Shown here: positions 1-64,000 of the stretch, one piece after another
Layout of the letters: each line of letters begins with the position of its first letter
How positions within the stretch are numbered: position 1 is the stretch's first letter
Source of the DNA: Fibrobacterota bacterium
GTDB lineage: Bacteria; Fibrobacterota; Fibrobacteria; UBA11236
NCBI GenBank assembly: GCA_023249635.1
Contig: JAHFCH010000011.1
Location: forward strand, 671 to 64,670
DNA: 64,000 bases
Direction of reading: 5' to 3'
Program-made: the position numbers and the translations under genes
The notes under the pieces: generated by a model
Database searches by the model: none
Told to the model about the DNA's origin: nothing
The model's input: only the letters and a program-made list of their open reading frames with translations

Positions 1-2757
1 GCCCAGGTTCGCACCCGCGACAGCTCGGTGCTCGACGGCCGCGCGTTCCGGGTCCAGGACAGCGCGCATGCAGGCGGGGATTCGTCGTGGAAGGTCGTAT
101 TCGGAGGCCGCGCCGATCCCAAGGAAACCTGGGCCCGCGCCTGGACGGATACCAACGTGGCCTTTAAATCGGGCCGCATCGAAGCCATGGCGGACCGCGC
201 GGGGCTGCATGTAGAGACCTGGATCCAGCAACCCCGGGCCTACGGGGCCGCGGCCGATTCGCTCTACGCCGAGCAGACCGTCAACAAGGCCGGGTACTAT
301 CTCACGGCATCGCGCGTGTACGGCAAGGAAGCCATGTGGCCGATTACCGGCCAAGTGGAGTGGGGGAGACGGGTCGGCGGCAAGGTGGTTCACAAATCCC
401 AGGTTTCCCTCGCCTTCCGGACGCAACATCCGCGTTACGGGTGGGCCGAATATTCCATGCCCGATCCCCGCAGCATGTCGGTGCGGGTGGAAAACCTGGA
501 GGCGCAGAAACTTCCCTACGTCAAATTGCCCCGGCTTACCGCCTTGGCTCCCGTCGTGACCGGCATTTTCGCCTGGGACATGGAGGAGCGCAACGGCGAT
601 ATCGATGCGGGAGCCACGCTTTCCTACGCCGGGCAAAGCCTGGAAGTCGAAGCCAACGCCCATTGGGACGCCGCCTTATTCATCGCGCAGGGATTGGACG
701 TGACCATTTCCGGCTCCAAGCTGCACTTCTCGGGTTCGGCCCGGTTGGGGGGGCGGCAATTCTGGCAGATGGGGAAATTGGAATTGAAGGACGTGCGCAG
801 TCTGGCCATGGAAGCGCACCGCTTCGACGCCTCGCGGCTTGCGCCCTTCCTGGGGGCGGGTTATCCCGTCGATCGCGCCGCCCTGGACGGCCGCTTGGGG
901 TACACCGATTCCACCGGCTTCAACGGCCAGTACCGCATCGAAAACCTCGACCTGACCCCCATCCGCAAGCTGGTGGCCATACCGCGGCTGGTGCTCACCG
1001 GCCAAGGCGAGAATCTGCGATTGGAGATGCGCACTACTTCGACGGCCTATCCGTGGCTGAACGATTCGCTGCAGGTGGAAGTCCAGGGCGTGCTCGGCAA
1101 GGTTCCGGGGATCCTCGTGGATGCCACCTCGGACGATGGCCTCAAGGTCTCCTTCCACGGAAGCTCCGGCGAGTTCCGCGACATCGATGGGATTTTCTCG
1201 GTGTCCGGCAATGCGGCCCTGCCGGGCCAAGCCGGACTGATCCGGGATGTGCGCCTGGGAGGCCATTACGCGACCCCGTTCTCGCGTGACTTGCTCAAGG
1301 AGATGGTCCTCGATTCCGGAAGCTTCGCGGGCCGTTACGCCATCCCGGGCCTGGACACGCAGGCATTCAGCGGTACCATGTCCCTGCGCGACGGGCGCCT
1401 GCGCATTCCCGACCTTCGATCCGAGAATGGACAGGGCCTCACGCTTTCCGGCGAAGCCGACTGCGAAGTCGCAGGCGCCCCCAAGGTAACGGCTCGGTTA
1501 CGGGGGGAGAACCTGGCCCTGCGGTGGCCGGGGATCCAGAAGCTGGTCCTGCGCGATGCCGACGCCTCCCTGCGCGTGGATTCGGCCGGCCTCTCCGCCG
1601 AGGCGCGGGTGGGCCGCGCGGAATTCGCATCCTCCCGGCCACCCATCAGCATGCATGGCCGCCTGGACGATGTGACCTTCCAATACGTGCAGCCGCCGGC
1701 CCCCAAGGCCGGCAAGGCCGCGGGACCGGTGCCCACGCTTAGGGTCAAGGCCAAGCTCAGCGATTTCCTCTTCAAGCACAAGATCGGTTTCCGGGAATTG
1801 CAGAAGTCGATCGGCAAGGTGAAGGTGGACAAGCGCAAGAAGCGCGTCAAACCCGTGGACGTGCAATTGAACCTGGAGACTGCCGGTGCCGGCAATCGGA
1901 TCGAAACCGACGTGCTGCGCATGGCTTTCACCGGGGATCTGGCCGTGAAGGGTGTCTATCCTTATACCCTGCTCTCCGGCGAATTCTCCGCGCTGAAAGG
2001 CGAGCTGGGCCAGACCACGCAATCCTACGACATCACCGATTTCGATTTGAAGTGGCAGAACGCCACCGTGGAAGAGGGGCGCATCTCGGTGGAGGGCGCC
2101 AAGAAGTTGCGCGTGGATTGCAAACCCGAGACCGAGCGCACCTGTAACGTATACGTCAAACTGGCCGGTCGCCTGGATGAAATGTCCTTCACCTATGACA
2201 GCGATTGCGGGAACAATACCGGGGAAAGCCTGGAACCCAGCGCGCTGATTAACTCGGTTAACCGCGGCTGCTGGTCCGATGTGGACGTGGCGGGAGCGGG
2301 AGGAGGCAATTACGGCGAGGCGGTTTTCGCGCTGTTGGAGCCGACCATCAACGAAAAGCTTTCCAGCGTGGGTGATCGGCTCTCGGGTGGCTGGATCAAG
2401 CGCACCTCGGTAACCGGCATCGGCAGCGCGGTGGCCAAGGACACGGCCGGCAACGAAGCCATCGCCATCGGGGTGGAGAGCAAGGAAAAATGGGGGATGA
2501 GCGTGAAAGCCAACGCCGGCTACCACTCCGAACGCAACGTAGCGAATCCCTGGGAGAGCAAGGTCGCGGTGGAATGGCGGCCTCCCCTGGAGAAAGCCTC
2601 CAAGAGCTCGGATTGGAAGCGCGCCGTGCGCGATCGCGTCACCTTGGAAGCCTCGGCGGAAACCCGGCCCGATGAGCCCGGTAACGTCGCCACCCATCAG
2701 GAGGCGCGCAAGCAGGTGGGCATCCGTTACCGTTATAAATTCTGGAATCTCTGGTAG
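1..2757 (+). CDS. TamB/AsmA-like (DUF490-type) translocation-assembly protein, 5' partial (frame open from nt 1)
   Basis: Long ORF with no stop from window start; large beta-rich secreted-type sequence ending in an aromatic tail (..KFWNLW); immediately followed by an Omp85 gene, the pairing typical of TamA/TamB. Family call from memory, not searched. Confidence 0.45.
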   Translation, partial: AQVRTRDSSVLDGRAFRVQDSAHAGGDSSWKVVFGGRADPKETWARAWTDTNVAFKSGRIEAMADRAGLHVETWIQQPRAYGAAADSLYAEQTVNKAGYYLTASRVYGKEAMWPITGQVEWGRRVGGKVVHKSQVSLAFRTQHPRYGWAEYSMPDPRSMSVRVENLEAQKLPYVKLPRLTALAPVVTGIFAWDMEERNGDIDAGATLSYAGQSLEVEANAHWDAALFIAQGLDVTISGSKLHFSGSARLGGRQFWQMGKLELKDVRSLAMEAHRFDASRLAPFLGAGYPVDRAALDGRLGYTDSTGFNGQYRIENLDLTPIRKLVAIPRLVLTGQGENLRLEMRTTSTAYPWLNDSLQVEVQGVLGKVPGILVDATSDDGLKVSFHGSSGEFRDIDGIFSVSGNAALPGQAGLIRDVRLGGHYATPFSRDLLKEMVLDSGSFAGRYAIPGLDTQAFSGTMSLRDGRLRIPDLRSENGQGLTLSGEADCEVAGAPKVTARLRGENLALRWPGIQKLVLRDADASLRVDSAGLSAEARVGRAEFASSRPPISMHGRLDDVTFQYVQPPAPKAGKAAGPVPTLRVKAKLSDFLFKHKIGFRELQKSIGKVKVDKRKKRVKPVDVQLNLETAGAGNRIETDVLRMAFTGDLAVKGVYPYTLLSGEFSALKGELGQTTQSYDITDFDLKWQNATVEEGRISVEGAKKLRVDCKPETERTCNVYVKLAGRLDEMSFTYDSDCGNNTGESLEPSALINSVNRGCWSDVDVAGAGGGNYGEAVFALLEPTINEKLSSVGDRLSGGWIKRTSVTGIGSAVAKDTAGNEAIAIGVESKEKWGMSVKANAGYHSERNVANPWESKVAVEWRPPLEKASKSSDWKRAVRDRVTLEASAETRPDEPGNVATHQEARKQVGIRYRYKFWNLW

Positions 2758-2763
2758 GCCTGC

Positions 2764-4632
2764 TTGCGGAACTTCCGGCCCATAGCCGTACTCCTTCTCG
2801 CGACGCTTCCCGCCGCTTTGCCCTGGGCCGCCGACCTGTCCGTGGACGGCAACGATCAGCTTTCCCGTCGGAAAATCGAGGCCGCCATCTCCCTGCCCGA
2901 GAAGCCCTCAACCCTCTCCACGGAGGACTGGGAGGATTGGGTCGATGACGTAGCGGGATCCATTACCGATCTCTACGGACAGATCGGCTACCTGGACGCG
3001 GCCGTCAAAGTCGAGAGATCTTCCGATGACAGCGCCGCGGCCGGGGCGCGCGCCAATAAAGAGGAAAGCGTGCGCGTACGTGTTCGCGAAGGCCAGCGCT
3101 ATGTATTCGGGCACGTGGTCGTGGTCACCGTCGACCATGCTCCTCCCGTCGTGGGGGAGGACAAATTGCGCTCGCGGCCCGGGCGCCCCTTCGAGAAGGA
3201 TCTCGTCTTCCGCGATCGGCGCGAGCTTGTCAATGGCTACGGGGACGCGGGTTTCCTGCACGCCCGTTCTTCGGAAAGCATCACTCCGGACACCGTGGCC
3301 AAGACCGTGAACCTGGAATTCCTGGTGGATGCGGGTCCCGCCGTGGTCTTCGATTCCCTGCTTATCCGCAACGAGCGCGAGGGCGATACCACCGGAGCGC
3401 CGGGCGTCACCCGCCCCCGCTTGCTCAACTCCCTGCTAGGGCTCCGGCCGGGAGATACCGTGAGTCTTTCCGACATGGCCGCTTTCGAACGCAAACTCAA
3501 GTCCACGCGTACCTTCAACTACGTGCGCCTGCGTGACAGTTTGCTGGCCTCCCGCGGTACCCGCAGCGCCCTCATCTTGTCCACCGAAGAGCGCGTTCCC
3601 GGGGAAGCGGACGCTTCATTATTCTATGAAACCCAATACGGCGCCGGCGTCGGGCTCAACTGGTCGCAGGGCAACATGCTCGGCAACCTGCACGAGGGCC
3701 GTCTGGGGGGATCATTGGCCCAGCGCAAGCAAACCGTATATCTGGGCTATGCCTCGCCGCTGTTTTTCGGTACCTCGGTCCGTTTCGACGATGATCTCGT
3801 TTCCAACTGGTACCAGGATAGCCCGCTGCAGAAAAGCGCGGGAGCCTACGAAGGCAATTTCGATATCACCAACTCGGCCAAGATCTCCCGCGCATTCACC
3901 GCGTGGTGCCGCGGCGTCAGCACCGCCGAACTTACCGGCCAGAGCGAACGCAAGGACACCAACGACGTGGAGCGCGGCTTCAACCTCAACTTCATCAACT
4001 CGGCCTACTTCAGCTTCCTCGACGCCATCGTCAATCCCGTGCGCGGCGCGCGCTGGTCCCTGACCTGGGGCAATGGCGGCAGCTTCCTCAACCGGCGCCA
4101 GATCGATGTGCCCGTTTCGGACCGCCACAATTGGCTAGAGGTCGAAAGCGCCTTCTACTATCCCCTGGCGGAGCGCCTGAAACTGGCGTATCGCCTGGAT
4201 GGCGGACGCTTCTTCGGCGCCGGCGATCTCAATTCCGAACGCTTTTTCCTGGGAGGCCCTCGCAGTGTGCGCAGCTACGGCTGGCGGGAGGTCTGCCCGG
4301 ATAGGGTCAATGAGGTTTGTGTCACCGAAGGCCTGGAACCGGCCTATTACCTTACCTCGTTCGAAATACGGTCCAACCCTTTCAGCTCCTCCTTTATCAA
4401 TCCCGATGGGCATTGGGCCTGGACCTTGGGGCTTCAGGTGGTTCCCTTCGTCGACTATGGCCAGATATGGCGGGTCGGGTCGAAGCCCACCTCGACTGGA
4501 ACGGGACAGGCATTCGGATTGGGTCTCCGCTACTCGCTGCTTTCCATTTTCAACGTGCGTCTGGACTATGCCATCGACGACCTTGAGCGTACGCACGATC
4601 AGTGGGTACTGGACCTCGCCCAGGCATTTTAG
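2764..4632 (+). CDS. Omp85 (BamA/TamA family) outer-membrane protein
   Basis: Signal peptide (LLLATLPAALPWAADL), POTRA-like N-terminal region, long beta-rich C-terminal region ending ..DLAQAF (C-terminal Phe typical of OMP barrels); 6 nt downstream of the TamB-like ORF. Confidence 0.6.
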   Translation: MRNFRPIAVLLLATLPAALPWAADLSVDGNDQLSRRKIEAAISLPEKPSTLSTEDWEDWVDDVAGSITDLYGQIGYLDAAVKVERSSDDSAAAGARANKEESVRVRVREGQRYVFGHVVVVTVDHAPPVVGEDKLRSRPGRPFEKDLVFRDRRELVNGYGDAGFLHARSSESITPDTVAKTVNLEFLVDAGPAVVFDSLLIRNEREGDTTGAPGVTRPRLLNSLLGLRPGDTVSLSDMAAFERKLKSTRTFNYVRLRDSLLASRGTRSALILSTEERVPGEADASLFYETQYGAGVGLNWSQGNMLGNLHEGRLGGSLAQRKQTVYLGYASPLFFGTSVRFDDDLVSNWYQDSPLQKSAGAYEGNFDITNSAKISRAFTAWCRGVSTAELTGQSERKDTNDVERGFNLNFINSAYFSFLDAIVNPVRGARWSLTWGNGGSFLNRRQIDVPVSDRHNWLEVESAFYYPLAERLKLAYRLDGGRFFGAGDLNSERFFLGGPRSVRSYGWREVCPDRVNEVCVTEGLEPAYYLTSFEIRSNPFSSSFINPDGHWAWTLGLQVVPFVDYGQIWRVGSKPTSTGTGQAFGLGLRYSLLSIFNVRLDYAIDDLERTHDQWVLDLAQAF

Positions 4633-4744
4633 GCGTTTCCGGGCCTTTTATGGGCTATCTCATCCCCAAACCCAGGTCGATTTTTCCGCCATTCTGAGTA
4701 TATTAGAGGGCGCTGACTATTCCAGAAACCCTCCAGGAGGATCC

Positions 4745-5305
4745 ATGGCTTTGGCAAAGAAACTGCAACTTTTCGGAGCCGCGTTAGGTTTAGCCTTGGC
4801 CCTGCCGTCGCTCAGCTTGAGCGAAGTCAAGGGAGGGTGTTCGCAAGACCCCGATAATCCTCCCGCCCGAGGCCAGATGGGCTCGGTGAGCATCGTGACC
4901 ACGCCGGAAAAGGCCGTAGTCTATCTCAATGGGGATAAGCTTGGCCTCTCGCCCATCGATACCGCGTATCCCTCGGGTCGATTCAGCCTCACCCTGATGC
5001 TCAACGGCGAAGAGCTGATCAAAGAGCGTATCAATGTCTGCGCCGGCCAGAAGACGGAGTGGGAAGGCGCCCTGAAGATGCCTTACGGGAGCGTAGCCGT
5101 GAAGACCAATCCCACCAACATCAACGCCCGGGTCACCGTGGATGGGGAAGAGGTGGGTTCGACCAAAGGCGGAGTGCTTACCATCAATCGCTTGGAAGCG
5201 GGCACCCGCGCATTCAAGGTATCCAATGGTAAGCGGCACAAAGAGATGTCGGTCAATGTGCTTCCCGAGGAAACCGTCGAATTGAACGTGGATTTCAAGA
5301 AGTAG
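4745..5305 (+). CDS. PEGA-domain exported protein
   Basis: RBS GGAGGA 7 nt upstream of ATG 4745; signal peptide; two PEGA-like beta segments (VSIVTTPEKAVVYLNGDKLGLSP.., VAVKTNPTNINARVTVDGEEVGST); internal start chosen inside longer ORF 4199..5305. Confidence 0.55.
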   Translation: MALAKKLQLFGAALGLALALPSLSLSEVKGGCSQDPDNPPARGQMGSVSIVTTPEKAVVYLNGDKLGLSPIDTAYPSGRFSLTLMLNGEELIKERINVCAGQKTEWEGALKMPYGSVAVKTNPTNINARVTVDGEEVGSTKGGVLTINRLEAGTRAFKVSNGKRHKEMSVNVLPEETVELNVDFKK

Positions 5306-5343
5306 TCGGGTTCAGGTCCCTCGGGACCGATCCTCTCTGATAG

Positions 5344-5385
5344 AAAAGCGGCCCATCCGGAGATTCCGGACGGGCCGCTTTTTTT
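5344..5385. terminator. Bidirectional rho-independent terminator (A4 - 14-bp stem with one mismatch - T7)
   Basis: aaaaGCGGCCCATCCGGAgatTCCGGACGGGCCGCttttttt lies between the 3' end of the PEGA gene (+) and the 3' end of tRNA-Cys (-). Confidence 0.6.
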
Positions 5386-5389
5386 CAAG

Positions 5390-5464
5390 TGGAGGCGACA
5401 AGCGGATTCGAACCGCTGAATAAAGCTTTTGCAGAGCTCTCCCTTACCACTTGGGTATGTCGCC
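5390..5464 (-). tRNA. tRNA-Cys (anticodon GCA)
   Basis: Reverse complement reads GGCGACA..TTCGAATCC..TGTCGCC-T-CCA. Acceptor stem pairs 7/7; T-arm AGCGG/TTCGAAT/CCGCT; anticodon stem GAGCT/AGCTT with loop CTGCAAA (anticodon GCA); U discriminator typical of tRNA-Cys; encoded CCA. Confidence 0.75.
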
Positions 5465-5625
5465 GCGGGGCTGAAGTTAAAAAAAACGGGGGGAATTTCA
5501 ATCAAGCGGGATGACCCAAGTCTCGGGAATGTCTGCACTTTTTTAATTTTCGGGGCACATTTTCCGGGGCTTTGTTTATTTTTAGGGGAAATGGGGAACC
5601 ACATTTGAGACTGCTACCCAAGCTG

Positions 5626-6714
5626 ATGGTTACCATAGGGCTGACCGCTGCTGCCCATGCGGCATCCGCTAAAGTGGAATCCCCCAAAGGCCCCAGCCGT
5701 ATGGCGGTGCTTGAGTTCGTGGATCTCACGGACAACTCGCAAAAGCCCGATGTCGCCGACCTGATGCGCAAGACCCTGGGGGCTACAGGCAACTGGACCG
5801 TGTTGCCCCGCGATTCCGTAGCGAAACGCCTGGGTGAATTCAACATCAATCCCCATCAAAGCTGCAACAATCCCCAATGCAGTTTCGACATAGGCAACGT
5901 GGTCCAAGCCGAGTACGTGCTCTTCGGCACCGCGTCACCCCTAGCCTCCGTGCAGGCCGTTACCTTGAAACTACTGCATATCCCCTCCGCCAAAATCGTA
6001 TGGACCAAGGTGTTGGAGGCCGAGGGCGGCAGCGAATCGGACCGCATGCGCAGCCTGGAGAAGGCCTTCTCGGGGGCGGCTTCGGAAATGGCGAAGGTAA
6101 AGCCCGATCAAGACAAGGCCAAGCACGGCAAATCCCTGGCGGTGATCGATCTGAGCGAGAACTCGCCCCAGTCCCGGGCCTTCTTCGAGCGGGTTTGCAC
6201 CCGTGTGTACGGCAATACCGCGTTCGATCTCATGAGCCCGACCGAGCTCACCGAACTGCTTACCGCGTTGGAGATCAACAAATACTCCGTGGTACCTTCG
6301 CTTGAGAACATGATCGGGCTCGGGCAGAAGCTCGGGGTATCCAATCTGCTCTACTCGCGACTCTATCGCGACGGGCGTAGTTATATCTATCGACTCGCGA
6401 TGTACGACGTGTCCGGAAAGGCCCTCGTCCTCGAGTTGCCCCCCCAACCCTCCGAAGACATCATCAAATTACTGGACTATGAAAAGGTTTTTTTCAATAC
6501 TCTATTCAGCAAAGAAAAAGACGCGCCCAACCAGGCCGTCGTCAAGGACGGTAGCAAATCCAACAAGGCACTTTGGATCTCCCTAGGCGTACTGGGCATC
6601 GGGGGCGGCGTTGCCGCCTACTGGGTGGAAAACCTCCGCAAGCCGGACAAAGGCGCCAACGGCAACAATCAAGCGATTCCTTTCCCGAAAAATCCACCCG
6701 ACGTCAAGGATTGA
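5626..6714 (+). CDS. Hypothetical exported protein with two tandem repeat halves and a C-terminal TM anchor
   Basis: Signal peptide MVTIGLTAAAHAASA (a TTG at 5572 would give a better charged n-region); two halves each with a V(A/L)V(L/I)-x-F/L-x-D/E-x-(T/S) core reminiscent of CsgG/LpoB-like lipoprotein folds; C-terminal TM ALWISLGVLGIGGGVAAYWV; no lipobox Cys. Confidence 0.45.
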   Translation: MVTIGLTAAAHAASAKVESPKGPSRMAVLEFVDLTDNSQKPDVADLMRKTLGATGNWTVLPRDSVAKRLGEFNINPHQSCNNPQCSFDIGNVVQAEYVLFGTASPLASVQAVTLKLLHIPSAKIVWTKVLEAEGGSESDRMRSLEKAFSGAASEMAKVKPDQDKAKHGKSLAVIDLSENSPQSRAFFERVCTRVYGNTAFDLMSPTELTELLTALEINKYSVVPSLENMIGLGQKLGVSNLLYSRLYRDGRSYIYRLAMYDVSGKALVLELPPQPSEDIIKLLDYEKVFFNTLFSKEKDAPNQAVVKDGSKSNKALWISLGVLGIGGGVAAYWVENLRKPDKGANGNNQAIPFPKNPPDVKD

Positions 6715-6766
6715 TGCGGGCGGGCTACGGGCTATGCCGATTTCAATATATTTTTAGGGACCCATT

Positions 6767-8014
6767 ATGAGCGATACGAATTTCAGCTACATGGAAGTTT
6801 CCGCGAAACGCAAGAAGCGGAACCAGTTCATCTCCGTCCTCATCATCGTGGCCATCGTATTGATGGGCGTGATCGTGTGGGGTTGGATCGAACTGCAGAA
6901 AAGCCGCAACGCGGAGCGGATCAAGAACGCCCTGAACAGCCAGGTGGAACCGGGCTTCAAGGAATCGGAAGGCGGTATGGAGCCGCCTATCGATACCGGT
7001 ACCCTCACCGTGCAGGATACGGTTCCTGTTGCCGTCCCGCCGAAACCGGTGGTGGAAACCCCGGCTCCGGTGAAGCCGCCCGAACCCGTGGCCGTAAAAC
7101 CGAAGCCGCGTAAGGAACAGGTCAAGGCCGTCGATCTGCCCAAGGAACCTGAACCAGTGGCCGTGGCTCCCGTTGTCGAACCGCCGAAACCGAAACCCGC
7201 TCCGGTCAAGCCTCCTGAACCCGTGGCCGTGAAGCCCAAGCCTGAACCGGTCGTCGTCGCCATGCACAAACCGGATCCCATCCCGGCCAACCCCACGCCC
7301 AAGCCGGCGCCGACACCCGCCAAGGTTTATCCTCCCGAGGATCTGCCCCTGCCAGAGAAGCCGGAAGCCACTGAAGAGGTCAAGAACGCCGTCGCGGCGA
7401 TTCCCGCGCCTGCCATGCCCGCTCCCACCGCGGCCACGCCGGCCGATGGGGCAGCCGGCTCGACCAATTTCAAGACCGGCATGTCGGCTTACCGCCAGCA
7501 GGATTACGTGAACGCCATCCGTTCCTTCTCGTCGGTGCCGAAGCCCGTTTCCAAGAAACGCGGCGATGCGGATCGGGACGAATACGTGCAAGCCAATTTC
7601 CTTAAGGGCCTCGCGCTCCTCAAGGTGGGGCACCTGAGCGAAGCCGTGAGCGCGTTCCAGAACGTACTCGAGTACGAAAAATACTATCCCCTGGCGAATA
7701 TGAACCTGGGCATCTGCTACGTGGAGTTGAAGCAATATGCCAAGGCGCACCAGGCCTTCGAGGCGGTCGTCCGCGACCAGAGCTTCATCGATCCCGCCGC
7801 CTTCGACGACGTGATGCAGCGTACCAAGTACTTCTGGGCCCTGGCCTGGACCCGCTTGTACAAGAATGCCACCAACCCGGACAAGCAGAACTTCTACCGC
7901 CAACAGGCGATGCTCAAGTGGAAAGATTACGAAGTCTGGTTTTCCAAGAACGACAAGTATAAGAGCGAGAATCTGAAGGCCGAGAATTACCTCAAGAGCC
8001 TCAGCAGCCTATGA
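6767..8014 (+). CDS. Membrane-anchored protein: N-terminal TM, Pro/Lys-rich extended linker, C-terminal TPR domain (TolA/CpoB-like architecture)
   Basis: N-terminal TM FISVLIIVAIVLMGVIVWGWI; about 200 aa of PxxP/KP repeats including duplicated VKPPEPVAVKPKP; C-terminal TPR-like helices; AGGGA 8 nt before the ATG. Confidence 0.6.
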   Translation: MSDTNFSYMEVSAKRKKRNQFISVLIIVAIVLMGVIVWGWIELQKSRNAERIKNALNSQVEPGFKESEGGMEPPIDTGTLTVQDTVPVAVPPKPVVETPAPVKPPEPVAVKPKPRKEQVKAVDLPKEPEPVAVAPVVEPPKPKPAPVKPPEPVAVKPKPEPVVVAMHKPDPIPANPTPKPAPTPAKVYPPEDLPLPEKPEATEEVKNAVAAIPAPAMPAPTAATPADGAAGSTNFKTGMSAYRQQDYVNAIRSFSSVPKPVSKKRGDADRDEYVQANFLKGLALLKVGHLSEAVSAFQNVLEYEKYYPLANMNLGICYVELKQYAKAHQAFEAVVRDQSFIDPAAFDDVMQRTKYFWALAWTRLYKNATNPDKQNFYRQQAMLKWKDYEVWFSKNDKYKSENLKAENYLKSLSSL

Positions 8015-8020
8015 GGATCA

Positions 8021-8200
8021 TTTGTTTACGCGGCGAGCATGGAGTCGCGAAGCGGTTCCATGGCGAAGCCGCCAAGTTGGATTCAATTTGCGGCGAGCGT
8101 GGAGTTGCGAAGCAACTCCATAGCGAAGCCGCCACTGTTGCTCTTAAATGCGGCGAGCGTGGAGTTGCGAAGCAACTCCATAGCGAAGCCGCCACTGTCA
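8021..8200. repeat. 3 x 60-bp tandem direct repeats, each carrying a 9-bp perfect-stem hairpin (TGGAGTTGC-gaa-GCAACTCCA)
   Basis: Units at 8021, 8081 and 8141; copies 2 and 3 are near-identical and copy 1 is diverged; they start right after the stop of the TPR gene and end 17 nt before the TolB-like start. Confidence 0.85.
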
Positions 8201-8217
8201 GGGAGAAAAGGGTTTCC

Positions 8218-9519
8218 ATGATGATCAGGATGCTGAATTGTGCCTGGCTTTTTGCGGTGGCCGCGGTAACGGCGGGCGCCGGCTTCGGGGCCGAAGCCAC
8301 CGATGCGAGCAAAACCGTGGTCGTCGTTTCCAGCGACAACCCGAAGATCTCGGGGCAATTGTTCCACCCCAAGATCTGCCCGAACCTGGTCAATTACGTG
8401 GCTTTTGTGCGCCAGATCCGGGACAACCGGCAAATCTGGTTGTACGACGCGAAGACCAAGGAATTGACCCAGGTTTCGCCGCGTGCGGCTACCAGCAAGA
8501 TCGAGGACGTCAACATCGACGAGGATACCGATCAAAGCATCTTCAAGGGCTACGAGGATGAGTTGGAATGGTGCCCGGTCCTGCACGATGGCATCCAATA
8601 CTACGTGTACGTGAGCGCCGGCGGAGTCAACAACCACGACGTGTACATCGGTTCCATCGGCGGCAAGCAGCATACCCGGCTGACCTTCGATCCCGAGGTC
8701 GACGGCACCCCGCGCTGGTCCCCGGACGGCAAGAGTCTGACCTTCGTCTCGGCCCGCACCGGCGACGGCGACCTGTACCTGGTCGCTGACATCACCAAGT
8801 ACCTGGGCAAGGATATCAAGCGCGAGGCCAAGGGCGCCTTCGAGCGCCTGACCACCAATCCCGGCGAAGAAATGTTCCCTTCCTATTCGCCCGACGGCCG
8901 CTTCCTGGCCTACACCACCCGCACCAGCGGCAACAAAAAGCGCGGCCTGTACACCATCGCCCTGATGGATTTCAAGGACGAGAAGAAGATCAAGATCTTC
9001 AACAACCAGATCACCAACAACAAAAGCCATCCGTCCTGGTCCTTCGACGGCCACTTCGTAGCCTACCAAATCTCCAATGACCTGAATGATCGGGTAGTGG
9101 ATATCGGCGTTATGCAATTGAAGGTCGACCCCCAAGGCCACTTGGTCGAGGTCGCCGATCTGCACGGCAAGACGCCGAAGATCGCCGAGAACGTGTATCC
9201 GAGCTCCTACACCGGGCCTACCTGGCTGCCGGGCTCGCGCGCCATCGTGTACGCAAAGCGCGAGTCCAGCCGGTTGAATCCGCTGGAGGTGGTGAACCTG
9301 GAGAAATGGCTCTACGATCAGAATTACACCCGGGCCACCATTACGACTCAGTCGAACATCCACCGCGACGTGGATTGCCTTCCCAATCATCCGATCATCG
9401 TATTCGCGGGACAATCGGGCCTGGAATTCCAGATTTTCGCTTCCGTCCTGATCGGCGCCGATCTCAGGTTGGGCGCAGAAAAGGTGGATGTGGCCAAGTA
9501 TGACCTTTTCAAGAACTAA
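8218..9519 (+). CDS. TolB-like periplasmic PD40 beta-propeller protein
   Basis: Signal peptide MMIRMLNCAWLFAVAAVTAGA; repeated PD40 motifs (TPRWSPDGKSLTFVS, FPSYSPDGRFLAYTT, SHPSWSFDGHFVAY). ATG 8218 chosen over ORF-track 8011 because the signal peptide would otherwise be internal and the 5' part is the tandem repeat. Confidence 0.6.
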   Translation: MMIRMLNCAWLFAVAAVTAGAGFGAEATDASKTVVVVSSDNPKISGQLFHPKICPNLVNYVAFVRQIRDNRQIWLYDAKTKELTQVSPRAATSKIEDVNIDEDTDQSIFKGYEDELEWCPVLHDGIQYYVYVSAGGVNNHDVYIGSIGGKQHTRLTFDPEVDGTPRWSPDGKSLTFVSARTGDGDLYLVADITKYLGKDIKREAKGAFERLTTNPGEEMFPSYSPDGRFLAYTTRTSGNKKRGLYTIALMDFKDEKKIKIFNNQITNNKSHPSWSFDGHFVAYQISNDLNDRVVDIGVMQLKVDPQGHLVEVADLHGKTPKIAENVYPSSYTGPTWLPGSRAIVYAKRESSRLNPLEVVNLEKWLYDQNYTRATITTQSNIHRDVDCLPNHPIIVFAGQSGLEFQIFASVLIGADLRLGAEKVDVAKYDLFKN

Positions 9520-10924
9520 GGGTCTGCTCCTTTTCCTGTTCGCGGCGTCCTATCTCCCGAGCGAAGGAAAAGAAGACCCCGTAGAGCTCATCCGGAGGCA
9601 TCGTTACGACGAGGCCATTTCCTCCTGGGACCAGGATCTCCAGGGCGGAAAGTTGGATGAGAAAGGCTTACGAGCCCTCAAGGGCAAGTCCTTGGCGTAT
9701 TTCCGCCTCGGCAGCTTATATGGGGTCTATTCAGGTTTCGCGAATGCGATCATGGCCGAATACTACACAGCATTGATTGAGACCGGCGCCAGCGCCATCC
9801 ATTACCTGTACCTGGGACAGATCCAGTATCAGGGCGGGAAGTTCGCGGACGCGAAGTCTTCTTTCGAGAAGGCGAAGAAGTTGGGCGGCGCAGTCCCCGG
9901 CATTCTGGAGATAAACGACGTCTTCCTCTACTTCGCGAAGAAGCGTTTGGGCGAATCGGCTGAAGTTCCGGTGAGCAAGGACAATGGCGCGCTTTGGGAG
10001 ACCCTCGATCTCAAGCCGGGTCCCGCCGACCTTGCCCAGAGCCTGACGGCACAATCCCAGCGCGGCCGCCGCTGCAGGTTGTCGGTAATGATCCGCGCTA
10101 ATGGGGCCGTGCCTGGGGACATCGAGACGATGCTGAAGGCGGTCTTGAACGATGCCCAACAGCCGGAAATGTACCTGGATCAGGGGAAGAACACCCAGAT
10201 AAACTTCTACGACCCCTTCCTGATGGAAACGCTTTCGGATACGTACTACACTCTGAGCAAATTGACGAATCTCCGCATCAAGGAAGAGGAGAAGCGCTTT
10301 CCCGACCTCGCGGCGAAGTTCAACACCGACCAGGCACTGGCGGAATCGTGCCTCCGCCTGAGTCAGTACAAAGAGGCGAGCTCGTACCTCGCCAAGGATG
10401 GCGGTGACGTCGAAGCGCAATTGGTGAAGGCCCAGGTGCTGGCGCATTCCAATAAGGTGAACGAGGCGAAAGCGTTGCTGGAGACGGTCTCGGAAAGCAC
10501 CAAAAACCCCTCGGACAGGAGGGATATCGCGGACTGTTACTATCTTTTAGGGTTTGACTTGGATAAGGGTTTGAAGCTGGCGGGCCTAGCCGTTAAGGAG
10601 AAAAACGGACCGAATTACTACCGGACCTTCGCCAACCTGCTTTTCGCGACCGGTCAGACCGAAACCGCGATGCAGCAATACGCCAAGGGTTACAAGATCG
10701 AGTATCGCAATCGTATCGATCAGATCGACCCGGAGTATATGACGGACTATGCATTCGCTATTTTCAAGACGAATAAGCTGAGGTACGAGGAGATCGTGGA
10801 AACCCTTTACCATCTCCAGAAGGAGTTCCCGGCTTGCAGGCAGATGCACTATTGCATGCAGGGGATTTCGGCGGGGTTGGCGCGGAGCTACGAATCCCAA
10901 CGGATTTTCCGAAAGGGTGGCTGA
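9500..10924 (+). CDS. TPR-like repeat protein (exported)
   Basis: AAGGTGG 12 nt before ATG 9500 (alternative ATG at 9488); signal-like N-terminus KGLLLFLFAAS; helical-repeat composition throughout; overlaps the TolB-like gene end by about 20 nt. Confidence 0.5.
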   Translation: MTFSRTKGLLLFLFAASYLPSEGKEDPVELIRRHRYDEAISSWDQDLQGGKLDEKGLRALKGKSLAYFRLGSLYGVYSGFANAIMAEYYTALIETGASAIHYLYLGQIQYQGGKFADAKSSFEKAKKLGGAVPGILEINDVFLYFAKKRLGESAEVPVSKDNGALWETLDLKPGPADLAQSLTAQSQRGRRCRLSVMIRANGAVPGDIETMLKAVLNDAQQPEMYLDQGKNTQINFYDPFLMETLSDTYYTLSKLTNLRIKEEEKRFPDLAAKFNTDQALAESCLRLSQYKEASSYLAKDGGDVEAQLVKAQVLAHSNKVNEAKALLETVSESTKNPSDRRDIADCYYLLGFDLDKGLKLAGLAVKEKNGPNYYRTFANLLFATGQTETAMQQYAKGYKIEYRNRIDQIDPEYMTDYAFAIFKTNKLRYEEIVETLYHLQKEFPACRQMHYCMQGISAGLARSYESQRIFRKGG

Positions 10925-11019
10925 CCCATTACCCATGAGGTAGGGGATTGGCCAAGGGGTTTTAGGCGGATAAAGGACGCCGCGGGGGCATGGAAGCGCC
11001 TCCGTTCAGGAAAGGAATC

Positions 11020-12678
11020 ATGACGGGACGGATAGCCAAAAACACGGTGCTCAGGATGGGAACCATGTCATATTTCAAGACTCTTGGGTTAGTCGGAATG
11101 GCCTTGTTATGCGGGTCGACGGCATTGGCTGTCGCGGCCGGCAAGGGGGAAAACCTCAAGGGTGGACGGCTGATCTACGCCGAACCTATCCTTCCGGATA
11201 CCTACGATCCCATTACCACCTCGGACAACGAAACCTCTCTGCGGCTTTCGGAACTCCTATTCGAATCCCTGGTCTACATCGATTATCGCGGCGAGGTCAA
11301 AGGCCGCCTGGCCGAGAAGTGGAATGTCTTCAACGGCAACCAGCGCATCACTTTCTACCTGCGCAAGGACGTGAAATGGCATGACGGCGTGCCCTTTACC
11401 GCCAACGACGTCAAGTTCACCTACGATGCCATCATGAATCCCCTCTCCGACGTTCGCCCCGAGAGCCGCCAGGCCCTGGAAGTGATCAAGAGCGTCTCGG
11501 TGTTGGGCGACTACGTGGTCAAATTCGATTTCGCGACCAGCGTTGCCGAGCCCGAACGCCGCTTCCTGTTCAAGATCGTTCCGGAGCATCTCTTCGGAGG
11601 CAAGCCGGTGTTGTCCAAGTTCAGCAAGTTCTCGAAGAATCCCATCGGAACCGGCTATTACAAGTTCGACCGTGAAACCAAGAACCATGACGTAATCCTC
11701 ACCGCTTTCACGGATCATTACGGTGGACCGCCGAACATCGGCGAAATCAAGATGGTGTACCAGCCGGAAATGTCGCTGCTGGTCCAGAGCCTGCTCCTGA
11801 ACGCCATCGACCTGGTGGTGGAAGTGCCTCCGGGCAAGATCGCGGAAATCGCGAACACGGGCAAGTTCATGATCATCCCGTATAACTCGCTCGCCTTCGC
11901 GTTCTTCGGCTACAACAACAACAATCCCATCCTGAAAATCAAGGAGGTGAGGCAGGCCTTCACCATGGGGATGGACCGGAACAAGATGTTGGAAGACATC
12001 TATTTCGGCAAAGGCGAAGTCATCTCGGGTCCGTTCTCTCCCGCTTCCTGGGGATACAACCCGGACGTGGCGCCGTGGCCCTACGACGCATCCAAAGCCA
12101 AGGCCCTGCTCGACAAGGTCGGCATCAAGGACACGGACGGCGACGGCATCCGCGAGTACAAGGGCATGCCCCTCAAGTTCAAGCTGAAGATCCCCATCTA
12201 CAGCGGTAATGAAGGCGGCCTCTCCGTCTGCCTGCGGTTCCAGAATTACCTGAAAACCCTGGGCGTATCCGTTGAGCTCCAGCACCGCGAATACGAGAAG
12301 TGGAAGGAAGAGGTCAAGTCCAAGCACGACTTCGATATCGTTTTCGCCGAGTGGCTCTTCGACAACTCCTCGGATATCTCCTCGCTGTTCTACTCCACCA
12401 AGAACCAGCCGCCCTCCGGCGACAATTTCATCTCTTACAAGAACCCGAAGGTGGATAGCCTCCTGCAGAAATTCTCGACCACGATCAACCATGAGGTCCG
12501 TCGCCGCATCAATTATGAGCTGCACGAAATCCTCGCCGAAGAGTGCCCATACACGTTCCTGTGGACCCTGGAAAAGAACGCGGCCATCGAGAACAAGGTC
12601 AAGAAGGCGGTGGTCCATCCGTACCGCTTCTTCACCTTCATCAACGACTGGTTCATTCCGGAAGACGAAAGGGATTGA
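11020..12678 (+). CDS. ABC transporter substrate-binding protein, family 5 (OppA/DppA-like)
   Basis: AGGAAAGGAA RBS before ATG 11020 (alternatives 11056/11065); signal peptide; SBP_bac_5-like sequence (ITFYLRKDVKWHDGVPFTANDVKFTYD); followed by permease and ATPase genes. Confidence 0.7.
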   Translation: MTGRIAKNTVLRMGTMSYFKTLGLVGMALLCGSTALAVAAGKGENLKGGRLIYAEPILPDTYDPITTSDNETSLRLSELLFESLVYIDYRGEVKGRLAEKWNVFNGNQRITFYLRKDVKWHDGVPFTANDVKFTYDAIMNPLSDVRPESRQALEVIKSVSVLGDYVVKFDFATSVAEPERRFLFKIVPEHLFGGKPVLSKFSKFSKNPIGTGYYKFDRETKNHDVILTAFTDHYGGPPNIGEIKMVYQPEMSLLVQSLLLNAIDLVVEVPPGKIAEIANTGKFMIIPYNSLAFAFFGYNNNNPILKIKEVRQAFTMGMDRNKMLEDIYFGKGEVISGPFSPASWGYNPDVAPWPYDASKAKALLDKVGIKDTDGDGIREYKGMPLKFKLKIPIYSGNEGGLSVCLRFQNYLKTLGVSVELQHREYEKWKEEVKSKHDFDIVFAEWLFDNSSDISSLFYSTKNQPPSGDNFISYKNPKVDSLLQKFSTTINHEVRRRINYELHEILAEECPYTFLWTLEKNAAIENKVKKAVVHPYRFFTFINDWFIPEDERD

Positions 12679-12684
12679 GCGACC

Positions 12685-13110
12685 ATGGCTGCGAGCATGA
12701 AGCGACACGAACGTAACGGTCTGGCCTGGTGCATCGCCCTGCCCTTCCTCTTGGCGGGCTGCGGCACGACCATGAGCGGCGTGGTGGTTAAGCCTGACGG
12801 CTCGAAACTCACCGAACCCAGCGTGGTGGTATACACCAGTCCGCGCACCGAGTCGGTGCGGGTGGACAAGGACGGCGATTTCAAGATCGGCCGGAACGTG
12901 ATTGAAGAGAACGAGTACACCTTGATCGCCGAGGACAAGGACGGAAACATGGGTTACGTCCGCGCCTTCAAGCCGAAAAAGGGTTCCAACAAGAACATCA
13001 TCGTGCGGCTCTCGCGGGAAATCGACGGCAAGGACGCGGTGATGGAGGGCGGACCCAACGAAGGCAACACGTCCGGCTTGGGCGAGAAGATCCTGAAATC
13101 CAGCCCGTAG
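12685..13110 (+). CDS. Small lipoprotein with carboxypeptidase-regulatory-like beta-sandwich domain
   Basis: Lipobox LLAGC; VVKPDGSKL..VDKDGDFKIG..YTLIAEDKDGNMGY pattern; inserted between the SBP and permease genes. Confidence 0.5.
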   Translation: MAASMKRHERNGLAWCIALPFLLAGCGTTMSGVVVKPDGSKLTEPSVVVYTSPRTESVRVDKDGDFKIGRNVIEENEYTLIAEDKDGNMGYVRAFKPKKGSNKNIIVRLSREIDGKDAVMEGGPNEGNTSGLGEKILKSSP

Positions 13111-13272
13111 CCGGCTATTACATGACCAAGGCCTTGCTTACGGCCGGTAACGCGCGGCCCGCTTGCATTGCAGGGGGCCGCGAGTTGTTCCTAGGGGTTT
13201 CGGAAAGCGATAATGGAATGGGTCCGGCGGACCGCAGGGGGCGGCCGGTCCCGGGAAAACGGTTGAACTGAC

Positions 13273-14181
13273 TTGCGCATCATCGCCAAAATCGTCGGTT
13301 TTTTCGCCGGCTCCATGCTTCTCGTATCCCTTTTGATCTTTGCCATCGTCCACCTCACTCCCGGCGATATCGCCGAGATCCACAACCTCTCCCCATCCAC
13401 CGCCCATACCCTCCATCTCGATCGTCCCGAGGCCGTGCAATACGTGCTCTGGCTTCGCGATTGCCTCATGCTCGACTTCGGCATTTCCATGGTCAACGGT
13501 ACCAAAGTATCCGCCCTGATCGCCGAGTACGCTCCGCCCACGCTTCTGCTCACTTTCGGCTCCCTGTTCCTCTCCCTGCTCATCGCCATTCCCCTGGGCG
13601 TCTACCGCGGCCTGCGCCCGGTCTCGCCGCTGGGCAAGTTCATCAGCCTCGCGGTGTATACGCTTTCCTCCATCCCGGTTTTCGTGCTCGGGTACATCGT
13701 GCTCGCCGTAGTGTTCGGCTTCTTCCATTTCTTCGTGACCACGCCTCCCGAAGGTGAATTCCATTTCTGGCCCTGGCTCAGCTATTACTCCCTGCCTATC
13801 GGGGTGCTGGCGGTGGGCAACGGGACCATCGGGGAATTCGTCCGCTTCATTTCGCTGGAAGTACAGAACGTCAACGGGGCCATGTTCATCAAGGCCGCCC
13901 GCGCCCGGGGCAGCCGGTTGTGGAAGCATTTCTTCCGCTCCATGATCCTTCCCATCTTCAACATCATCGTCACCAACATGGCCGTGCTCTTGGGCGGTCT
14001 GGTCGTGGTCGAACGCATCTTCAATTTCCACGGCTTGGGTTGGCTCAGTTGGGAGGCCACCCTCAAGCGCGACTTCTCCGTGATCATGGGCATCACCCTG
14101 GTAATGGCTTTCCTGATCCGCGTCTTCATGCTCGCCAACGATTTGCTGGCGGTCTGGCTCGATCCCCGGATGCGCGAATGA
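13273..14181 (+). CDS. ABC transporter permease (OppB/DppB-like)
   Basis: Apparent TTG start; six predicted TM segments; BPD_transp_1-like EAA-region sequence; same strand and order as the SBP gene. Confidence 0.7.
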   Translation: MRIIAKIVGFFAGSMLLVSLLIFAIVHLTPGDIAEIHNLSPSTAHTLHLDRPEAVQYVLWLRDCLMLDFGISMVNGTKVSALIAEYAPPTLLLTFGSLFLSLLIAIPLGVYRGLRPVSPLGKFISLAVYTLSSIPVFVLGYIVLAVVFGFFHFFVTTPPEGEFHFWPWLSYYSLPIGVLAVGNGTIGEFVRFISLEVQNVNGAMFIKAARARGSRLWKHFFRSMILPIFNIIVTNMAVLLGGLVVVERIFNFHGLGWLSWEATLKRDFSVIMGITLVMAFLIRVFMLANDLLAVWLDPRMRE

Positions 14182-14191
14182 GGACCGACCC

Positions 14192-15232
14192 ATGAAGCAA
14201 CGGGGTCCCTTCCGCCTGTTCCTGAAACAGCCGGGCGGCTGGCGTATCCTGGCCGGCGGGGTCATCGTATTCCTGCTGGCAATGGCGACCATCACGGGTT
14301 CGGCCTGGACCTCTTACAAGTCCGAGGACCTCGATCTGGAAAACCTGCTGGTACCGCCTTCCGCGGGCTGGCTCAAGCGTTTGATGACCACGGAGGAAGG
14401 CCTGCGCGTGCAGGAGCAGAACAAGGCCGGAGGCCGGGGCCAGCTCAACCATGTGAGGCCGGCGAACGCGGACGATGAGGATCTGGGTTTCCTCGGTAAC
14501 GATTCCGCCCCTGAACCGGCGGAGACCCCTAAGGCCACCGAAGCGACCGGCAAAACCCATGTCTTGGGTACCGACAAGAACGGCCGTGACATGCTGGCCC
14601 TGCTCATCGCCGGCGCCCGCAATTGCTTTCTGCCCGGCCTGGTCACCTGCGCCTTCGCGTTGGGTCTGGGCGTGCCCCTGGGGCTGTTCGCGGGCTATTA
14701 CGGCGGCCGTGTCCGCAAGATCGTGGGCACCTTCAACAGCACCATCCTGTCGCTGCCGCGGCTGGTGCTCATCCTCGTGGTCATTTGCGCCCTGGAGCCT
14801 AACGTTTACTACACCATGGGGGTGCTGGGGGCGACGCTGATCCCGCGCGTCTCGGAATTGATCGCCACCCGCGTGCGCATCCTTTCCAACATGGGGTTCA
14901 TTCTGGCGGCCAAGGAGGCTGCGCTGTCGGATTTCAAGATCCTGTACCGCCATCTTTTCTGGTACCAGAACCGCGCGGTCTTCTTCATCCAGTTCTCGCT
15001 GATCATGGCAGAATCCATCCTGGTCGAGACCACCTTGAGCTATCTCCAGTTCGGCACCAAGCCGCCGGAAGTCTCCTGGGGGAATATCATCGAAGGCAGC
15101 CAGATGTCTTTCTTCAGCGGCTTCTATTGGATCACCTTCTTCCCGGCCGTGGCCATCATCCTGGCCATCCTCGGCTTCTTTTACCTGGGCGACGGCCTCA
15201 ACGCCCGCCTGGCCTGGAAGGAAGGCCGCTGA
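14192..15232 (+). CDS. ABC transporter permease (OppC/DppC-like)
   Basis: N-terminal TM, periplasmic loop, then permease core (GTDKNGRDML.. typical of OppC N-terminal region); stop overlaps next start (ATGA). Confidence 0.7.
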   Translation: MKQRGPFRLFLKQPGGWRILAGGVIVFLLAMATITGSAWTSYKSEDLDLENLLVPPSAGWLKRLMTTEEGLRVQEQNKAGGRGQLNHVRPANADDEDLGFLGNDSAPEPAETPKATEATGKTHVLGTDKNGRDMLALLIAGARNCFLPGLVTCAFALGLGVPLGLFAGYYGGRVRKIVGTFNSTILSLPRLVLILVVICALEPNVYYTMGVLGATLIPRVSELIATRVRILSNMGFILAAKEAALSDFKILYRHLFWYQNRAVFFIQFSLIMAESILVETTLSYLQFGTKPPEVSWGNIIEGSQMSFFSGFYWITFFPAVAIILAILGFFYLGDGLNARLAWKEGR

Positions 15233-17367
15233 TGCTCGGCGCCCCGCTGCTTTCCATCAAAGACCTTTCCATCTGGTTCGGCGGGGGAGGGCGTTACCTC
15301 AAGGCCGTCAACCGCGCCAGCCTGGAAGTGGGCCGCGGAGAAATCGTCGGGCTTATCGGGCAATCGGGGAGCGGCAAGACCACTTTGGCCATGGGCCTGT
15401 TGGGCCTGGTGAAAGGCTATCCCGGCCTATGGGAAGGCCAGGCCCTGCTCGACGGCAAGAGCCTGTTGCCGGATATGGGGCCCTTGATCATCAAGAAGGG
15501 CCAGGACCGTCCCGGCGGCGATTTCCAGGTCGAGAAGCGTTACATCCCGTACCAGCGGGCGCATAAGCGCACGTTGAAAGGGGTATTGGGCCGCGACATC
15601 GCGACCATCTTCCAGGAGCCCAAGGCCAGCCTCGATCCGTTCTATACCGTGGGCGAACACATGATCGAGGCCCTGGAGCGCAACCTCGATCGCCATGAGG
15701 GGGGAGCCAAGACCCCGGGCGGACTTAAGGGGCTGGGCGTGGGTCTGCTCAAGGATGTAGGCCTGGTGGACGCGGAGAACCTTTGGGGCCTGCATCCGCA
15801 TGAGATCAGCGGAGGCATGGCGCAGCGCGTGATGATCTCCATGGCCTTGTGCGCCAAACCCAAACTGCTCATCGCCGATGAACCCTCCACCTCACTGGAC
15901 GTGACCACACAAGCGAAGTTGCTGCAATTGTTCCTGCGCCTGCGGGACAAGCATGGGCTTTCCATCATCATCATTTCCCACGATATCGGCGTGATCCAGG
16001 AAGTCAGTACCCGCATCTACGTCATGCACCGTGGATCGGTGGTGGAGACCGGCACTTCGGAGCATGTGCTGTCGGCCCCCAAGCATCCTTATACGGCTTC
16101 CTTGCTCGATTCCTTCTCGCGTTTCGGCGAGAAGTTGCCGGCGCCGCCTACCGATCCCGATGCCGGCCAGGGTTGCGCCTATCGCGAGATGTGCGCGGCC
16201 TACCGCGGCGTGCTGAATGCTGAGCAGCGGCAGCAATGCGAGAAGCTAAAGCCCATCGGCCAGGCGGAGAGCTTGGCGGCATCCGGGGTTTCCGCCGGCA
16301 TGGGAGATTGGTCGAAGTGTCATTACCGGGAGACCTCCAAGGCCCATGGGCCGGGTACCCCGTCGCATTCCCACCTGGAAGTGCTGATGGCGAAGGAAGG
16401 GAGCGAGACTACCCTTGTGAAGGTGAGGAACCTGCGCAAGCGCTTCACCCAAGGCAAACGTTCCTTCCTGGCCCTCAACGACATTTCCCTGGATATCCCC
16501 CAAGGGAGCACCTACGGCCTGGTAGGGGAGAGCGGGTCCGGCAAATCCACCTTGGGTTTATCCCTGATGGCCCTGCAGGGGGTGGACGCGGGCACGATCG
16601 ACTACAAGTCCGAGGACATCCTCAAGGCCGGCAAGGCCCGCATGCTGGTGCTCCGCCGGGAAATCCGTATGCTTTTCCAACACCCCGAGGGCGTACTGAA
16701 CAGCGGTATGACCATCCAGGACATCTTGGCGGAAGGGTTGGAGCGCGAAGGCGATATCGCCGCGGATGAGCGCCGCCGCCGCGTCTCGGAGGCGCTGGAG
16801 CAGGTGCGGCTGGATCCGGTGCACGGCGCGCGCTATCCCTCCAATCTCAGTTCCGGTGAAAAGCAACGGGCGACCATCGCGCGCGCGCTGATCACCAAGC
16901 CCGCATTCCTGGTCTGCGACGAACCCGTGGCCAGCCTCGACCTGGCCATCCAAAGCCAGGTCATGTCCCTGCTCAAGGAATTCCAGCGGCACCTGGGGCT
17001 GACCTACCTCTTCATCTCGCACAATCTTTCCCTGGTGAAAATCCTGGCCGATCGCATCGGGGTCATGTACATGGGATACCTGGTGGAAGAGGCCAAGGTG
17101 CGGCATTTCACGGTAGCCGGCGCGCGCCATCCTTATACGCGGCTCTTACTGGCCTCGACCCCGAGCCTGGATCCGGGCATCCGGGAAGTGCTGGCGCACT
17201 ACCCGGACGTGGAGCCGGTGCGTCTCGAAGGAGGTTGCCCTTTCCGCAATCGCTGTCCCGTATACCTCGCCAACAAATCCCCGCTGTGCGAAACCACCAT
17301 GCCCCCCTTGGTGGACATTGAAGTGGGCGCGCGCGTGGCTTGCCATTTCCCGCTCCCCGGCGGCTGA
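15232..17367 (+). CDS. Fused double ABC ATPase (OppD-OppF-like, two nucleotide-binding domains in one polypeptide)
   Basis: Two Walker A motifs (GQSGSGKTT and GESGSGKST), two signature/Walker B regions (LSGGMAQRVMISMAL..LIADEPTS; LSSGEKQRATIARAL..LVCDEPVASLD), C-terminal oligopeptide-type Cys-rich tail; ATG 15232 overlaps the oppC-like stop. Confidence 0.75.
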   Translation: MLGAPLLSIKDLSIWFGGGGRYLKAVNRASLEVGRGEIVGLIGQSGSGKTTLAMGLLGLVKGYPGLWEGQALLDGKSLLPDMGPLIIKKGQDRPGGDFQVEKRYIPYQRAHKRTLKGVLGRDIATIFQEPKASLDPFYTVGEHMIEALERNLDRHEGGAKTPGGLKGLGVGLLKDVGLVDAENLWGLHPHEISGGMAQRVMISMALCAKPKLLIADEPSTSLDVTTQAKLLQLFLRLRDKHGLSIIIISHDIGVIQEVSTRIYVMHRGSVVETGTSEHVLSAPKHPYTASLLDSFSRFGEKLPAPPTDPDAGQGCAYREMCAAYRGVLNAEQRQQCEKLKPIGQAESLAASGVSAGMGDWSKCHYRETSKAHGPGTPSHSHLEVLMAKEGSETTLVKVRNLRKRFTQGKRSFLALNDISLDIPQGSTYGLVGESGSGKSTLGLSLMALQGVDAGTIDYKSEDILKAGKARMLVLRREIRMLFQHPEGVLNSGMTIQDILAEGLEREGDIAADERRRRVSEALEQVRLDPVHGARYPSNLSSGEKQRATIARALITKPAFLVCDEPVASLDLAIQSQVMSLLKEFQRHLGLTYLFISHNLSLVKILADRIGVMYMGYLVEEAKVRHFTVAGARHPYTRLLLASTPSLDPGIREVLAHYPDVEPVRLEGGCPFRNRCPVYLANKSPLCETTMPPLVDIEVGARVACHFPLPGG

Positions 17368-17395
17368 AGGAACCTGGAAAAATTGAACGGAAAAG

Positions 17396-17426
17396 AAAAA
17401 GCCCCGCGGATGCGGGGCTTTTTGCT
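17396..17426. terminator. Bidirectional rho-independent terminator
   Basis: aaaaaGCCCCGCggatGCGGGGCttttt lies between the convergent 3' ends of the ABC ATPase gene (+) and the Zn-ribbon gene (-). Confidence 0.6.
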
Positions 17427-17451
17427 TTGGAGCGGAAGGCGGGAAGCGGGA

Positions 17452-17844
17452 CTATAAACCGTTGATGAAGTCGTTCACGTCCTTGACGCGATTGAGGTCG
17501 ATCTTCAGGTTGGTTATATCATCGCTGATCAACGGGGTGTCGCGCACCGGAGCGCCGGCCTTATGGGTGGCGCGCGCTTCGGCGGGTTTCACGATCAGGG
17601 AGGTATGCCCCTTGTTGGTCTCGCGGGCGTTGATGTTCTTGAGGATGCCCTGGACGGTGGTCATTTGGAGATTGCCCTGGATCTTCTCGATCTCGCTTTC
17701 GTCGATCTCGAAGGTCTTGCCATAGTAGTACATGAGGGCGGAATTGCACGAGGGGCAATTGAGCACGATCATGTACGCCTCTGATCCTAGAAAGAGTTCG
17801 CTGACCTCTTTGCAGTGGGGGCATTTGACATAGAGGGGTTTCAT
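17452..17844 (-). CDS. Hypothetical zinc-ribbon protein
   Basis: CPHC-x16-CPSC N-terminal Zn ribbon; lower GC than neighbours; no family recognised. Confidence 0.45.
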   Translation of the reverse strand: MKPLYVKCPHCKEVSELFLGSEAYMIVLNCPSCNSALMYYYGKTFEIDESEIEKIQGNLQMTTVQGILKNINARETNKGHTSLIVKPAEARATHKAGAPVRDTPLISDDITNLKIDLNRVKDVNDFINGL

Positions 17845-18008
17845 ATATGCTCCTGACTCCTGTTGTGAAAATACAAAGATCCAGAGCCTCTTGTTTTAAG
17901 TCTATTGCTTAGCCTGGGGCGTGTCAAGTGGAAATATGGCCGGAATCGCCACTTGGACGGTGCCCTGCAGCCCGCATTTGGCGGGCCTTGGAGCGCGTTC
18001 GGGGGTAT

Positions 18009-18371
18009 TCACTCTATGATTGCGAAGGCCACGGCGTACTCGCCTTGGTGGGATATCGAGACAAGACAACGGGTTGCGCCGAGGGTGGAAAGCTTCTCGC
18101 GGGCCGCGCCGGTCAAGGTAACCATCGGGGCTCCGGAAGCGTCGGGAAGGATTTCGATCTGGCCCCATCCCAAGCCGCCGCTCCATCCGGTGCCGAACGC
18201 CTTGAGTATCGCCTCCTTCGCCGCGAAGCGGCCGGCGATGCGTTCATGGGGGGAAGCGTAGCGTCCGCAGTACGCGGCTTCGGACTCGGTGAGGATTCGC
18301 CCCACGGCTTCCGGAGCCAATTTTTTTATCCTTTCGATATGGCAGATATCGGTGCCGATGCCTATTACCAT
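18009..18371 (-). CDS. acpS: Holo-[acyl-carrier-protein] synthase
   Basis: MVIGIGTDICHIERI..; 120 aa; classic AcpS N-terminal motif and length. Confidence 0.75.
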   Translation of the reverse strand: MVIGIGTDICHIERIKKLAPEAVGRILTESEAAYCGRYASPHERIAGRFAAKEAILKAFGTGWSGGLGWGQIEILPDASGAPMVTLTGAAREKLSTLGATRCLVSISHQGEYAVAFAIIE

Positions 18372-18540
18372 TATATCCCCCGGATCGAATCCGGCCCCTT
18401 CTCACCGCGGTCAGACGAATATTTGACCACTTGCGACTGGACCCTTTTGCGTTGTGAATCCATGCGACGGGCTCAAACTCCCGCTAATACCCACAGTTCC
18501 GGCAATATAGCCAAAGGGCGCCGGGCCCCCGAGGGGCCGC

Positions 18541-19731
18541 ATGTCGGAGTCTGAGCTACAGGCGAAAATGGCCTATTTGCTGGAGCCCGGCAGCCTATCG
18601 CTCTTGCGGGATTTATGCGCTGATCCCCGCGATGACCTCGCGCTGGCGGGTGCGCCGGCATTGCGCGGGATGCCCGCTCCCCGGCGCATCGCATTGTTTG
18701 AGCAGCGCAAGTTGCGGCTCAAGGCCGCCCGCAAACGGCCCGAGGCCATGGACATGATCTTCACGCCGTTGGGCCAAGAGCAACTGACGCATGCTGAGCT
18801 CGCCACCTACAAGACCGCGCGCATACCGGATTCGATGCGCACCATCGCGGATCTGTGCTGCGGCCTGGGCGGCGATTCCATGCGCATGCCGGCGCGCCTG
18901 CGCGTATGCGGCGTCGATCGTTCGCGCGGCACCTTGATGGCATATCGGCACAACGTAGGACTGCTGCGGGGCGCGGCCGCAGTGGAAGGCGACGTAACCG
19001 CGGGCCCGCTACGGGCGGACGCGGCTTGGATCGATCCTTCGCGCCGCGCCGCTGGCAAATCGGATCGCTGGCAAGATCAGGAGATGTCGCCGAGCTGGGA
19101 TCAGTTGGAACGGCTTATCGCGCGCTACGGTTCCATGGCGATCAAACTCGGACCGGGAATCGCGTTCCCGGAATTCCTGGAATCTTTCGAGTGGGAGTAC
19201 CTCGGATTAAACGATGAATGCCTGGAAGCGGTAGTGTGGACGGGAAGCCTGGGGAGGCCGGGTATGATGCGCGCGGTGGAGCTTCCCGAAGGCGCGTCCA
19301 TCGAAGCCTTGCGCGCCGATCTTCCCGACAGTTTCGGTGAAACGGGAGCCCCTGCCGGATTTCTTTACGAACCCGTGAAATCCGTGGTGCGCTCCCATCT
19401 TTTCGGCGTATTGGCGGCGAAGTCACGATTGTGGCAAATCGATCCCCGTATCGCTTATCTTACGGGAAACCATCGCGTGCGCGATCCCTTGCTGAAGGCC
19501 TATCGCATCTTGGGCGAATTGCCTTTCGACAAAAAGGCCATAGGGGAATTCCTTAGGAAGAACGAAGTCGGGCGCTTGGAGATCAAGAAGCGCGGGGTGA
19601 ACCTGATCCCGGAGGAATTCCGCACGGGCCTGCGGCTGGCCGGGCCCAACGAGGGTACCCTATTCTTCACCAAGGTGATGGAGCGGAAAACGGTTTTCTG
19701 GGCGCGGGCGTTGGGCGAGCAGGACGACTAA
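18541..19731 (+). CDS. Class I SAM-dependent methyltransferase (Tgs1/RsmD-like GxGGD motif)
   Basis: IADLCCGLGGDSM motif I, acidic motif II, WIDPSRR post-motif; function not assignable from sequence. Confidence 0.5.
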   Translation: MSESELQAKMAYLLEPGSLSLLRDLCADPRDDLALAGAPALRGMPAPRRIALFEQRKLRLKAARKRPEAMDMIFTPLGQEQLTHAELATYKTARIPDSMRTIADLCCGLGGDSMRMPARLRVCGVDRSRGTLMAYRHNVGLLRGAAAVEGDVTAGPLRADAAWIDPSRRAAGKSDRWQDQEMSPSWDQLERLIARYGSMAIKLGPGIAFPEFLESFEWEYLGLNDECLEAVVWTGSLGRPGMMRAVELPEGASIEALRADLPDSFGETGAPAGFLYEPVKSVVRSHLFGVLAAKSRLWQIDPRIAYLTGNHRVRDPLLKAYRILGELPFDKKAIGEFLRKNEVGRLEIKKRGVNLIPEEFRTGLRLAGPNEGTLFFTKVMERKTVFWARALGEQDD

Positions 19732-20000
19732 TCGTCCACCAGGAAGGTGGTTTGCCCCACCGTAAAGCTCTCGCCAGGCTGTAATATGGCGCTGGGGACG
19801 CGCTCACCGGCCACCGTCATCCCGTTGGTCGAGCCCAAATCGATGACCGTGATGGTGCCGTCGCCGACTACGTCGATGGACAGGTGTTTGCGGGAAATAT
19901 GCGGATCCGGGACGAATACGTCGCAGCTCTGATCCCTACCGACGATATTCATGCCGATTTTAAGCGGGAATCGGGAGTTATTGCAAACCAAAAACGGCAT
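19728..20000 (-). CDS. FHA-domain protein
   Basis: GR-x-xxCD..SR.H..I...G...V.DLGSTNGT architecture (IGRDQSCDVFVPDPHISRKHLSIDVVGDGTITVIDLGSTNGMTV); 3' end overlaps the methyltransferase stop in a convergent palindrome. Confidence 0.6.
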   Translation of the reverse strand: MPFLVCNNSRFPLKIGMNIVGRDQSCDVFVPDPHISRKHLSIDVVGDGTITVIDLGSTNGMTVAGERVPSAILQPGESFTVGQTTFLVDD

Positions 20001-20249
20001 AGTTCCTGCGGCGATGCGACTATTCTAGAATACTGTTCGGAAGATTTTCCATAGGTCCGTCGAGAAGGCGGATTCCGCCGTTCGTTGCCTAACCCAATCC
20101 CTCGGATCGGCGAATTTCAGGCCAAAAGTTAGTAAAAATACGTCCCTGCGCTTTGACGCGGCCCCCTTCCGTATCATAAAATCCCGAGGTAAGCATTTTT
20201 AGCGCCGCAGCCGCCGACGAACGGATCCGAACGTGAGCCTCCCTTCGCT

Positions 20250-21437
20250 ATGACGTATTCAGAGAAACCCATGATCCTGGTGGTGGAAGATTCCCGCGTG
20301 CTCGCCAAGGTGATCGAGCAACGGCTTTCGCCCAGTTTTCGGGTGGCCATGGCGCATGACGGCGAGGATGCCCTCCGGCAATTGGCCGCCGGCGGTTACG
20401 CCGCCGTGGTTCTCGATCTCGTGCTCCCCAAGATGGACGGATTCGAAGTCCTTCGCGCCATGCGCCAGCAAGGCATTTCCATTCCGGTGATCATCGCCAC
20501 GGCAAAGCCGCGCCAGGCTGTGGAAGGCGATGCCAAGGAATTCGGGGTGGAAGCCATTCTCTCCAAGCCCCTCGATTACGGGGTGCTGACCGATATGCTG
20601 CAGCAGGCGATTTCCAAATCGTCGGCGATGACGGTGGAAGAAGCTGAAGTCAACCGGGCGACCGGCAAGAAGTATCCCTTCCGCCTGGCCAAGCGATGCT
20701 GCTACATCTGCGGATACGAGAAGGTCCAGGTATTCCTGCCTATCAAGGAAGGCTATGTTGAGGATTGGAACCGCGGCTCCTTTCCCCAATACACCAGCAA
20801 GCCCGGTTACGAGGATTGGGATCATCTCAAGACCCTCGTCATGGTCTGCCCGTATTGCTTTTTCGCATCGTCCGATCCCGCCGATTTCGCGGACAGCAAA
20901 GACGCGTCCTACCCTTACAGCGAAGAGTCCAAAAAGATCCTGGCCCGGAGTATTTCCATCCGCAAGCGGCTGGTGCCCGAAGCCCTGGATATCGACCCGC
21001 GCTTCGATCATCCCTACCGCGATCGCGATACCGTGGTGGTGTCCCTGGTGCTGGCGGAAAAATGCTGCAACGGTCTCATCCTGGCCGGCAAGCCCGGTGC
21101 GTATTGCCAGGCAGGCGTGTATACCACCCTGCAGGGCGCGCTCAATTCTTCCACTGCGGAGAAGTACTATCGCGAAGGCTTGATGAGCTTCGAGAACCAA
21201 CTGAAGCATAAGGAGAGCCCCCGGCGCGTGCTGGTACGGACTTACTTCTTCTGCATAGTCCTGAACATGCAGCTCAACCGCACCATCGTCGGCCGCGATA
21301 TCATGAAAAAGGTCGAGGAACTTTACGCCGACGCCCGCTACGAGGAAATCAGCGACGAAGAGCGGGAGTGGCTGATGCGCATCAACCTCATCTGGAAGAA
21401 CGGCTGCGGGTCGGGAGTGCCCCGGGATATCGTGTGA
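20250..21437 (+). CDS. Response regulator: CheY-like receiver fused to a double CxxC zinc-ribbon plus helical output domain (DUF2225-like from memory)
   Basis: Receiver (LVVEDS.., phospho-acceptor D in VVLDLVLPKMDG, K in ILSKP); C-terminal CCYICGYE..x35..CPYCFF plus helical region; no DNA-binding or enzymatic output recognisable. Confidence 0.6.
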   Translation: MTYSEKPMILVVEDSRVLAKVIEQRLSPSFRVAMAHDGEDALRQLAAGGYAAVVLDLVLPKMDGFEVLRAMRQQGISIPVIIATAKPRQAVEGDAKEFGVEAILSKPLDYGVLTDMLQQAISKSSAMTVEEAEVNRATGKKYPFRLAKRCCYICGYEKVQVFLPIKEGYVEDWNRGSFPQYTSKPGYEDWDHLKTLVMVCPYCFFASSDPADFADSKDASYPYSEESKKILARSISIRKRLVPEALDIDPRFDHPYRDRDTVVVSLVLAEKCCNGLILAGKPGAYCQAGVYTTLQGALNSSTAEKYYREGLMSFENQLKHKESPRRVLVRTYFFCIVLNMQLNRTIVGRDIMKKVEELYADARYEEISDEEREWLMRINLIWKNGCGSGVPRDIV

Positions 21438-22513
21438 AACCGGCCGCTGCCAAGCCGCCCTCCTTCGTCGTACATAATTCCAATTCCGAAATCGGCGGAG
21501 CCGAAGCCAGTCTGCTTGCGGCTGTGGCGGTAAACCTCGCGACCGTAGCCGATGCCCGACCGCTTTTCCTGGTACCCGCCGAAGGCGGCCTTTCCCGCGC
21601 CCTTACCGCGCGCGGCTGGGAGTTCCGCGTCCTGCCATGGCCTCGCGGCCTCGCAGCCCTGACCCAGCGGCGTTTGTGGTCGCTGCCCTTGGCTTTGCCG
21701 GGACTGTTGCCTTACCTGTGGCGCTTGCGGGGGGTTTTCCGGGATGCGGACTCCATCTGGTCCAGCGGCGTCAAAAGCCATTTCGCCTGCCTGCTGCTTT
21801 CGCCCTGGCTGCGCGGCCGGCTCCTCTTTGACGTGCGCGATTTCTTCCGCAACCGGCTCATCCGCCGCTCCCTGGCCTTCGCCTCCGCGCGCTTCGGCTG
21901 CCGTATCGCCGCCAACAGCCGGGCCGTGGCCGCGGATTATCCCGGCGCCGAGGTACGTTACCCGCAGGTTACGCTGCGACGTCCCGCCGTGGACCGCCGG
22001 GTTCCTTCTGGACGTCGCGTAATCGCCCACTTGGCCTACTTCGCCCCCTACAAGGGCCAGCATCTGTTCCTGGATTGCGCCCGGGCCCTGCTCGACGCGG
22101 GCGTGGACGCCGAATTCCTGATCATCGGGGACGTGATTTATCCCGCCGAGTCGTATGCGCGCTATCGCGAAGAGCTGTTCGCCCAGGTAGGCCGCTTGCG
22201 CCTTAACGAGCACGTGCGTTTCCTGGGGAAGCTGGATGGCCCGGAGGCGGTACAGGAGATACTGGAGCGGACCGATCTGCTGCTGCACTGCACCACCGAA
22301 CCCGAACCCTTCGGCCGCGCGGTGATGGAAGCCCTGCTATGCGGGTGCGCAGCGGTATGCCATGGGGGCAGCGGCGTGTGTGAGGTGACGGAAGCGGAGC
22401 GGGGATTCCCGGGGTGGATGGGACCGCTCGGGAAGGTGTTGGGGGAGGAGTACGTGAGGGTGCGGTTGAGTGACGATATCGTCGGGCGTCGGGCGTCGGG
22501 CGTCGGGCGTTAA
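21434..22513 (+). CDS. Glycosyltransferase family 1 (GT4-type); 3' end runs into a repeat element
   Basis: GTG start overlapping the upstream stop (GTGA); C-terminal GT1 core (EPFGRAVMEALLCGCAAVC); last ~12 codons (..VGRRASGVGR) are encoded by GTCGGGC heptads of the palindromic element. Confidence 0.6.
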   Translation: MKPAAAKPPSFVVHNSNSEIGGAEASLLAAVAVNLATVADARPLFLVPAEGGLSRALTARGWEFRVLPWPRGLAALTQRRLWSLPLALPGLLPYLWRLRGVFRDADSIWSSGVKSHFACLLLSPWLRGRLLFDVRDFFRNRLIRRSLAFASARFGCRIAANSRAVAADYPGAEVRYPQVTLRRPAVDRRVPSGRRVIAHLAYFAPYKGQHLFLDCARALLDAGVDAEFLIIGDVIYPAESYARYREELFAQVGRLRLNEHVRFLGKLDGPEAVQEILERTDLLLHCTTEPEPFGRAVMEALLCGCAAVCHGGSGVCEVTEAERGFPGWMGPLGKVLGEEYVRVRLSDDIVGRRASGVGR

Positions 22514-22599
22514 AACTGTGGATTGGTCCTTGTGCGGATTCCCGTTTTAACGCCCGACGCCTAGCCGCGCAGCGGCGTACGCCCGACGCCCGACGATAT
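22475..22599. repeat. MITE/REP-like palindromic element, GTCGGGC-heptad family, copy 1
   Basis: Perfect 20-bp terminal inverted repeats (GATATCGTCGGGCGTCGGGCG .. CGCCCGACGCCCGACGATAT); nested perfect 16-bp inverted repeat (CGTCGGGCGTTAAAAC/GTTTTAACGCCCGACG); extra small hairpin GCCGCgcaGCGGC; four tandem GTCGGGC heptads. Confidence 0.75.
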
Positions 22600-22632
22600 G
22601 CCTGAACGGGAATATCTCATTCCAGCACCGGA

Positions 22633-23832
22633 CTACTTGATAAAAGCTTTCTTAGCGGCTTTCCAGTTTCCCGCCGCCAACCCCAGCATGCGCGCATATC
22701 CCACCAGCTTGGACGGCAGGGAGAGATCCGCGTCCACCATATCCTTGAAGATTCGGTAGAAGGCGGTTTGCGTGGGCAGCGGCAGTTCCACCACGAAATC
22801 GCGGATGGACATTTGGCGGTGGTGGTGCTTGCCGAATTGTTCCCAACAATCCACCTGGTATTGCACGAGGAAGGAGCGGGAGAGGTCACCGTTGCGGAAG
22901 CCCGCGTCGATCCAGCGCGAGGCCAGTTCCCCGCCTAGGATACCGCTGATGATGCCGCCGCCGGTGAGGGGATTGGTATGGTGGGCCGCGTCCCCGCAGA
23001 GTACGAAGCGGTCGGCCACGAACTCGGTCAGGTTGCCGCTCACGGGAACCGCGCCGCCGTGCACTTCCACGACCTTGGCGTCCGGGAACAGTCGGTTCTT
23101 GTACTCCATGCTCAGGTCGTACATGTTCTTCTCGCCGAGCTTGGGCGTAAGCACGCCCGAACCCAGGTTCACCACCCCGGATTTGAGTTTGGGAAAAACC
23201 CACACGTATCCCTTGTTGATGGAATCGTGGCCCTGCCAGAAGGTGAGATGGTTCGGGTTGACGTCCATGGCATCGACGCGCAGTTCGATGGCGGAGCAGA
23301 CCTGGGGCGGAAGCTGGCGGGTCTTGAGCCCCACCCAGCGGCCGCTCAGGGCCTCGACCCCGTCGGCGCCGACCACGAGCCTGGCCGTGATGGTCGAGGC
23401 GGTTTTGCTGGCCTCGTCCACGATGGCGAGTTCGCGGACACCGTCCTTGACGGGAGAGATGCCTTCGATGCGGGTGTTGACGCAGAGTTCGGCGCCGGCG
23501 GCCTGGGCTTGCCGGGCCACGTCCTGATCGAACAGGCGCCGATCTATCATCAGCCCGATGTCTTCTTTATCGTACCGGATGCTGACGCCGCCCGGACCGT
23601 TGAGGATGACGCCGTTCAGATCGGTTTCGATGTAGGCTTCATTCACCTTCATGAAATTGGAAAGCCGCGAACGCCGGCCGGTGGCTTCTCCGCAGCGGAC
23701 GGGAACGCCCACTACGGGGCGCTTCTCGGCCAACAGTACATGGTAACCGCGGGCCGCCAGGTTGCGGGCGCACAGGCTACCCGAAGGTCCGGCGCCGATG
23801 ACGACCACGTCGTATGTGCGGGAGGCGGGCAA
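22633..23832 (-). CDS. Geranylgeranyl reductase family FAD-dependent oxidoreductase
   Basis: YDVVVIGAGPSG dinucleotide-binding motif near the N-terminus, then GGR-family sequence; putative TTG start at 23832 directly after the ferredoxin stop (the ORF-track N-terminal extension overlaps the ferredoxin gene). Confidence 0.65.
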   Translation of the reverse strand: MPASRTYDVVVIGAGPSGSLCARNLAARGYHVLLAEKRPVVGVPVRCGEATGRRSRLSNFMKVNEAYIETDLNGVILNGPGGVSIRYDKEDIGLMIDRRLFDQDVARQAQAAGAELCVNTRIEGISPVKDGVRELAIVDEASKTASTITARLVVGADGVEALSGRWVGLKTRQLPPQVCSAIELRVDAMDVNPNHLTFWQGHDSINKGYVWVFPKLKSGVVNLGSGVLTPKLGEKNMYDLSMEYKNRLFPDAKVVEVHGGAVPVSGNLTEFVADRFVLCGDAAHHTNPLTGGGIISGILGGELASRWIDAGFRNGDLSRSFLVQYQVDCWEQFGKHHHRQMSIRDFVVELPLPTQTAFYRIFKDMVDADLSLPSKLVGYARMLGLAAGNWKAAKKAFIK

Positions 23833-23843
23833 GGAGCGGGGAC

Positions 23844-24074
23844 CTAGGCGACGATGGGGGACGTAGGCGTCCCTTTGACGATGGAGAGCGCGCCCACGGG
23901 ACAAAAGCGGACGCAGATGGTGCAATACGTGCATTTGTCCTGGAATACCTGCAGGTCGACCCCGAACATATCCAACGCGAGATCCGGGCAGGTGCCGACG
24001 CATCCCGCGCAGGAGATGCAGGTCTCCCGATCGAGCAGCAAAGTCTTGTTGGGTTTTTTCGGTCCGGCGGACAT
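23844..24074 (-). CDS. 2x[4Fe-4S] ferredoxin
   Basis: Two CxxCxxCxxxCP motifs (CISCAGCVGTCP; CTYCTICVRFCP), 76 aa; immediately upstream of the reductase on the same strand. Confidence 0.7.
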   Translation of the reverse strand: MSAGPKKPNKTLLLDRETCISCAGCVGTCPDLALDMFGVDLQVFQDKCTYCTICVRFCPVGALSIVKGTPTSPIVA

Positions 24075-24256
24075 AAGCGAGGTCCAAATAGTACAAAATT
24101 GGGCCGCGCGGGCTTCGCGCGCGCGCCGTTTACCCTCGCCGCGGCCCCGTGGGCGCGGGTCGGAGTGGGGGATTTAGCTATATTTCCCCCGCTGCGCCCG
24201 GCACGGGCTTCCGGCGCAATCCCGAACGGATGCTACCCGAACAGATGGAACCACCG

Positions 24257-26884
24257 ATGAAACCCATTGCGGGCGAACTGGAGAAGATCCTCCCCTTCGT
24301 CAAGAATCCCGGCCGCTATATCGGCGGTGAGAACAATCAGGTGGTTAAGGATCCCGCGCACGTGCTGGCATCCATGGCCCTCGTCTTCCCGGACGCCTAC
24401 GAATTGGGCATGTCCCATAACGGGACCAAGGTCCTGTACCATATCCTCAACCGCGAGCCGGACCTGGCGGCGGAGCGCGCTTTCGCCCCCATGGTCGACA
24501 TGGCGGAAAAGATGCGCGCGGCCGGCATCCCTTTGTATACCCTGGAATCGTACCGGCCCATCGCGGCCTTCGAAGCCGTGGGCATCTCGCTGCAGACGGA
24601 GTTGAATTACACCAACGTGCCTTTCCTGCTCGAGCTCGGTGGCATCAAGGCCTGGAGCCGCGACCGTGGCGAGGCCGATACCTTCGTGATCGGCGGCGGA
24701 CCGTGCATGGCCAATCCGGAACCGGTGGCCGACTTCTTCGACCTGTTCGTGATCGGGGACGGGGAGATCCTGGCCGTGGAAATCCTGCGCCGCATCGGCC
24801 AGGGGCGGAAATCCGCCTGGACCCGCGAGCAGATCCTGCGGGATCTGGCGACCCTGAAGGGCGTGTACGTGCCGCGCTTCTTGGACGTGACCGAAAGCCC
24901 CCATGGCGAAACCGTGCCGGTGGTGGATGGCTCGCAGGGCCCCTATCTCCGCGCAAAGTCCATCCAGCGCGCCTGGGTGGAAGTGCTCAACAAGGACGAT
25001 TACCCGGTGAAGAACCTGGTGCCCCACGTGAAGCTGGTGCATGACCGCTTCTCGGTGGAGGTGATGCGCGGTTGCACCCAGGGTTGCCGCTTCTGCCAAG
25101 CCGGCTACTGGTACCGCCCCAACCGCGAGCTCAACGCCGACGCGGTGGTGGAAATCTCCCGCGCCGGCCTGGCCGCGACGGGGGAGACGGAACTGGGCCT
25201 GCTTTCCCTCTCCACCGCCGACTACGGCCCGGTGGAAAAGGTGCTCGACGCCCTCATCGACCAGGACGACTTCGAGGACATCAGCCTTTCCCTGCCTTCC
25301 CTGCGCGCCAACAGCTTCGGCCAGGGCTTGGCCCGCAAGGCCGCCGCCCTCAACGGCGGCAAGAGCGCCACCTTCGCGCCCGAGACGGGTTCGGAACGCC
25401 TGCGCAAGATGATCAACAAGACCATCAGCGACAAGGATATGTACGAGGCGGCGGAGAGCGTCTACTCCAACGGCTTCCACAACATCAAGCTGTATACCAT
25501 GGTGGGCCTGCCCACTGAAAACCTGGACGATATGCGCGCCTTCTGCGAGCTGATCGACAACCTCAATCGTATCGGTCAGAAGCACAACCGGCGCAATACC
25601 GTGCATGCCAGCATCGGCATATTGGTGCCCAAGCCGTTTACGCCCATGCAATGGGTGCCTTTCATGGACGAAGCCCGGGTCAACGAGCATATCCGCTTCG
25701 TGCGCGAGGCCTTCAAGTACGTCAAGAGCGTACGCATCAGCTGGAGCGACTACGGGCTGGCCCATGTGGAGAGCTTCTACTCGCGGGGCGATCGTAAGCA
25801 GTCCGGCATGATCTACGAAGCCTACAAGCGCGGCCAGGTTTTCGAATCCTTCGGCGAGCATTTCAGCTACGATGGTTGGAAGGCGCTGTGGGCCGAGAAC
25901 GCCTATCCCCTGGATCGCATGGTCCGGGAGCGGGCCCTGGACGAGGTGTTCCCGTGGGACTTCATCCATGCGGGCGCCAACAAGGGCTTCCTCAAGAACG
26001 AGTACAAGAAGATGCTCAAGGAGGACAGCGCCCCGGTTCCCGATTGCAAGTGGGGGGATTGCCAGAAATGCGGCATCCCGGGTAACGGCGAGGATACCCG
26101 CCTGTCGCCCATGCCGGAAAAGTTCATCGCGCCCAACCGCACGCCGGAGGAGATCAAGGCTTTGGCGGAATCGCGCAAGAAGAAGCGCGAAGGCATCTTC
26201 GCCTATCACCTGACCTACCGCAAGTCCGGGCTTTCCCGCTATATCGCGCACCAGAACACCCTCGATCTTTTCGAGCGGGCTTTCCGCCGTTTGCGCCTGC
26301 CCCTCAATTATTCGGACGGCTACAATCCGCGCCCCGTGATCAAGAATACCGGCGCCCTGCCCCTGGGTCTGGAGTCGCGCAAGGAATTGCTCATCATCGA
26401 ATTCCGCGAGCCCTTGCGCCGCGACGAGGCGGAGACCTGCCGCGCCCTTTCCGAGATGCTGCCGGTGGGCATGGATGTGGTTTCCCTTTTGCCCGTGGAA
26501 CGTTCGCGCATGCCCCACGTCTCCGACATCACCTATCGCTCGGGCAGCTACCCGGGTGGGTTGGAAGCCTTGGAGGCCGGACATAGCCGCTACGCCCAGG
26601 GGACCTATGTCCGCCAGGCGCGCAATCGGGAGAAGGAAATCGATCTGGCCGATGAGATCCAGGCCGTGTGGATGGAGAACGGCGAACTGTGCGTGAAGGC
26701 CAAGACCCATCCCAGCGGATCGTCCATCAGCCCTTATCTGGCCTTCGCCGGGTTGCTCGGGGTCGATCATGAATTCCTCCGCAGCACTCCCATCTACAAG
26801 GATGATTTCACCCTGGAGCCGTTGCCTCCCATCGGCCCGGCCCGTACCGCGCCCCGCCGCGTCGTCGACGGGGCCGAGGCATGA
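24257..26884 (+). CDS. Radical SAM protein (TIGR03960-like) fused to a C-terminal DUF2344/TIGR03936-like region
   Basis: CTQGCRFC (Cx3Cx2C) about 290 aa in; N-terminal Rossmann-like region; about 250 aa C-terminal extension resembling the 'radical SAM-linked' partner normally encoded by a separate gene. Family names from memory. Confidence 0.55.
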   Translation: MKPIAGELEKILPFVKNPGRYIGGENNQVVKDPAHVLASMALVFPDAYELGMSHNGTKVLYHILNREPDLAAERAFAPMVDMAEKMRAAGIPLYTLESYRPIAAFEAVGISLQTELNYTNVPFLLELGGIKAWSRDRGEADTFVIGGGPCMANPEPVADFFDLFVIGDGEILAVEILRRIGQGRKSAWTREQILRDLATLKGVYVPRFLDVTESPHGETVPVVDGSQGPYLRAKSIQRAWVEVLNKDDYPVKNLVPHVKLVHDRFSVEVMRGCTQGCRFCQAGYWYRPNRELNADAVVEISRAGLAATGETELGLLSLSTADYGPVEKVLDALIDQDDFEDISLSLPSLRANSFGQGLARKAAALNGGKSATFAPETGSERLRKMINKTISDKDMYEAAESVYSNGFHNIKLYTMVGLPTENLDDMRAFCELIDNLNRIGQKHNRRNTVHASIGILVPKPFTPMQWVPFMDEARVNEHIRFVREAFKYVKSVRISWSDYGLAHVESFYSRGDRKQSGMIYEAYKRGQVFESFGEHFSYDGWKALWAENAYPLDRMVRERALDEVFPWDFIHAGANKGFLKNEYKKMLKEDSAPVPDCKWGDCQKCGIPGNGEDTRLSPMPEKFIAPNRTPEEIKALAESRKKKREGIFAYHLTYRKSGLSRYIAHQNTLDLFERAFRRLRLPLNYSDGYNPRPVIKNTGALPLGLESRKELLIIEFREPLRRDEAETCRALSEMLPVGMDVVSLLPVERSRMPHVSDITYRSGSYPGGLEALEAGHSRYAQGTYVRQARNREKEIDLADEIQAVWMENGELCVKAKTHPSGSSISPYLAFAGLLGVDHEFLRSTPIYKDDFTLEPLPPIGPARTAPRRVVDGAEA

Positions 26885-27222
26885 GTCCGCAGCTCCCCGG
26901 TCCCCAGGATCCCAAGGCCCTCATGGAGCGTCTCGATGGGCTCTTGGCCGCCGAGACCGAAGAAGAGAAGATCCGCGCCGGTATGGGTATCCGCTTGGCC
27001 TTGGCCATGGCCCAGGAGCTCAAGGACGGCAAACCCTTCGGCTCCAATACCGCCGAGTTGGTCGCGGCCTGGATGCACGACTACGGTCAGGAAACCGTGG
27101 ATGCCGCCGTGAAGGTGGCCCGCGAATTCCTGACCAAGCCCGAAGAGATGCGCAAAGCCTTGGCCAAGCGGCTTACCCCGGGCTACGATGCGGATACGAC
27201 GGACGCGGACGACCAAGAGTGA
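26881..27222 (+). CDS. Hypothetical small acidic protein
   Basis: ATGA overlap with the radical SAM stop and GTGA overlap with the next start; no recognisable domain. Confidence 0.4.
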   Translation: MSPQLPGPQDPKALMERLDGLLAAETEEEKIRAGMGIRLALAMAQELKDGKPFGSNTAELVAAWMHDYGQETVDAAVKVAREFLTKPEEMRKALAKRLTPGYDADTTDADDQE

Positions 27223-28109
27223 AGGGCCTCCACGCTTCCATCGACATCGGGACGAACACCGTAAAGTTGCTCATAGCCGAGGTCCGGGACGGCATCCTGC
27301 ATGCCGTATTCCAGCGGGCCGAAGCGCCGCGCGTGGGACGTAACCTGGGAGCTACGGGACGCATCTCGGAGGAATCCTTCGGCGATCTGAGCGATGCCTT
27401 GCGCGCCTTCACATCGGATATCCGTGAACGCGAAGCGGAGTTGGCGGGCGTAGTCGCCACCCAGGCCTTCCGTACCGCGTCCAACGGGCCGGAGTTGCTC
27501 GCCAAGGTTTCCGCCCTGGTCGGTACCGAAGCCCGTATCATCGCGGGACCGGAAGAATCCCGCTTGGGCTGGCTGGCGGTGGCCAACCGGCATCCTTCGC
27601 CCGCCCTGGCCGTGCTCGACATCGGCGGCGGCAGCACGGAAATCACCCGCAAAGGCGGCGGCTTCTCGACCCCGATCGGAGCGGTCGGCTTGCTGGAAGC
27701 CTGCGGCAACGATGCCGCGGCCTGCCGCGCCAAGGCCGCGGAAGCCCTCGCGGGCGATTACTCCGATTGGCAAGGGGCCCAGTTGGCCGCGGTGGGCGGT
27801 ACCGCCACGGCGCTGGCCATGCTCGAGCTGGGCTTGCCGGCGTATGATGCCGAAGCCATCGAAGGCCTGCCGGTGCCCAAGGAAAGGGTGGCGGCCAACA
27901 TCGAACGGCTCACCGGATTGGACCGGGAAGCGCTTTTGAAATTGCCGGGCATGGACCGCGGGCGCGCGGATATCCTGATGCCGGGGCTCTGTATCCTGGA
28001 AGCCTTCCTTACCCAGATAGGCGCCGCCGAATTCCGCGTTTCGGATCGCGGCATCCGTTACGGCATCATCCTGGATTGGCTGCGCAAGCGGTCCGCCGGT
28101 CCCGCTTAA
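27219..28109 (+). CDS. Ppx/GppA-family phosphatase (exopolyphosphatase / pppGpp phosphohydrolase-like)
   Basis: ASIDIGTNTVKLLIAE N-terminal actin-like ATPase motif, ..LDIGGGSTE.. second phosphate motif; about 296 aa. Confidence 0.6.
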   Translation: MKGLHASIDIGTNTVKLLIAEVRDGILHAVFQRAEAPRVGRNLGATGRISEESFGDLSDALRAFTSDIREREAELAGVVATQAFRTASNGPELLAKVSALVGTEARIIAGPEESRLGWLAVANRHPSPALAVLDIGGGSTEITRKGGGFSTPIGAVGLLEACGNDAAACRAKAAEALAGDYSDWQGAQLAAVGGTATALAMLELGLPAYDAEAIEGLPVPKERVAANIERLTGLDREALLKLPGMDRGRADILMPGLCILEAFLTQIGAAEFRVSDRGIRYGIILDWLRKRSAGPA

Positions 28110-28116
28110 GGATTCC

Positions 28117-28821
28117 ATGCGCATCAATCGTTATCTCGCCTTATGCGGCTTCGGCAGCCGCCGCGCCGTCGAAGATCTCATCCGCGGGGGCGCCGTCTCC
28201 GTGGCCGGGGAAATCACCTACGAGCTCGGCCGGCAGATCGCCGAGGGCGAGAAAGTGACCGTGCTCGGCAAGCCCGCCCGGCCGCCTTCGGAGCATGAAT
28301 ACGTCATGCTCAATAAACCCAAAGGCTACCTGTGCTCGGCCAGCGATCCCTATGATCGGCCCACCATCTACCGTCTCTTGCCGGTTACCTGTAAGAAGCT
28401 CCATTATGTCGGCCGCCTGGACTTCAACAGCCGTGGACTGATACTGCTCACCAATGATGGAGGTTTGACCCATTCCTTACTCCATCCCAGCCGCGAGGTT
28501 CCCCGCACCTATAAGGTGTATACCCGTAAACGATTGGCTGAAAAAGACGCCAAGACCCTGCTGCACGGAGTCGATATCGGTTTCGACGAGAAGGCCCGGG
28601 CGGTCTCTATCCGCCATGTTGAAGATCATTTCGAGATCGTGCTTCAAGAAGGCAAGAACCGCGAAATCAGGCGAATGATGGCAGCCATCGGCTACCGGGT
28701 GGTAGACTTGCAGAGGATACGATTCGGCGCCTTGGAGCTGGGCGATTTGCCCGAAGGCGGACACCGGCGTTTGGCCGCATCCGAAGTAGCCCGCTTGCAT
28801 GGGAAGAATAACGAAGATTGA
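28117..28821 (+). CDS. Pseudouridine synthase, RsuA/RluB family
   Basis: S4 domain start (MRINRYLALCGFGSRR), catalytic GRLD motif (HYVGRLDFNSRGLILLTNDG), KNREIRRM C-terminal motif. Confidence 0.7.
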   Translation: MRINRYLALCGFGSRRAVEDLIRGGAVSVAGEITYELGRQIAEGEKVTVLGKPARPPSEHEYVMLNKPKGYLCSASDPYDRPTIYRLLPVTCKKLHYVGRLDFNSRGLILLTNDGGLTHSLLHPSREVPRTYKVYTRKRLAEKDAKTLLHGVDIGFDEKARAVSIRHVEDHFEIVLQEGKNREIRRMMAAIGYRVVDLQRIRFGALELGDLPEGGHRRLAASEVARLHGKNNED

Positions 28822-30271
28822 ATTCGCGCTGCTGATGGCCCTACCGGCCTTCGCGTCGGATACTTCCGTTCCCGTTCCCCGTCTGCAGCACGCCCCGGTC
28901 CTGCTCGCCATCCCCGACGCCAACATCCTGATGCACGGTCAATACCGCTTGAACGGCCGCTTCCAGTACTTCACCAGCTCGGAACCCGGCGCGGCGGATA
29001 CCGCCTTTGGCGACACCGCCAATCCCAGCGCCTCGACCAAGGCGCAGAACCTCAACTACACCTCCGAGATTCTGTTCGGGATCGAGAATCGCGCCGAAGT
29101 CGGCATCCAATACGGCCGCGCGGTTTCCTTTTCCATCAAGGCCCTGGTCTGGCGCGAAGATCTCTTCTGGCCGGATGTCGTGTTCGGCGCGCGCAACCTG
29201 TTCGGCAGCCAGGAAGGCGGTCTCTACGGCGTGACCGATTCCAAGACGCTTAAGAACCTGCAATCGGAAAGCTATATGACCCTGGCCAAGACCTTCGCCG
29301 GACGCGCCCGACTCCACGCCGGATTCTCCGTCCTAAGCCACGCCACCAAAGGCTACGCCAGCATCAACGGCGGCCTGGAGCAGGACCTGGGCGCAGGAGC
29401 TTTCCTGGGCTACGAGGTATTCGAACGCTTCTCGGATTTCCATCAGGTGCTCAGTCTGCAATGGCGCTACCGGAACATGGTCGGCCTCTCGGTGGCCATG
29501 ACCGAGTTCCAATCCTGGATCCGGCAAGATGGGCAATGGGGATTCTTCCTCACCCCGTCCAAGAACAATCCCAACGGGTATAATTCGCCCGGTATCTCCA
29601 TCTCCTTGCAAGTATTGGGCTGGGTTCCGCATCGCGACAAGCGCACCTTGCCGGAGCGCGTATCCATCCTGGAAGTGAAGAATGCCGAGCTGGAAAAACA
29701 GGTGGAAGAATTGGAACAGGTGAAGCAACGCCTCGCCGATTTGGAAGCCCGCGGCTTCGCCCCGGCCCAGGAGCAATCCGATTCCAACGCCGCGCCTGGC
29801 GATTCGACGGCACCGGCTGCCTCCGCCCAGCCCCAGGGACCGGCCCAGCAGGCCGTTGCCTGGCTCAAGGCCATCAACGAAAAATCCAATTCGGACCTGG
29901 GCGATCCCCGCGAGATCCGGGAAATGATGGGTAAGCTGCTGGCGCTGGGACCCGAAGCCGCCGAAGCGGTCAAGCTTTCCGCCGCCGACACCACCGCCGG
30001 TCCCGCCCGGGTCACGGCCGTGCTCGTCATGGCGTATAGCAAAGATGCCGGCTACGAGACTTCGCTCCGTGCCCTTTGCAACGATACCGATCCCCGCATC
30101 CGGCGCGAAGCCCTTACGGCACTCGTGAAACTGGGCAGCCACGCGGCCCTGGAAGATGCCAAGCGCCTGCTTTCCGATCCTGACGAGACCGTGGCCCTGG
30201 CCGCCGGCGAAGCGTACCGTCAGCTCAAGGCCGCGCCCAAGGCGGCCCCCGTCCGCAAGTCACGTAGATAA
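28799..30271 (+). CDS. Exported protein: beta-rich N-terminal domain, coiled coil, C-terminal HEAT/PBS-lyase-like repeats
   Basis: Signal peptide (..LMALPAFASD); alternating hydrophobic beta-strand pattern for about 270 aa; coiled coil (VKNAELEKQVEELEQVKQRLADLEARG); HEAT-like repeats (DPRIRREALTALVKLG..DPDETVALAAGEAY). Confidence 0.5.
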   Translation: MGRITKIEFALLMALPAFASDTSVPVPRLQHAPVLLAIPDANILMHGQYRLNGRFQYFTSSEPGAADTAFGDTANPSASTKAQNLNYTSEILFGIENRAEVGIQYGRAVSFSIKALVWREDLFWPDVVFGARNLFGSQEGGLYGVTDSKTLKNLQSESYMTLAKTFAGRARLHAGFSVLSHATKGYASINGGLEQDLGAGAFLGYEVFERFSDFHQVLSLQWRYRNMVGLSVAMTEFQSWIRQDGQWGFFLTPSKNNPNGYNSPGISISLQVLGWVPHRDKRTLPERVSILEVKNAELEKQVEELEQVKQRLADLEARGFAPAQEQSDSNAAPGDSTAPAASAQPQGPAQQAVAWLKAINEKSNSDLGDPREIREMMGKLLALGPEAAEAVKLSAADTTAGPARVTAVLVMAYSKDAGYETSLRALCNDTDPRIRREALTALVKLGSHAALEDAKRLLSDPDETVALAAGEAYRQLKAAPKAAPVRKSRR

Positions 30272-30363
30272 CCGGAATCCCGTCGTAACACGGCTGTTAC
30301 TCGGTTCCCGATTGGCGATGTAATCGTTGGCGCTTGTGGTTGATTGGTTATATTTCCCGTGCG

Positions 30364-31410
30364 ATGAAGACCGCAGAATTCGATTTCACCTTTCCCGAAG
30401 CCCAGATCGCATATTCGCCCTTGCCTCGCGGGGAGGCGCGCATGTGGGTGGCCGATCGCGCTTCCGGTAATGACACCCTTCCGGCGCATACCCGGGACCT
30501 GGCCGATTTCCTGGCCCCGGGGGATGTCCTGGTCCTCAATGATACCAAGGTGCTAAGGGCCAGGCTCTTGGCCGAAACCCCTGCGGGCGGACGCATGGAG
30601 GCCTTGCTGCTAAAGCCCGCGGCCGCGACCGCGGCGGGTGTACGCTGGGAAGCCATGGCCAAGCCCGGGAAGCGATTCCGCATGGGCGATCGGATCGCTT
30701 TTTCCCCGCGCATGACGGCGGCGGTAACGGAGGTGAGGCCCGACGGAACCCGCGTGTTGGAGTTCCCCCTGGCCGCGGAAGAGTTCCACCGGGAGCTCGA
30801 AGCGGTGGGGAAAATCCCCCTTCCCCCGTACATCAAGCGCGAGGCCGGAGCCGCGGACGCCCAAGCCTATCAGAGCGTATTCGCGTCGCATCCCGGTTCG
30901 GTGGCCGCGCCCACGGCCAGCCTCCACCTTAGCGAGGAGATGTTGGCGGCCATCACGGCCAAAGGGGTAGGTATCGTGAAAGTTACCCTGCACGTGGGGG
31001 CCGGCACCTTCAAGCCGGTGCAGAGCGAGGAGCTATCCGGCCATGTCATGCATTCCGAGTCTTACGTATTCGGTCGCGAGGCCGCGGAGGCGCTCAATGC
31101 CGCGCGGGCCCGGGGGGGCCGCATCTGGGCGGTAGGCACCACGGCGGCCCGGGTGCTGGAAACCTGCGCCAAGGGTACCGGGGGCAAGCCCTTCCTGGCA
31201 GGGGAGGGGGAGACCGACATCTTCATCCATCCCGGTTATTCCTGGAAAGGCGTGGACGGCCTGCTGACCAATTTCCATTGGCCCAAGTCCACCTTGTTCA
31301 TGCTGGTATGCAGCCTGTTGGGCGTGGAACGCGCCAAATCGGTCTACGCCAGCGCCATCGCCGACGGCTGCCGGCTATTCAGCTATGGCGACGCCATGCT
31401 CATCCGGTGA
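30364..31410 (+). CDS. queA: S-adenosylmethionine:tRNA ribosyltransferase-isomerase
   Basis: MKTAEFDFTFPEAQIA.. N-terminus and length typical of QueA; conserved internal motifs (VGTTAARVLE). Confidence 0.8.
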   Translation: MKTAEFDFTFPEAQIAYSPLPRGEARMWVADRASGNDTLPAHTRDLADFLAPGDVLVLNDTKVLRARLLAETPAGGRMEALLLKPAAATAAGVRWEAMAKPGKRFRMGDRIAFSPRMTAAVTEVRPDGTRVLEFPLAAEEFHRELEAVGKIPLPPYIKREAGAADAQAYQSVFASHPGSVAAPTASLHLSEEMLAAITAKGVGIVKVTLHVGAGTFKPVQSEELSGHVMHSESYVFGREAAEALNAARARGGRIWAVGTTAARVLETCAKGTGGKPFLAGEGETDIFIHPGYSWKGVDGLLTNFHWPKSTLFMLVCSLLGVERAKSVYASAIADGCRLFSYGDAMLIR

Positions 31411-31550
31411 TGGAATGAAGATGCGTTCCCAGATTCGCATGGGGCGGGAATTCATCCCGCCGCAGGCAGCGGATACCCTTTGGTTACGCGTCATACTCGC
31501 GGCCAAGTTCACGATACGATTCGATTCCCCCATTCCGTAAGGAGAACCTG

Positions 31551-32243
31551 ATGCGCCCGATTCCCCGCAAATCCCTGTTTCTCATCCCGTTCCTGTTCGC
31601 CGCCTGCGCCCAGCCGCGAATGGTGCCCCCGGAGGAAGTCGCGGGCGGTACCGTCCTTGACGCCAAGAACCGGAGCAGCGCCTCGGGATTGTTCGTGAAC
31701 GAGGCCTTTGACCTGGGTAGCTATAAGGTGGCCAATGTCAAACGCAAAGCCGAAAGCGGCTCCGGATTCACCATCAGCAATTACAGCCAGAACAAGACGA
31801 CCACGGGATACTCCTGGCAATTGGAAGGCGGAGCGACTCCGTGGAAGGGCGTATGCGCCATGACCCGCAGCGACAAGGGCGTTGGGCTCGGCAACGGCAT
31901 GTCCTTCAGCAAGCAGAAGACCAATCTCACCTGCGAATGCACCGGCGGTCCCCAGGCAGGGCGCCTGGAAATGAAAGCCGCGGATGGCGGAAGTTACACG
32001 GGTACCTTCACGCCGGCCGGCAAAAGCTATGACCTGACCCCGGTGACGACGACGGACAAGAAGACGTTCGGAATGGGAGCGGTGGGCTATCGTTTCGACG
32101 CGACCGACGGCGCCCGCGGCGCGGTGGAAACCCTCAAGCCTGGCCGCATCTGGTTCACGGAAAAGCTGACCGCCGAAGAACGCGAACCCGCGGCCTGCGT
32201 ATTGACCGGACTGATGCTCTACGTAGAGCCCTCCGATAATTAA
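31551..32243 (+). CDS. Hypothetical lipoprotein
   Basis: AAGGAGA RBS 6 nt upstream; lipobox LFAAC; Cys-containing beta-rich body. Confidence 0.5.
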   Translation: MRPIPRKSLFLIPFLFAACAQPRMVPPEEVAGGTVLDAKNRSSASGLFVNEAFDLGSYKVANVKRKAESGSGFTISNYSQNKTTTGYSWQLEGGATPWKGVCAMTRSDKGVGLGNGMSFSKQKTNLTCECTGGPQAGRLEMKAADGGSYTGTFTPAGKSYDLTPVTTTDKKTFGMGAVGYRFDATDGARGAVETLKPGRIWFTEKLTAEEREPAACVLTGLMLYVEPSDN

Positions 32244-32276
32244 GGATAATTAAGGCGTATATTCTGATGCCATCAT

Positions 32277-32331
32277 GGAGTTTCGCCCCGCGAAACTCCT
32301 AAAGGCAAACTAGGCGAAGCCTAGTTTGCCT
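32277..32331. terminator. Two consecutive perfect hairpins between convergent genes (GGAGTTTCG-cccg-CGAAACTCC; AGGCAAACTAGG-cgaag-CCTAGTTTGCCT)
   Basis: Seen directly; the second stem includes the hemE stop and last codons; no U-tract, so likely a bidirectional terminator or RNA-stability structure. Confidence 0.45.
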
Positions 32332-33385
32332 CGTGAACCGCATCAACGAAAGCCCGCGCATGGGCGGGATCGATATCCGGCAGAATCCCGTGCCCTAGAT
32401 TGAACACGTGCGGCCGCGCCCCTACCAGCGACTTCAAGGCCCGGGTCTTCTCCGCGATCTGCGCTGGGGATCCGTACAAGGCGCAGGGATCGAGATTGCC
32501 CTGGAATACCTGCTTGGGATAGGCCTTGAGGGCGGCGGCCATATCGGCGCGCCAGTCCAGGCCCAGCACGTCGGCACCCAGGGTCGCGAAATGCGGGAGC
32601 AAATGCGGCGCCCCATTGGCATAATGCACCACCGGCAGGTTCGGGAACTCCGCTTTTACGGCCTGGATGACGGCCCGGGTATGGGGGAGCACGTGGAGGC
32701 GATATTCTTCCGGGCCCAGATAACCGGCCCACGAATCCATGATGGTGATGACATCGGCGCCTTGGCGCGCCTGTTCCCGCAGGTAGGCCGAAGTCACGGA
32801 CGCGAGCTTGCGCATGAGGACGGCGAACACTTCGGGGCGCGAGAAAAGCAGTGCCTTCAGTTTGGACAATTCCTTCGATGAGCCGCCTTCCACCATGTAG
32901 GAAGCCACCGTGAACGGTCCGCCCGCGAATCCGATCAAGGGGACCCGATCGCCCAAGGCGCGTTTGGTCAGACGGATGCCTTCGAAGACATAGGCCAATT
33001 CGGAATTGAGATCGCCTTCCGGCAAAGCGGCGATGACGGCATCGTCACGGAGGGGGTTGGCTATGACGGGTCCGCGCTTTTCCTGGAACTCCACCTGCAA
33101 GCCCATGGGCGGCAGGAGTACCAGGATATCCGAGAACAGGATGGCCGCGTCCACGCCGATCTGATCGACCGGTTGGATGGTCACCTCGGCAACATGCTCC
33201 GGCGAACGGCAGAAATCCAGGAAATTGGGGAAGAGGGCGCGCACGCGACGGTAATCCGCGAGGTACCTGCCCGCCTGCCGCATGATCCATACCGGCGGCC
33301 GCGCGGGGACGCGGCCCTGGGCGGCGTCGAGCAGGGAACGGTTGCGGAAAACGGGGGCGGGGATTGGGTCGGCCATGCTTGGCAA
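32321..33385 (-). CDS. hemE: Uroporphyrinogen decarboxylase
   Basis: PPVWIMRQAGRYL motif near the N-terminus; full-length URO-D-like sequence. Confidence 0.85.
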   Translation of the reverse strand: MPSMADPIPAPVFRNRSLLDAAQGRVPARPPVWIMRQAGRYLADYRRVRALFPNFLDFCRSPEHVAEVTIQPVDQIGVDAAILFSDILVLLPPMGLQVEFQEKRGPVIANPLRDDAVIAALPEGDLNSELAYVFEGIRLTKRALGDRVPLIGFAGGPFTVASYMVEGGSSKELSKLKALLFSRPEVFAVLMRKLASVTSAYLREQARQGADVITIMDSWAGYLGPEEYRLHVLPHTRAVIQAVKAEFPNLPVVHYANGAPHLLPHFATLGADVLGLDWRADMAAALKAYPKQVFQGNLDPCALYGSPAQIAEKTRALKSLVGARPHVFNLGHGILPDIDPAHARAFVDAVHEAN

Positions 33386-33432
33386 TGTAGCTCAATTCCC
33401 GCCCGGATGCCTATGACCGAAGGGTTGCGGCC

Positions 33433-34308
33433 CTACGCCCGCGCGGCCGCGAAGCCCCACCATCCGTCCATTTCCGTTTCCGCCACGATGCGGAAATGGG
33501 CGCGCTCGCGCCAGGCCAGGAAAAAGGGTTTGTCCTCGAGCCTTTGCCCGGAGACGAGGAAGACTCCTTCCCCCCCGGGAGAGCGGGGACCCATCGGCGC
33601 CAGGCGGCCGGGAAGTTCCTCGCGGAACGGCCAGAGTTCCGTACGGATCATATTGCAGATGACGATGCCGAAAGCGGCCCGGGGTGAGAGGGCGTCGGTG
33701 CCGCCGATCAAGGTACGGAAGCGGCAGTCGGGCGGCGGGGGATTGAGGAGCAGGTTTTCGTTGAGGCACGGTCCCACCACGGGATCGATGTCGAGAGCCA
33801 CCACCTCGGCGGCGCCCAACTGGGCCGCGTAGATGGCGAGGATACCCGTTCCCGTTCCGATGTCGAGAACGGAGGCTCCGCGTACGGAGACCTGCTCGAG
33901 GAGGGTCGCGGCGATGCGGGTGGATTCATGCGAACCGGTGCCGAAGGCCATCTTGGCCTCCAGCCGGATGATATGCTTGGCGCCGGCCGGAGCCTGGACC
34001 CAGGGGGGCATCACCATCAGGGAAGGGGTCACCTCCACGGGCGTTTGACGATCGCGCCAGCTGCGATCCCAATCTTCGATGCGCTCTTCGCCCCAGGCAA
34101 GGGCTACGCGTTCCCGGAACCGCTCCCGAGCCATTCCCAAATCCTCAGCGGTGGAGAAGAATCCCTTCAGCAAAACGCCTTCGGCCGAGGGCGCGGTCTC
34201 TTCGACTTCTTCCACTCCGCCGGCGCCGCATTCGAACAGTCCATCCTGGTCCAATTCGGCCTCGGCCGTAGGGGATCGGAAACAAAGCCACCAATATGAA
34301 TCCACCAA
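33433..34308 (-). CDS. prmA: Ribosomal protein L11 methyltransferase
   Basis: PrmA N-terminal W-x-E-acidic region, SAM motif VLDIGTGTGILAI, downstream ALDIDP motif. Confidence 0.8.
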   Translation of the reverse strand: MVDSYWWLCFRSPTAEAELDQDGLFECGAGGVEEVEETAPSAEGVLLKGFFSTAEDLGMARERFRERVALAWGEERIEDWDRSWRDRQTPVEVTPSLMVMPPWVQAPAGAKHIIRLEAKMAFGTGSHESTRIAATLLEQVSVRGASVLDIGTGTGILAIYAAQLGAAEVVALDIDPVVGPCLNENLLLNPPPPDCRFRTLIGGTDALSPRAAFGIVICNMIRTELWPFREELPGRLAPMGPRSPGGEGVFLVSGQRLEDKPFFLAWRERAHFRIVAETEMDGWWGFAAARA

Positions 34309-34429
34309 CCCTCACAAACCCCGGAAAACGGCCCGGACGGGCAAATATAGGCACATTTCCTTTCATCTTCCGGCCGGTTTTATATATTCCAGAGTCCACT
34401 TCCGGCGGCCATCCGCACCAAGGAGTCCA

Positions 34430-35440
34430 GTGAGCGAATCCCTTACCGCGGTCCTATCCTATGAGCAAGTGCTCAAGGATGCCCGGGAGTGCGTCGCATC
34501 CGCCCTTGATGAGGTGCATAAGCTGATGCTCGAGGTGGCGGACAGCGCTCCGGGCAAGCTCTCCGGACAACTGAATTCCCTGCTGGTGCGCAAAGGCAAG
34601 CGTATCCGCTCCACTTTCCTGTTCCTGATGGCGGCCAGCGGACGCAACGGCATTTCCGAACGCGCCATTCGCGTCGCGGCAGCCATCGAACTCATCCATC
34701 TGGCCTCCCTGGTCCACGACGACATCATCGATGACAGCGATCTGCGCCGCAACGAGAAGACGGCGCATAAGCGCTGGGGCAACCGCATGGCGGTGTTGCT
34801 GGGCGATTATACCCTGGCCAAGTCCATGGAAATGGTATGGAGCGATCGTGATCATCGGATTCCCCTGAGCCTGTCCAAGGCTTCCAGCCGCCTGATCATG
34901 GCCGAAGTGATGGAAGTGGAAGGGGCCGGCAACGCCGACCTTTCCCCTGAGCAATACTTCGCCGTCATCGAGGGCAAGACCGCGGCCCTCTTGATGGCCT
35001 GCGGGGAATGCGGATCCATCCTCGCCGGTTTCGATGACACAATGGTGCGCGCGGGATTGGAGCTGGGCCGCAATTTCGGAATGGCCTTCCAGATCATCGA
35101 CGATTTGCTCGACTTCGGCTATGGGGCCGAAAACCTGGACAAACGCACCTTTTCCGATCTCAAGAACGGCTACTTCACCCTGCCGCTCATCCTGTACTTC
35201 GAAGGCTGCGACGCCGCCGAGCGCGAACGGATGCTGACCCTGCTCGCCACGGCGGGTTCGGAAAGCACCCAGACCGAAATCAAGCGCCTGCTAGATTCGC
35301 GCATGGCCTTCCAGAAGGCGCGCGATATCGCCATCGAAAAAATCAACGCCTGTATGCCGTTCCTGGAAAGCCTGCCGGAATCGGCGGCTTCGGGACATCT
35401 GAAGAAGGTGTGTCGTTTGATGACGGAGAGGTCCGCATAG
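34430..35440 (+). CDS. Polyprenyl diphosphate synthase (IspB-like long-chain trans-prenyltransferase)
   Basis: AAGGAG RBS then GTG 34430; first DDxxD (LVHDDIIDDSDLRRN), second Asp-rich motif (IIDDLLDF); about 336 aa. Confidence 0.75.
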   Translation: MSESLTAVLSYEQVLKDARECVASALDEVHKLMLEVADSAPGKLSGQLNSLLVRKGKRIRSTFLFLMAASGRNGISERAIRVAAAIELIHLASLVHDDIIDDSDLRRNEKTAHKRWGNRMAVLLGDYTLAKSMEMVWSDRDHRIPLSLSKASSRLIMAEVMEVEGAGNADLSPEQYFAVIEGKTAALLMACGECGSILAGFDDTMVRAGLELGRNFGMAFQIIDDLLDFGYGAENLDKRTFSDLKNGYFTLPLILYFEGCDAAERERMLTLLATAGSESTQTEIKRLLDSRMAFQKARDIAIEKINACMPFLESLPESAASGHLKKVCRLMTERSA

Positions 35441-35469
35441 GCGGAACCTCCGGGGATTTGTCCGGGGAA

Positions 35470-35545
35470 AGGTTTAAGGTTTAAGGTGGGTGGGTCCCGT
35501 AGGCCCGGTCCAATTCAACCCCCTTAAACCTTAGACCTTAACCTA
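35470..35545. repeat. Palindromic element, GGTTTAA-heptad family, copy 1
   Basis: AGGTTTAAGGTTTAAGGTGGG ..30 nt.. CCCTTAAACCTTAGACCTTAACC; long imperfect hairpin between convergent polyprenyl synthase (+) and mltG (-); a near-identical family member sits at 54594-54681. Confidence 0.7.
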
Positions 35546-36637
35546 TCTCATCTTCTTCTTCCCCGGATTATCCACTCCCCGCTTCGCCCGATTCGCCGCG
35601 GCCACGTCCTTGAAGCGGACATGGTCCGAATTGTCGACGGAGAAGAAATGCTCCCGGGAGCCGTCATCCTTCGCCACGAAGTACATCTTGTCGGTTTGCG
35701 GAGGGCGCAGGGCCGCGCGCAAGGCGCCGCGTCCGGGATTGGCGATGGGGCCGGGCGGCAGGCCCGTGAACTTGCGGGTATTATACGGCGAGTCGCAGTT
35801 GAGATCCGAGACCAGCAGCGGTCCCGTAGGCTTATGCACGGCGTATCGGACCGTGGGGTCGGCGCCCAGGCTCCAGCCTTGGTTCAGGCGGTTGTAGAAG
35901 ACCCCGGCGATGGGTTCCTGCTCCGCGGGCACGGCGGCTTCCTTCTCGACGATTGAGGCCAGGGTGACCCAGCCGCGCTGCCCGTACTTCCGATACACGG
36001 GGGACGCGAGGTCGAACTCCCTTTCCACCGCCAGGAAACGGCGCGTCATCACTTTGAGGATGTCGCGTTCCGTAACCTTCCAGGGTAACACGTAGGTTTC
36101 CGGGAACAGATAGCCTTCCAGATCCGGGGCGTCCAATCCGCATGCCTTGGCGAAGGCCGGGTCGTGGACCAGGAATTCGAACTTGAGGCTGTCGAGGGGG
36201 AACTTGGCCTTGAGGATGGAGAAGATCTCGTAGGAGGCCTTCCCCTCGGGAATGGTGATCATCTGCGTCGCCATCTTGCCGCTCGTGAGCTTCCAGGACA
36301 TATCCATGGCCGAGTTGGACGGACGGACGTAGAAATAACCCGCCCGGATCTTCTTGTCCTGGCGGGTGAAGCGCAGGAAGAGGCGGAACACGGTGGCGTT
36401 GGGGATGAGGCCTTTGGCCTGGAGGTCTTGGGAGAGGGTGGCCAGGGATGCTTTGGCGGGCACTTCGTAGAGCACGTTGCCGCTAACGGGATCGGCTTCC
36501 AAGCCGGTGACCGATGCGGGCTTGGGGATGGATTTGGCGGTGAGCACCCAAATCACGGCGCCGGCAGAAACGGCGATGACCAGGAGCGCCGCCAAGCTTC
36601 CCGAAAACGAGAATCCCTTTTTCCGTTTCTTAGCCAT
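35543..36637 (-). CDS. mltG: Endolytic murein transglycosylase (YceG family)
   Basis: N-terminal TM anchor then YceG-like domain (..GYLFPETY.., ..LTLASIVEKEA..) full length. Confidence 0.8.
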   Translation of the reverse strand: MAKKRKKGFSFSGSLAALLVIAVSAGAVIWVLTAKSIPKPASVTGLEADPVSGNVLYEVPAKASLATLSQDLQAKGLIPNATVFRLFLRFTRQDKKIRAGYFYVRPSNSAMDMSWKLTSGKMATQMITIPEGKASYEIFSILKAKFPLDSLKFEFLVHDPAFAKACGLDAPDLEGYLFPETYVLPWKVTERDILKVMTRRFLAVEREFDLASPVYRKYGQRGWVTLASIVEKEAAVPAEQEPIAGVFYNRLNQGWSLGADPTVRYAVHKPTGPLLVSDLNCDSPYNTRKFTGLPPGPIANPGRGALRAALRPPQTDKMYFVAKDDGSREHFFSVDNSDHVRFKDVAAANRAKRGVDNPGKKKMR

Positions 36638-36694
36638 GGAAATTTCCGCTGAGACAATTTAGCCCGATTCCCGGGATCGGGCACGGGAATCCCA

Positions 36695-37876
36695 TCAATA
36701 TTGCGCCATGGATGGCCTGCCCGCCAATACCCCGCGTACGGTTTCGGCCACCACGCCGGCTTCCATCTGGCGTAGGCAGGAAAAGTGACCGCAGGGAGGC
36801 ATGGAACCCAGGTAATAGCAGGGACGGCAGGGGATATCCTCGAGGAAAACCGGAGTGGAGGTGAGGGGGTTCCACTTGCGCGGATCCGTCGGTCCGAACA
36901 GGGTTACCGTGGGAACCCCGCAGGCCGCCGCCAGGTGCAAAGTTCCCGTATCGTTTCCGACCACCAGATCGCAGGTAGCCACTTCCCGCATCAGCCCCGC
37001 GTAATCGAGCCGCCCGGTGGTATCGGTCAAAGGGCCTTCCGCTTTGGCGGCGATGCGATCGGCTTCCACCCGCTCCCCGGGCGCTCCCAGCAGGACGAAC
37101 TCGTGGCCGTCCCTGGCCAAAAGGGTGATCAGTTCCGCGTACTTTTCCCACGGCCACTTCTTCTGCGGCCAATTGAAAGACGACCCGAAGACGATGCCGA
37201 TGCGCGCTTTGCGACCCAAGGGTGCCGAAGCCGCACGCGGAGACCCGGCGACGGCGGGATTGTCGTTTTCCGCTGAGCGGGGATACAGCGGCGGGGGATT
37301 GGAGGAGGGAATGTCCATCCCCAAAACGCGATAGAAGCATTGCCACTCCGGCATATGCCGGGGCAGGGGCACTTCGAAGTCGTGATGCTTGGGTAGCGCG
37401 CCTTCCACCTGGAAGCCGCGCGAAAAAGGGATGCCGATCAGCCGCTTCAGCACCGGCCCGGTGCCGCGGTACAATTCCAGGTCCACGAATTCGGCGTAGC
37501 CGTTCCGGCGCAGGCGCAGGATTTGCCCCAGACAGCGGAACCATAAGCGCGGATCGATCAACTCCAGCAGCAAGCGGCGTCCCGTTACCGGGAGCACGTA
37601 CACAGCGGAGATTTCCGGGGCGCGGCGATACACCTCAGCGATACGGGAGGAGACGAGTACATCCAGGGTCACGCCCGGATGGCGGCGTTTGAACTCACGT
37701 AAGGCGTACAGCGAAACCACCGCGTCGCCCATGCAGCACCATTTGCATATCAGCGCGCGGTGCGCTCCTTCCGGCGCGTTAGGCCGGGTATGCCCGGGAC
37801 CGGGGCGCAACCAGGCCAACACGCCGCGCATTACGAAATGCTCCAGGCTGCGCACCAAGGCGTTGCTGCGGGTCAT
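36695..37876 (-). CDS. Glycosyltransferase family 9 (ADP-heptose:LPS heptosyltransferase-like)
   Basis: C-terminal GT9 signature (VVGNDTGTLHLAAACGVPTVTLFGPTDP). Confidence 0.7.
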   Translation of the reverse strand: MTRSNALVRSLEHFVMRGVLAWLRPGPGHTRPNAPEGAHRALICKWCCMGDAVVSLYALREFKRRHPGVTLDVLVSSRIAEVYRRAPEISAVYVLPVTGRRLLLELIDPRLWFRCLGQILRLRRNGYAEFVDLELYRGTGPVLKRLIGIPFSRGFQVEGALPKHHDFEVPLPRHMPEWQCFYRVLGMDIPSSNPPPLYPRSAENDNPAVAGSPRAASAPLGRKARIGIVFGSSFNWPQKKWPWEKYAELITLLARDGHEFVLLGAPGERVEADRIAAKAEGPLTDTTGRLDYAGLMREVATCDLVVGNDTGTLHLAAACGVPTVTLFGPTDPRKWNPLTSTPVFLEDIPCRPCYYLGSMPPCGHFSCLRQMEAGVVAETVRGVLAGRPSMAQY

Positions 37877-38982
37877 GGGACTGGATCCCCCAGCACACCG
37901 GCTACCGCCGATTGCAGGCCGCGCGCGGCGGCCGCAGGGCCGTATTGGGCATGCGCCTTGAGACGGGCCGACTCCAGGGCTTCGGGCGCCGGGTAGGCCC
38001 GGAAGATGGCGGCCACGGCTTCGGCCATTTGCGCCGGAGTATCCAGGTCGCGCGCCGCCAGGGTGGGGAAGTCTTCGGCCAGGGCCGCGAGATTGCCTGT
38101 GCGGCTGGCCAGCACAGGTAACCCGCAGGATACCCCCTCGATGGCCGCCTTGCCGAATTGTTCCGCCTGACGGGAGTTTTCCCCGGTGGGAAGGATTAGC
38201 AGGGAAGCCCCCGACAGTTCGTCCTCAAGACCGTCGTTGTCCACGTGCCCGCGGAAATCCACGCGAGGGAGCACGCCCAGGCCCAAGGCCAATGCGATCA
38301 GCCGTTCCCTTTCCGGTCCGTCGCCGATGATGCGGAGGCGGTAGCCCGGGAGCAAGGCGATGGCTTCCACCAGCACATCCACGCGCTTAAGGGGGATAAG
38401 CCGGCCCACGTAAGCCAGCGTGCGTCCGGCGGCCTCGGAACTCAAGGGCCGGCGCGCGCGTATCCAAAGGGGGACCACGAATACCGTGCCTGCGAAGCCC
38501 CACTCCCGGATGCGGGCGGCAATCTCCTGGGTGGGCGCGATGCAGGCGCGCGCGGCGGAGAAGGAAGCCAGCAGCAGGCGCGTGAAAGGCCAGGGCAGCC
38601 GCTTGGGCCGGTTTTCCGCGGTATAGAACAGGAAAGGGATGCCCAATTCGCGCGCGGCCAAGGCCACTTGCCGCGTGGCCAGGCACCAGGGTTCTTCCCA
38701 GCAATAGATGGCGTCCGGGCGCAGCCGGCGCAACAATGCGCGCAGCCCTATCCACATGAAAAGGGAATTGCGTCCCGAGCCGAGTACGGGCAGGGGATGC
38801 AGGGACGGGCGTCCGGGACCGCCCGGATATTGCCGCGGGGCATGGTAGACGTGCCCGAGGGATCGGGAATGCCAGTGCGCCGGAAGGATGAGATCGACCT
38901 GGGATCGCCAGCCCCCGAAGGCGAGGCGGTTTTCTTCGGCGGCCAGGGGATGGCCGATGACGGCGATGCGGCGCTCACGCAC
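37873..38982 (-). CDS. Glycosyltransferase family 4 (GT1 superfamily)
   Basis: GT-B C-terminal domain sequence (..EQFGKAAIEGVSCGLPVLASRTG..); 4-nt overlap with the downstream GT9 and 8-nt overlap with the upstream gene. Confidence 0.65.
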   Translation of the reverse strand: MRERRIAVIGHPLAAEENRLAFGGWRSQVDLILPAHWHSRSLGHVYHAPRQYPGGPGRPSLHPLPVLGSGRNSLFMWIGLRALLRRLRPDAIYCWEEPWCLATRQVALAARELGIPFLFYTAENRPKRLPWPFTRLLLASFSAARACIAPTQEIAARIREWGFAGTVFVVPLWIRARRPLSSEAAGRTLAYVGRLIPLKRVDVLVEAIALLPGYRLRIIGDGPERERLIALALGLGVLPRVDFRGHVDNDGLEDELSGASLLILPTGENSRQAEQFGKAAIEGVSCGLPVLASRTGNLAALAEDFPTLAARDLDTPAQMAEAVAAIFRAYPAPEALESARLKAHAQYGPAAAARGLQSAVAGVLGDPVP

Positions 38983-40537
38983 GGGCGCCTCCCGGAAGGA
39001 TCATCGGGCGGCCCGGCAGACCGGGAAGGGCGGCGTCATTCCCGGCGGCCTTCGCGGCTTCGGTCACCGCCTTGGCAGCCAGCTCATCGGCATCCATCTG
39101 GACGCGGGTTTCCCGGTAGAGGCGGCTGATGCAACCCAGGCTGAACCAGAAGAAAATATCGCCCGGCGGAGTATGCAGATGGGTGCCGGTAAGGTTCAGC
39201 ACCGTGATCACGAAAAGGATCGTCACCAACAGGCGCGCGAACTCCACCACTTCCGGATCCTTATGGTGCCCGATGATCTTGAATCCGCGGTAATAGGAGA
39301 CGATCAGGATGAGCAGGAAGACGATGACCCCCGGATAACCGATCTCGCCCAATACCAGGAAGTAGTAGCTATGCGCGTATCCGGTGGTACCCTGGCCTTT
39401 GCCCAGGGGGAAAATCTTTGACATGTACAGGATACCGACCCAGGTCTCCATGCGCTTCTGCACGCTGTACTCTTGCAGCGGATTCGCGAGCGCGGCGGTC
39501 CGGTTCGTGATCATGGTTTCGGTAAGATTCTTGGTCTTGTTGAGTTTCACGCTCAAAGCGGCTTCCCGCTTGAAACTCCCCGCGCCTCCGCCGCCGCCGC
39601 CGCCCTTCGCCGAATATCCGCCGATGCCGCCGACCATCACCAGGATCATGCCGATCTTGAGCCATTTGTTATCTACGCGCAGGAAGACGACGAAAAAGAA
39701 GAATCCCGCGCCGGCGGCAAGCCAATTGGTGCGCACCGTCGCGATCATCAGAGGCGCGATGGAAGCCATGATCAGCAGGATCCCGAACGGTTTGGTCAGC
39801 CTGCCCTTGGTTACGATCCAGTAAACCCCCGAAATAAGGAGCAGGACCATACCGTCCGACATGGCGGCCGGGGAGGCGTAGGTCGAGAAAGGCCGTACCA
39901 CCCCTTCGATGCGCAGGGTGGTGAAGGTGATGGAATCCAGCCACTTCTGCTCGAATCCGAAGAATCCGAACAGGATCTGCTTTACGCCGTACAGGGCCGT
40001 GAAGAACAGCAACCAACAGGCCCAGGTATAGACCTTCTGGGTTTCCTTGAACTCGGTAAGCACGTAACTGCCCGCGAAGAAGAAGAATACGTAGAGCCCA
40101 TTGAACTTGAAGCCGTACAGGCTTTCCTGCAATCCGTTCTGGCTGCCCACGAAAACCTTGATCAGCAGCAGGAAGGTGTATAGGACGATCAGGGTGGAGA
40201 GGAGATCCTTGGAGCGCTCCTTGTTCAGGATCCACAGCAGGATCAGGGCCAGGATAAGCCCGCCCATGACGCCATCGGAAATCAACATCAGGTAATCCAG
40301 GGCGGGACGTTCGCTGATGAGATAGTACATGCGCCGGAACATGGGGATATATAGCGGTAGGCAGAAGAGATAATAGACGCCCACCTTGGGCCATTTCAAG
40401 GTCGGTATCAGGAACAGGCCGATGCAGAACATGGCAGTCTCGGCGCGGGAAGGGATATGCATCAAGCGGTACACGAAACCCAGGCCGAAGAGGGCCATAG
40501 CGGGGATGAATACGAACCAGAATCCGGTCTTCTTCAT
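38975..40537 (-). CDS. Wzy-type polymerase / O-antigen ligase-like multi-TM protein
   Basis: About 12 predicted TM helices, large periplasmic loop, Gly-rich stretch; internal ATG 40537 chosen (ATGA overlap with upstream GT stop) instead of the GC-shadow extension to 41233. Confidence 0.6.
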   Translation of the reverse strand: MKKTGFWFVFIPAMALFGLGFVYRLMHIPSRAETAMFCIGLFLIPTLKWPKVGVYYLFCLPLYIPMFRRMYYLISERPALDYLMLISDGVMGGLILALILLWILNKERSKDLLSTLIVLYTFLLLIKVFVGSQNGLQESLYGFKFNGLYVFFFFAGSYVLTEFKETQKVYTWACWLLFFTALYGVKQILFGFFGFEQKWLDSITFTTLRIEGVVRPFSTYASPAAMSDGMVLLLISGVYWIVTKGRLTKPFGILLIMASIAPLMIATVRTNWLAAGAGFFFFVVFLRVDNKWLKIGMILVMVGGIGGYSAKGGGGGGGAGSFKREAALSVKLNKTKNLTETMITNRTAALANPLQEYSVQKRMETWVGILYMSKIFPLGKGQGTTGYAHSYYFLVLGEIGYPGVIVFLLILIVSYYRGFKIIGHHKDPEVVEFARLLVTILFVITVLNLTGTHLHTPPGDIFFWFSLGCISRLYRETRVQMDADELAAKAVTEAAKAAGNDAALPGLPGRPMILPGGARA

Positions 40538-41631
40538 GCCGGCTCCGCGGCCTTCGCTACCGGCGCCGTGCGCGCCTGGGCCACCTGGTAAAGGTCGAGG
40601 TAAGCGGACGCCACCGTAGCCGGCGCGAAACGGCGCGAGAATTCCCGCGCCTTGCGGACGATTTCCCGCCGCGAATTCACGTCCTTGAGCATGCGCGATA
40701 CGCATTCCCCGGCCTGCTCCGGCGCGGCTACCAGGCCGGTTTCCCCGTCTTTGAGTATGAATTCGCTGCCGGGATGGGGGGCCGTGATTACCAGGCAGGA
40801 ATAGGCCATCGCCTCGATGATGCCGACGCCGAAGCCCTCGTAACTGGAAAGGCACAAGTAAATCCAGCTTTCGCGGTAGAGCGCGATCAGCTCTTCCTGG
40901 GAAAGACGGGTGCGGAAATCCACGCCGCGGAATTCCTCCCGCCGCCGCAAGTCCTCGATCTCGCCTTTGGGCCCGACATAGCTGAGCCGTAGATCGGGAA
41001 TGCCCACACGCAGGCGCTGCCAGATTTCCAGGGCCAGATCGCCGCGTTTGCGCGATTTGCGCGAGCCCAGGTATAGCACGCTGGGGACCCCGGTCTTCTG
41101 GGTCGCGACCGGATCGGGTTGGCCGGGAAGCATGCAGGGGATTACGCGATCGACACCGGTGAGATGCGCGGCCACGTGGGGCGATATGCCAACGGTCAGC
41201 CGGCAGCGGCGCGCCTCGCGGCGTTCCATCCAATAGGATAGCCCTTGCGCCAGCTTTCCCTTGAGGCCGGCGGCATGCTTGAATTCCAGCGCCGCGGTGC
41301 CGTAGAAGGTGCGCACGAAATTCCCGCGGTAACGGAGGAACCCGCCGTCTCCGTGGATATGCACCGCGTCATATCCGTCCATGGGCAGCTTACGGTACCA
41401 GAGCGGGTACCAGAGGCGCTTGAGGAACGGGGCGTAGCGTAGGGCGACGGCCAGACCGGGGAGGCGGATGGGCAAGACGCGGTAGCGCGCATCGGCAGGG
41501 CGGCCGGAATGCGTATACACGGAAACCTCGTGCCCGAGATCGGAAAGGGCGTTGGCCAAGCGATGCACCTGGATGGAAACGCCAGTGAACGAATCCGGAG
41601 GCAAATCGCGATGGAGGAAGAGCAGCTTCAT
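40534..41631 (-). CDS. Glycosyltransferase family 1
   Basis: MKLLFLHRDLPPDSF.. GT4-like N-terminus; E-x7-E C-terminal region (EGFGVGIIEAMAYSCLVI); ATGA-coupled at both ends. Confidence 0.6.
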   Translation of the reverse strand: MKLLFLHRDLPPDSFTGVSIQVHRLANALSDLGHEVSVYTHSGRPADARYRVLPIRLPGLAVALRYAPFLKRLWYPLWYRKLPMDGYDAVHIHGDGGFLRYRGNFVRTFYGTAALEFKHAAGLKGKLAQGLSYWMERREARRCRLTVGISPHVAAHLTGVDRVIPCMLPGQPDPVATQKTGVPSVLYLGSRKSRKRGDLALEIWQRLRVGIPDLRLSYVGPKGEIEDLRRREEFRGVDFRTRLSQEELIALYRESWIYLCLSSYEGFGVGIIEAMAYSCLVITAPHPGSEFILKDGETGLVAAPEQAGECVSRMLKDVNSRREIVRKAREFSRRFAPATVASAYLDLYQVAQARTAPVAKAAEPA

Positions 41632-42743
41632 GTCGCGGCGCTCCCGGTCCCGGCCAGAAACTCCCAGGTGGCGCGCGCCACGGCGGTGGAGGTGAAGCGT
41701 TCTTCGACATTGCGGCGCTGGGCTTCCCGTACCGATTCGGCGTCCGCCAGGGGCAGACGGGATAACAAGGCCGCCAGGGATTCCGCATCCCCTTGGGCGA
41801 AAGTCGCCTGGGGAAACAAGGTCAGTTCGGGGATGAAACCGGAATCGCTGCCTATCGCGATGCATCCGCACAGGATTCCCTCGATGAGGGAGCGGCCGAT
41901 TTGCTCTTTCCAATCGGGCATGGTCAGGGAAGGCAGGATCACGTACTCGGCAGCCTGATACCAGCGCAGCAGTTGATCCGACTCCAAGGCTCCCAGGTGT
42001 CTCCATTGCATGGGCAGGCTGCGGGGAAGGGTCCCGGCCAGCGGTCCATTGCCGGCGGTGAAGACGCGGAGATCAGGGAACAGCGGCAGCACCTGGGCCA
42101 ACAAGGACAGGCCTTTGGATGCAACCATGCTGCCCGCGAAGAATAGCACCGTCTCGTGTTCGCGTATGCCATGCATGCGCCGGAAGGCAGCCCGCGCATC
42201 GGGCGCGGCGGGCAGGAAAAAGGCTTCCGATCCCCACAAGGGAATGACCCGGGTGGGCTTGCGGAACCCGTTGGCCTTGAGTACGGCGTCGGCTTCGCCA
42301 GAAGCGGTAATGCTGCGCGAGATCAGGGCCTGGTTGATGCGGGTGGCCAGGCGGTGGTGCCAACGGTAATATCCCGGGGAACGCAGATTCTGCAAGGCGT
42401 AATTGACGACGCGCACCGGAGGCCAGGCCAAGCGCGCGCACAGGGCGTGCCAGGCCAGACTCGGGCGGTCCATCTCGTCCATCACGTACAGGTAACGTGG
42501 ACGATACGACCACAGGTGCCAGATGAGGGCGGGTACCCAGTACCGCGCGCTGAGCCGCGGCAGATAGGTGACTTCCACGATTTCGCAATCACCCATATTC
42601 GCCCCAGCGGCCGTGAACTCGCGGGAGCCGTGTTTCCAAGTGCGGGGGGAAAGCACGCGCACGTGCGCGTGCCGGGAAAGCTCCAGGAAGAATTGCCGAT
42701 AGGCGGGTACCACGGCCCCGGACCAGAGAATGAGGATCTTCAT
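41628..42743 (-). CDS. Glycosyltransferase family 1
   Basis: MKILILWSG.. start; GT-B C-terminal motifs (..SLIEGILCGCIAIGSDSG..); ATGA-coupled. Confidence 0.55.
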   Translation of the reverse strand: MKILILWSGAVVPAYRQFFLELSRHAHVRVLSPRTWKHGSREFTAAGANMGDCEIVEVTYLPRLSARYWVPALIWHLWSYRPRYLYVMDEMDRPSLAWHALCARLAWPPVRVVNYALQNLRSPGYYRWHHRLATRINQALISRSITASGEADAVLKANGFRKPTRVIPLWGSEAFFLPAAPDARAAFRRMHGIREHETVLFFAGSMVASKGLSLLAQVLPLFPDLRVFTAGNGPLAGTLPRSLPMQWRHLGALESDQLLRWYQAAEYVILPSLTMPDWKEQIGRSLIEGILCGCIAIGSDSGFIPELTLFPQATFAQGDAESLAALLSRLPLADAESVREAQRRNVEERFTSTAVARATWEFLAGTGSAAT

Positions 42744-43669
42744 GGCGCGCGCAGCCTCGCGATATCGCCCCAACGCGCTGCGCATAGCCCCAGGATGCAG
42801 GCCTGTTCCACCGCGGCTACGATGAGTGCCTGGGCCGAAGGCAACAGGGCCCGCGCCCGATCCGCGGCTGAAAGCCCGGGCGCGCCGAAATAACCGAGGC
42901 ATTCCTTGAGGCATGCGGCGGAATACCGGGTGCACCAGGCGGCCAAGGTGCCGCGCGCGTCCGCATGGTAGCGCACGCGCCGGTAGCTGGCGGGATGCTT
43001 CCGGAACAGGAGTATCTCGGCCCGCACCAGCCGATCCTGGGTCGCGTAGGCCAAGCGCAAGGAGCGCCCGAAGCGGCGGGGCAGGTGGGGATGCTCCACC
43101 ACGAGATCGGCGCAGAAAGGGACGGGGCCGCGTTTCTCGAACAAGGTGAGCCCGAGATCGGTATCCTCGCGGAAATTCACGGTGAAGGCTTCATCGAATC
43201 CGCCCAGCGCCACCACCTCGCCCACGCGGAATACCATGTTGGCGGTGGCATAGGTGCCGCCGGTGGGATTGTGCAGGGAGTGGGTGAAAGGCGGCTTCGG
43301 TCCCGGGGACGGGCGCACGGCGCCTTCTACGGCGGGAGCGTCCGCGTAACGGGCGGGGATGCCGGCCAGGGTCTCGAAGTAGCGACGGTCAAGCAGGCAG
43401 TCGGTGTCGGAGAACGCGAGCCAGGGAGTGGGGCTGTTGCGTAGGGCGTGGTTGCGCGCATGGGCCGCGGAGACATGGGGCAAGCGGTGTACGGTCAGCC
43501 GGGGATGTCCGGCTTCCCGCAAAACCTCCGGGGTAACGTCGGTGGAACCGTCGTCCACGACCATCAGCGGCACCAGGTCGGAACCATGCTCGCGCCAGGC
43601 GGCCAGGAAGCGCCGCAGCAACGCGGCCTGGTTGAAGGTGGGCATGGCCAGGGAGATGGCGTCGTTCAT
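42740..43669 (-). CDS. Glycosyltransferase family 2
   Basis: GT-A fold markers: PLMVVDDGSTD (DxD-type), ..AFSDTDC.., ..VNFREDTDLG.. Confidence 0.65.
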   Translation of the reverse strand: MNDAISLAMPTFNQAALLRRFLAAWREHGSDLVPLMVVDDGSTDVTPEVLREAGHPRLTVHRLPHVSAAHARNHALRNSPTPWLAFSDTDCLLDRRYFETLAGIPARYADAPAVEGAVRPSPGPKPPFTHSLHNPTGGTYATANMVFRVGEVVALGGFDEAFTVNFREDTDLGLTLFEKRGPVPFCADLVVEHPHLPRRFGRSLRLAYATQDRLVRAEILLFRKHPASYRRVRYHADARGTLAAWCTRYSAACLKECLGYFGAPGLSAADRARALLPSAQALIVAAVEQACILGLCAARWGDIARLRAP

Positions 43670-44319
43670 ACCGCCCCCCGTCCCAGCAACACGGTGGGGA
43701 TGGTCGCCATGATTATTTCCACGTCGATGGCCAGCGAGGCATGCAGCGCGTAGTACACGTCCAGATCGACCATGTCGTCGAATTTCAGGTTGGAGCGCCC
43801 GCGCACCTGCCAAAGGCCGGTCATGCCCTGGGGCACGGTCATGCGCACCTTTTGGATTTCGTTATACTGGCTCACCTCGCGCAACAGCGGAGGCCGCGGT
43901 CCCACCAGCGACATTTCCCCGCGCAGTACGTTCCAGAACTGGGGCAATTCATCGAGGCTGGTGCGCCGCAGCACCCGTCCCACCCGCGTTATCCTGGGAT
44001 CGTTGCTGATCTTGAAAGTGATGCCTCCGGATTCATTCAGGTTGTCGAGCTCCCATTGCCGTAGATGGGCTCCCACCCGCATGGTGCGGAACTTCAGGAA
44101 CTTGAAGCGGTGGCCGTATTGCCCGACGCGGGTTTGCACGAAGAAGATGGGACCGCGGGAGTCGGCTTTGATGAACGCGACCATGGGGAGGAATACGATG
44201 AACAAGAACATGAGGCCGGCCAATGCGCCGGCGACATCGATGCCGCGTTTCGCGGCGTGGTATACGTTACCCCTGAGGACCCTGCTATCCCAAACGCTTT
44301 TCTTCGAGTTTCGTCCCAT
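43666..44319 (-). CDS. Polyprenyl-phosphate sugar phosphotransferase (bacterial sugar transferase family, WbaP/WcaJ C-terminal-domain type)
   Basis: KRGIDVAGALAGL..SRGPIFFVQTRVG..FKFLKFRTM..DELPQFWNVLRGEMSLVGPRP motifs; single TM. Confidence 0.75.
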   Translation of the reverse strand: MGRNSKKSVWDSRVLRGNVYHAAKRGIDVAGALAGLMFLFIVFLPMVAFIKADSRGPIFFVQTRVGQYGHRFKFLKFRTMRVGAHLRQWELDNLNESGGITFKISNDPRITRVGRVLRRTSLDELPQFWNVLRGEMSLVGPRPPLLREVSQYNEIQKVRMTVPQGMTGLWQVRGRSNLKFDDMVDLDVYYALHASLAIDVEIIMATIPTVLLGRGAV

Positions 44320-45523
44320 AAGTTTGCAACAATCTCCGCGCGCATGCGTCCGGCGCGAACTCGGCTTGGATGCCGGCCGCGACTTGGCGCATTTCCTGCG
44401 GAATCCCGCGATTCCGCAGCCTATATTCTCTTATTTTTACCGCCAGGATTGCGCTGTTTTCGGAGGGGAAGAGCGATCCGCGTTCGGGACGGTCGATGAT
44501 CTCCGGGATGCCACCCACGTCGCTGCCCAACAGAAAACATCCCCGGGAAAGCCCTTCCAGTGCCACGTAGGGGTAGTTCTCCATCAAGGAGGGAATCACG
44601 AGGGCCCCGGCCCAATCGTAATGGGCGAGGATACGGGAATGGTCGCAGGGTCCCGCGTATTCCAGCGCGTAATGGCGGCCTCCCGGGCCCATGGGCTGAT
44701 CGCGGTGGGCCTGAAGGGAACGGATGCATTCCGCATCCGTTTCCCGGGTGGGAGGATACATATGGCCCACCACGCGCAAAGTGAGCCCTTCGGCTTCGGC
44801 GCCCAGCGAGTCCAGGGCCTGCAGTAGAACCTGAAGTCCTTTGCGATGTTCGACGCGTCCCACGAAAAGCAGGTTGCCGGGGGCCTTGGAATCCCAGTCG
44901 ACGGGATCATCCCACAGGGAAAGGGGATTACGGTTGACCACGGCTTCGCGTCCCAGGCCCAGGGTATCGCGCACGTAACCTCCGGCCATATACGCGCTGG
45001 GCGACACCACCAAATCGGCCCGCCGGCAGGCCGATCGCTGGAGCGCCATGATTTTCCGCCGTTCCAGGTAATTGTCCGCGTACCCGTCCAGCCAACTGGA
45101 ATGCACCCGACAGACCACGCGGGGGGATTTGCGGCCCGTCTCCGGGCGCGGAAAGTGGGCACCTTCCCCCATGGTTTCGGGATATTCCCAGGCGTCGAAG
45201 CCGGAAGCATCAAGCGATTCCGAGATGTAACGCGCGGCCGTACGCGCCCAGGTTAGCGCATCGAGATAGTGGGGAAGCGCGCGACGGTACCACGCGCGGT
45301 ACGGGTACCAGAGTTTACCGGCGGGGAAATGGTGGCCCAGCATGGGAACGCGGTGCACGGTAACGCCCATCCGTGAGGTTACCTCGGCATAGGGCCCGTT
45401 GCAGACCACGTGCACTTCATGGCCGGCCCGCGCCAGCAGGCCGGCGGCGGCCGCGGAATACGTGGCGATGCCGCCGACATGGGTCAGGGGAGGGTACTCC
45501 CGGGAGAGGATCCCGATTTTCAC
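44285..45523 (-). CDS. Glycosyltransferase family 1
   Basis: GTG start in a GTGA overlap with the upstream stop; VKIGILSREYPPLTHVGGIATY GT4 N-terminus; C-terminal E-x7-E region. Confidence 0.6.
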   Translation of the reverse strand: MKIGILSREYPPLTHVGGIATYSAAAAGLLARAGHEVHVVCNGPYAEVTSRMGVTVHRVPMLGHHFPAGKLWYPYRAWYRRALPHYLDALTWARTAARYISESLDASGFDAWEYPETMGEGAHFPRPETGRKSPRVVCRVHSSWLDGYADNYLERRKIMALQRSACRRADLVVSPSAYMAGGYVRDTLGLGREAVVNRNPLSLWDDPVDWDSKAPGNLLFVGRVEHRKGLQVLLQALDSLGAEAEGLTLRVVGHMYPPTRETDAECIRSLQAHRDQPMGPGGRHYALEYAGPCDHSRILAHYDWAGALVIPSLMENYPYVALEGLSRGCFLLGSDVGGIPEIIDRPERGSLFPSENSAILAVKIREYRLRNRGIPQEMRQVAAGIQAEFAPDACARRLLQTYGTKLEEKRLG

Positions 45524-46851
45524 CGGGACTCCGGCGCAGACGCGGTTCCGCGGGATTTCCGCCATGCGGCCATCAGGCGCTCCGGAATTTCGAGGCGGCG
45601 TTGGCGTAGCCAGGCGGTCTGGGCGGCGGGGACGCGCGCGTCCAGGCCATCGCAATGCGCGCGCAACGCTTTCAGCCAATCGTCTTCGTCGCCGGGGCGC
45701 GGTGCGAGCGCCCCCGTGGCCTGGGCCACGGCTTTCATCTCGCCCGTGGCCGAGCCGATGCAGGAAAGACCTGCGGACATGGCTTCGAAGTAAACGTAGG
45801 GACTGTTCTCCCACAGCGATGGGACCGCCAGAGCGGTGAAGCGCGCGAAGAGGGCCGGCCGGGCTTCCGGAGCGCACGGCGCTTCCCACGCGAGACGGGC
45901 GCGAATGCCGGGGGCTTGGGAGGCCAGGGCTTCCTTTACCGCCTGGGCATAGGGACCCGAGGCGGATCCACCCACCAGGGTCAGGGACGCGAAGGGGCGC
46001 TCTTCCGCCAAGCGCAGAAAGGCGCGCACGAGCACAAGCACGCCTTTGCGTTCTTCCACGCGGCCCAGGTACAGAAAGCGCGTCGGCAGGATGCTGGCGG
46101 GTACGGACAGGGCCCGTGCGCGTTCCCTGGCTTCCGCGGGATCCGCCGGCGCTGCGCTCCAGCCGCTGCCGGTATTCGGCGGCGGCGGTCGCAGGGTCGG
46201 GGTGGCGACGGCTTCCGTGCGGGCAAGGGCCGCGGCGCGCGCGGATCGCAGCGGTTCCACCAAGTCCGGGATGGCCATTTCGTAGGGTAGGGGATTGGGC
46301 ACGTGCTCCCAACCCCGCAGCCAGGGCATCCGTTCGCGCACGAACTCGGCGGAAGGCGCGGCCAGGAAAGGCGCGCGCGCGAGGCAATCGCGTTCGCGCC
46401 ATTCCGAAAGCCGATCGGAGAGCCTTGCGCGCAGTCCCGTCACGGGCGCATGCGGTACCAGGAACGCGGGAGTATGGATGCGCACCTGGCAGCGTGGCCG
46501 TAAGGCCCGGTTGCGCAAGGCGAAGAAGGCATAACCCTGGAAATCGCAGAACTCGTAAACGCGATCCGGCGCGTCCGCCGCCGCCAACTCCCGTTCCAAC
46601 CAATAGGCGTGCTCCCACATGACATTTTCGCCGTAGAAAAGGCGATAGGCCAGGCCGCGGAACGGGCTGCGGAGCCAGGCACGCCGTCCGATGGGCAACG
46701 CGGTTTCCCCGGAATAGGCGGAGGGATTATGCGTATAGACTTTTCCGGTCATACCTTGCTTCCGGCATAGGTCGAGCGCCAGGCGGATATAGGTGCGGAT
46801 ACCGCCGCCGGCGGCGTCCGGGGGTTCGGGGTCGATGAAGACGAGTTGCAT
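45520..46851 (-). CDS. Glycosyltransferase family 1
   Basis: MQLVFIDPEPPDAAGGGIRTYI.. GT4 N-terminus; ..PSLWENSPYVYFEAMSAGL.. C-terminal core. Confidence 0.55.
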   Translation of the reverse strand: MQLVFIDPEPPDAAGGGIRTYIRLALDLCRKQGMTGKVYTHNPSAYSGETALPIGRRAWLRSPFRGLAYRLFYGENVMWEHAYWLERELAAADAPDRVYEFCDFQGYAFFALRNRALRPRCQVRIHTPAFLVPHAPVTGLRARLSDRLSEWRERDCLARAPFLAAPSAEFVRERMPWLRGWEHVPNPLPYEMAIPDLVEPLRSARAAALARTEAVATPTLRPPPPNTGSGWSAAPADPAEARERARALSVPASILPTRFLYLGRVEERKGVLVLVRAFLRLAEERPFASLTLVGGSASGPYAQAVKEALASQAPGIRARLAWEAPCAPEARPALFARFTALAVPSLWENSPYVYFEAMSAGLSCIGSATGEMKAVAQATGALAPRPGDEDDWLKALRAHCDGLDARVPAAQTAWLRQRRLEIPERLMAAWRKSRGTASAPESR

Positions 46852-46871
46852 GCTGGGGATCCGCTCGGGTT

Positions 46872-48500
46872 TCAGCGCGTACCGCCGCCCGCGGGCAGCT
46901 TGCGCTCCAGGAACCAGGATACGTATCTGGGCAGGAAACGGTGCATGGCCGCCAGGATGCGGCGATCGTCTTCCTGCGGCTTGAACAGGATCAAGGTGAG
47001 GATAAGGTAAGCGAATCCGGATATCGCCACGGCGAATCCCAGCCGCACCGAGCGCATCCCGAACAGGATATCGAAATCGTGCCCGGTCCATTCGTAGAGC
47101 AGGCTCTGGGTAGGGGCGAAGATACTGAATTGCGGGCTCTCGAGTTTCAGCAGCGAAGCCATGATGGCGCTCATGATGGCGGTAGCGAAAGCGGTTTTGC
47201 CCCACGCCCCCCAGGGTATGCTCAGATCCAGGTTGCGCGAGGTATATATGAATCCGCCGATGACGCCCAGGGACGTGGTGAAGGAATAGCAGAACGCGGC
47301 CCCGCGGGACCCGTAGCGCGGGACCAGCCAGATGCACAGGGCGATGTTCAACACGGCCAGGACCGCGCCGTATTTCAGTATGAATTGCTGGCGATTGCTC
47401 GCGTAGATGACGGCGGAGCCAGGTTGCGCCAGGGACGAAAGCAGGGCCCCGGCGCAAAGGATCTGGAAGCAATCCTTGGTCTCGCTGTACGCGTGCCCGT
47501 AGAAGATGACCACCAGCTCGTAGGCCGCCAGGAAGCATATCGCCACGGTGGGCAGCACAAAGAAGGCCGAGTAACGCAAGGCATGCCGGTAGGTCTTCTT
47601 CATCTTCTCGTGTTCCATGCGCCCGTGTTGCTCCGAAGAGAGGGGCAGCAGCAGCCGCCACATGAGGTTCGGCAAGGTGCCCGTGAACTTGACGATCAGG
47701 TTCTGGGCCAGGTTGTAATAGGCGATCTGCGAAGCCGCGCAGTAGCGTCCCAGAAAGTAATTCTCCGAGCGCGACCACACCACCAAGTCCACGAAGTGGA
47801 TGCCGATACCGGAGCGGCTGTATTCCAATAACTCTTTTTTCCATTTCCCGTCCGAGGGCTGGAAGCGGAACCAGCCCTTGAGCAGACCCTCTTTGCGGGC
47901 GGCCAGGTAGTAGAAAACGAGGTTTACGACCGCGAAGATCAGGTTGATCCAGAACAGGGAGAGCAACCCCCACCCCTTATACATGACGTAGACCTTGGTC
48001 AACAGGGCTAACGGCGTTACGGTGAGCGAATGCACCGTTTGGTAGCGGAAGATTTGCGCGCCCTCCAGGGTCGCGGAGAAAATCGCCGTCTGGATGCCCG
48101 GGGTAATCGCCAGGAACGCCAGCATGAAAATCATGCTCTGGTTTCGGGAGAAGTAATGATCGGCGATGCGCGAGGCGTAGCACATGAGCCCGATGCTGGT
48201 AACCGCGGCGATGGCGAACTCGATGTAGAAGATGAAACGTACCGCGGAGAGAACATCCCCGTGCCGGCCCTCGGCGCGGAACTGGGCGGTGAACTTGGTT
48301 ATCGAGGTGATGAATCCAAGCGAGATGACCACCGAGACCGTGCCCGCGAACCACTGTACCTGATGGAAGATTCCCAGCTTATCCGGGCCCAGGGAGCGGG
48401 CCATGACGACCGACGCGGCCATGCCCAACACGAACGAAACCGCGTTGGAACACAGGAAATGGACGATATTACGGGCGACCTTGCGGAGCGTGGCCGACAT
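46872..48500 (-). CDS. wzx: Wzx-type polysaccharide flippase (MOP superfamily)
   Basis: About 14 TM helices; polysaccharide-biosynthesis-protein-like N-terminus (..VSFVLGMAASVVMARSLGPDKLGIF..). Confidence 0.7.
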   Translation of the reverse strand: MSATLRKVARNIVHFLCSNAVSFVLGMAASVVMARSLGPDKLGIFHQVQWFAGTVSVVISLGFITSITKFTAQFRAEGRHGDVLSAVRFIFYIEFAIAAVTSIGLMCYASRIADHYFSRNQSMIFMLAFLAITPGIQTAIFSATLEGAQIFRYQTVHSLTVTPLALLTKVYVMYKGWGLLSLFWINLIFAVVNLVFYYLAARKEGLLKGWFRFQPSDGKWKKELLEYSRSGIGIHFVDLVVWSRSENYFLGRYCAASQIAYYNLAQNLIVKFTGTLPNLMWRLLLPLSSEQHGRMEHEKMKKTYRHALRYSAFFVLPTVAICFLAAYELVVIFYGHAYSETKDCFQILCAGALLSSLAQPGSAVIYASNRQQFILKYGAVLAVLNIALCIWLVPRYGSRGAAFCYSFTTSLGVIGGFIYTSRNLDLSIPWGAWGKTAFATAIMSAIMASLLKLESPQFSIFAPTQSLLYEWTGHDFDILFGMRSVRLGFAVAISGFAYLILTLILFKPQEDDRRILAAMHRFLPRYVSWFLERKLPAGGGTR

Positions 48501-48515
48501 CGTGCCCTTTCCGCC

Positions 48516-50669
48516 TCAGTCCTTTTTCGCCAGGTAATTGTGGTAGTAGTGCTTGTAGTACCCGTAGGAACTATAGCCCTTGGTGATGTCCACATCGTTC
48601 AGGATGCAACCGAGCATGCGGGCGTTCACGTTGCGCAACGCCTGCAGGGTACGCGAGCTTACCGCGATGCTGGTCTTGTTCGCGCGGATCACCAGCACCA
48701 CGCCGTCCAGCTTGGTGGCCAGGATGGCGGCGTCGGTAACGGCGATGACCGGGGGGGTATCGAAAAGGATGTAGCGGAAACGCTTCTTCAGCTCGTCCAG
48801 GAAGGTGTCCATCTTCTTGGAACCGAGCAGCTCGGCCGGGTTGGGCATATAGGCGCCCGCGGTCATCACCTGCAGATTGGTTCCGGGAAGGTTGCGGCAC
48901 ACCTCGTCGAGGGTATTGGTGCCCGCGAAAAGTTCGCCGAAACCGGGACCGCGATCGAGGCCGAAAAGGTGATGGTTCACGGGGCGACGCAGGTCGGTAT
49001 CGATCACCAGGGTGGGTTCCCCCTGCTGCGCGAAGGAAAGGGCCGTATTGGCCATCGTCAGCGATTTGCCTTCGCCGGGACCGCTGCTGGTGATCAGCAA
49101 TGTCTGGATGGCCTTGTCCGGGCTGGAGAAGACGATATTGGTACGCAGCGAACGGTACGATTCCGCGACTACGCTTTCCTCGTTCTGCGGCCCCATCATC
49201 AGGCCCGGGTACTTGTTGCGTATCTGCTGCTTCTTGCCCTTGGTGAAAGTACGTTTGACCTCGATATCCGATTTCTTGGGGTTGATATGGGGGATGGTGC
49301 CCAACAGCGTCAGGCCCAGCATCTTCTCCACGTCGTCCGGCGACTTGACCGTATCGTCCATGAACTCGCGCAGGATGGAAAGCCCGATGCCGAAGACCAG
49401 GCCCACCAGCAGGGAGACCGCGTAGAAGACCATATCCTTGCGGGGCACGGGCTCGGTCGGCAGTTGGGCGTCGTCCACCAGCTTCAACCCGCCGGACTTG
49501 GATTCCAGCTGGATGGTCGCGTCTTCCAGGCGTTCCGACAGGCGCTGATGGGTGGCGATATAGCGGGCCAGCAGATTGTCGATCTGGGTCAGCTCGAACT
49601 CCTCCTGGCCCAGCTTGGGATGGTTCTCGCGGTAGGTGATGATGGCGCGCTTGAAGGCGTCCAGCCGGGCGCGCTTCATGTTCATTTCCGCTTCCGAACT
49701 CGCCAATTCCTTGCGGATGGATTGCCACTGGTTCAGCAGCCCGATGTCCTGCTGGGTATCGCTGCCCTTGGTCAGCTTCACCAGTTTGGTTTCGATTATC
49801 GCCATGTCCTGGCTCAGTTTGCTGTCGGCGGTGAGGGTGATGCCCAGGCGCATCATCTTCTCCTTCTCCTTCTCCAGCACCTTCATCTGTGCCCGCAGGC
49901 TGTCGATGGACTTCTCATTGCCGCTGGCCGCGGGCTTGTTGATGGTGTTGTCCAAGGTCTTGAAGTAGCTCCGCTTGGCTTCCAGATTGGCCTTGTCCAA
50001 TTCGAATTTCACCAGCTCCTGCTGGTAGTTCTTCTCCAAGGCATCCAGGCCCGCCGCGTCGCCGATGCTCTGGAGCGAAGAGATGTCCGACTTGCGATTG
50101 CGTTCCAGCTGGATTTCGTCGCGTTTCTTGATGCAGACCTCGATCTGCTCCTTGATGGCGTCGATGGCCTTTACCGCCTCCTCGTTCTCCACCTTGCGGC
50201 AGAATACGATGAGGCTGTCGGTGGCGACCTTTACCAGCCGGTAACTGAGGTTGGCGTTGTGGGTCTTGCTCGAAATGGTGAAGAAGGATTCCACCGTACC
50301 TTCGTCCACATGCAGGTTGTCGCTGATGAATTCCTTCTGCTTCTTGGTCACGCCCGCCTTGGCCAAATCACCTGCGGTCGCCTGTACCATGCGGTCCAGG
50401 AAGGCCTGGCTCTGGAAGATGGTCTTGTAGAATCCGATGCCGCGCTGGTTGTCGTCATTCGACAACAGCACCGAGGCCGCGTTTACAGGCGCCTTGTCCA
50501 TTACCAACTGGCTGGAGGTGATGTAATAGTCGGGCAGGCGCTTGATGAACCACCAGGTGGGCCCCAGGAACGCGGCGATGGAGAACAGCAGGATATAACG
50601 GCCCTTGATGAGGAGCCGGAAGTAGTCGCCGAACTGGAGTTCGCGTTGCGGTTTGGGCGCTTCGCTCAT
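48516..50669 (-). CDS. wzc: Polysaccharide co-polymerase / BY-kinase (Wzc-like tyrosine autokinase)
   Basis: Two TMs flanking a long coiled-coil periplasmic region; cytoplasmic P-loop (SSGPGEGKS), Walker B (LVIDTDLRRP); C-terminal Tyr cluster (GYSSYGYYKHYYHNY). Confidence 0.8.
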   Translation of the reverse strand: MSEAPKPQRELQFGDYFRLLIKGRYILLFSIAAFLGPTWWFIKRLPDYYITSSQLVMDKAPVNAASVLLSNDDNQRGIGFYKTIFQSQAFLDRMVQATAGDLAKAGVTKKQKEFISDNLHVDEGTVESFFTISSKTHNANLSYRLVKVATDSLIVFCRKVENEEAVKAIDAIKEQIEVCIKKRDEIQLERNRKSDISSLQSIGDAAGLDALEKNYQQELVKFELDKANLEAKRSYFKTLDNTINKPAASGNEKSIDSLRAQMKVLEKEKEKMMRLGITLTADSKLSQDMAIIETKLVKLTKGSDTQQDIGLLNQWQSIRKELASSEAEMNMKRARLDAFKRAIITYRENHPKLGQEEFELTQIDNLLARYIATHQRLSERLEDATIQLESKSGGLKLVDDAQLPTEPVPRKDMVFYAVSLLVGLVFGIGLSILREFMDDTVKSPDDVEKMLGLTLLGTIPHINPKKSDIEVKRTFTKGKKQQIRNKYPGLMMGPQNEESVVAESYRSLRTNIVFSSPDKAIQTLLITSSGPGEGKSLTMANTALSFAQQGEPTLVIDTDLRRPVNHHLFGLDRGPGFGELFAGTNTLDEVCRNLPGTNLQVMTAGAYMPNPAELLGSKKMDTFLDELKKRFRYILFDTPPVIAVTDAAILATKLDGVVLVIRANKTSIAVSSRTLQALRNVNARMLGCILNDVDITKGYSSYGYYKHYYHNYLAKKD

Positions 50670-51613
50670 TTTTTGATCACCGAGGTAATCACGAACCAGG
50701 CCGTGAGGAACGTGACCATGTCGCGCATGATATCGAGGGTCTTGGTCCAAGTGACCACCTTGGCGTACATGATGATCATGTCGCCCTCTCCCAGCAGGGG
50801 CAGGTCTTCGGTCTTACCGTTGTCGATGAACTTCTGCATATCCAGCACGTAGTCGGCCTTTTGCCCGCCCAGCGCCGAGATGATGCGCACCTTGTGCATG
50901 TTGGCGTCCGGGGCCGGCCCGCCGGCCAGGTAGAGCATGTCGAATACGGAAGCCTGTTCGCCCACGGGGTAGAACCCGGGCTTGCTGACCGCCCCGAGGA
51001 TTTTCACGTACTTGGATTTCTTGGAGGAGAGCAGAATGATGCGATCGCCATCGTACAAGGTCGGCAACAGCGTCAGGTCGCCCGAGCTCAGGAACTTCTG
51101 CAAGTCGTAGTAGCTGGCGTTCTCGTCGCCCTGGTTCTTACGCACGATCTTGACGCGCTGCAGGTCCGCGGTCTCGAGGCTGCCGCCGGCGGCCAGCATT
51201 ACTTCCTGCAGGCTGGCCTTGGGGGGCATCATCAGTACGCCGGGTTTCTTGACCTGGCCCAGCACGTAAAGGGAAATGGGATTCTCGGTCAATACGCTCA
51301 CCAGCACCATCGGCGACTCCACCACTTTGGCGAGTTTGTAGGTGAGGATGTCTTGCAACTCGCTGGTGGTCTTGTCGACCACGGGTACGTCCTGGTAGAG
51401 CGGGTAATCGATGGTGCCGTTATCGTTCACGCGCACGATCTGGGAAAGCTCTTTGTCGTTCTTCACCACGATGTTCAAGGTCATCCCGGATTTGATCACG
51501 GTCGCGGCGCAAGGCGAACTCAAAATGAAAAGTGAAAACTGAAAAATGAAGACGGAAAGGAATGCGAATCCTGTCCCGATGGCGGTTTGCACTTTGAAAT
51601 TTTCACTTTTCAT
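50666..51613 (-). CDS. wza: Polysaccharide export outer-membrane protein (Wza-like)
   Basis: Signal peptide, Poly_export-like region (..TLNIVVKNDKELSQIVRVNDNGTIDYPL..), two SLBB-like segments; ATGA overlap with wzc. Confidence 0.75.
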   Translation of the reverse strand: MKSENFKVQTAIGTGFAFLSVFIFQFSLFILSSPCAATVIKSGMTLNIVVKNDKELSQIVRVNDNGTIDYPLYQDVPVVDKTTSELQDILTYKLAKVVESPMVLVSVLTENPISLYVLGQVKKPGVLMMPPKASLQEVMLAAGGSLETADLQRVKIVRKNQGDENASYYDLQKFLSSGDLTLLPTLYDGDRIILLSSKKSKYVKILGAVSKPGFYPVGEQASVFDMLYLAGGPAPDANMHKVRIISALGGQKADYVLDMQKFIDNGKTEDLPLLGEGDMIIMYAKVVTWTKTLDIMRDMVTFLTAWFVITSVIKK

Positions 51614-51628
51614 TTTTCACTCTAGGCT
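51518..51628. repeat. AT-rich palindromic element, GTGAAAA-heptad family, copy 1 (spans wza start codon and signal-peptide codons)
   Basis: Left arm AAAATGAAAAGTGAAAACTGAAAAATGAAGA (encodes FIFQFSLFIL on the minus strand); right arm TTTCACTTTTCATTTTTCACTC (contains the wza ATG); 17+ bp of complementarity between arms. Confidence 0.7.
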
Positions 51629-51667
51629 TTGTGGGCTATCCGATTATACTCCCTGGATCGCTTTCGC

Positions 51668-52717
51668 CTAGGCCGGCTTGAATATGAAAGGCGATTTCAT
51701 CTCCACCGGACCTCCCGAAGAAGGCGGGAATATCCAACGTTTGATGCGACGTAAAAGCTCGGCGGTGAAATCCGGATCATCCAACGTGGTTTCCGAACGC
51801 AGTATGGATACGTTGGAAACGGTGCCATCCTCTTCGATAACTATCAATACGGATACCTTGCCCTCCAAAGCCGGATTGGATTTGAGACGTTCTTCATAGA
51901 GCATACTGACCATGGATTGTTTTTTCGAAATAAAGGCCGCGACTTCGCCCGGGCTCCGGTTTCCCGTGAATTTGGCCGACTTGTCGGTGGCGGTGGGGCG
52001 TTCCGTATCGGTCACCCCGATCTTGCCTCCCACGGCCGATTTCGCGTTCTGGAAGCCGTGGACCATGTTTTCGATGCCGCTGGTGCTGCCCACCGCTTCG
52101 CCTTTCATTACGGTTCCCTTGGGCGATCCTTCCCGGTTGAAATCGCCCTTTTTGCCGTCGAATTTCGTCAAGCCCTCGATGCTTCCCAGGCGAGCGTCGA
52201 GATCACCGAAGCCCGCGAAACGATCATGTCCGCCGCCCGGTCCCGCTTTGCCTACGGTCCTGCCGATGGCGCCCGGGCCTTTTCCGGAGAGGATGGAGAG
52301 TACGGCCGCCTTGGTGATGCGTTCCTGCACCTGGGTTATCTGCTGGGTCACGGTAGCGCGCGAACGCTCTATGCGTGCGAGGGCCGAAGCCTCCCCTTTG
52401 CCCGCGCCCGGAGCGGGACGCGCCTGGCCGGTCGAGCCCTTGGGGGCCGTCGGCTTGGGGATGGCCTTCCCCGGGGGCTTGAGCGGCATGATGATCTTGG
52501 AGACGCGATCGGAAAGATCTTCCAGGGTCGGCTTCTCGAGCTTGCTGTAGTCCACGTTGCGTATGCCCACCAGCACCATCATGAACAGCATCAGGCACGC
52601 CACGAAACTGGTAATGGCCGGAACGTCGATGTTGTCGAACATCCCGCCTTTGTAGCCGGGATTGCGATCTTCCGGCGGCCGGGGCTTGGGCGTTTCCTGT
52701 ACGGGGCTATTCGACAT
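51668..52717 (-). CDS. tonB: TonB-family energy transducer
   Basis: N-terminal TM, Pro/Lys/Gly-rich spacer, C-terminal TonB domain (GKVSVLIVIEEDGTVSNVSILRSE..). Confidence 0.7.
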   Translation of the reverse strand: MSNSPVQETPKPRPPEDRNPGYKGGMFDNIDVPAITSFVACLMLFMMVLVGIRNVDYSKLEKPTLEDLSDRVSKIIMPLKPPGKAIPKPTAPKGSTGQARPAPGAGKGEASALARIERSRATVTQQITQVQERITKAAVLSILSGKGPGAIGRTVGKAGPGGGHDRFAGFGDLDARLGSIEGLTKFDGKKGDFNREGSPKGTVMKGEAVGSTSGIENMVHGFQNAKSAVGGKIGVTDTERPTATDKSAKFTGNRSPGEVAAFISKKQSMVSMLYEERLKSNPALEGKVSVLIVIEEDGTVSNVSILRSETTLDDPDFTAELLRRIKRWIFPPSSGGPVEMKSPFIFKPA

Positions 52718-53198
52718 CGCGCTTCATCACCGCTAAGGAAAAACTGCTGTAGCCGTTATCGCCGCAGGTGGCGAGTACCTTCTGTAAAAGCCAGTAGGGG
52801 ATGAGGTGATCGCCCTGGATGGTCAGCTTGCCGTTGAACTCGACGCTCTTGTCGTACTCGGCGATATCCTCGGTCTGCTTACGCTTGTCCTCCAGGAACC
52901 GCGCCAGGCCCGGGATGTCGTTACCGGGCCTTTCCTGCTCCTCGGTGACGAGCGCCACGGGATTGCCTTCCACCATGATGTGTTTGGTGCTGATGGAAAT
53001 GTTGAGGGTGTTCTCCGGCTTGATCTTGGAAGTACTCATGGGCAGTTCCAGATTCTTGGTCTGGGTGACTATCTCGCCCTCGGAGGAAAAATTCTTGAGT
53101 AGGAAGAACACCAGGCAGATGAGCACGTCCACCAGGGACGTCATCGCCGGCTTGGCCGATTCCGTCGGCTGCCTACGGCGCTTGCGCCCGGTCTTCAT
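52707..53198 (-). CDS. exbD: Biopolymer transport protein ExbD/TolR
   Basis: Single N-terminal TM (SLVDVLICLVFFLL) then ExbD-like periplasmic domain. Confidence 0.75.
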   Translation of the reverse strand: MKTGRKRRRQPTESAKPAMTSLVDVLICLVFFLLKNFSSEGEIVTQTKNLELPMSTSKIKPENTLNISISTKHIMVEGNPVALVTEEQERPGNDIPGLARFLEDKRKQTEDIAEYDKSVEFNGKLTIQGDHLIPYWLLQKVLATCGDNGYSSFSLAVMKRDVE

Positions 53199-53731
53199 TG
53201 GTACACGCCTCCGGACAACAGGATGTTCGGGAACCTCTGCTCGCGCATCACGTCCATGGTGGTGATGATGTCCTGGTACACCACGGCGGAGTCTATCAAG
53301 AGCACCACGTCTTCGGCGCTGGGATATTCCTCCTTGAGCTTCTTCATGAACTGCCCCAGCCGCGGGTAATCGAAATCCTTCGTTCCTTTGGGAATGGGAT
53401 CGAGTTTGCGTCCCTCGCCGATCACCTGGAACCCGTTCTCGGAAACCAGCACCGTGATATCGACGCTCGGGGCCTTTTCGGTCGAATCGGCGGCCGCCTT
53501 GGCCTGGTCCTCGCCGCCGCCGCCGCTTTGGGGCGGCAGGTTGAATTTGATCACCGCCAATTGCGTGAACACCACCATGGTCACCAGGAACGAGATGAGG
53601 ATGATGAGCATGTTCATCATCGGCGTCATGTCCAGATCGATGGGCGCGCCCATGGCGGACCCGCCTTTGGACGCGATGCCTCCGCGTTGTTTACCGCCTC
53701 CGGGGGCGGGACCGGCAACCGAACCGCTCAT
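53195..53731 (-). CDS. exbD: Biopolymer transport protein ExbD/TolR (second paralogue)
   Basis: IDLDMTPMMNMLIILISFLV TM then ExbD-like domain; 4-nt overlaps at both ends. Confidence 0.7.
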   Translation of the reverse strand: MSGSVAGPAPGGGKQRGGIASKGGSAMGAPIDLDMTPMMNMLIILISFLVTMVVFTQLAVIKFNLPPQSGGGGEDQAKAAADSTEKAPSVDITVLVSENGFQVIGEGRKLDPIPKGTKDFDYPRLGQFMKKLKEEYPSAEDVVLLIDSAVVYQDIITTMDVMREQRFPNILLSGGVYQ

Positions 53732-54429
53732 CCAGCATGCCCGGTCGCGGCGGGACCGGCCGGAGCCGCGCCAGGCGGGGCTTTCGGGCTGGTCTTGCGT
53801 TGGGCATTCATGAAATTCACCAGCCGGAGCACGGTCTCATCGATTTGTTCCAGCAACTGGTTCGATTTCGATCCCAGCCAGGTGAAGGAAGCCATGCAGA
53901 TCATGGCGGCGATGAGCCCGAGCGCCGTGGCGTTCAGCGCTAAGGTGATACCGCGCGCCAGTAGTTTGCTTTTCTGGGAGGGGTCGGCGGCTTCGAGCGC
54001 GGCAAAGGCTTCCTGCAGGCCGAAAATGGTTCCGAGCAGTCCTACCAGGGTGCAAAGGTTGGCGAGCAGTCCCAGGTAATGGGTGCGTTTCTGCAAGCGT
54101 GGGACTTCCCGCAGCGACACTTCTTCCAGGGCATCCTTGATTTCTTCCGCGGTGGCGGCCTGCTCGTATTTCCAGATGCCCGCTTCCAGGATCAGGCCAA
54201 GGGGGGTGCCGGTCTGATTGCACAGCTTGCGGGCGTCGGCGATCTTATCCTTGCGGATCAAGGCCGTGGTGTCGGCCAGCAGCTTCTTGGAATTGATCCG
54301 GCATTTGATGAAGAAGAACCAGATCCGTTCGAGCATTATGGAGAGCCCCAGCCCCAAAAGGCCGAGAATCATGTACTCCACGGCCCCGCCCTCGTCGACG
54401 AATTTGGCAATTTTCATCAGGATTTCCAT
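53728..54429 (-). CDS. exbB: MotA/TolQ/ExbB proton-channel protein
   Basis: Three TMs with the conserved C-terminal channel region (..GLLGTIFGLQEAFAAL..TALGLIAAMICM..); ATG 54429 chosen. Confidence 0.75.
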   Translation of the reverse strand: MEILMKIAKFVDEGGAVEYMILGLLGLGLSIMLERIWFFFIKCRINSKKLLADTTALIRKDKIADARKLCNQTGTPLGLILEAGIWKYEQAATAEEIKDALEEVSLREVPRLQKRTHYLGLLANLCTLVGLLGTIFGLQEAFAALEAADPSQKSKLLARGITLALNATALGLIAAMICMASFTWLGSKSNQLLEQIDETVLRLVNFMNAQRKTSPKAPPGAAPAGPAATGHAG

Positions 54430-54593
54430 AAAACCTCTGGCTTTCAAAAAGGGACAGGTCGGCATTGGGATTATCGTATTCCTGGGGATTTGGAAGCAAC
54501 GGAGCGGGTGGGTGAACTCGGGGTAGGCCGGGAACTTACGGTTGGTTGACCCGCGGAAGCGCCAGGGGAAGGGGGGAGGCTGCCCCAGGGAAT

Positions 54594-54681
54594 GGGTTTA
54601 AGGTCTAAGGTTTAAGGTGGGGGAATTCAACGCCGTGAACATTCCCCTTAAACCTTTAACCTTAAACCTTAAACCTTCTTC
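54594..54681. repeat. Palindromic element, GGTTTAA-heptad family, copy 2
   Basis: GGTTTAAGGTCTAAGGTTTAAGGTGGGGG - 20 nt - CCCCTTAAACCTTTAACCTTAAACCTTAAACC; upstream of exbB and of the divergent gene starting 54817. Confidence 0.7.
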
Positions 54682-54816
54682 AATCCCCGGTTTTCCCCTG
54701 TTTTCCCACAAATTTCCTCCTTTTCCAGCCCCGGTTCCCTTGTGCAAACAGCCCCTTCGCGGTATATTGCTTACTTATACGGACACGGTTTCCCCAACCG
54801 GTTTAAGGAAGGATTT

Positions 54817-55275
54817 ATGAAGAAGACCATCGCGTTCCTGTTCCTCGCTTTCGCATCGGTCACCCTCGCGGGGTCTAAGACTGAAATGACCAACGTTACC
54901 CGTATCAAGTCGGGCGGCGCCACCATCTACAAGACCGAAGCCGGGGATGAATCGGACAAGGTCGCGGACGCCGGCACCGGCGATGAGGTCACTCTACTGA
55001 AACAGGGCAAAGGCCGTTCGCTGATCAAGACCTCCGGCTCCATCAAGGGCTGGGTCGACAACAGCACCATCGAAAAGGTGAAGATTTCCAGCGGCGGTAC
55101 CCATAACCTGAAAGACGTGGAAGTCGTGGGCTGGCTGGACAATCCTTCCGCTGTCTACATTTTGGACAATTCCAATCCGGATTTGAACGCGCTGCCCATC
55201 GATCGCAATTTCAACAATGAAATCATCGAGAAAAAGGACCGCGAAGAGGTCGAACGCACGTACGACGAAAACTGA
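54817..55275 (+). CDS. Hypothetical secreted protein (SH3b-like beta domain?)
   Basis: AAGGAAGGA RBS; signal peptide MKKTIAFLFLAFASVTLAGS; lower GC than flanks; domain guess weak. Confidence 0.45.
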   Translation: MKKTIAFLFLAFASVTLAGSKTEMTNVTRIKSGGATIYKTEAGDESDKVADAGTGDEVTLLKQGKGRSLIKTSGSIKGWVDNSTIEKVKISSGGTHNLKDVEVVGWLDNPSAVYILDNSNPDLNALPIDRNFNNEIIEKKDREEVERTYDEN

Positions 55276-55368
55276 GTATATTCTAATTATACAGAAGCGG
55301 CCGGGCTGGACCCGGCTCCGCTGAAGGGAAGGGCCTCCAAGGAGGTCCTTTTTCTTTGGGGGTGGTTT

Positions 55369-56364
55369 TTACCAACCTTGCTTGCGTATGCTCGTCTCGC
55401 CAATCAATTCGCGCATCCCTTTCTTCAGCTCTTTTAAGCCGTCGCCCGTGAGGGCGGAGGTGCGTAGAATGGGGCAGCCTTCCTTCTTGAAGCGCTTGTC
55501 GATCTTGAACTCGCCCAAGTCGCATTTGTTCATGGCGATCAGCTTCGGCTTCTGCAGCAATAGGGGATGGAACTTCTCCATCTCGGCGCGTAACACCTTG
55601 TATTGGCCGTACGGATCCTCGCCGCTCGCGTCAATGATATAGGCCAGGCAGAAGCTCCGCTCGATGTGGCGCAGGAACCGGTGGCCCAGGCCTTTGCCTT
55701 CGGCAGCGCCTTCGATGAGACCGGGGATGTCCACCAGTACGAAGCTTTGCCCGGGCGCGACTTCGACCAGGCCCAGGATGGGCTTCAGAGTGGTGAAAGG
55801 ATAATCGGCGACCTTGGGCGTGGCCGCGGAAAGCTTGCGGATGAGCGAGCTTTTTCCCGCGTTGGGGAAGCCCACCAGGCCGCAGTCCGCCACCAGCTTA
55901 AGCTCGAGCAGCAGTTTGCGCGATTCACCGGGATCGCCCGGGGTGGATTGCCGCGGCGCGCGATTGGTGCTGCTTTTGAAGGCGGCATTGCCGACTCCGC
56001 CACGGCCGCCTTGCGCCACGGTGTAGCGTTGGCCGGCCTCTTTCAGGTCGGACAGCAGTTCTCCCGTGGCGAGATCCTTCACCAGCGTTCCCACCGGAAC
56101 CGTAATCTCAATGTCCTTACCATTACGGCCGGTACACAGAGAGGGTTCTCCCGGACCGCCCGCATCGGCGCGGAATATGCGTTTGTTCCCGATATCGTAA
56201 AGGGTATGTATTTCGGTGGTGGCGACCACCACGACATGGCCTCCCCGGCCGCCGTTTCCGCCGCTGGGTCCCCCGAGGGGAACGAATTTTTCCCGACGGA
56301 AGCTGACCATGCCTTTTCCGCCGTGGCCCGCGTGAACTTCCAGCTTGGATTCATCAATGAACAT
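55369..56364 (-). CDS. obg: GTPase Obg/CgtA
   Basis: Obg fold N-terminus (MFIDESKLEVHAGHGGKGMVSFRREKFVPLGGPSGGNGGRGG), G1 GFPNAGKSS, G3 DIPG, G4 NKCD. Confidence 0.85.
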   Translation of the reverse strand: MFIDESKLEVHAGHGGKGMVSFRREKFVPLGGPSGGNGGRGGHVVVVATTEIHTLYDIGNKRIFRADAGGPGEPSLCTGRNGKDIEITVPVGTLVKDLATGELLSDLKEAGQRYTVAQGGRGGVGNAAFKSSTNRAPRQSTPGDPGESRKLLLELKLVADCGLVGFPNAGKSSLIRKLSAATPKVADYPFTTLKPILGLVEVAPGQSFVLVDIPGLIEGAAEGKGLGHRFLRHIERSFCLAYIIDASGEDPYGQYKVLRAEMEKFHPLLLQKPKLIAMNKCDLGEFKIDKRFKKEGCPILRTSALTGDGLKELKKGMRELIGETSIRKQGW

Positions 56365-56844
56365 GCGCGTAAATGTACTAAACGCCGTATTCGCAAAGCG
56401 TATGCCACCCGCTCCCCAAGCCCGGTTCCGCGGGGCTTACGGGGAGGGGTTGTGGGAATCGCGTAGTGTAGCCCAGGGAGGCGGAAAGGCAGCGCGCCGC
56501 AGGGTTTGTGTTTTTTACGGCGTAAGAGCGGGGGTCAGTTACGTCGATGGCCTTCTAGGCCAAGCAGGCATGCGCCATGATTCCGTAACCACACGTCCAT
56601 CGTATCCTTTCCATCCCGTCGGAACCGCGGACTGAGTCATCAGTCACTGGTTCCATCCGTGCAAGCGATTGACAATTTCCGCCGCACGGGCGAGGCGCGG
56701 ATCCACCCTTCCACGCACTGAGTGTGCGCGTTATTCGCGTCTCCAGGATCTTGAGAGGTTTGATACCCGTTGTTAACTTGATCGCATTCATGGCGCCCGG
56801 ACGCATTCCGGCAGGGAACACACCAAAATAGGGAGTTGCCAAGA

Positions 56845-57096
56845 ATGTCCAAGAAAAGATTCGTTACGACCGGTGAGATAGCGAAGATCTGCGAAGTCAG
56901 CCCCAAGACGGTGATCGCATGGATCGAGCGCAAACAACTGCGCTCCTTCCGCATCGGCCGGGGTCCCCGCAAGGTTACCCTCGCTGATCTGTATGACTTC
57001 CTCGGTTCGAGGAACTTCCCGATCGCTTCGCTGGAAGAACTGACGCGCATGCTCGAAGAACAGGCTAACCGCGAAGAGCTGGTTCCCGCGGTCTGA
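56845..57096 (+). CDS. Excisionase-family helix-turn-helix DNA-binding protein
   Basis: GGGAG RBS 9 nt upstream; MSKKRFVTTGEIAKICEVSPKTVIAWIERKQLRSFRIGRGPRKV matches the excisionase/MerR-like HTH pattern. Confidence 0.6.
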   Translation: MSKKRFVTTGEIAKICEVSPKTVIAWIERKQLRSFRIGRGPRKVTLADLYDFLGSRNFPIASLEELTRMLEEQANREELVPAV

Positions 57097-57150
57097 CCCG
57101 ATGGGAGTCGGGGGTGACGACCGGCGCAATGCCGGTCCACGGACACATCC

Positions 57151-58596
57151 CTAGCTCTTACGTGCCAACCCCGAGCCGCCTTTACGGTCCGCGCCTTCGC
57201 CGCCTAACCGCAGTTCCTTCCCGTTAATCCCCAGCTTCTTCATTTTGTTATGGAGTGCTGTGCGGGTTATTTCCATGACCTTTGCGGCTTCGGACACGCT
57301 CCAGCCGCAGTTTTGCAGGCGCGCGAGCACGAAATCCCTCTCGATTTTCCGTAGATGCCCCTTGAGGGTAGGGTATGTCTGCGTGTCCAGCGCTACCACC
57401 AAAGCTTGCCCGTTCGGCGCGGTTGCCGATTTGAGATAGGCCTCCACTTCGGACCGGCTGATCAGCGGGCCCTTGGCGAAGGAAATGCCGCGCTGAATGA
57501 TGTTCTCCAGCTCGCGGATATTCCCCGGAAAGGAATAGCCCGAAAGCAGTTCCATGGCGTCGTCGCCCAGGCCTACCTTGGCCGCGTGGCGCTTTTGGTG
57601 TTTGGCCAGGAAATGCCGTACCAGTTGCGGTACGTCCGCGATGCGCGCGCGCAAGGGCGGCAGCCCGATGGGTATGACATTGAGCCGGTAGTACAGGTCC
57701 TCGCGGAAATGTCCCGACTTGATGGCCTCTTCCAGGTTGCGGTTGGTGGCCGCGATCACGCGCACGTTCACGTGCCGCACCTTGTTCTCACCCACGCGGC
57801 GGAACTCGCCTTCCTGCAGGATGCGCAGCAGCTTGGTCTGGCTGCGTAAAGGGATATCGCCGATCTCGTCCAGGAAAATGGTGCCGTTATCCGCCACCTC
57901 GAACAAACCTTCGCGATCGCCGACCGCGCCCGAGAAGGCGCCCTTGGCATGGCCGAACAATTCGCTCTCGATCAGGCCTTCGGAGATGGCGCAGCAATTG
58001 ACGATCACGAAACCATGCGCGGCGGCGTTGGCTTCGGCGCTGTAGATGGCGCGCGCCACCAATTCCTTGCCCGTGCCGCTTTCCCCGCGGATGAGCACGT
58101 GGCCTTTGGAATGCCGGGCCTTATCGATGAGCCGGAACACCTCCTGCATCGGCTCCGACGCGCCGATGATGTTCTGCGCGGCGTAGCCCTCGGCGCCCAG
58201 CTTGGCCAGGGGTCCGGTCTTGGCGCGCGTGCTCTTCTCGAAGGTCTTCCCGAGCGCCGCGTGCAACTGATCGGGATTGACCGGCTTGAGTAGGTAGTCG
58301 TCCGCGCCGATGGTTTGGGCCTTGCGGGCCACGTCGTAGGAGCCATGCGCGGTGAGGATGAAGACGGGCAGATCGGGCTGCAGTTGCTTGACCCGGCGGA
58401 CAAGCGCGAAGCCGTCGATGCCGGGCATCACCAGGTCGGTGATGATAAGGCTGAATTTGCGGCGCCCCAATTGCTCCAGGGCCTCTTCGCCATTCTGGGC
58501 CAGATGCACGTCGTAGCCGGCCGCCGTGAGGATATCCTTCAGGTAGAAGGCGGTGATCTTCTCGTCGTCGACGATGAGGATGGAGAGGTTATCCAT
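57151..58596 (-). CDS. Sigma-54-dependent response regulator (NtrC/Fis family enhancer-binding protein)
   Basis: Receiver (DDEKI.., D in IITDLVMPGIDG), AAA+ sigma-54 interaction domain (GESGTGKE, GAFSGA), C-terminal Fis-type HTH. Confidence 0.85.
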   Translation of the reverse strand: MDNLSILIVDDEKITAFYLKDILTAAGYDVHLAQNGEEALEQLGRRKFSLIITDLVMPGIDGFALVRRVKQLQPDLPVFILTAHGSYDVARKAQTIGADDYLLKPVNPDQLHAALGKTFEKSTRAKTGPLAKLGAEGYAAQNIIGASEPMQEVFRLIDKARHSKGHVLIRGESGTGKELVARAIYSAEANAAAHGFVIVNCCAISEGLIESELFGHAKGAFSGAVGDREGLFEVADNGTIFLDEIGDIPLRSQTKLLRILQEGEFRRVGENKVRHVNVRVIAATNRNLEEAIKSGHFREDLYYRLNVIPIGLPPLRARIADVPQLVRHFLAKHQKRHAAKVGLGDDAMELLSGYSFPGNIRELENIIQRGISFAKGPLISRSEVEAYLKSATAPNGQALVVALDTQTYPTLKGHLRKIERDFVLARLQNCGWSVSEAAKVMEITRTALHNKMKKLGINGKELRLGGEGADRKGGSGLARKS

Positions 58597-60856
58597 GGGA
58601 TTGCCAGCTCTTCACCAACTCGGCGTAAATCTTCGGGTAGGTATTCAGCAGGTCCTTTTCGAAAGCCGCCATTCCCGTGCGCGGCTTGATGGTAAGCCGC
58701 GTCCCGTTGGGCAGGGCCACCTGGCGATTGAGGTTCTCACCGAACTTGCGCAGGATGGCGGGCACGGTCTCCAGGGTGGTCATGGGCAGAACCACGAGGA
58801 AACGATTGAAGGCCAGGTAGCCCACGAAATCGGACTCGCGCAGGAAGCGCCGCATGTCGCCGATGAGCACGTTCTGCAGGCCGCGCAGGGCATCGCCATG
58901 GGTATCGAAACCGGCCTTGTCCTCGGGCAGGCCTTGGAACGAGACCAGCAGGGCGCTGAAGGGAAGCTGGTAGCGCAGGGCCCGGCTGATTTCCGATTTG
59001 ATGAAGAAGTCGAGCACCGCTTTTACGTACACGCCTGCGGGTAATTCCTTGGAGGCGGCCTTTTCGCGGCGGGCCAGCATTTCCTGGCGCACTTTCTGCA
59101 TTACCTGGCTGCCGGCCTCTTTCGCGAGAGACTCCGGATCGAGACCTTCCCGGGCCCGTCCCAGGGTCTCGTCCATTTCCTTCTCGTCGCTGAACATCTC
59201 CAGCAGGAATTGGATCTTTTCCGCCTCGCTTACGCCTGTGTCCCGCATTTGCGCCATGGCGGCGCGTCCCTTGAGGTCGGTCACGGAACGTTGCATGCGC
59301 AGGCGGAGCTTCTGCTGGCCCATGGCCCGCAATTCCTCGGGCATGCCCTTATCCTGCAGCTTCTGGTTTACCTCCGCTTCCATCTGGTGCAACATGGTGC
59401 TCAGCTTGGCCGCTTCCCTGGGATTGGCGTCGATGCGCTCGCCCGCGGCCTCGCCGGCCTTCTCCACGAAATCGGCCAGGGAATTGATCATGTCCTCGGC
59501 CGAGCCCTCGCGATTCGACTTGCGGGCCTCGCTGGCGAGCACGATCAATTGGGCCGCTTGGCGCGGGTTCTCTTGCAATTCGCGCAGCAGCTCTTCCTGG
59601 CTTATGCCCAGGCTTTGCCCGGCCTGCAAGAACTCCTGATAGCTCTGGTCGGTGCCCAGCAGGGTATTCAGTTCGGCGAGCAGGTTGAAGAATTCGATCA
59701 AGGGCACGCCCTGCTTCAGCAACTCGGCCCGGAACAGGTTTAGCACCCGCTGCAGATGGGCGCGATCGGGCACGATGCGCTGCACCACCTGGGCCATACG
59801 CTTGGGATTGCCCTTGCACTTGCGGTACTCCTCCATCACCAGTTGCGCCGCCGTCTGGGTGAAGATATCGTCGGCGGCTTCGGCGAGGCGGCCGGCTTCG
59901 GCTACCTTGGCGGGATCGGGACGCGTCAGGGTGGGCAATCCCGATTCGGTGAGCTTGCCCGCGTTACCGCCTCCGCCCAGGTGCTGGGCAAGTCCCTGCT
60001 GGGCCTTCACGGCTTTCAGCAATTCGGATCGCATGCTGTACATGCCGGCCAGCAAATCCTCGATGGGCACATTGCCGGTGCCCGCTTCGGCGCGGAAGGC
60101 GCCCACCACGTTCAACAGGCTTTGCTTCAGGGACTGGGCCTCTTGCCCGGGGTTGGCCACCGTGTTCTTGAGGATGGCGTCCGGCAGGGCGGAAGGGCTT
60201 TCCAGCACCTTGAGCAGGCTCAGGTTGGCGTTCATTTCCTGCGCGGTGAGATGCCCCAATACCACGCGCATGGCCGCGTCATCAAAGGCGCTGTTGGCGC
60301 GGCGCAGTTCCCCGGAAAAAGTGCCTCCTGGGCCCGGGCCTCCGCCATCGGGCGAACCAGTTGGCCTGGGGCCGCCCGCCGGGTGGCTTCCACCTGCCGT
60401 GACGACTTCGTCGCCGGACTTTACCGTCTGCAGGCTTACGTTGTTCACGTTGAAACAGGTGATGCTCTGATTGGTCAGGTAAGCCAGGAAGCGCGCGGGA
60501 TCGGCATGGGTCATGCTGCAGGCGTCCAGAAAGCGGGCGAGCGCGCCCATGGAAACGGGCTGCGAGAAGGTGATGGACTCGATCCCGAAGCGGCGCAGGT
60601 GGTCGGCGATCTTCCGGTTGTTGGGCGCATACACCAGATCGACATGGCCGATGTAATACCCGAATTCCTGGAAGAGGATCGAAAGGGAAGCATCCTGGCC
60701 CAGGCATTTCGCGAAGGCTTCGTAAACGCGGGGAATGGTCTCTTGCGCGACGGGATGATCGAAAGCGTAGGCGACGGTGCGCTGGTAAAACAGATTTAGC
60801 AGCCGAACCAGGTTCTCGGCGTCGATACGGGAAAAGGCCTTGGTGTCCTGGTTCAT
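58589..60856 (-). CDS. Large signalling protein with C-terminal degenerate GGDEF domain (GGDEF replaced by AFNRF; I-site RESD retained)
   Basis: C-terminal approx 150 aa align to the diguanylate cyclase fold (..LLVSF..THGDALRGLQNVL..RESDFVGYLAFNRFLVVLP..); N-terminal 600 aa helical, no family recognised; 8-nt overlap with the sigma-54 regulator gene. Confidence 0.55.
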   Translation of the reverse strand: MNQDTKAFSRIDAENLVRLLNLFYQRTVAYAFDHPVAQETIPRVYEAFAKCLGQDASLSILFQEFGYYIGHVDLVYAPNNRKIADHLRRFGIESITFSQPVSMGALARFLDACSMTHADPARFLAYLTNQSITCFNVNNVSLQTVKSGDEVVTAGGSHPAGGPRPTGSPDGGGPGPGGTFSGELRRANSAFDDAAMRVVLGHLTAQEMNANLSLLKVLESPSALPDAILKNTVANPGQEAQSLKQSLLNVVGAFRAEAGTGNVPIEDLLAGMYSMRSELLKAVKAQQGLAQHLGGGGNAGKLTESGLPTLTRPDPAKVAEAGRLAEAADDIFTQTAAQLVMEEYRKCKGNPKRMAQVVQRIVPDRAHLQRVLNLFRAELLKQGVPLIEFFNLLAELNTLLGTDQSYQEFLQAGQSLGISQEELLRELQENPRQAAQLIVLASEARKSNREGSAEDMINSLADFVEKAGEAAGERIDANPREAAKLSTMLHQMEAEVNQKLQDKGMPEELRAMGQQKLRLRMQRSVTDLKGRAAMAQMRDTGVSEAEKIQFLLEMFSDEKEMDETLGRAREGLDPESLAKEAGSQVMQKVRQEMLARREKAASKELPAGVYVKAVLDFFIKSEISRALRYQLPFSALLVSFQGLPEDKAGFDTHGDALRGLQNVLIGDMRRFLRESDFVGYLAFNRFLVVLPMTTLETVPAILRKFGENLNRQVALPNGTRLTIKPRTGMAAFEKDLLNTYPKIYAELVKSWQSHG

Positions 60857-60945
60857 GGGATTCCGATATTTTAGCCTTTTATCGGTGAAGCTGCCACCTG
60901 ACGGGCACTTAGCTAGGGACGGGGCCCCCGGGGCAAATGCTATAA

Positions 60946-61878
60946 TTGGCCGCGATGGCCATCCCCGCCGCTTTACCCGATTTGACCGGCCAAACCCTGG
61001 GCACGGTTACCCTGCTCCAGAAGATCGGCGAAGGCAGCATGGGCGTGGTATACCGGGGTTTCCAGAACACCTTGAGCCGTCCCGTGGCGGTAAAGGTGGT
61101 CTTCCGCAACCGCCTCAACAAGCTTTTCACCTCGGAACGCTTCCGCCAAGAAGCCGAGGTGGTCGCCAACCTGTTGCATTCCAACATCGTGACCATTTTC
61201 GAATTCGGCGAGCAGCCCGACTTCATGTACTTCATCATGCAGTTGGTGGAGGGAGTCAACCTTTCGGCCTGGCTCAAGCAAAAGAAAAAGCACCCTTTGC
61301 CCCGCAAGCGCGTGCCCTCCATGGACGAATTGCTGCGGCTGGCGGAGCAGGTCCTTGAGGTACTGGCTTTCGCCCATGCCGAAGGCGTCATCCACCGGGA
61401 CATCAAGCCCGAGAACCTGCTCTGGATCGAAAAGAGCAGGAAGGTCTTGGTGGCCGATTTCGGCCTCGCGGCGGTGTACCATACCGTCTACGACGAAGAG
61501 AAGGCGTTTATCCTGGGGTCCCCGCTATACGTCTCGCCGGAGCAGGCCCGCGGGGAAACCGTGGACGGCCGGGCCGATCTCTTCTCCTTCGGCTGCGTGC
61601 TGTTGGAAATGACCCTGGGTTTCCTGCCCGTAAAGGTGGAGCGCCCGGAACGCATTTTCCAGACCCGGGCCAAGGAAAGCCCCGATATGTTCACCGGCAT
61701 GGCCCATGACCATAGCCCCGCCGTTCCCCGTCCCTGGAGCGATTTCGTGGCCAAGGCGTTGGTGGCGAAGCGGGACCAGCGGTATGCGGGAGCAGAGCAG
61801 ATGCTGACGGCACTGCGGAATATCGCGCCTGGGCTGCGGGCCGGCGACAAGGAGGATACGGGACAAGCTACGGCATAA
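60946..61878 (+). CDS. Hanks-type serine/threonine protein kinase (kinase domain only)
   Basis: IGEGSMGVVY Gly loop, VAVKVV Lys, HRDIKPENLL catalytic loop, DFGLA, SPE motif (YVSPEQ). Confidence 0.8.
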   Translation: MAAMAIPAALPDLTGQTLGTVTLLQKIGEGSMGVVYRGFQNTLSRPVAVKVVFRNRLNKLFTSERFRQEAEVVANLLHSNIVTIFEFGEQPDFMYFIMQLVEGVNLSAWLKQKKKHPLPRKRVPSMDELLRLAEQVLEVLAFAHAEGVIHRDIKPENLLWIEKSRKVLVADFGLAAVYHTVYDEEKAFILGSPLYVSPEQARGETVDGRADLFSFGCVLLEMTLGFLPVKVERPERIFQTRAKESPDMFTGMAHDHSPAVPRPWSDFVAKALVAKRDQRYAGAEQMLTALRNIAPGLRAGDKEDTGQATA

Positions 61879-61903
61879 AACGAGCCCGCGTTGGTTCGAG
61901 CGG

Positions 61904-62030
61904 CATATCGTCGGGCGTCGGGCGTACGGGGCGAAGCGCCCCTAAGCGTCGGGCGTAAATGCGAAAATGCTCCCATTTTCTTGCATTTACGCCCGACGCC
62001 GAACGCCCGACGCCAAACGATGCGCTGCTA
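61904..62030. repeat. MITE/REP-like palindromic element, GTCGGGC-heptad family, copy 2 (inverted orientation, more degenerate)
   Basis: CATATCGTCGGGCGTCGGGCG .. GGGGCGaagCGCCCC .. CGTCGGGCGTAAATGC / GCATTTACGCCCGACG .. CGCCCGACGCCAAACGATG; same terminal 20-mer as copy 1 on the left, degenerate on the right. Confidence 0.7.
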
Positions 62031-62117
62031 CCGACACCGTAGTGTCCAGTTCGCATCCAACCCTCTCGTACAATTTTTATCTTTGTCCCACCACCATCGA
62101 TCAGGGGATCCCCTCAC

Positions 62118-62639
62118 ATGACCCAAGAGGCCACCGGCGCCGGCAAAGACGATATGCTCGAAAGCATGCTCAAAGGCCTTCGCGAGGATGAAATCGGGGT
62201 GCTGGATCGGTTTACCGACTACCAGAAATCCACCGCTCCCTTTTTCGAAAAGGTCGAAGTCGCCCACGAGTTCCTGGATCTGCTCACCTTCAAGATCAAG
62301 GAGAGCAAGTCGAAGATGAACAAGGAACTGCTCGCGCAGTTCTCCCTGGCCTTCCTCCGCCAGACCGTCCGCACCTACGGCTACAATCCCAAGTTCGTCG
62401 CCACCCAGGCCAAGGCCCTCATCACCTATTACCAGAACCAGAAGAACCTGGAGAGGGCCATCGAGGTTTGCGAATTCCTGATCCTACAGGGCATCACCGA
62501 TGACGATGCCAAGGGATTCCACGTCCGTCTCGACGAGTTGTACCGCCTCAAGCGGAAGATCGAGGAAAAGGGCGGGGATATTTCGGGGATCAGCTTTCCG
62601 ACCATGGATGATGATGAGTCGGATGATTCTGAAGAGTGA
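62118..62639 (+). CDS. Hypothetical protein with acidic C-terminal tail
   Basis: CAGGGGA RBS; 173 aa; ends DDDESDDSEE; followed by a perfect 7-bp hairpin GCAGAACtaagagtGTTCTGC. Confidence 0.45.
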   Translation: MTQEATGAGKDDMLESMLKGLREDEIGVLDRFTDYQKSTAPFFEKVEVAHEFLDLLTFKIKESKSKMNKELLAQFSLAFLRQTVRTYGYNPKFVATQAKALITYYQNQKNLERAIEVCEFLILQGITDDDAKGFHVRLDELYRLKRKIEEKGGDISGISFPTMDDDESDDSEE

Positions 62640-62663
62640 GGCAGAACTAAGAGTTGTTCTGCC

Positions 62664-62790
62664 AGGGCTAAAAGTGAAAAAGGAAAAGTGAAAAATTAAA
62701 AAATCAAATTTTTGTATGTCGCTGGCGGGTTAGGGTCCGCCCTCCCGGTTTTTCACTTTCCATTTTTCACTTTGATTTTTTAGCCCCAGC
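62664..62790. repeat. AT-rich palindromic element, GTGAAAA-heptad family, copy 2
   Basis: CTAAAAGTGAAAAAGGAAAAGTGAAAAATT .. GC-rich centre (GGCGGGttagggtCCGCC) .. TTTTTCACTTTCCATTTTTCACTTTG; the right arm is 22/24 identical to the wza-overlapping copy. Confidence 0.7.
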
Positions 62791-62808
62791 GACCTACCCG
62801 CATTCAAC

Positions 62809-63561
62809 CTACCAATACTTGGTCAATACCTCGGGGCCGTTGCGGGTCATCGCAAGGGTATGCTCGAACTGCGCGGACAGCTTCCCGTCCCGCGTGAACA
62901 CGGTCCAACCATCATCGGCTACGAAGACGTCGGCGCTGCCTTCATTGATCATGGGCTCGATGGTGAAGACCATGCCTTCCGTGATTTTCTGCCCGCGGCT
63001 GCCCGAGCGGTAATGTAACACCATGGGGTCTTCGTGGAAGCCCCGTCCGATGCCGTGGCCGCAGAATTCGCGTACCACTCCATATCCGAACTCGTCGGCC
63101 AGGTCTTGGATGGCCGCGCCGATATCGCCGAAATGGTTGCCGGCATAGGCTACGGCGATGCCTTCTTCCAGGCAGCGATAGGTCACGTCCACCAGCTTTT
63201 GCACCTGGGGCGAAACCTTGCCCACGAACACCGTCTTGGAAGTGTCGCCGTGGTAGCCGGCCAGGGTGCAGGTCACGTCGATGTTGATGATGTCGCCATC
63301 CTTCAGCAACGTCTTACCCGGAATGCCGTGGCACACCACGTTGTTCACCGAGGTGCAGACGGACTTGGGGAAGCCATGGTAGTTGAGCGGGGAAGGGTAG
63401 GCGCCCTTCTTGACTGTATAATCATGGACGAACCGGTCGATATCATCCGTGGTGATGCCCGGCTTCACGATCTCTTCGGCGCGGGCCAGCACTTCAGCCG
63501 CCAGTACGCAGGCTTCCCGCATCAGCCCGATTTCTTTGTCCGTTTTGATTTTGATAGCCAT
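62809..63561 (-). CDS. map: Type I methionine aminopeptidase
   Basis: MAIKIKTDKEIGLMREA.. start (internal ATG 63561), metal ligands in conserved context (..DIINIDVT.., ..GHGIG.., ..FTIEPM..). Confidence 0.85.
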   Translation of the reverse strand: MAIKIKTDKEIGLMREACVLAAEVLARAEEIVKPGITTDDIDRFVHDYTVKKGAYPSPLNYHGFPKSVCTSVNNVVCHGIPGKTLLKDGDIINIDVTCTLAGYHGDTSKTVFVGKVSPQVQKLVDVTYRCLEEGIAVAYAGNHFGDIGAAIQDLADEFGYGVVREFCGHGIGRGFHEDPMVLHYRSGSRGQKITEGMVFTIEPMINEGSADVFVADDGWTVFTRDGKLSAQFEHTLAMTRNGPEVLTKYW

Positions 63562-63715
63562 ACAACCCCTGGGGTCTCCTGAATTTACAAAATTATACCT
63601 CTCAGCCGCCCGTTGCGCCGCCCACCCCCCATTGACCCCTCGGAGTGGGCATTCGCCGTCCCGCAAACGGTGGGGCGGGAAGTAATTTTTTGGGTCTTTG
63701 GGCCGGAGGAAAGCG

Positions 63716-63973
63716 ATGGTTATCGGAAAATCAAGTCGGGTCCGGGTTACGGTCAAGGTTCGGGCCGCCCTGGCCGCGGCTGCCCTCGCGCTTTGGGCGG
63801 GGTGCAAAACCGACTGCGGCGAAGCCGTCCGCATGGGCGATTTCGAATTTCTCCAAGGGAATTACGTGAACGCGGTCCGGCAATACGAAAAAGCCCTGAG
63901 GGCCGACGCGGCGTGCCGGATGATCGATGGGAGATTGGAAGAGGCTCGCCGCAAGGCGGCAGCGAGCCACTAA
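63716..63973 (+). CDS. Small hypothetical lipoprotein (TPR-like helix pair)
   Basis: GGAGGA RBS; lipobox LWAGC; 85 aa. Confidence 0.4.
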   Translation: MVIGKSSRVRVTVKVRAALAAAALALWAGCKTDCGEAVRMGDFEFLQGNYVNAVRQYEKALRADAACRMIDGRLEEARRKAAASH

Positions 63974-64000
63974 GCGACTAGCGGAGACCCTCGGAAGGTT

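Follow-up and report, generated by a model that had tools for sequence, protein, structure and literature searches.

The two palindromes with tandem GGTTTAA arms in a 64-kb window (the whole stretch of DNA analysed here, which lies within a 66.6-kb contig of a Fibrobacterota MAG and to which all copy numbers refer) were confirmed as real long hairpins, far beyond chance. We think it probable that the two, as homologues of each other, belong to a dispersed family of heptad-armed hairpins that is specific to the lineage and behaves like REP elements, and that their flanking of an exb-tonB-polysaccharide gene cluster is incidental. In each element, two short runs of tandem 7-nt units face each other in inverted orientation across a centre that varies, and the family is the inverted-pair form of the heptanucleotide repeats known from Xanthomonas, Geobacter, and cyanobacteria.

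To establish the repeat, the window was searched for GGTTTAAGGT with at most one mismatch. Results showed 13 matches against 1.7 expected, a number reached in none of 100 shuffles, and 11 of the 13 fell in copies 1 and 2. Period-7 arrays were found at both arms of either copy, with 2.5 heptads in one arm and about 3 in the other for copy 1, and 3.5 and 4 for copy 2. The inverted-repeat arms of copy 1 (35469-35492 and 35516-35539) are 24 nt long, 88% complementary and 23 nt apart; those of copy 2 (54595-54618 and 54652-54675) are also 24 nt long, 92% complementary and 33 nt apart. As RNA, copy 1 folded at -43.9 kcal/mol on the + strand (z -5.2 compared with shuffles), and copy 2 at -48.5 kcal/mol on the + strand (z -6.7) and -54.6 kcal/mol on the - strand (z -7.5). 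The palindromic family with GGTTTAA heptad arms named in the original prediction is thus borne out by the shuffle test and the folds, both sequences being present as quoted, and the G/C-rich segment said to close the arms was seen in the centres of the copies. The G+C content, given there as 65%, was measured at 61% for the window, in which the GGTTTAA arms are A+T-rich. Copies 1 and 2 are regarded as homologous because they have the same left/right asymmetry (AAGG-T-GGG vs CCCC-TTAAACC). An 8-mer common to both loops, AATTCAAC, was dropped as evidence because its position differs between the two loops.

Table 1 Positions of the heptad hairpins, adjoining genes and related features in the window.
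Feature	Position	Strand	Description
Copy 1 (E2), whole hairpin	35469-35543		Between the polyprenyl synthase gene and mltG
Copy 1, left arm	35469-35487		AA GGTTTAA GGTTTAA GGT
Copy 1, centre	35488-35523		G/C-rich closing segment (GGGTGGG...CCCC) and non-repetitive loop with small inner stem
Copy 1, right arm	35524-35543		TTAAACC TTAGACC TTAACC
Polyprenyl synthase gene	34430-35440	+	Pfam PF00348; 336-aa gene call on source contig
YceG/MltG gene	35543-36637	-	Stop codon 35543-35545; Pfam PF02618; identical protein P0001
Copy 2 (E4), whole hairpin	54595-54677		Divergent spacer between exbB and a 152-aa ORF
Copy 2, left arm	54595-54618		GGTTTAA GGTCTAA GGTTTAA GGT
Copy 2, centre	54619-54647		GGGGGAATTCAACGCCGTGAACATTCCCC, a small hairpin in its own right
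Copy 2, right arm	54648-54677		TTAAACC TTTAACC TTAAACC TTAAACC TT
exbB (MotA/ExbB)	53728-54429	-	233 aa as annotated, ATG 54429; Pfam PF01618; P0121
-10-like box for exbB	54470-54475	-	GATAAT here, TATAAT in relatives (alignment A4); putative promoter element
-35/-10-like boxes for the 152-aa ORF	54740-54768	+	TTGTGC, 17 nt, TATATT; conserved; putative promoter elements
E1	22476-22599		Branched hairpin, (CGTCGGG)n arms
E5	61899-62029		E1 paralog, opposite orientation
E3	51522-51630	-	(GTGAAAA/ATGAAAA)n and (TTTTCAC/TTTTCAT)n arms; between tonB and wza
E6	62665-62786		E3 heptad family; purely intergenic
Classical terminators	5344-5382, 17391-17428

Copy 1 lies, as originally placed, between the convergent ends of the polyprenyl synthase gene (+) and mltG (-), both supported by their Pfam domains. 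Its left arm begins 28 nt past the polyprenyl synthase stop codon (35438-35440), so that it would fall in the 3' untranslated region of that gene, and the mltG stop codon touches the element, the right arm running one base into this TAG codon and ending on the first position of its complement. No U-tract follows copy 1 on its 3' side (CTATCTCATC on the + strand, TTTCCCCGG on the - strand). An outward extension of copy 1 (CCGGGGAA...TTCCCCGG, resembling the flanks of copy 2) was rejected because on the right it consists of the Lys/Pro-rich tail native to MltG, which every homolog shows.

Copy 2 had been described as sitting immediately upstream of exbB, and we found 165 nt between it and the exbB ATG; the distance to the divergent 152-aa ORF (ATG 54817) is 139 nt. 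The ExbB start is 12 codons downstream of the start of a 245-aa ORF. Copy 2 adjoins no stop codon and is not 3' of any gene. The conserved exbB -10-like box is located between exbB and copy 2, and since conserved promoter-like boxes flank the element (alignment A4), it would separate two divergent promoters and not be part of the exbB mRNA. No U-tract was seen 3' of copy 2 on the + strand (CTTCAATCC), and a terminator scan of 50500-55500 flagged neither copy 2 nor E3. With no U-tract and no flag in the terminator scan, classical intrinsic termination is unlikely.

The two copies are not alone in the window. Six hairpins with 7-nt-periodic arms (E1 to E6) were found in the 64 kb, built from three unrelated heptads with two hairpins each, and the arms of these six account for 11 of the 12 period-7 arrays detected; arrays at periods of 8-12 were absent from the window. 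The family had been taken for a two-copy element, which is right for GGTTTAA within the window but overlooks the hairpins of the same architecture with other heptads. E1 and E5 are 81% identical over about 130 nt, and among the 41 pairs of their stems 6 have changed on both sides and none is broken; paralogs thus preserve their stems through compensatory changes. A GT1 glycosyltransferase gene (21368-22513, +) ends inside the left arm of E1, which supplies its final codons along with its stop, and E6 lies between the convergent ends of an unknown ORF (+, ending at 62639) and an M24 peptidase gene (-, ending at 62809). With Rfam 15, only a tRNA reached the gathering score, and no match with E ≤ 1 fell on any of the six hairpins. 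The idea that heptads are chosen for stop codons in all six frames was dropped because it is true of GGTTTAA and fails for CGTCGGG.

E3 also touches a coding sequence. It overlaps the wza start codon (51613-51611) and the signal-peptide coding region, the start codon being paired in the E3 stem and the opposite arm encoding the Wza signal peptide. This arrangement is conserved across a Fibrobacterota clade.

Between copies 1 and 2, all genes are on the minus strand, in the order exbB-exbD-exbD-tonB-wza-wzc-flippase-glycosyltransferases-wzy-mltG. The minus-strand mega-operon of roughly 20 genes proposed for this region was found as an uninterrupted array of about 17 genes, but it probably forms more than one transcription unit, because there is a conserved -10-like box just past the end of tonB. 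The original prediction asked whether relatives without the elements also lack or rearrange the locus; in relatives whose MltG or ExbB is 74-89% identical, the obg-exbBD-tonB-wza...mltG gene order is retained. At the copy 1 site, the mltG/polyprenyl-synthase spacer, no hairpin was present in L106-L109, and in L110, L111 and a third contig the downstream gene is a different one. In the exbB-upstream spacer, L112-L114 have (GGGGTTA)n/(TAACCCC)n arrays, a heptad unlike that of copy 2, which fold as a branched hairpin in the one locus folded (L113). A heptad hairpin was seen at the exbB-upstream site in all four genomes compared (alignment A4), and (AAATTGA)n hairpins occur at other sites in L106. 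When metagenomes were scanned for relatives of MltG, the proteins obtained were no more than 31-34% identical and were not used. Site occupancy turns over between relatives at 75-90% protein identity.

The class was then followed across other genomes, with foreign loci chosen by a single heptad pattern and gene contexts taken from crude ORF calls. Hairpins with GGTTTAA arms were found in at least 96 loci from many phyla, mostly beside the stop codons of unrelated genes. The view that all foreign matches are unrelated hairpins with a common 11-mer proved true for some only: some are ordinary terminators with T-runs or belong to a Desulfobacterales repeat family, and in 49 of the 97 pattern matches in foreign loci, each arm holds a period-7 array. 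A count over 95 loci from other genomes gave 251 period-7 arrays, compared with about 26 in local shuffles, and inverted pairs hold 118 of 278 arrays. What marks the class is a period of 7 and not any particular heptad sequence, with three heptads in the window and 149 distinct ones in the fetched loci. Arm pairing is retained better than identity between units: complementarity was 0.84 and unit-to-unit identity 0.77, the former being higher in 54 of 60 hairpins (p = 3e-10). The elements lie directly against stop codons or overlap them, and they are over-represented in convergent spacers. The median distance from a hairpin to the adjacent stop codon was 8 nt by the crude ORF calls; 39 of 59 lay within 20 nt of a stop codon and 15 of 41 within 20 nt of a start codon (p = 0.004), and 18 of 50 hairpins lay in convergent spacers, a type that made up 79 of the 435 spacers in the background set (odds ratio 2.5, p = 0.005). 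A bias toward G·U on the sense strand, as expected for RNA hairpins, appeared as a trend (34 vs 20, p = 0.076).

From these results we propose the following scheme for the heptad-hairpin family. Slipped-strand mispairing would expand and contract the units, selection on the hairpin and/or hairpin-templated correction would maintain arm complementarity, and copies may disperse through a copying process. Copy 1 would be transcribed at the end of both convergent mRNAs, those of polyprenyl synthase and mltG, where it probably serves as a shared 3'-end RNA hairpin that limits read-through and/or 3' exonuclease decay; it would also lie within the reach of the terminating ribosome. Copy 2 probably sits within what is left of an older hairpin of the GGGGTTA type, and may either have no transcript-level role or act on the DNA level. 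Because the class is widespread, turns over fast and is found beside the ends of genes in many bacteria, it is most likely incidental that the two copies flank the exb-tonB-polysaccharide cluster, and with six heptad hairpins in 64 kb, two per type, it is nothing unusual for a pair to be separated by about 19 kb. The occupancy of the exbB-upstream site in all four genomes argues against "incidental" for copy 2, and the site could do something.

The main alternative, which we regard as possible though somewhat doubtful, is that the hairpins are non-autonomous mobile DNA of the MITE or REPIN kind, copied into new intergenic sites by a transposase that is encoded elsewhere and recognises the hairpin or its ends, with the heptad arms as terminal inverted repeats. 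It overlaps with the family reading on how copies spread, and is consistent with dispersed homologous copies in one genome (E2/E4, E1/E5 and E3/E6), with the varying presence or absence at orthologous sites among relatives, and with the seeming nesting of copy 2 within the decayed remnant of another heptad hairpin; REPINs, too, are long hairpins spread by RAYT transposases (PMC3116915, PMC2817692). However, inspection by eye, which a very short duplication or a decayed one could escape, showed no target-site duplication around the six elements, and a Pfam scan of 29 of the fifty or so window ORFs, among them the neighbours of every element, gave no transposase domain. Unit number and loop vary between copies, and no matches were found among 2.9 million viral contigs. 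The same 7-nt architecture also recurs with 149 unrelated heptads, which would need very many cognate enzymes or one sequence-blind enzyme.

A broader reading, which we hold to be unlikely, takes heptad-armed hairpins as a distinct pan-bacterial repeat that renews itself, being generated and resized in inherent steps of 7 nt, be it by hairpins that pair out of register and are then filled in or by a dedicated enzyme; selected sites would be kept for their function while heptads are replaced, as at the exbB-upstream site with its GGGGTTA- or GGTTTAA-type hairpins in four genomes, and the repeats could be co-opted as coding or regulatory sequence, as E3 at wza.

Quite improbable, in our judgement, is a role of the heptads as binding sites of a DNA- or RNA-binding regulator, one protomer each, with copy 2 controlling the divergent promoters and copy 1 in the same regulon. 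Copy 2 does lie between conserved divergent promoter-like regions where four related genomes have a heptad hairpin, paired heptanucleotide arrays of Geobacter are annotated as putative global regulator sites (PMC2700814), deletion of heptamer repeats altered recO promoter activity in Nostoc reporter constructs (bioRxiv 10.1101/2022.06.06.494920), and each cold-shock protein binds a single heptamer (discussed in PMC4679880). Yet one architecture occurs with three unrelated heptads within one 64-kb window, the heptad at the orthologous exbB site varies among relatives while the promoters are conserved, and most members of the class lie just past stop codons rather than at promoters. The better retention of palindromic symmetry than of unit identity is, moreover, the opposite of what selection by a unit-reading protein would give.

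Action on the DNA level, in which cruciform or slipped extrusion absorbs negative supercoiling (copy 2) or pauses replication and RNA hairpins are a by-product, appears very improbable. A+T-rich arms favour cruciform extrusion, and in the twin-domain model negative supercoils accumulate between divergent promoters. Both copies form stable single-stranded DNA folds (z -3.8 for copy 1 and -6.0 for copy 2) with A+T-rich arms in a 61% G+C genome, and copy 2 would sit where the model predicts negative supercoils. Other members have G+C-rich arms (CGTCGGG and GGGGTTA), however, and the tight abutment on stop codons and the overlap with the ends of coding sequences suggest a connection to transcripts or translation. 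Scarcely tenable is the notion that the copies are matched boundary elements, a terminator and an insulator that meaningfully bracket a single exb-tonB-polysaccharide unit, since, although they sit just outside the first and last genes of the array, relatives that have the array and its neighbours lack copy 1 and show no GGTTTAA element where copy 2 would be, E3 as a third hairpin of the class sits inside the array, the box after tonB would divide it, and copy 2 would be upstream of the conserved exbB -10-like box and outside the transcript.

With the operon-bracketing reading removed, the palindromes can be assigned to a known class of repeats, which is thereby extended to Fibrobacterota and to an A+T-rich unit. 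Such hairpins are period-7-specific and sequence-independent, their pairing outlasts their periodicity, and they hug stop codons in at least half a dozen phyla. Cultivable hosts of GGTTTAA hairpins (Pedobacter, Fibrella, Terrimonas, and Planctomicrobium, among them Fibrella aquatilis and Planctomicrobium sp. SH661) would make mechanism and function testable, and E3 at wza is a concrete candidate for a repeat acting as translation-initiation hairpin and signal-peptide coding sequence.

Among known systems, Rho-independent terminators are also stable hairpins directly 3' of convergent genes, but they combine a G+C-rich stem of about 5-15 bp, a loop of 3-8 nt and a U-tract, whereas copies 1 and 2 have A+T-rich stems of at least 24 bp, interiors of 23-33 nt and no U-tract, and copy 2 is not downstream of a gene. 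The likeness to REP elements suggested earlier is reasonable as a comparison, though the arms are heptads without REP palindrome units or an end tag. REP units are imperfect palindromes of 20-40 nt with a GTAG/CGTC tag, no 7-nt periodicity and a tie to RAYT, whereas the heptad arms are not self-palindromic and copies 1 and 2 have no GTAG/CGTC ends; the E1/E5 unit CGTCGGG does include CGTC. REPs are said, in work by Newbury in 1987 and by Liang, Rudd and Deutscher in 2015, to stabilise upstream mRNA and, at up to about 15 nt from a stop codon, to affect translation termination. Like the REP, BIME and REPIN elements of Proteobacteria (PMC2817692, PMC3116915, PMC3733652), our elements are dispersed intergenic hairpins, enriched after stop codons and between convergent genes, variable among relatives and with structure-preserving evolution.

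The closest systems are those built from heptads, a class noticed repeatedly since 1990. Cyanobacterial heptanucleotide repeats, named STRR, were reportedly described by Mazel and colleagues in that year. Later examples are the TAACTGA and TTTTGAA heptamer repeats (MacGregor 2015, PMC4679880; bioRxiv 10.1101/2022.06.06.494920), and heptanucleotide units are the most abundant class of long simple-sequence repeats (Mrazek 2007, as summarised in PMC4679880). These cyanobacterial repeats share with ours the tandem intergenic 7-nt units with several units per genome, a patchy distribution over phyla (Cyanobacteria, Bacteroidetes, and Beggiatoaceae) and a location in some cases over start codons, as in E3; they are mostly single direct arrays, often upstream of starts, whereas ours are inverted pairs, mainly at gene 3' ends. 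Geobacter metallireducens has paired tandem arrays interpreted as "putative global regulator binding sites" (Aklujkar et al. 2009, PMC2700814), a reading made there without a test; its arrays of four to five heptads, mostly paired as strand-switching hairpins and with several consensus classes per genome, resemble those of the window, but the units are MTYCTGA and GGACCGG. In Xanthomonas, GGGAATC arrays form 70-75 convergent pairs very near to or overlapping stop codons and mostly transcribed (Rehm et al. 2015, PMC4692102). The unit of that system has G-quadruplex potential, a property stressed by Rehm et al., with a tract of at least three G per unit; GGTTTAA is A+T-rich, has only GG and thus no such potential, while the GGGGTTA arrays of relatives at the copy 2 site do carry such a tract. 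Our host also differs, being a Fibrobacterota MAG in which several unrelated heptads coexist in one genome region. Intergenic heptad pairs of the Xanthomonas or Geobacter type are expected over a stop codon or up to about 50 nt from one, and rarely between divergent genes, a pattern that copy 1 follows and from which copy 2, in its divergent spacer, departs. Both copies share with Xanthomonas a 7-nt unit in at least 2-3 tandem copies and facing arrays on opposite strands capable of forming a stem-loop, in a high-G+C host, and the elements as a class are intergenic near or over stop codons, occur as dispersed copies with few units per array, and vary in unit number among related species.

Both palindromes of GGTTTAA heptads named in the original prediction were found as quoted, and each of the two copies consists of tandem heptanucleotide arrays paired in inverted orientation. 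Allowing ≤1 mismatch, GGTTTAAGGT matched the window 13 times against 1.7 expected, with 11 of the 13 matches inside the two copies. RNA folds of the copies gave z scores of -5.2 to -7.5 against shuffled controls (better strand), and DNA folds gave -3.8 for copy 1 and -6.0 for copy 2. The copies have a common left/right asymmetry (AAGG-T-GGG versus CCCC-TTAAACC), and the window G+C content, put at 65%, was measured as 61%. Judging by named homologues, the source belongs to Fibrobacterota. According to Pfam, copy 1 lies between a polyprenyl synthase gene (plus strand) and the convergent YceG/MltG gene (minus strand); the copy begins 28 nt past the stop codon of the synthase gene and overlaps that of mltG with its final base. 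The MltG tails in the clade (homologues P0001-P0045) were variable, Lys/Pro/Gly-rich and about 5-30 residues long, and that of the window (35543-35580) is among the shortest and terminates exactly at the hairpin. Copy 2 neighbours the MotA/ExbB gene (minus strand) and, rather than being immediately upstream of exbB, lies 165 nt upstream of the annotated ATG (54429); in the other direction, a divergent ORF of 152 aa starts 139 nt away. The ribosome-binding region conserved before this ORF (54800-54816), GGTTTAAGGAAGGATTT, resembles the neighbouring heptad unit; it is one of only two off-element GGTTTAAGGT matches and is compatible with chance.

The copies do not form a private two-copy family, since four more hairpins of the same architecture and unrelated units (E1, E3, E5 and E6) occur in the window. 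Of its 12 period-7 arrays, 11 serve as arms in the six hairpins, and no window arrays were found at periods 8-12. Within each heptad type the homology of the copies extends past the heptads; read on the reverse strand, E1 shares 81% identity with E5 across ~130 nt. These two are paralogs in opposite orientation, each a branched hairpin with an outer heptad stem, a side hairpin and an inner stem; the side hairpin and inner stem are present in both with diverged sequences and kept pairing: both sides had changed in 6 of 41 predicted pairs and none was broken. Their unit includes CGTC, the tag of one REP superfamily (PMC3733652). Convergent gene ends flank E1, copy 1 and E6, E5 lies 21 nt after a kinase gene, and only copy 2 sits in a divergent spacer. 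The E1 left arm, (CGTCGGG)x4 at 22476-22513, forms the final ~12 codons and TAA stop of a GT1 glycosyltransferase ORF (21368-22513, plus strand), whose C-terminus is made of the heptad array. Elsewhere in the window, apparently coding sequence (ORF 8011-9519) contains two copies of one 21-nt palindrome, TGGAGTTGCGAAGCAACTCCA, at a distance of 60 nt (8100-8120 and 8160-8180). Two classical bidirectional intrinsic terminators with a G+C-rich stem between A-run and T-run (5344-5382, just downstream of a minus-strand tRNA gene at 5393-5464, and 17391-17428) indicate that ordinary terminators are also used by this genome.

Heptad hairpins and arrays of the window and of relatives' loci (L-numbers)
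Feature	Sequence	Position	Unit	Remark
Copy 1 arms	window	35469-35492, 35516-35539	GGTTTAA	88% complementary
Copy 2 arms	window	54595-54618, 54652-54675	GGTTTAA	92% complementary
E1	window	22476-22599	(CGTCGGG)n	inverted-repeat scan
E5	window	61899-62029	(CGTCGGG)n	inverted-repeat scan
E3	window	51522-51630	(AAAGTGA)n-type	inverted-repeat scan; minus strand
E6	window	62665-62786	(AAAGTGA)n-type	inverted-repeat scan
E3-like arrangement	L113	3640-3765		
Copy 2-orthologous arrays	L112	5640-5851		
Copy 2-orthologous arrays	L113	595-764		
Copy 2-orthologous arrays	L114	9672-9867		
Hairpins	L106	2444-2597, 17778-17902	(AAATTGA/AAATTGC)n	
Hairpin	L107	13763-13887	(AAATTGA/AAATTGC)n	

Relatives showed rapid turnover at both sites. 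In four of them (L106-L109; MltG 74-78% identical), mltG is still convergent with the polyprenyl synthase gene across a spacer of 84-107 nt, in which no heptad hairpin was found; three closer relatives (MltG 81-83%) have a different gene downstream of mltG and a spacer of 2-70 nt. The groundwater relative L106 (MltG 78% identical) carries hairpins of another heptad at two intergenic sites, one within its cluster of polysaccharide genes and one flanked by the genes for pseudouridine synthase and Ppx; both of these sites are empty in the window. At the other end, L112-L114 (ExbB 86-89% identical) keep the order obg, small ORF, exbB-exbD-exbD-tonB-wza-wzc-flippase, and both ends of the spacer between small ORF and exbB can be aligned with the window, promoter-like boxes included. 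Mid-spacer they hold (GGGGTTA/GGGATTA/GGGGCTA/CTAGGGG)n opposite (CCCTAAC)n around a centre of 110-150 nt. The left arrays are telomere-like and G-rich, in two blocks parted by a side hairpin, and could form G-quadruplexes; in L113, the only locus folded, the arrays gave a branched hairpin. In the window, copy 2 has decayed matches to these arrays at either end, GGGGATTGAAGAAGG at one and TTCCCTGGGG...CCCCCCTTCCCCTGG at its opposite end, so that it looks like a later arrival within an older element. The relatives' spacers lack GGTTTAA hairpins, which indicates that both copies were gained specifically in the window lineage.

The two copies had been proposed to bracket one minus-strand exb-tonB-polysaccharide transcription unit. 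The gene content of the array was as described, but four observations speak against a functional bracket: relatives without these elements keep the locus intact, and E3, a hairpin of the same class, sits within the array. A conserved TATAAT box after the tonB stop codon suggests a separate wza promoter, and copy 2 lies beyond the conserved -10-like box of exbB, which puts it probably outside the exbB transcript. Where 64 kb contain six such hairpins, a pair of the same type ~19 kb apart is unremarkable.

One genome per species was scanned with the pattern AAGGTTTAAGG, 14-44 nt, CCTTAAACCTT, which matched in at least 96 loci. Among the matches listed were Bacteroidota, Acidobacteriota, Desulfobacterota, Planctomycetota, Rhodothermales, Chloroflexota, Cyanobacteria and others; the same pattern had no match in 2.9 million viral contigs. 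Period-7 arrays extended on both arms well past the required 11-mer in 49 of the 97 matches listed, and part of the listed matches were ordinary terminators or an unrelated Desulfobacterales repeat. The latter, in eight Desulfobacterales/'delta proteobacterium' loci (L014, L016, L021, L024, L067, L068, L091 and L093), is one conserved element in which the palindrome matched by the pattern is embedded, tcaAAGGTTTAAGGAGCG...CGCTCCTTAAACCTTtg and then ttgaatatca..acttgaaa; it is without heptad periodicity and looks like a separate dispersed repeat or mobile-element end. The listed loci held 251 merged period-7 arrays versus ~26 in local shuffles (period 6, 90 versus 28; period 8, 28 versus 2), with 149 distinct heptads, and unrelated heptad arrays lay near the GGTTTAA array in 56 of 96.

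Class properties were derived from 60 hairpins, with crude ORF calls and loci chosen with one heptad. Inverted pairs held 118 of 278 period-7 arrays. Complementarity of the arms (0.84) exceeded identity of the units (0.77) in 54/60 hairpins (p = 3e-10), and variant units were mirrored position by position between arms, so palindromic symmetry has been preserved more strictly than periodicity. Of 50 classifiable hairpins, 18 lay in convergent spacers, a class that made up 79 of the 435 spacers of the background (odds ratio 2.5, p = 0.005); divergent spacers were as frequent as in the background. Adjacent stop codons lay at a median of 8 nt (≤20 nt in 39/59) and start codons at a median of 44 nt (p = 0.004). 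Arm mismatches tended to be G·U on the sense strand (34 versus 20 of the opposite kind), a trend only (p = 0.076). In their behaviour these elements are a dispersed repeat family that preserves structure, turns over fast and is tied to gene ends.

Rather than being simply intergenic, E3 extends over the start of the wza-like gene (315 aa, Poly_export and SLBB). The ATG (51613-51611) lies inside its left arm, and the right arm, TTCATTTTTCAGTTTTCACTTTTCATTTT, encodes VFIFQFSLFIL, the Phe-rich hydrophobic core of the signal peptide. The same arrangement is present in L113; in L114 and L115 the signal peptide is an ordinary one and there is no hairpin. About 25 of 91 Wza homologues, counted by eye from listed N-termini, begin MKNEKFKVQ...FFIFHFSFC (a strict scripted pattern flagged only 2), exactly what (ATGAAAA)n and (TTTTCAT)n yield when translated. 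GC3 was 0.47-0.50 in wza codons 1-32 versus 0.86-0.87 in the remaining gene, and 0.97 in the hairpin-free relative; in the consensus fold, the stem includes the AUG as paired bases. Taken together, these observations point to nucleotide-level constraint on a hairpin over the translation start of a polysaccharide exporter. E3 may be a translational control hairpin co-opted as coding sequence.

As for origin, slippage would add and remove heptad units, and selection on the hairpin and/or correction templated by it would keep the arms complementary; mutation through template switching at quasi-palindromes is well established. Copy 1 probably serves as a shared 3'-end hairpin of two convergent mRNAs. 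REP elements close to stop codons have been described within reach of the terminating ribosome, and by analogy copy 1 could be reached by a ribosome terminating on mltG. Copy 2 would either have no role at the transcript level or act on DNA. For the 7-nt unit, the literature covered offers a single proposal, slippage related to the polymerase (Mrazek 2007, summarised in PMC4679880).

No Rfam family was matched by the window elements, and copies 1 and 2 fall outside the definitions of REP/REPIN elements and of intrinsic terminators; copy 1 lacks the U-tract that follows a canonical terminator. Judged on the 64-kb window and genome-wide copy number aside, they have the defining features of the heptanucleotide-repeat class, with closeness to a stop codon seen in copy 1 only, and thus belong to a known class. 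Several classes of paired heptanucleotide arrays occur in Geobacter metallireducens (PMC2700814), and TAACTGA and other heptamer arrays in Cyanobacteria, Beggiatoaceae and some Bacteroidetes (PMC4679880). In Nostoc, deletion of heptamer repeats altered reporter expression (bioRxiv 10.1101/2022.06.06.494920). The nearest described system is that of the Xanthomonas GGGAATC repeats, with 70-75 convergent pairs per genome, mostly transcribed, very close to or overlapping stop codons and varying in unit number by species (PMC4692102).

What the first reader, a model, noticed from the sequence alone, without database searches (positions are those of the whole stretch)
51518..51628. AT-rich GTGAAAA-heptad palindrome folded over the wza start: one arm contains the ATG, the other encodes the signal-peptide h-region; a start-codon-sequestering mRNA hairpin
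On the coding (minus) strand the 5' UTR and start read ..AGAGUGAAAAAUGAAAAGUGAAAAUUUC.. The codons for the hydrophobic core FIFQFSLFIL read ..UUCAUUUUUCAGUUUUCACUUUUCAUUUUG.. At least 17 contiguous nt are complementary (GUGAAAAAUGAAAAGUG / CACUUUUCAUUUUUCAC-like). The ribosome-binding region and AUG of wza can therefore pair with a segment about 60-90 nt downstream in the same mRNA. The AT-rich heptads (ATGAAAA GTGAAAA CTGAAAA ATGAAGA) stand out sharply from the surrounding 65% GC DNA. Because the period is 7 and not a multiple of 3, the element is not simply a codon repeat, yet it translates into a Phe/Ile/Leu-rich h-region. Either a mobile or regulatory palindrome has been exapted as the leader-peptide coding sequence, or a translational-control hairpin (RNA thermometer, or target of an RNA-binding regulator of capsule export) is built into the gene. 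wza is the first gene after tonB and the first of the wza-wzc-wzx block, whose GC content looks lower than the downstream GT genes.
Basis: partly seen in the sequence, partly recalled or inferred. Interest (0 to 1): 0.7.

Follow-up and report, generated by a model that had tools for sequence, protein, structure and literature searches.

The report
Heptad-repeat hairpin encoding wza signal peptide
The AT-rich palindrome at the wza start is real, but it is one copy of a dispersed class of seven-base-repeat hairpin elements found in many bacterial phyla, and here (and in a few other exported-protein genes) it has been taken over to encode the start codon and the signal peptide.

Summary
Observation confirmed. 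A 17-nt perfect complement (19 bp with a G·U and an A-U pair) joins the wza AUG region (51616-51598) to the signal-peptide core (51540-51522). Both arms are tandem heptads, (N)TGAAAA and TTTTCA(N).

The element is not wza-specific. A second copy lies at 62665-62786 in a convergent spacer, and the window holds at least four more heptad foldbacks built from other heptads. There the elements usually abut stop codons at operon boundaries. No Rfam family matches, and no paper in the searchable library carries this heptad. The closest described things are cyanobacterial STRR heptamer hairpins.

At wza the element is translated. The A-arm supplies ATG and the n-region, and the U-arm supplies the hydrophobic core, using codons that are rare locally. 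Syntenic orthologues keep it in frame and AT-rich: GC3 is 0.33-0.55 there against 0.82-0.94 in the rest of the gene. The helix register slips by multiples of 7. Many relatives have lost the element, including a 96%-identical one.

The same AUG-in-A-arm, signal-peptide-in-U-arm layout recurs in a GH92 and a TolC-like gene of Bacteroidota. The U-arm also encodes the signal-peptide core of a TonB-dependent receptor and a FlgA.

An RNA thermometer is not supported. Kinetic masking of the start codon is plausible but untested.

The parts
51586..51620 (-). A-rich arm. Five heptads on the mRNA strand: GTGAAAA, ATGAAAA, GTGAAAA, TTTCAAA, GTGCAAA. It holds the wza ATG (51613-51611) and codons 1-9 (MKSENFKVQ).
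   Evidence: The heptad that would put TGA in frame (the fourth) reads TTTCAAA instead; the other orthologues also lack a TGA at this position.
51598..51616 (-). 5' strand of the 19-bp helix, covering -3 to +16 relative to the A of AUG.
   Evidence: Mean P(unpaired) of -10..+6 is about 0.12-0.18 at 10-55 C.
51554..51577 (-). Small GC-containing inner hairpin in the spacer (GGGACAGGAUUCGCAUUCCUUUCC), next to the U-arm.
   Evidence: MFE structures. The second copy has an equivalent GC hairpin at the same relative place.
51521..51552 (-). U-rich arm. Heptads TCTTCAT, TTTTCAG, TTTTCAC, TTTTCAT, TTTG. It encodes the hydrophobic core VFIFQFSLFIL of the signal peptide. The 3' strand of the helix is 51540-51522.
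   Evidence: The relative usage of the codons used here is low in neighbouring genes: TTT 0.03, ATT 0.07, CTT 0.07, TCA 0.00.
51503..51613 (-). Codons 1-37 of wza, the predicted Sec signal peptide MKSENFKVQTAIGTGFAFLSVFIFQFSLFILSSPCAA|TV. The Poly_export domain starts at residue 38.
   Evidence: The cleavage-site position aligns with the ordinary signal peptides of element-less orthologues. No signal-peptide predictor was available.
51643..51648 (-). TATAAT, inside the conserved block GGATCCAGGGAGTATAATCG, 29 nt upstream of the ATG. Possible -10 box of a wza promoter.
   Evidence: The TATAAT core is invariant, and the surrounding block nearly so, in W and L122-L124; both recur in L125-L127. 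No -35 partner was found by the consensus scan.
51668..51670 (-). TAG stop of the upstream tonB-like gene (51668..52717). The element begins 47 nt downstream.
62665..62786 (.). Second GTGAAAA/TTTTCAC foldback of the same family. It lies in the spacer between the convergent genes 62118..62639(+) and map 62809..63834(-).
   Evidence: Fold z is -5.3 on both strands. It has the same polarity as the wza copy: A-arm, AT-rich spacer, GC hairpin, U-arm.
22478..22600 (.). Heptad foldback with the unit CGTCGGG / CCCGACG.
35468..35545 (.). Heptad foldback with the unit AAGGTTT / CCTTAAA, between the convergent ORFs 34079..35440(+) and 35543..36637(-).
54595..54677 (.). Heptad foldback with the unit GGTTTAA / CCTTAAA, in the divergent spacer upstream of exbB (53728..54465, minus strand).
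61905..62020 (.). Heptad foldback with the unit CGTCGGG / CCCGACG, between the Ser/Thr kinase gene (ends 61878) and ORF 62118..62639.

Best explanation
The feature is one copy of a dispersed class of heptad-repeat foldback elements. These are two inverted arrays of tandem 7-nt units around a variable spacer, here (N)TGAAAA ... TTTTCA(N). Such elements normally sit in spacers right after stop codons at operon boundaries.

The copy at the tonB|wza boundary has become part of the wza reading frame:
- A variant heptad, ATGAAAA, provides the start codon.
- The A-rich arm and spacer encode the charged and neutral n-region.
- The U-rich arm encodes the hydrophobic core of the Sec signal peptide. In every frame this arm reads F-S-L-F-T-F-H-like and carries no stop codon.

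Because the arms are complementary, the mRNA necessarily folds into a helix of about 19 bp that buries the AUG and its A-rich surroundings.

Inferred mechanism: ribosomes can load only in the short interval before the U-arm, 60-90 nt downstream, is transcribed, or when a helicase or RNA chaperone opens the stem. The hairpin would therefore gate or dampen wza translation rather than sense temperature.

Shown: family membership, coding use, conservation in orthologues, and a predicted stable AUG-masking helix. Inferred: any regulatory effect, and what the family does in general (transcript-boundary hairpin, acting as terminator or 3' stabiliser).
For: Family membership:
- There is a second copy in the window, and 11 matches against 0.03 expected.
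- At least four further heptad foldbacks with other units lie in the same 64 kb.
- Across the 126 elements the median is 4 heptads per arm and a 38-nt spacer.
- 105 gene 3' ends face an element with a median gap of 4 nt, and 38 of them have the stop codon inside the arm.
- One element pair brackets an mreBCD operon, and no transposase lies between paired copies.

Coding use:
- This ATG is the only start that gives a signal peptide ahead of the Poly_export domain at residue 38.
- 14 of 76 complete homologues have the FIFHFSF-type N-terminus, and 12 more have the same long N-terminus with an ordinary hydrophobic core.
- Seven syntenic loci keep the 39-codon N-terminus in frame.

Nucleotide-level maintenance:
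- GC3 of codons 1-33 is 0.33-0.55, against 0.82-0.94 for the rest of wza. In the element-less L122 it is 0.81.
- The U-arm uses locally rare codons, and no synonymous recoding reached 19 bp.

Hairpin:
- z-scores are -2.7 (W), -4.7 (L123), -5.3 (L124) and -3.3 (L125).
- The AUG region is about 10% unpaired in the full transcript and 63-78% unpaired in a nascent RNA that lacks the U-arm.

Recurrence:
- In L033 (GH92 lipoprotein) and L037 (TolC-like OEP) the AUG lies in the A-arm and the signal peptide in the U-arm.
- In L025 (TonB-dependent receptor) and L078 (FlgA) the U-arm also encodes the signal-peptide core, with the start outside the A-arm.
Against: - No expression data exist, so the regulatory step is inference only.
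- The hairpin is not significantly more stable than shuffles in L126-L129 (z +1.1 to -0.9), and the AUG is largely open in L125-L127.
- The element is absent from a 96%-identical sibling in the same metagenome and from most homologues. It is therefore dispensable.
- AT-richness could be kept by slippage and concerted evolution of the repeat rather than by selection. Helix registers differ by multiples of 7 between orthologues.
- The context statistics rest on a crude home-made gene caller.
- The conserved TATAAT lies upstream of the element, not downstream. This does not fit a simple role as the tonB terminator.
Confidence: 0.72

Rival explanations
1. Passenger only. The element is a selfish or slippage-driven repeat that happened to be tolerated inside the signal-peptide coding region, because a U-rich arm encodes hydrophobic residues. 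It has no regulatory effect on wza. Translating ribosomes or helicases simply open the hairpin.
For: - The element has been lost, decayed or replaced in many orthologues, including the closest one.
- Helix register and heptad number vary between orthologues.
- Heptad arrays of many unrelated sequences occur in the same genomes.
- The literature summary attributes the abundance of heptamer repeats to polymerase slippage (PMC4679880).
Against: - AT-rich, rare-codon sequence persists against GC3 of about 0.85 across orthologues with 57-70% third-position identity.
- Polar His or Gln is kept in the hydrophobic core.
- The same AUG-in-arm layout arose in unrelated genes.
Confidence: 0.35
2. Transcription-level element. 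The foldback is the terminator, attenuator or 3'-end stabiliser of the exbB-exbD-exbD-tonB operon, and controls read-through into wza-wzc-wzx.
For: - Family members abut stop codons and bracket operons.
- Many have a GC-rich inner stem followed by TTTTT, flanked by an A-tract, like bidirectional terminators.
- In L128 the A-arm follows the tonB stop directly.
- Related foldbacks sit in the wzc-wzx spacer of relatives.
Against: - The consensus terminator scan finds nothing at either window copy.
- The stem here is AU-rich, has a loop of about 57 nt, and is not followed by a U-tract.
- A conserved TATAAT lies between the tonB stop and the element.
- One window copy lies in a divergent promoter spacer.
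Confidence: 0.25
3. This is a dedicated wza translational riboregulator, either an RNA thermometer or the target of a capsule-specific RNA-binding regulator.
For: The AUG is masked by a stable helix in W, L123, L124 and L128. The nucleotide-level constraint is also consistent.
Against: - The same element occurs in unrelated contexts and phyla.
- Predicted opening of the AUG region is flat from 10 to 55 C.
- The partner arm is 60-90 nt inside the CDS, unlike known thermometers.
- The element is lost in close relatives.
Confidence: 0.15
4. DNA-level protein-binding array. The contiguous heptads would be operator- or centromere-like sites for a ribbon-helix-helix type protein, as with omega protein on WATCACW heptads.
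For: There is precedent for proteins that read contiguous 7-bp units in direct or inverted arrays (PMC9499535). TTCAC resembles ATCAC.
Against: - The arrays are strictly inverted pairs of similar length with a spacer, and they lie in transcribed gene ends.
- The same architecture exists with many unrelated heptads.
- The distribution spans phyla without a known cognate protein.
Confidence: 0.05
5. The true wza start is downstream (TTG L31, GTG V39 or ATG M44) and the element is an untranslated leader.
For: In-frame alternative starts exist.
Against: - Any downstream start removes the signal peptide from a Poly_export/SLBB protein, which must be exported.
- Orthologues without the element carry an ordinary signal peptide ending at the same position.
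- The frame through the element is kept open in all orthologues, including loss of the in-frame TGA heptad.
Confidence: 0.03

Closest known systems
STRR (short tandemly repeated repetitive) heptamer hairpins of filamentous cyanobacteria
   Same: Both are tandem 7-bp units able to form a hairpin, lie in intergenic spacers (for example hupS-hupL), and occur in many copies. Their function is unknown; proposals are transcript stability or translational coupling (PMC2670836). From my own knowledge plus the title cited: STRR arrays also extend helix P12 of RNase P RNA (Vioque 1997).
   Different: The lineage is different (Fibrobacteria and about 14 other phyla) and so are the heptads (GTGAAAA, CGTCGGG, GGTTTAA rather than CCCCAGT and the like). 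Here one copy is translated and holds a start codon. No STRR paper could be read in full.
TAACTGA heptamer direct repeats of Beggiatoaceae, Cyanobacteria and Bacteroidetes (MacGregor 2015, PMC4679880)
   Same: Both are intergenic heptamer arrays shared by distant phyla. The forward strand gives stops in all three frames and the reverse strand is translatable. They sit at stop and start codons. S1, Csp or CsrA binding has been proposed.
   Different: Those are almost all direct repeats (169 direct sets against 1 indirect), mostly just upstream of start codons. The elements here are inverted pairs that fold back.
REP/BIME and other repetitive extragenic palindromes
   Same: Both are dispersed intergenic palindromes at gene 3' ends and between cistrons. 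Proposed roles are in termination and mRNA stability.
   Different: There is no GTAG/CGTC head and no sign of an associated RAYT. The arms here are tandem heptads of variable copy number. One copy is coding.
Rickettsia palindromic elements (RPE) inserted in frame in protein genes (from my own knowledge; not checked here)
   Same: A repeated palindromic element becomes part of an ORF and is translated.
   Different: The sequences are unrelated. Here the element supplies the start codon and a functional module (the signal peptide), and does so recurrently.
Start-codon-sequestering mRNA hairpins and RNA thermometers (fourU, ROSE)
   Same: The AUG region is paired with a U-rich strand.
   Different: The partner strand lies 60-90 nt inside the CDS, the helix is about 19 bp, and it is predicted not to melt at 10-55 C.
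Bidirectional intrinsic terminators (A-tract / GC stem / U-tract)
   Same: Many family members have exactly this core, extended by the heptads, right after stop codons.
   Different: Neither window copy passes a consensus terminator scan. The wza copy lies downstream of a promoter-like box and inside a CDS.

Membership tests
Heptad-repeat foldback / STRR-like hairpin class | Tandem array of at least 3 units of 7 nt | tested here: met
   TRF finds period 7 with 4.1 copies at 51522-51550 and 3.1 copies at 51600-51621.
Heptad-repeat foldback / STRR-like hairpin class | A second array of the complementary unit nearby, giving a hairpin | tested here: met
   The inverted repeat has 32-nt arms and 81% complementarity, with a 17-nt perfect core.
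Heptad-repeat foldback / STRR-like hairpin class | Several dispersed copies per genome, mostly intergenic | tested here: met
   Six foldbacks lie in 64 kb. Further copies lie in the gene clusters of relatives. Several hits come from the same MAG.
Cyanobacterial STRR sensu stricto | Heterocystous cyanobacterial host and the STRR consensus heptamers | tested here: not met
   The host is a Fibrobacteria MAG and the heptads are GTGAAAA, CGTCGGG and GGTTTAA.
MITE | Target-site duplication flanking the inverted repeats | tested here: inconclusive
   No direct repeat is evident at the borders of the two window copies or in the listed examples. This was checked by eye only.
MITE | Autonomous partner with the same ends around a transposase | tested here: not met
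   The four loci with two copies 1.3-3 kb apart enclose ordinary ORFs (e.g. mreB-like), none transposase-like by inspection; no family search was run on them.
REP/BIME | 20-40 nt palindrome with a GTAG or CGTC head; associated RAYT | tested here: not met
   The arm sequences lack the head motif. No search for a RAYT was made.
Intrinsic terminator | GC-rich stem with a short loop, directly followed by a U-tract | tested here: not met
   The consensus scan finds no site at 51521-51620 or 62665-62786. Many members in other genomes do have such a core.
Intrinsic terminator | Position just downstream of a stop codon | tested here: met
   Across the family the median gap is 4 nt. The wza copy begins 47 nt after the tonB stop.
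RNA thermometer | Initiation region paired | tested here: met
RNA thermometer | Pairing melts within the physiological temperature range | tested here: not met
   P(unpaired) is 0.18, 0.17, 0.14, 0.12, 0.13 and 0.16 at 10, 20, 30, 37, 45 and 55 C. This is an in-silico result only.
Any Rfam family | Covariance-model match at the gathering score | tested here: not met
   No match came from the whole window, from sensitive scans of both copies, or from 18 element-bearing loci of other phyla.
Sec signal peptide (for the encoded 37 residues) | Basic n-region, hydrophobic core, small residues at -3 and -1, mature domain directly after | tested here: inconclusive
   K2 and K7, a core GFAFLSVFIFQFSLFIL, C-A-A|TV, and the Poly_export domain from residue 38. 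The cleavage position aligns with ordinary signal peptides of orthologues. No predictor or experiment was available.
Omega/RHH heptad operator arrays | Contiguous WATCACW heptads and a cognate RHH protein | not tested
   The heptad differs (TTTTCAC). No cognate protein was looked for. Only the literature precedent was read.

The most novel reading that the evidence does not exclude
GTGAAAA/TTTTCAC heptad foldbacks may be an undescribed element class shared across phyla, kept the same in about 14 phyla because a universal factor reads 7-nt U-rich units. Cold-shock-domain proteins are the obvious candidate: CspB binds one heptamer per protein, with consensus GTCTTTG/T (PMC1904285; PMC4679880). 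Such a factor could open these hairpins to gate termination or translation. Because the U-arm encodes FSLFTFH in every frame and the A-arm easily yields ATGAAAA, the elements would also be a recurrent raw material for new signal peptides that come with a built-in start-codon mask.
Probability: 0.15. Interest if true: 0.85.

Novelty: new variant of a known kind. Interest (0 to 1): 0.6.

Why it matters
If it holds, three points follow.

1. A class of seven-base-repeat hairpins, so far described mainly as STRR in cyanobacteria and as heptamer repeats in a few lineages, would be far more widespread. One heptad is shared by very distant phyla. This asks for a common cause: a universal binding factor, a polymerase slippage rule, or horizontal spread.

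2. It would be a concrete, repeatedly observed route by which non-coding repeat DNA becomes a functional protein module. The module is a signal peptide, seen in Wza, a GH92 lipoprotein, a TolC-like protein, FlgA and a TonB-dependent receptor.

3. It would yield natural constructs in which the start codon is masked by the signal-peptide coding sequence. These make co-transcriptional translation gating directly testable.

For annotation, the result warns that AT-rich heptad islands at gene starts in GC-rich genomes are neither errors nor gene-specific riboswitches.

Tried and rejected
- **Fixed-register covariation test across eight orthologues.** Abandoned because the best helix register differs by multiples of 7 (i+j = 150, 143, 136, 129, 171), so column-wise pair counts are meaningless.
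- **RNA thermometer.** Rejected on the flat predicted melting profile.
- **Downstream start codon.** Rejected because it would leave no signal peptide.
- **Metagenome scan with a pattern built on the conserved TATAAT block plus ATGAAAA.** It gave one unrelated chance hit, and the scan was wasted.
- **Viral-contig scan with the family pattern.** Only 2 hits, so it could not be used for control-heptad counts.
- **Protein search with (FTFHFSL)6.** 2067 word-sharing candidates but only 5 significant short hypothetical proteins, which was uninformative. A first try failed because the query was too short.
- **Three-frame stop codons as the reason for the heptad.** True for GTGAAAA, but other heptad foldbacks lack stops or carry them in the second arm, so this is not a general rule (by inspection).
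- **Transposase between paired copies.** None found.
- **SD usage in relatives.** SD-like 4-mers precede 21 of 61 starts against 14% background, which is not decisive for an SD-less initiation argument.
- **Literature searches for the heptad itself.** They found nothing relevant.
- **Vioque 1997.** Not held in the library.
Full report
**1. The observation**

On the minus strand, the tonB-like gene (51668..52717; TonB_C) ends with TAG at 51670-51668. The next ORF (50666..51613, 315 aa; Poly_export plus SLBB, i.e. Wza-like) starts with ATG at 51613-51611.

Around that ATG the RNA reads GUGAAAA-AUGAAAA-GUGAAAA-UUUCAAA-GUGCAAA. Codons 21-31 read UCUUCAU-UUUUCAG-UUUUCAC-UUUUCAU-UUUG.

The 17-mer AAAAUGAAAAGUGAAAA (51616-51600) is perfectly complementary to 51538-51522. 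With one G·U and one A-U pair the helix is 19 bp.

Three tests say this is not chance:
- The 17-mer with up to 3 mismatches has 11 matches against 0.03 expected.
- Folding gives z = -2.3 to -2.7 against dinucleotide shuffles.
- None of 1000 synonymous recodings of the same peptide reaches 19 bp over the start.

The local GC minimum is 0.455, in a window of 0.61.

**2. It is not unique to wza**

All 11 matches fall in two places: the wza site, and 62665-62786. The second site is a cleaner palindrome in the spacer between the convergent genes 62118..62639(+) and map (62809..63834, minus strand). It folds with z = -5.3 on either strand. Its internal order is the same as at wza: A-arm, AT-rich spacer, small GC hairpin, U-arm.

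Tandem Repeats Finder and folding show four more foldbacks made of other heptads:
- CGTCGGG at 22478-22600 and 61905-62020.
- AAGGTTT/GGTTTAA at 35468-35545 and 54595-54677.

This genome therefore carries roughly one heptad foldback per 10 kb.

**3. The family elsewhere**

The pattern GTGAAAANNNNAAAGTGAAAAN{40,70}TTTTCAC was scanned against one genome per species.

Hits came from Bacteroidota, Acidobacteriota, Planctomycetota, Bacillota, Chloroflexota, Desulfobacterota, Gemmatimonadota, Pseudomonadota, Patescibacteria, Synergistota, Vulcanimicrobiota, Elusimicrobiota, Nitrospirota and Fibrobacterota. Locus GC ranged from 0.30 to 0.72, often with several hits per MAG. Isolates are included (Dysgonomonas gadei ATCC BAA-286, Leadbetterella sp. 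DM7).

For the 126 elements:
- The arms have a median of 4 heptads (range 1-25).
- The spacer median is 38 nt.
- The median fold energy is -35 kcal/mol.

Spacers are not conserved between phyla, but they are conserved within lineages. Examples are a Saprospiraceae type and a Bacteroidales type (by inspection).

I used a crude composition-scored ORF caller, which is a caveat for the following numbers:
- 105 gene 3' ends face an element, at a median gap of 4 nt.
- 38 of those genes take their TGA stop from the arm itself, at offsets of -4, -11 or -18.
- Only 64 gene 5' ends face an element, at a median gap of 39 nt.
- By neighbour orientation there are 16 convergent, 40 co-directional and 6 divergent cases.

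One pair of elements brackets an mreBCD operon, and no transposase lies between paired copies.

Outside the seeded elements, the same loci hold 142 further period-7 arrays with many unrelated units. Many of these are also foldbacks. Arrays with periods 5-11 other than 7 are about ten times rarer.

The constant features are therefore period 7 plus inverted symmetry. GTGAAAA is the most recurrent unit in this biased sample.

Only 2 hits were found in 2.9 million viral contigs. No Rfam family matches either window copy or 18 element-bearing loci.

**4. The wza copy is translated**

Any downstream start (TTG L31, GTG V39, ATG M44) would remove the signal peptide from a protein that must leave the cytoplasm. 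The Pfam domain begins at residue 38.

The host is a Fibrobacteria MAG. Among the 76 Wza homologues with complete N-termini:
- 14 carry the heptad-type N-terminus (MKNEKFKVQ...FIFHFSF...).
- 12 have the same long N-terminus with an ordinary Ala/Leu core.
- 50 have short ordinary signal peptides that end at the same A|(T/A)V position.

Seven syntenic loci (exbB-exbD-exbD-tonB-wza-wzc-wzx-GTs; L123-L129) keep the 39-codon N-terminus without indels.

The heptad that would place TGA in frame, the third after the ATG, is altered in every one of them (TTTCAAA, ATTCAAA and similar). That is what selection for an open frame predicts.

**5. Nucleotide-level persistence**

In the element-bearing orthologues, GC3 of codons 1-33 is 0.33-0.55, against 0.82-0.94 for the rest of wza. 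In the element-less L122 the signal-peptide GC3 is 0.81.

The U-arm uses codons that are nearly unused in neighbouring genes: TTT 0.03, TCA 0.00, ATT 0.07, CTT 0.07. It also places His or Gln in the hydrophobic core.

Third positions elsewhere in the gene are only 56-73% identical between these orthologues. The AT-rich heptads have therefore been maintained for a long time, either by selection or by the repeat's own slippage and concerted evolution.

Slippage is evident. The best helix register differs by multiples of 7 between orthologues, and heptad numbers differ.

On a neighbour-joining tree of mature regions, the heptad-type N-termini are scattered through the crown clade. W is nested among element-less P0001-P0004. 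The simplest reading is an old element at this site with repeated decay, loss or replacement.

L122 comes from the same ENA sample and its Wza is 96% identical. It shares the ATG and the flanks but differs over about 170 nt, from the tonB stop to the cleavage site. Its signal peptide is 17 codons shorter and GC-rich. This looks like allelic replacement rather than clean excision.

**6. The hairpin**

The MFE structure pairs the AUG region with the U-arm in W, L123, L124, L128 and L129, and more weakly in L127. In L125 the helix has shifted inward, and in L126 it has decayed.

| Locus | Fold z-score |
|---|---|
| W | -2.7 |
| L123 | -4.7 |
| L124 | -5.3 |
| L125 | -3.3 |
| L128 | -0.9 |
| L129 | -0.9 |
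| L127 | +0.2 |
| L126 | +1.1 |
| L122 (no element) | +0.8 |

The mean unpaired probability of -10..+6 is about 0.1 in W, L123, L124 and L128. It stays there from 10 to 55 C. In a nascent RNA ending before the U-arm it is 0.63-0.78.

So the start is masked at equilibrium, the mask is not thermolabile, and the only obvious windows for initiation are co-transcriptional or factor-assisted. That is inference. There are no expression data.

A conserved block GGATCCAGGGAGTATAATCG lies 29 nt upstream of the ATG; its TATAAT is invariant in W and L122-L127. This suggests a wza promoter whose transcript contains the whole hairpin. No -35 partner or canonical terminator was found.

**7. Recurrent use as signal peptide**

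In every frame (TTTTCAC)n reads F-S-L-F-T-F-H and has no stop. (GTGAAAA)n has TGA in all three frames, and a single G-to-A change gives ATGAAAA.

I screened the 126 elements for ORFs that start with ATG in or near the A-arm half of the element and run at least 80 residues beyond it. Besides wza there were seven. Four of the five checked against Pfam have clear domains, and all four are exported proteins:
- L033: GH92 with a lipoprotein-type N-terminus, MKSENK...FTFHFSLLTLLFVAC.
- L025: TonB-dependent receptor plug.
- L037: outer-membrane efflux protein.
- L078: FlgA.

In L033 and L037 the AUG itself lies in the stem.

**8. What the family probably does**

Position (abutting stop codons, bracketing operons), the bidirectional symmetry, and the many members with a GC stem flanked by A- and U-tracts all point to transcript-boundary hairpins acting as terminators or 3'-end stabilisers.

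However, neither window copy passes a consensus terminator scan, and one copy sits in a divergent promoter spacer.

The published parallels are:
- STRR 7-bp hairpins in filamentous cyanobacteria. Their function is unknown, with transcript stability or translational coupling proposed (PMC2670836).
- TAACTGA heptamer direct repeats shared by Beggiatoaceae, Cyanobacteria and Bacteroidetes. That paper also records that heptanucleotide repeats are the commonest long simple repeats in most genomes, and that CspB binds one heptamer per protein (PMC4679880; PMC1904285).

The U-arm unit CACUUUU shares CUUUU with the CspB consensus GTCTTTG/T. This is a lead, not a test.

Contiguous 7-bp units read by RHH proteins (PMC9499535) are a remote DNA-level alternative.

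**9. Verdict**

The 'dedicated thermometer or riboregulator' half is not.

The element is a translated member of an STRR-like heptad-foldback class. Its GTGAAAA form is widespread and, as far as the Rfam and literature searches reach, undescribed.

Whether the AUG mask regulates wza is open. I put it at about 0.4.

Noticed in passing
window 8030-8198: A tandem repeat with a 60-nt unit, 2.8 copies and 87% matches. Each unit folds into a GC-rich hairpin (GGAGTTGCGAAGCAACTCC core). It is not a heptad element.
   Followed up: no
window 62640-62663: An 8-bp GC-rich hairpin, GGCAGAAC-N8-GTTCTGCC, starts one base after the stop of ORF 62118..62639 and lies just before the second heptad foldback. No U-tract follows it.
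   Followed up: no
window 51641-51660; L122-L127 upstream of wza: The block GGATCCAGGGAGTATAATCG (invariant TATAAT core) lies between the tonB stop and the wza ATG and is largely conserved in six related loci. The element-less L122 has it too. L128 and L129 lack it; in L128 tonB and wza are 12 nt apart.
   Followed up: partly
L123:7795-7940, L126:13089-13240, L128:8136-8316, L129:8467-8655; window 48500-48516: The wzc-wzx spacer of relatives holds heptad foldbacks with GTGCAAA/GTCAAAA units. The window and L127 have only a 15-21 nt gap there, and L125 keeps a one-armed remnant (TTTGCGA repeats). This is presence/absence turnover at an orthologous site.
   Followed up: partly
L122 (ena:ERZ27280176:k141_3426848) versus window 51500-51670: Two wza alleles with 96% identical products occur in the same metagenome. 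They differ almost completely over about 170 nt spanning the intergenic spacer and the signal peptide. The gene caller also extended the L122 ORF 14 codons upstream of the homologous ATG.
   Followed up: partly
L002, L013, L080, L095, L097, L099, L103, L113 (Bacteroidaceae/Prevotella loci): In these loci the heptad palindrome extends outward to an inverted GCAAAGGTA...TACCTTTGC. On each outward-facing strand this reads like the Bacteroidetes -7 promoter motif TAnnTTTG (from my own knowledge). That would mean terminator-like hairpins flanked by outward-firing promoters.
   Followed up: no
L006, L035, L091, L110, L111, L112 (Saprospiraceae / Haliscomenobacter / Chitinophagales): These share a lineage-specific conserved spacer, ACCAAAnGGTGAAATCCAAATGGTGTAcCTGC, between the GTGAAAA arms, across different MAGs. 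It suggests a sub-family of common descent or a functional loop.
   Followed up: no
   Followed up: no

Follow-up and report, generated by a model that had tools for sequence, protein, structure and literature searches.

The locus examined here raises the question of whether a 755-aa protein that ends in a GGDEF-like domain, and is encoded between a sigma-54 activator gene and a Hanks-type kinase gene, is a c-di-GMP receptor and, if so, what it acts on. It was analysed within a 64-kb stretch of a Fibrobacterota genome (64,000 nt, hereafter the window). The 755-aa protein is here labelled BIG and the sigma-54 enhancer-binding protein EBP. The relevant genes and sites are the following.

55369..56364, minus strand: obg GTPase gene (Pfam GTP1_OBG and MMR_HSR1)
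56392..56407, minus strand: sigma-54-type promoter, TGGCATACGCTTTGCG, 28 nt upstream of the obg start codon
57151..58596, minus strand: EBP gene (481 aa; ORF)
58589..60856, minus strand: BIG gene (ORF)
60946 or 60955..61878, plus strand: Hanks kinase gene (310 or 307 aa; ORF)
62118..62639, plus strand: gene for a 173-aa protein, 3' of the kinase gene (tblastn conservation in Fibrobacterota)

The preliminary description of this DNA had reported an 8-nt overlap between the BIG and EBP genes and a divergent, kinase-domain-only Ser/Thr kinase gene about 90 bp away. Both are borne out by the ORFs: the junction reads ...CAT GGA TAA over ATG GAT AAC, the divergently transcribed kinase gene starts 89–98 bp from BIG, and Pkinase is its only domain. 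The overlap is peculiar to the window genome, and the spacing is 40–260 nt in its relatives; the proposed translational coupling of BIG and EBP is not conserved. 'Adjacent' to the exopolysaccharide (EPS) locus proved a loose term: 2.7 kb separates EBP from the start of exbB, an interval containing an HTH_17 gene, obg and an SH3-like gene.

Domain structure of BIG and its degenerate GGDEF domain

In BIG, the following parts were distinguished, all encoded on the minus strand.

60443..60829: N-terminal alpha/beta domain, residues 10–138 (AF2 pLDDT 87, pTM 0.81)
60290..60436: disordered linker rich in Gly, Pro and Ser, residues 141–189 (pLDDT about 30, alignment gaps)
59057..60289: all-helical region, residues 190–600 (AF2 secondary structure)
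58598..59032: degenerate GGDEF domain, residues 609–753 (Foldseek, profile-versus-PDB and HHalign)
58829..58840: RESD, R673–D676, the RxxD of the I-site (translation; aligned with the RxxD of DgcR, 3ign and PleD)
58799..58813: AFNRF, residues 682–686, at the GG(D/E)EF position (translation, alignments)
58745..58747: K704, the counterpart of PleD R390 and third residue of the primary I-site (HHalign register)

BIG has no match in Pfam at E ≤ 1, and its GGDEF matches in NCBIfam are all below threshold (SiaD, 5e-5; TIGR00254, 15.4 bits with a cut-off of 37.4). A diguanylate-cyclase fold had been assigned to the C-terminal 150 aa, and structural and profile comparisons agree with it. This domain was modelled by AlphaFold with a pLDDT of about 80–88, and, without exception, at least the best 35 Foldseek matches of the model in PDB are GGDEF domains (lowest E, 3.6e-5), including those of DosC, a T. 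maritima protein, PleD, DgcR and FimX, with TM scores of 0.6–0.7 and an rmsd of 2.6–4 Å over about 140 residues. A profile of distant family members matched GGDEF domains of known structure with E values from 1e-9 to 3e-7 (3ign, E = 1e-9), and HHalign against PleD gave E = 4.6e-6. Some relatives narrowly reach PF00990 (P0065, 26.7 against a cut-off of 23.8; P0006, a precomputed match). The HMM comparison suggested in the preliminary description therefore stays below the Pfam and TIGRFAM thresholds for BIG, and the fold and the motif register are provided by Foldseek and by HMM and HHalign alignments.

Translation of 58745–58840 (minus strand) gives RESDFVGYLAFNRFLVVLPMTTLETVPAILRK, in which the motifs follow one another as RESD-FVGYL-AFNRF; the intact RESD five residues before AFNRF had thus been read correctly. 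The replacement of GGDEF by AFNRF likewise stands in both the translation and the HMM/HHalign register, where AFNRF corresponds to GGEEF of PleD, S639 to D327, E645 to N335 and G654 to D344. The roles of D327, E370, N335 and D344 in PleD have been described (bioRxiv 10.1101/2025.08.22.671821). Because the metal-binding Asp, both guanine-contacting residues (Asn/Asp) and the GG(D/E)EF motif are all replaced, the domain, judged from these residues, cannot synthesize c-di-GMP. Throughout the family, the guanine- and metal-site positions (equivalents of PleD D327, N335 and D344) vary among representatives, position 639 is Ser or Thr in the 118 full-length representatives, and the AFNRF position varies in both sequence and length. 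PleD, DgcR and 3ign (a Marinobacter diguanylate cyclase) have the same fold and an aligned I-site triad but are active, feedback-inhibited enzymes that carry GG(D/E)EF, the metal Asp and the guanine Asn/Asp, all of which BIG lacks. The appearance of PleD–pppGpp structures among the fold matches led us to consider (p)ppGpp as a ligand, but its binding needs active-site residues that are missing in BIG, and this candidate was rejected.

The I-site shows the opposite pattern to the catalytic loop. Alignment with PleD, proposed earlier as a check, placed R673 on R359, D676 on D362 and K704 on R390 in profile alignments (HHalign). Among the 118 full-length representatives, the Arg is kept in 113, the Asp in 115 and the Gly after RxxD in 112, and position 704 is Arg or Lys in 113 (Arg in 108), Lys being found in the window clade only, where it may or may not substitute for Arg in the I-site. 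No feature of the C-terminal domain is better conserved than this triad, whereas the GGDEF loop varies freely. RxxD and the next Gly lie within a generally well-conserved stretch, and their conservation could be partly structural.

The 600 N-terminal residues had been called unrecognizable, and they indeed match no described family. In the N-terminal domain, H34 and N138 are invariant family-wide and Y30, P35, N79 and S94 almost so; it has no consistent match in Pfam and no significant match in PDB (Foldseek, best E 0.38), where the matches to PelD structures are very weak and fall short of significance. The linker varies in length and sequence among homologues. Across the family, E343, G417, P431, A441 and E443 ('LASEIR' motif) are invariant in the helical region, whose sole PDB matches are designed helical repeats. 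In the AF2 model, the alpha/beta domain and the helices that follow are soluble.

Homologues of BIG form 1,325 clusters (50% identity) at E ≤ 1e-3 and 153 at E ≤ 1e-30, and the 60 close homologues are all from Fibrobacteria MAGs. The family ranges over Fibrobacterota, Thermodesulfobacteriota (Desulfobacterota-type lineages) and Gammaproteobacteria, so that BIG is a member of a widespread, uncharacterized and unnamed family of kinase-associated proteins of about 720 aa with a degenerate GGDEF domain. Matches of 1,020–1,235 aa (e.g. P0182) were regarded as an out-group, as only the helical region is common to them and BIG; the P0182-type gene belongs to a PilM/PilO/secretin/MshE cluster that lacks a kinase gene.

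The kinase partner and the gene slot after BIG

The kinase (60955..61878) consists of a catalytic domain only (Pkinase, 6e-47) with intact and conserved motifs (VAVK, HRDIKPEN, DFG and SPE, here SPEQ). A kinase gene lies directly upstream of the BIG homologue, on the same strand, in all 73 metagenome loci whose upstream flank is 247 nt or longer. A kinase gene is likewise adjacent in six of six distant members, each of a separate subfamily, where the two genes are 1–18 nt apart or overlap by 4 nt, and, among Fibrobacterota loci with enough upstream flank, in 13/13 of clade A and 6/7 of clade B. The partner kinases form one subfamily, with 33–35% identity across phyla and a common KHPxPxxR insert. 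This obligate synteny, which holds across phyla, argues that the kinase and BIG are genuine functional partners, far more strongly than could have been known from a single locus; synteny of this kind marks a functional link, and the direction of the link is beyond what it shows. Longer family members (P0068, P0082 and P0088) were scanned for a kinase–BIG fusion, and the Pkinase domain is absent from them. The gene for the 173-aa protein is found 3' of the kinase gene throughout Fibrobacterota, in both clades (35–88% identity, tblastn); the protein has no match in Pfam, NCBIfam or PDB.

Which gene follows BIG depends on the lineage: EBP in the window clade (clade A), a STAS gene in the sister clade (clade B) and an FHA gene in some Desulfobacterota-type loci; many distant loci comprise only the kinase–BIG gene pair. 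The REC-EBP, STAS and FHA proteins are possible outputs of that pair. EBP belongs to the NtrC family, having a receiver (REC, Response_reg, 7e-32), an AAA+ sigma-54 interaction domain (Sigma54_activat, 7e-68) and a Fis-type HTH (HTH_8, 6e-8) in Pfam, and it matches no NCBIfam equivalog at cut-off (NtrC, 402 against 559). D54, T82 and K104 are present, and the GAFTGA loop has an invariant GAFSGA. A receiver with these canonical, phosphorylatable residues suggests that EBP takes its input from an unlinked histidine kinase. The EBP gene was present in 12 of the 13 clade-A Fibrobacteria loci with enough flank (absent from L020/L006) and was not found in clade B or in the distant BIG members examined.

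A conserved sigma-54 promoter before obg

On either strand of the window, TGG[CT]A[CT]N5[TC]TGC is matched nowhere but at the promoter before obg. In 10 related loci a perfect TGGCAC-N5-TTGC occurs at the same place within diverged flanks, and it is the only consensus site in each of them. The obg gene lies 3' of BIG or of BIG–EBP in all clade-A loci. In the window genome this conserved promoter, not the polysaccharide genes, is the most plausible local target of EBP. The promoter tracks an inserted HTH_17 gene and not EBP, and in three genomes EBP is present and the promoter before obg is absent; in an alignment of the obg–HTH_17 intergenic region, an EBP binding site was inseparable from the HTH_17 promoter block.

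It had been proposed that BIG senses c-di-GMP and, together with the kinase, feeds a co-transcribed EBP that turns on the exbBD-tonB-wza-wzc-wzx-glycosyltransferase cluster. The overlap of BIG and EBP in the window genome, the location of the cluster 2.7 kb downstream in the same orientation and the recurrence of the order BIG-EBP-obg-exbB-wza in clade-A Fibrobacteria all speak for such a pathway, as does the analogy behind it, namely FleQ, VpsR and Nla24, which are EBP-type, c-di-GMP-responsive regulators of exopolysaccharide genes and, like the activator here, are sigma-54-type and placed near polysaccharide genes in a c-di-GMP context. Those regulators, however, bind c-di-GMP themselves, and at this locus the EPS genes have no sigma-54 promoter: neither consensus nor weighted scans of the 64-kb window found a site in the vicinity of exbB, wza or glycosyltransferase genes, none is intergenic between 36.7 and 54.8 kb, and sigma-54-type matches across the window show no enrichment (20 versus 26 expected). 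The proposal thus fails the promoter search put forward along with it. Furthermore, two of the three genes between EBP and exbB are on the opposite strand, one clade-A genome has BIG, obg and the EPS genes without EBP, and the EBP and EPS neighbourhood is confined to one Fibrobacteria clade, the sister clade and distant members lacking it. Even within clade A, this synteny is not specific, since the housekeeping genes metG, map and obg are equally syntenic. Control of the cluster by this route is therefore very improbable, and BIG is probably not a switch for nearby polysaccharide genes. EBP may instead sit beside BIG through inherited gene order only, being driven by an unlinked histidine kinase and regulating obg or distant genes independently, a reading we hold to be tenable but on the doubtful side. 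Its canonical receiver, the lack of an EBP gene in one clade-A genome and in every other lineage, and the 40–260-nt spacing in relatives favour this, but a phospho-signalling protein follows BIG in three independent contexts (REC-EBP, STAS and FHA), which suggests an output slot, and the two genes overlap in the window genome.

A putative c-di-GMP receptor paired with a Hanks-type kinase

BIG may alternatively be a scaffold or substrate of the kinase that does not bind c-di-GMP, its GGDEF-like domain being a structural or dimerization module, or one for another ligand or protein via the RxxD/Arg surface. Kinase synteny is the strongest signal at the locus, the domain has diverged below the Pfam threshold, position 704 is Lys in the window protein, many invariant residues lie in the other two thirds of BIG, and several degenerate GGDEF domains (the LapD GGDEF domain and CsrD among them) are not known to bind c-di-GMP; all of this speaks for such a role. 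Nevertheless, at 17–39% identity the three PleD-type c-di-GMP contacts survive while the catalytic loop drifts in sequence and length, and these contacts are not required by the fold, because active cyclases without feedback inhibition lose I-site residues freely. The absence of the active-site residues used by (p)ppGpp also makes that nucleotide an unlikely substitute ligand. We consider this role a tentative possibility.

The reading that we prefer, and consider about evenly balanced between right and wrong, is that BIG binds c-di-GMP at its I-site and acts with a dedicated kinase-domain-only Hanks kinase. BIG is in this reading a cytoplasmic signalling protein whose N-terminal alpha/beta domain is novel and is followed by about 400 aa of helices and, at the C terminus, by the GGDEF domain, with c-di-GMP putatively bound at R673-x-x-D676 and K704. 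It could serve as the sensor or regulatory subunit of the kinase, its scaffold or its substrate, so that the c-di-GMP level would be converted into Ser/Thr phosphorylation and the signal might be passed to a lineage-specific partner (sigma-54 activator, STAS or FHA protein). A more speculative extension, to which we attach rather less credence, is that the kinase and BIG are a widespread, hitherto unrecognized two-gene signalling unit in which I-site-bound c-di-GMP allosterically gates a stand-alone Hanks kinase with interchangeable output partners.

Several known proteins provide precedents. PelD, the c-di-GMP receptor of the P. aeruginosa Pel system, has a degenerate GGDEF domain without the catalytic motif and binds c-di-GMP through RxxD and a downstream Arg; BIG likewise has a degenerate domain with RxxD, and Lys at the downstream position. 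PelD is membrane-bound, contains a GAF domain and is a product of the pel operon, whereas BIG is cytoplasmic, is not encoded in a polysaccharide operon, has the kinase and EBP genes as neighbours and differs over its 600 N-terminal residues, where no significant GAF match was found (best E 0.38, TM below 0.3). In PopA of Caulobacter, the GGDEF domain is inactive and the I-site is the functional ligand site, and CdgA of Bdellovibrio is reportedly a catalytically inactive, I-site-only GGDEF effector; the I-site function established there is putative in BIG. PopA, a protease adaptor with two receiver domains and without a kinase partner, has nothing in common with BIG outside the GGDEF domain. 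The closest functional analogy is SgmT/DigR of Myxococcus xanthus, in which a kinase-linked degenerate GGDEF domain binds c-di-GMP at its I-site and feeds a DNA-binding regulator of matrix genes. In SgmT a histidine kinase is fused to the GGDEF domain, whereas at the present locus a Hanks-type Ser/Thr kinase has a gene of its own and BIG has no histidine-kinase domain.

Degenerate GGDEF receptors with an I-site are known but, to our knowledge, none with a Hanks-type kinase as its constant partner has been described, and a literature search joining GGDEF or c-di-GMP with Ser/Thr kinase returned no paper on such a family. For annotation, the locus is a caution that gene neighbourhood can mislead on regulation where housekeeping genes are equally syntenic. 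If c-di-GMP binding by BIG is confirmed, a role would be given to a conserved 600-aa region without a Pfam model, and Ser/Thr phosphorylation would become a new output route of c-di-GMP, a direct bridge from this second messenger to eukaryote-like protein phosphorylation.

Gene organization and the C-terminal domain of the 755-aa protein

Three adjacent ORFs were found as given in the preliminary description, including the 8-nt overlap of the first two (CAT GGA TAA over ATG GAT AAC).

57151..58596, (-) strand: EBP, encoding a 481-aa sigma-54 enhancer-binding protein
58589..60856, (-) strand: BIG, encoding the 755-aa protein
60946..61878, (+) strand: Ser/Thr kinase gene; gene callers favour an ATG at 60955 (307 aa)

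EBP has the complete NtrC-type domain set in Pfam (Response_reg, 7e-32; Sigma54_activat, 7e-68; HTH_8), with an intact GAFSGA loop and receiver residues D54, T82, and K104, and the kinase consists of a Hanks-type catalytic domain alone (Pkinase, 6e-47) with every catalytic motif present; both assignments were thus borne out. An extended -10 box (TGcTATAAT) is located only ~10 nt ahead of the likely kinase start, ATG 60955 (60937-60957, + strand), which suggests a nearly leaderless kinase mRNA, and TTG 60946, where the mechanically called ORF starts, is probably incorrect. In a 48%-identity relative with a 3.75-Mb chromosome (loci L001/L030, 12219-13640), the phospho-acceptor Asp54 of the EBP receiver is replaced by Gln, and T82 and K104 are missing; judging from its sequence, this activator cannot be histidine-kinase-driven.

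BIG had no Pfam match at E ≤ 1, and its NCBIfam matches to GGDEF (residues 587-735) were all sub-threshold. An AlphaFold2 model on 25 homologues comprises four parts, namely a well-predicted N-terminal α/β domain (10-138), a disordered Gly/Pro-rich linker, an all-helical region (190-600), and a C-terminal α/β domain (609-753). When the last was searched against the PDB with Foldseek, at least 35 top matches were all GGDEF domains, including those of DosC, T. maritima, PleD, DgcR, and FimX (best E 3.6e-5; TM 0.6-0.7 and rmsd 2.6-4 Å over ~140 residues). A close-clade sequence profile found solved GGDEF domains weakly (E ~0.015), and a profile of distant members gave significant matches to 3ign (1e-9), 6d9m (2e-8), SiaD (8e-8), and DosC (3e-7). 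The suggested HMM comparison with GGDEF supported the fold with the distant-member profile, as did structure, and failed with Pfam. HHalign aligned BIG with the PleD cyclase domain (E 4.6e-6) using a PleD sequence whose numbering matches published residues, and the register was identical in all alignments, including those to 6zxm and 3ign.

Residues of BIG and their equivalents in PleD
R673: PleD R359, I-site (c-di-GMP inhibitory site)
D676: PleD D362, I-site
K704: PleD R390, third I-site residue
AFNRF 682-686: PleD GGEEF 368-372, catalytic motif
S639: PleD D327, Mg2+ binding
E645: PleD N335, guanine contact
G654: PleD D344, guanine contact

The roles of PleD D327, E370, N335, and D344 are set out in bioRxiv 10.1101/2025.08.22.671821. 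From these equivalences, the C-terminal domain has the GGDEF fold, cannot act as a cyclase, and has the primary inhibitory-site residues in place, so that the reading of AFNRF at the catalytic motif and of a retained RxxD stands, and the proposed alignment to PleD brings all three I-site positions into register, the third with Lys where PleD has Arg.

Family distribution and the partner kinase

A profile search of 1.84 billion representatives yielded 1,325 proteins with E ≤ 1e-3, of which 153 have E ≤ 1e-30, and most of the best 150 matches are full-length (~700-750 aa). Every member seen comes from a MAG or metagenome: close homologues from uncultured Fibrobacteres/Fibrobacteria MAGs, and other named members, all labelled 'hypothetical' or 'GGDEF domain-containing', from Deltaproteobacteria/Thermodesulfobacteriota MAGs, one Wenzhouxiangellaceae (Gammaproteobacteria) MAG, and one Chitinivibrionales MAG. 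The window's clade provides 3 of 118 full-length representatives, and two subfamilies provide ~40 each. Distant members at best just reach the Pfam GGDEF threshold, and their first 600 residues match nothing, as had been noted for BIG itself. Proteins of 1,020-1,235 aa share with BIG its helical region alone; one of these (P0182; L036, 6001-9063) is encoded in a PilM/PilO/secretin/MshE pilus cluster, whose MshE is an MshEN c-di-GMP-binding ATPase, with no kinase gene nearby.

Across 17-39% identity, H34, N138, E343, L392, G417, P431, A441, E443, R628, Y629, R673, D676, and G679 are invariant. Of the 118 representatives, 113 have R673, 115 have D676, and 112 have G679. At position 704, Arg is found in 108 and Lys in 5, the latter confined to the window's clade. 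Over its five positions the GGDEF motif differs between members in sequence and length, and Ser or Thr stands where cyclases have the metal-binding Asp. By these counts, conservation within the domain is highest at the putative c-di-GMP-contacting triad, and the catalytic loop has drifted freely.

Twenty-three Fibrobacterota species genomes fall into two clades. Clade A, which includes the window (48-76% identity), largely keeps the order metG, DEAD helicase, map, 173-aa gene, kinase, BIG, EBP, obg, SH3-like, and EPS genes (exbB-exbD-exbD-tonB, wza, wzc, wzx), a synteny that is unspecific because housekeeping genes are kept too. EBP is present in 12 clade A loci and missing from one, where obg directly follows BIG. 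The overlap behind the proposed coupling of BIG and EBP is seen in the window alone; in clade A relatives the two genes are 40-260 nt apart. Clade B (37-38% identity) has the kinase and the 173-aa orthologue, separated from BIG by a transglutaminase-core gene; in L003, L023-L027, L032, and L033, the genes after BIG encode first a STAS (anti-sigma-antagonist-like) protein and then a PfkB sugar kinase, and REC-EBP, obg, and EPS genes are absent around BIG. In L003, the STAS start and BIG stop codons share one nucleotide. L028, another clade B locus, lacks a kinase within 2.7 kb.

In all six distant full-length members examined outside Fibrobacterota, drawn from four subfamilies, a kinase-only Hanks kinase gene (295-305 aa) lies directly upstream on the same strand (1-18 nt gap or 4-nt overlap), and in two of them an FHA-domain gene is directly downstream. 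A metagenome-contig scan with one subfamily gave 80 loci; all 73 whose upstream flank is 247 nt or longer have the kinase immediately upstream on the same strand, and ~16 loci encode an FHA protein close by. The partner kinases, at 33-35% identity to that of the window, form one co-inherited subfamily, since they share a KHPxPxxR insert and the GSPLY(V/M)SPEQ and DGRAD motifs. EBP or EPS genes occur in none of the distant loci. The conserved unit is therefore kinase plus BIG, and EBP is one of several proteins in the slot after BIG, all of phospho-signalling types (REC, STAS, FHA).

In both Fibrobacterota clades, the gene after the kinase always encodes a 173-aa protein (62118-62639, + strand; 35-88% identity) whose tail is acidic; this protein has no relative in Pfam, NCBIfam, or the PDB, and is probably a third module component in Fibrobacterota. 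In a distant member (L009, 12319-14017; GCA_900174595.1), kinase-BIG-FHA is followed after ~2 kb by rplU-rpmA-obg; this second, independent case of obg near the module may be coincidence.

Sigma-54 promoters, obg, and the EPS cluster

Sites resembling TGGCAC-N5-TTGCW (≤2 mismatches) are not enriched (20 observed versus 26 expected), and the strict pattern TGG[CT]A[CT]N5[TC]TGC occurs exactly once in the 64-kb window, both strands counted.

56407..56392, (-) strand: sigma-54-type promoter, strict pattern, 28 nt upstream of the obg ATG

The ten related loci L011-L019 and L029 each have a single such site (TGGCA[CT]-N5-TTGC), in most cases a perfect TGGCACACGCTTTGC; it always precedes the obg start by 42-63 nt, within diverged flanks. 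The site is present exactly in genomes where a reversed HTH_17 gene separates EBP and obg, and absent where EBP abuts obg or is missing.

The gene for this 86-aa HTH_17 (excisionase/MerR-like) protein (56836-57096, + strand) converges with EBP and diverges from obg. The protein shows 93-98% identity in most relatives with a BIG of only 71-76% identity, and itself reaches 75-87% in three more distant ones, far above the conservation of its neighbours; a stretch of ~70 nt upstream is conserved as well. The long HTH_17-obg intergenic regions share a 17-nt block, GGGATGGAAAGGATACG (~56600-56620, - strand; L011-L016), with no conserved small ORF after it.

The EPS cluster (36.7-54.4 kb) encodes, by Pfam, ExbB/ExbD/TonB, Wza, Wzc, Wzx, and GT1/GT2/GT4/GT9 glycosyltransferases. 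Sigma-54 control of these genes had been proposed and is refuted for canonical promoters, because no intergenic consensus site was found upstream of exbB or in the rest of the cluster. Two copies of a palindrome of AAGGTTT heptads (54595-54677, in the divergent exbB/SH3 intergenic region, and 35469-35539, just beyond yceG; 24-nt arms; RNA fold -44.8 kcal/mol, z -4.5) lie on either side of the ~19-kb polysaccharide cluster. Heptad pairs number 10 versus 0.5 expected and are absent from 116 related loci; the palindrome may be a genome-specific REP-like element.

Possible functions of the module

The module very probably combines a dead GGDEF fold, in which the I-site is conserved, with obligate kinase pairing, and a functional BIG-kinase link in either direction is highly likely from gene order: BIG would regulate the kinase, scaffold it, or be phosphorylated by it. 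Binding of c-di-GMP at R673/D676/K704 is the somewhat favoured reading of the residue conservation, a pattern expected of a functional I-site and short of proof of binding. In the main rival explanation, the R-x-x-D/R surface is structural or protein-binding, and BIG is simply a scaffold or substrate of its kinase.

As a c-di-GMP receptor, BIG would be functionally like the I-site-only receptors PelD, PopA, and CdgA, and most of all like SgmT, a kinase that binds c-di-GMP through a degenerate GGDEF domain. BIG belongs to none of these families, with which it shares the GGDEF fold alone; its 600-aa N-terminal part is unrelated to theirs, and its partner is a separate Hanks kinase. Literature combining GGDEF or c-di-GMP with Ser/Thr kinases yielded no description of such a family.

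That EBP is an output of the kinase-BIG pair in the window's clade is a doubtful proposal, and its control of EPS genes is largely excluded. Judged by proximity alone, obg would be the best local candidate target of EBP, and we tentatively suggest, at somewhat better odds than for the output role, that EBP may drive the obg promoter. Sigma-54 dependence of obg, an essential GTPase gene, would be unusual.
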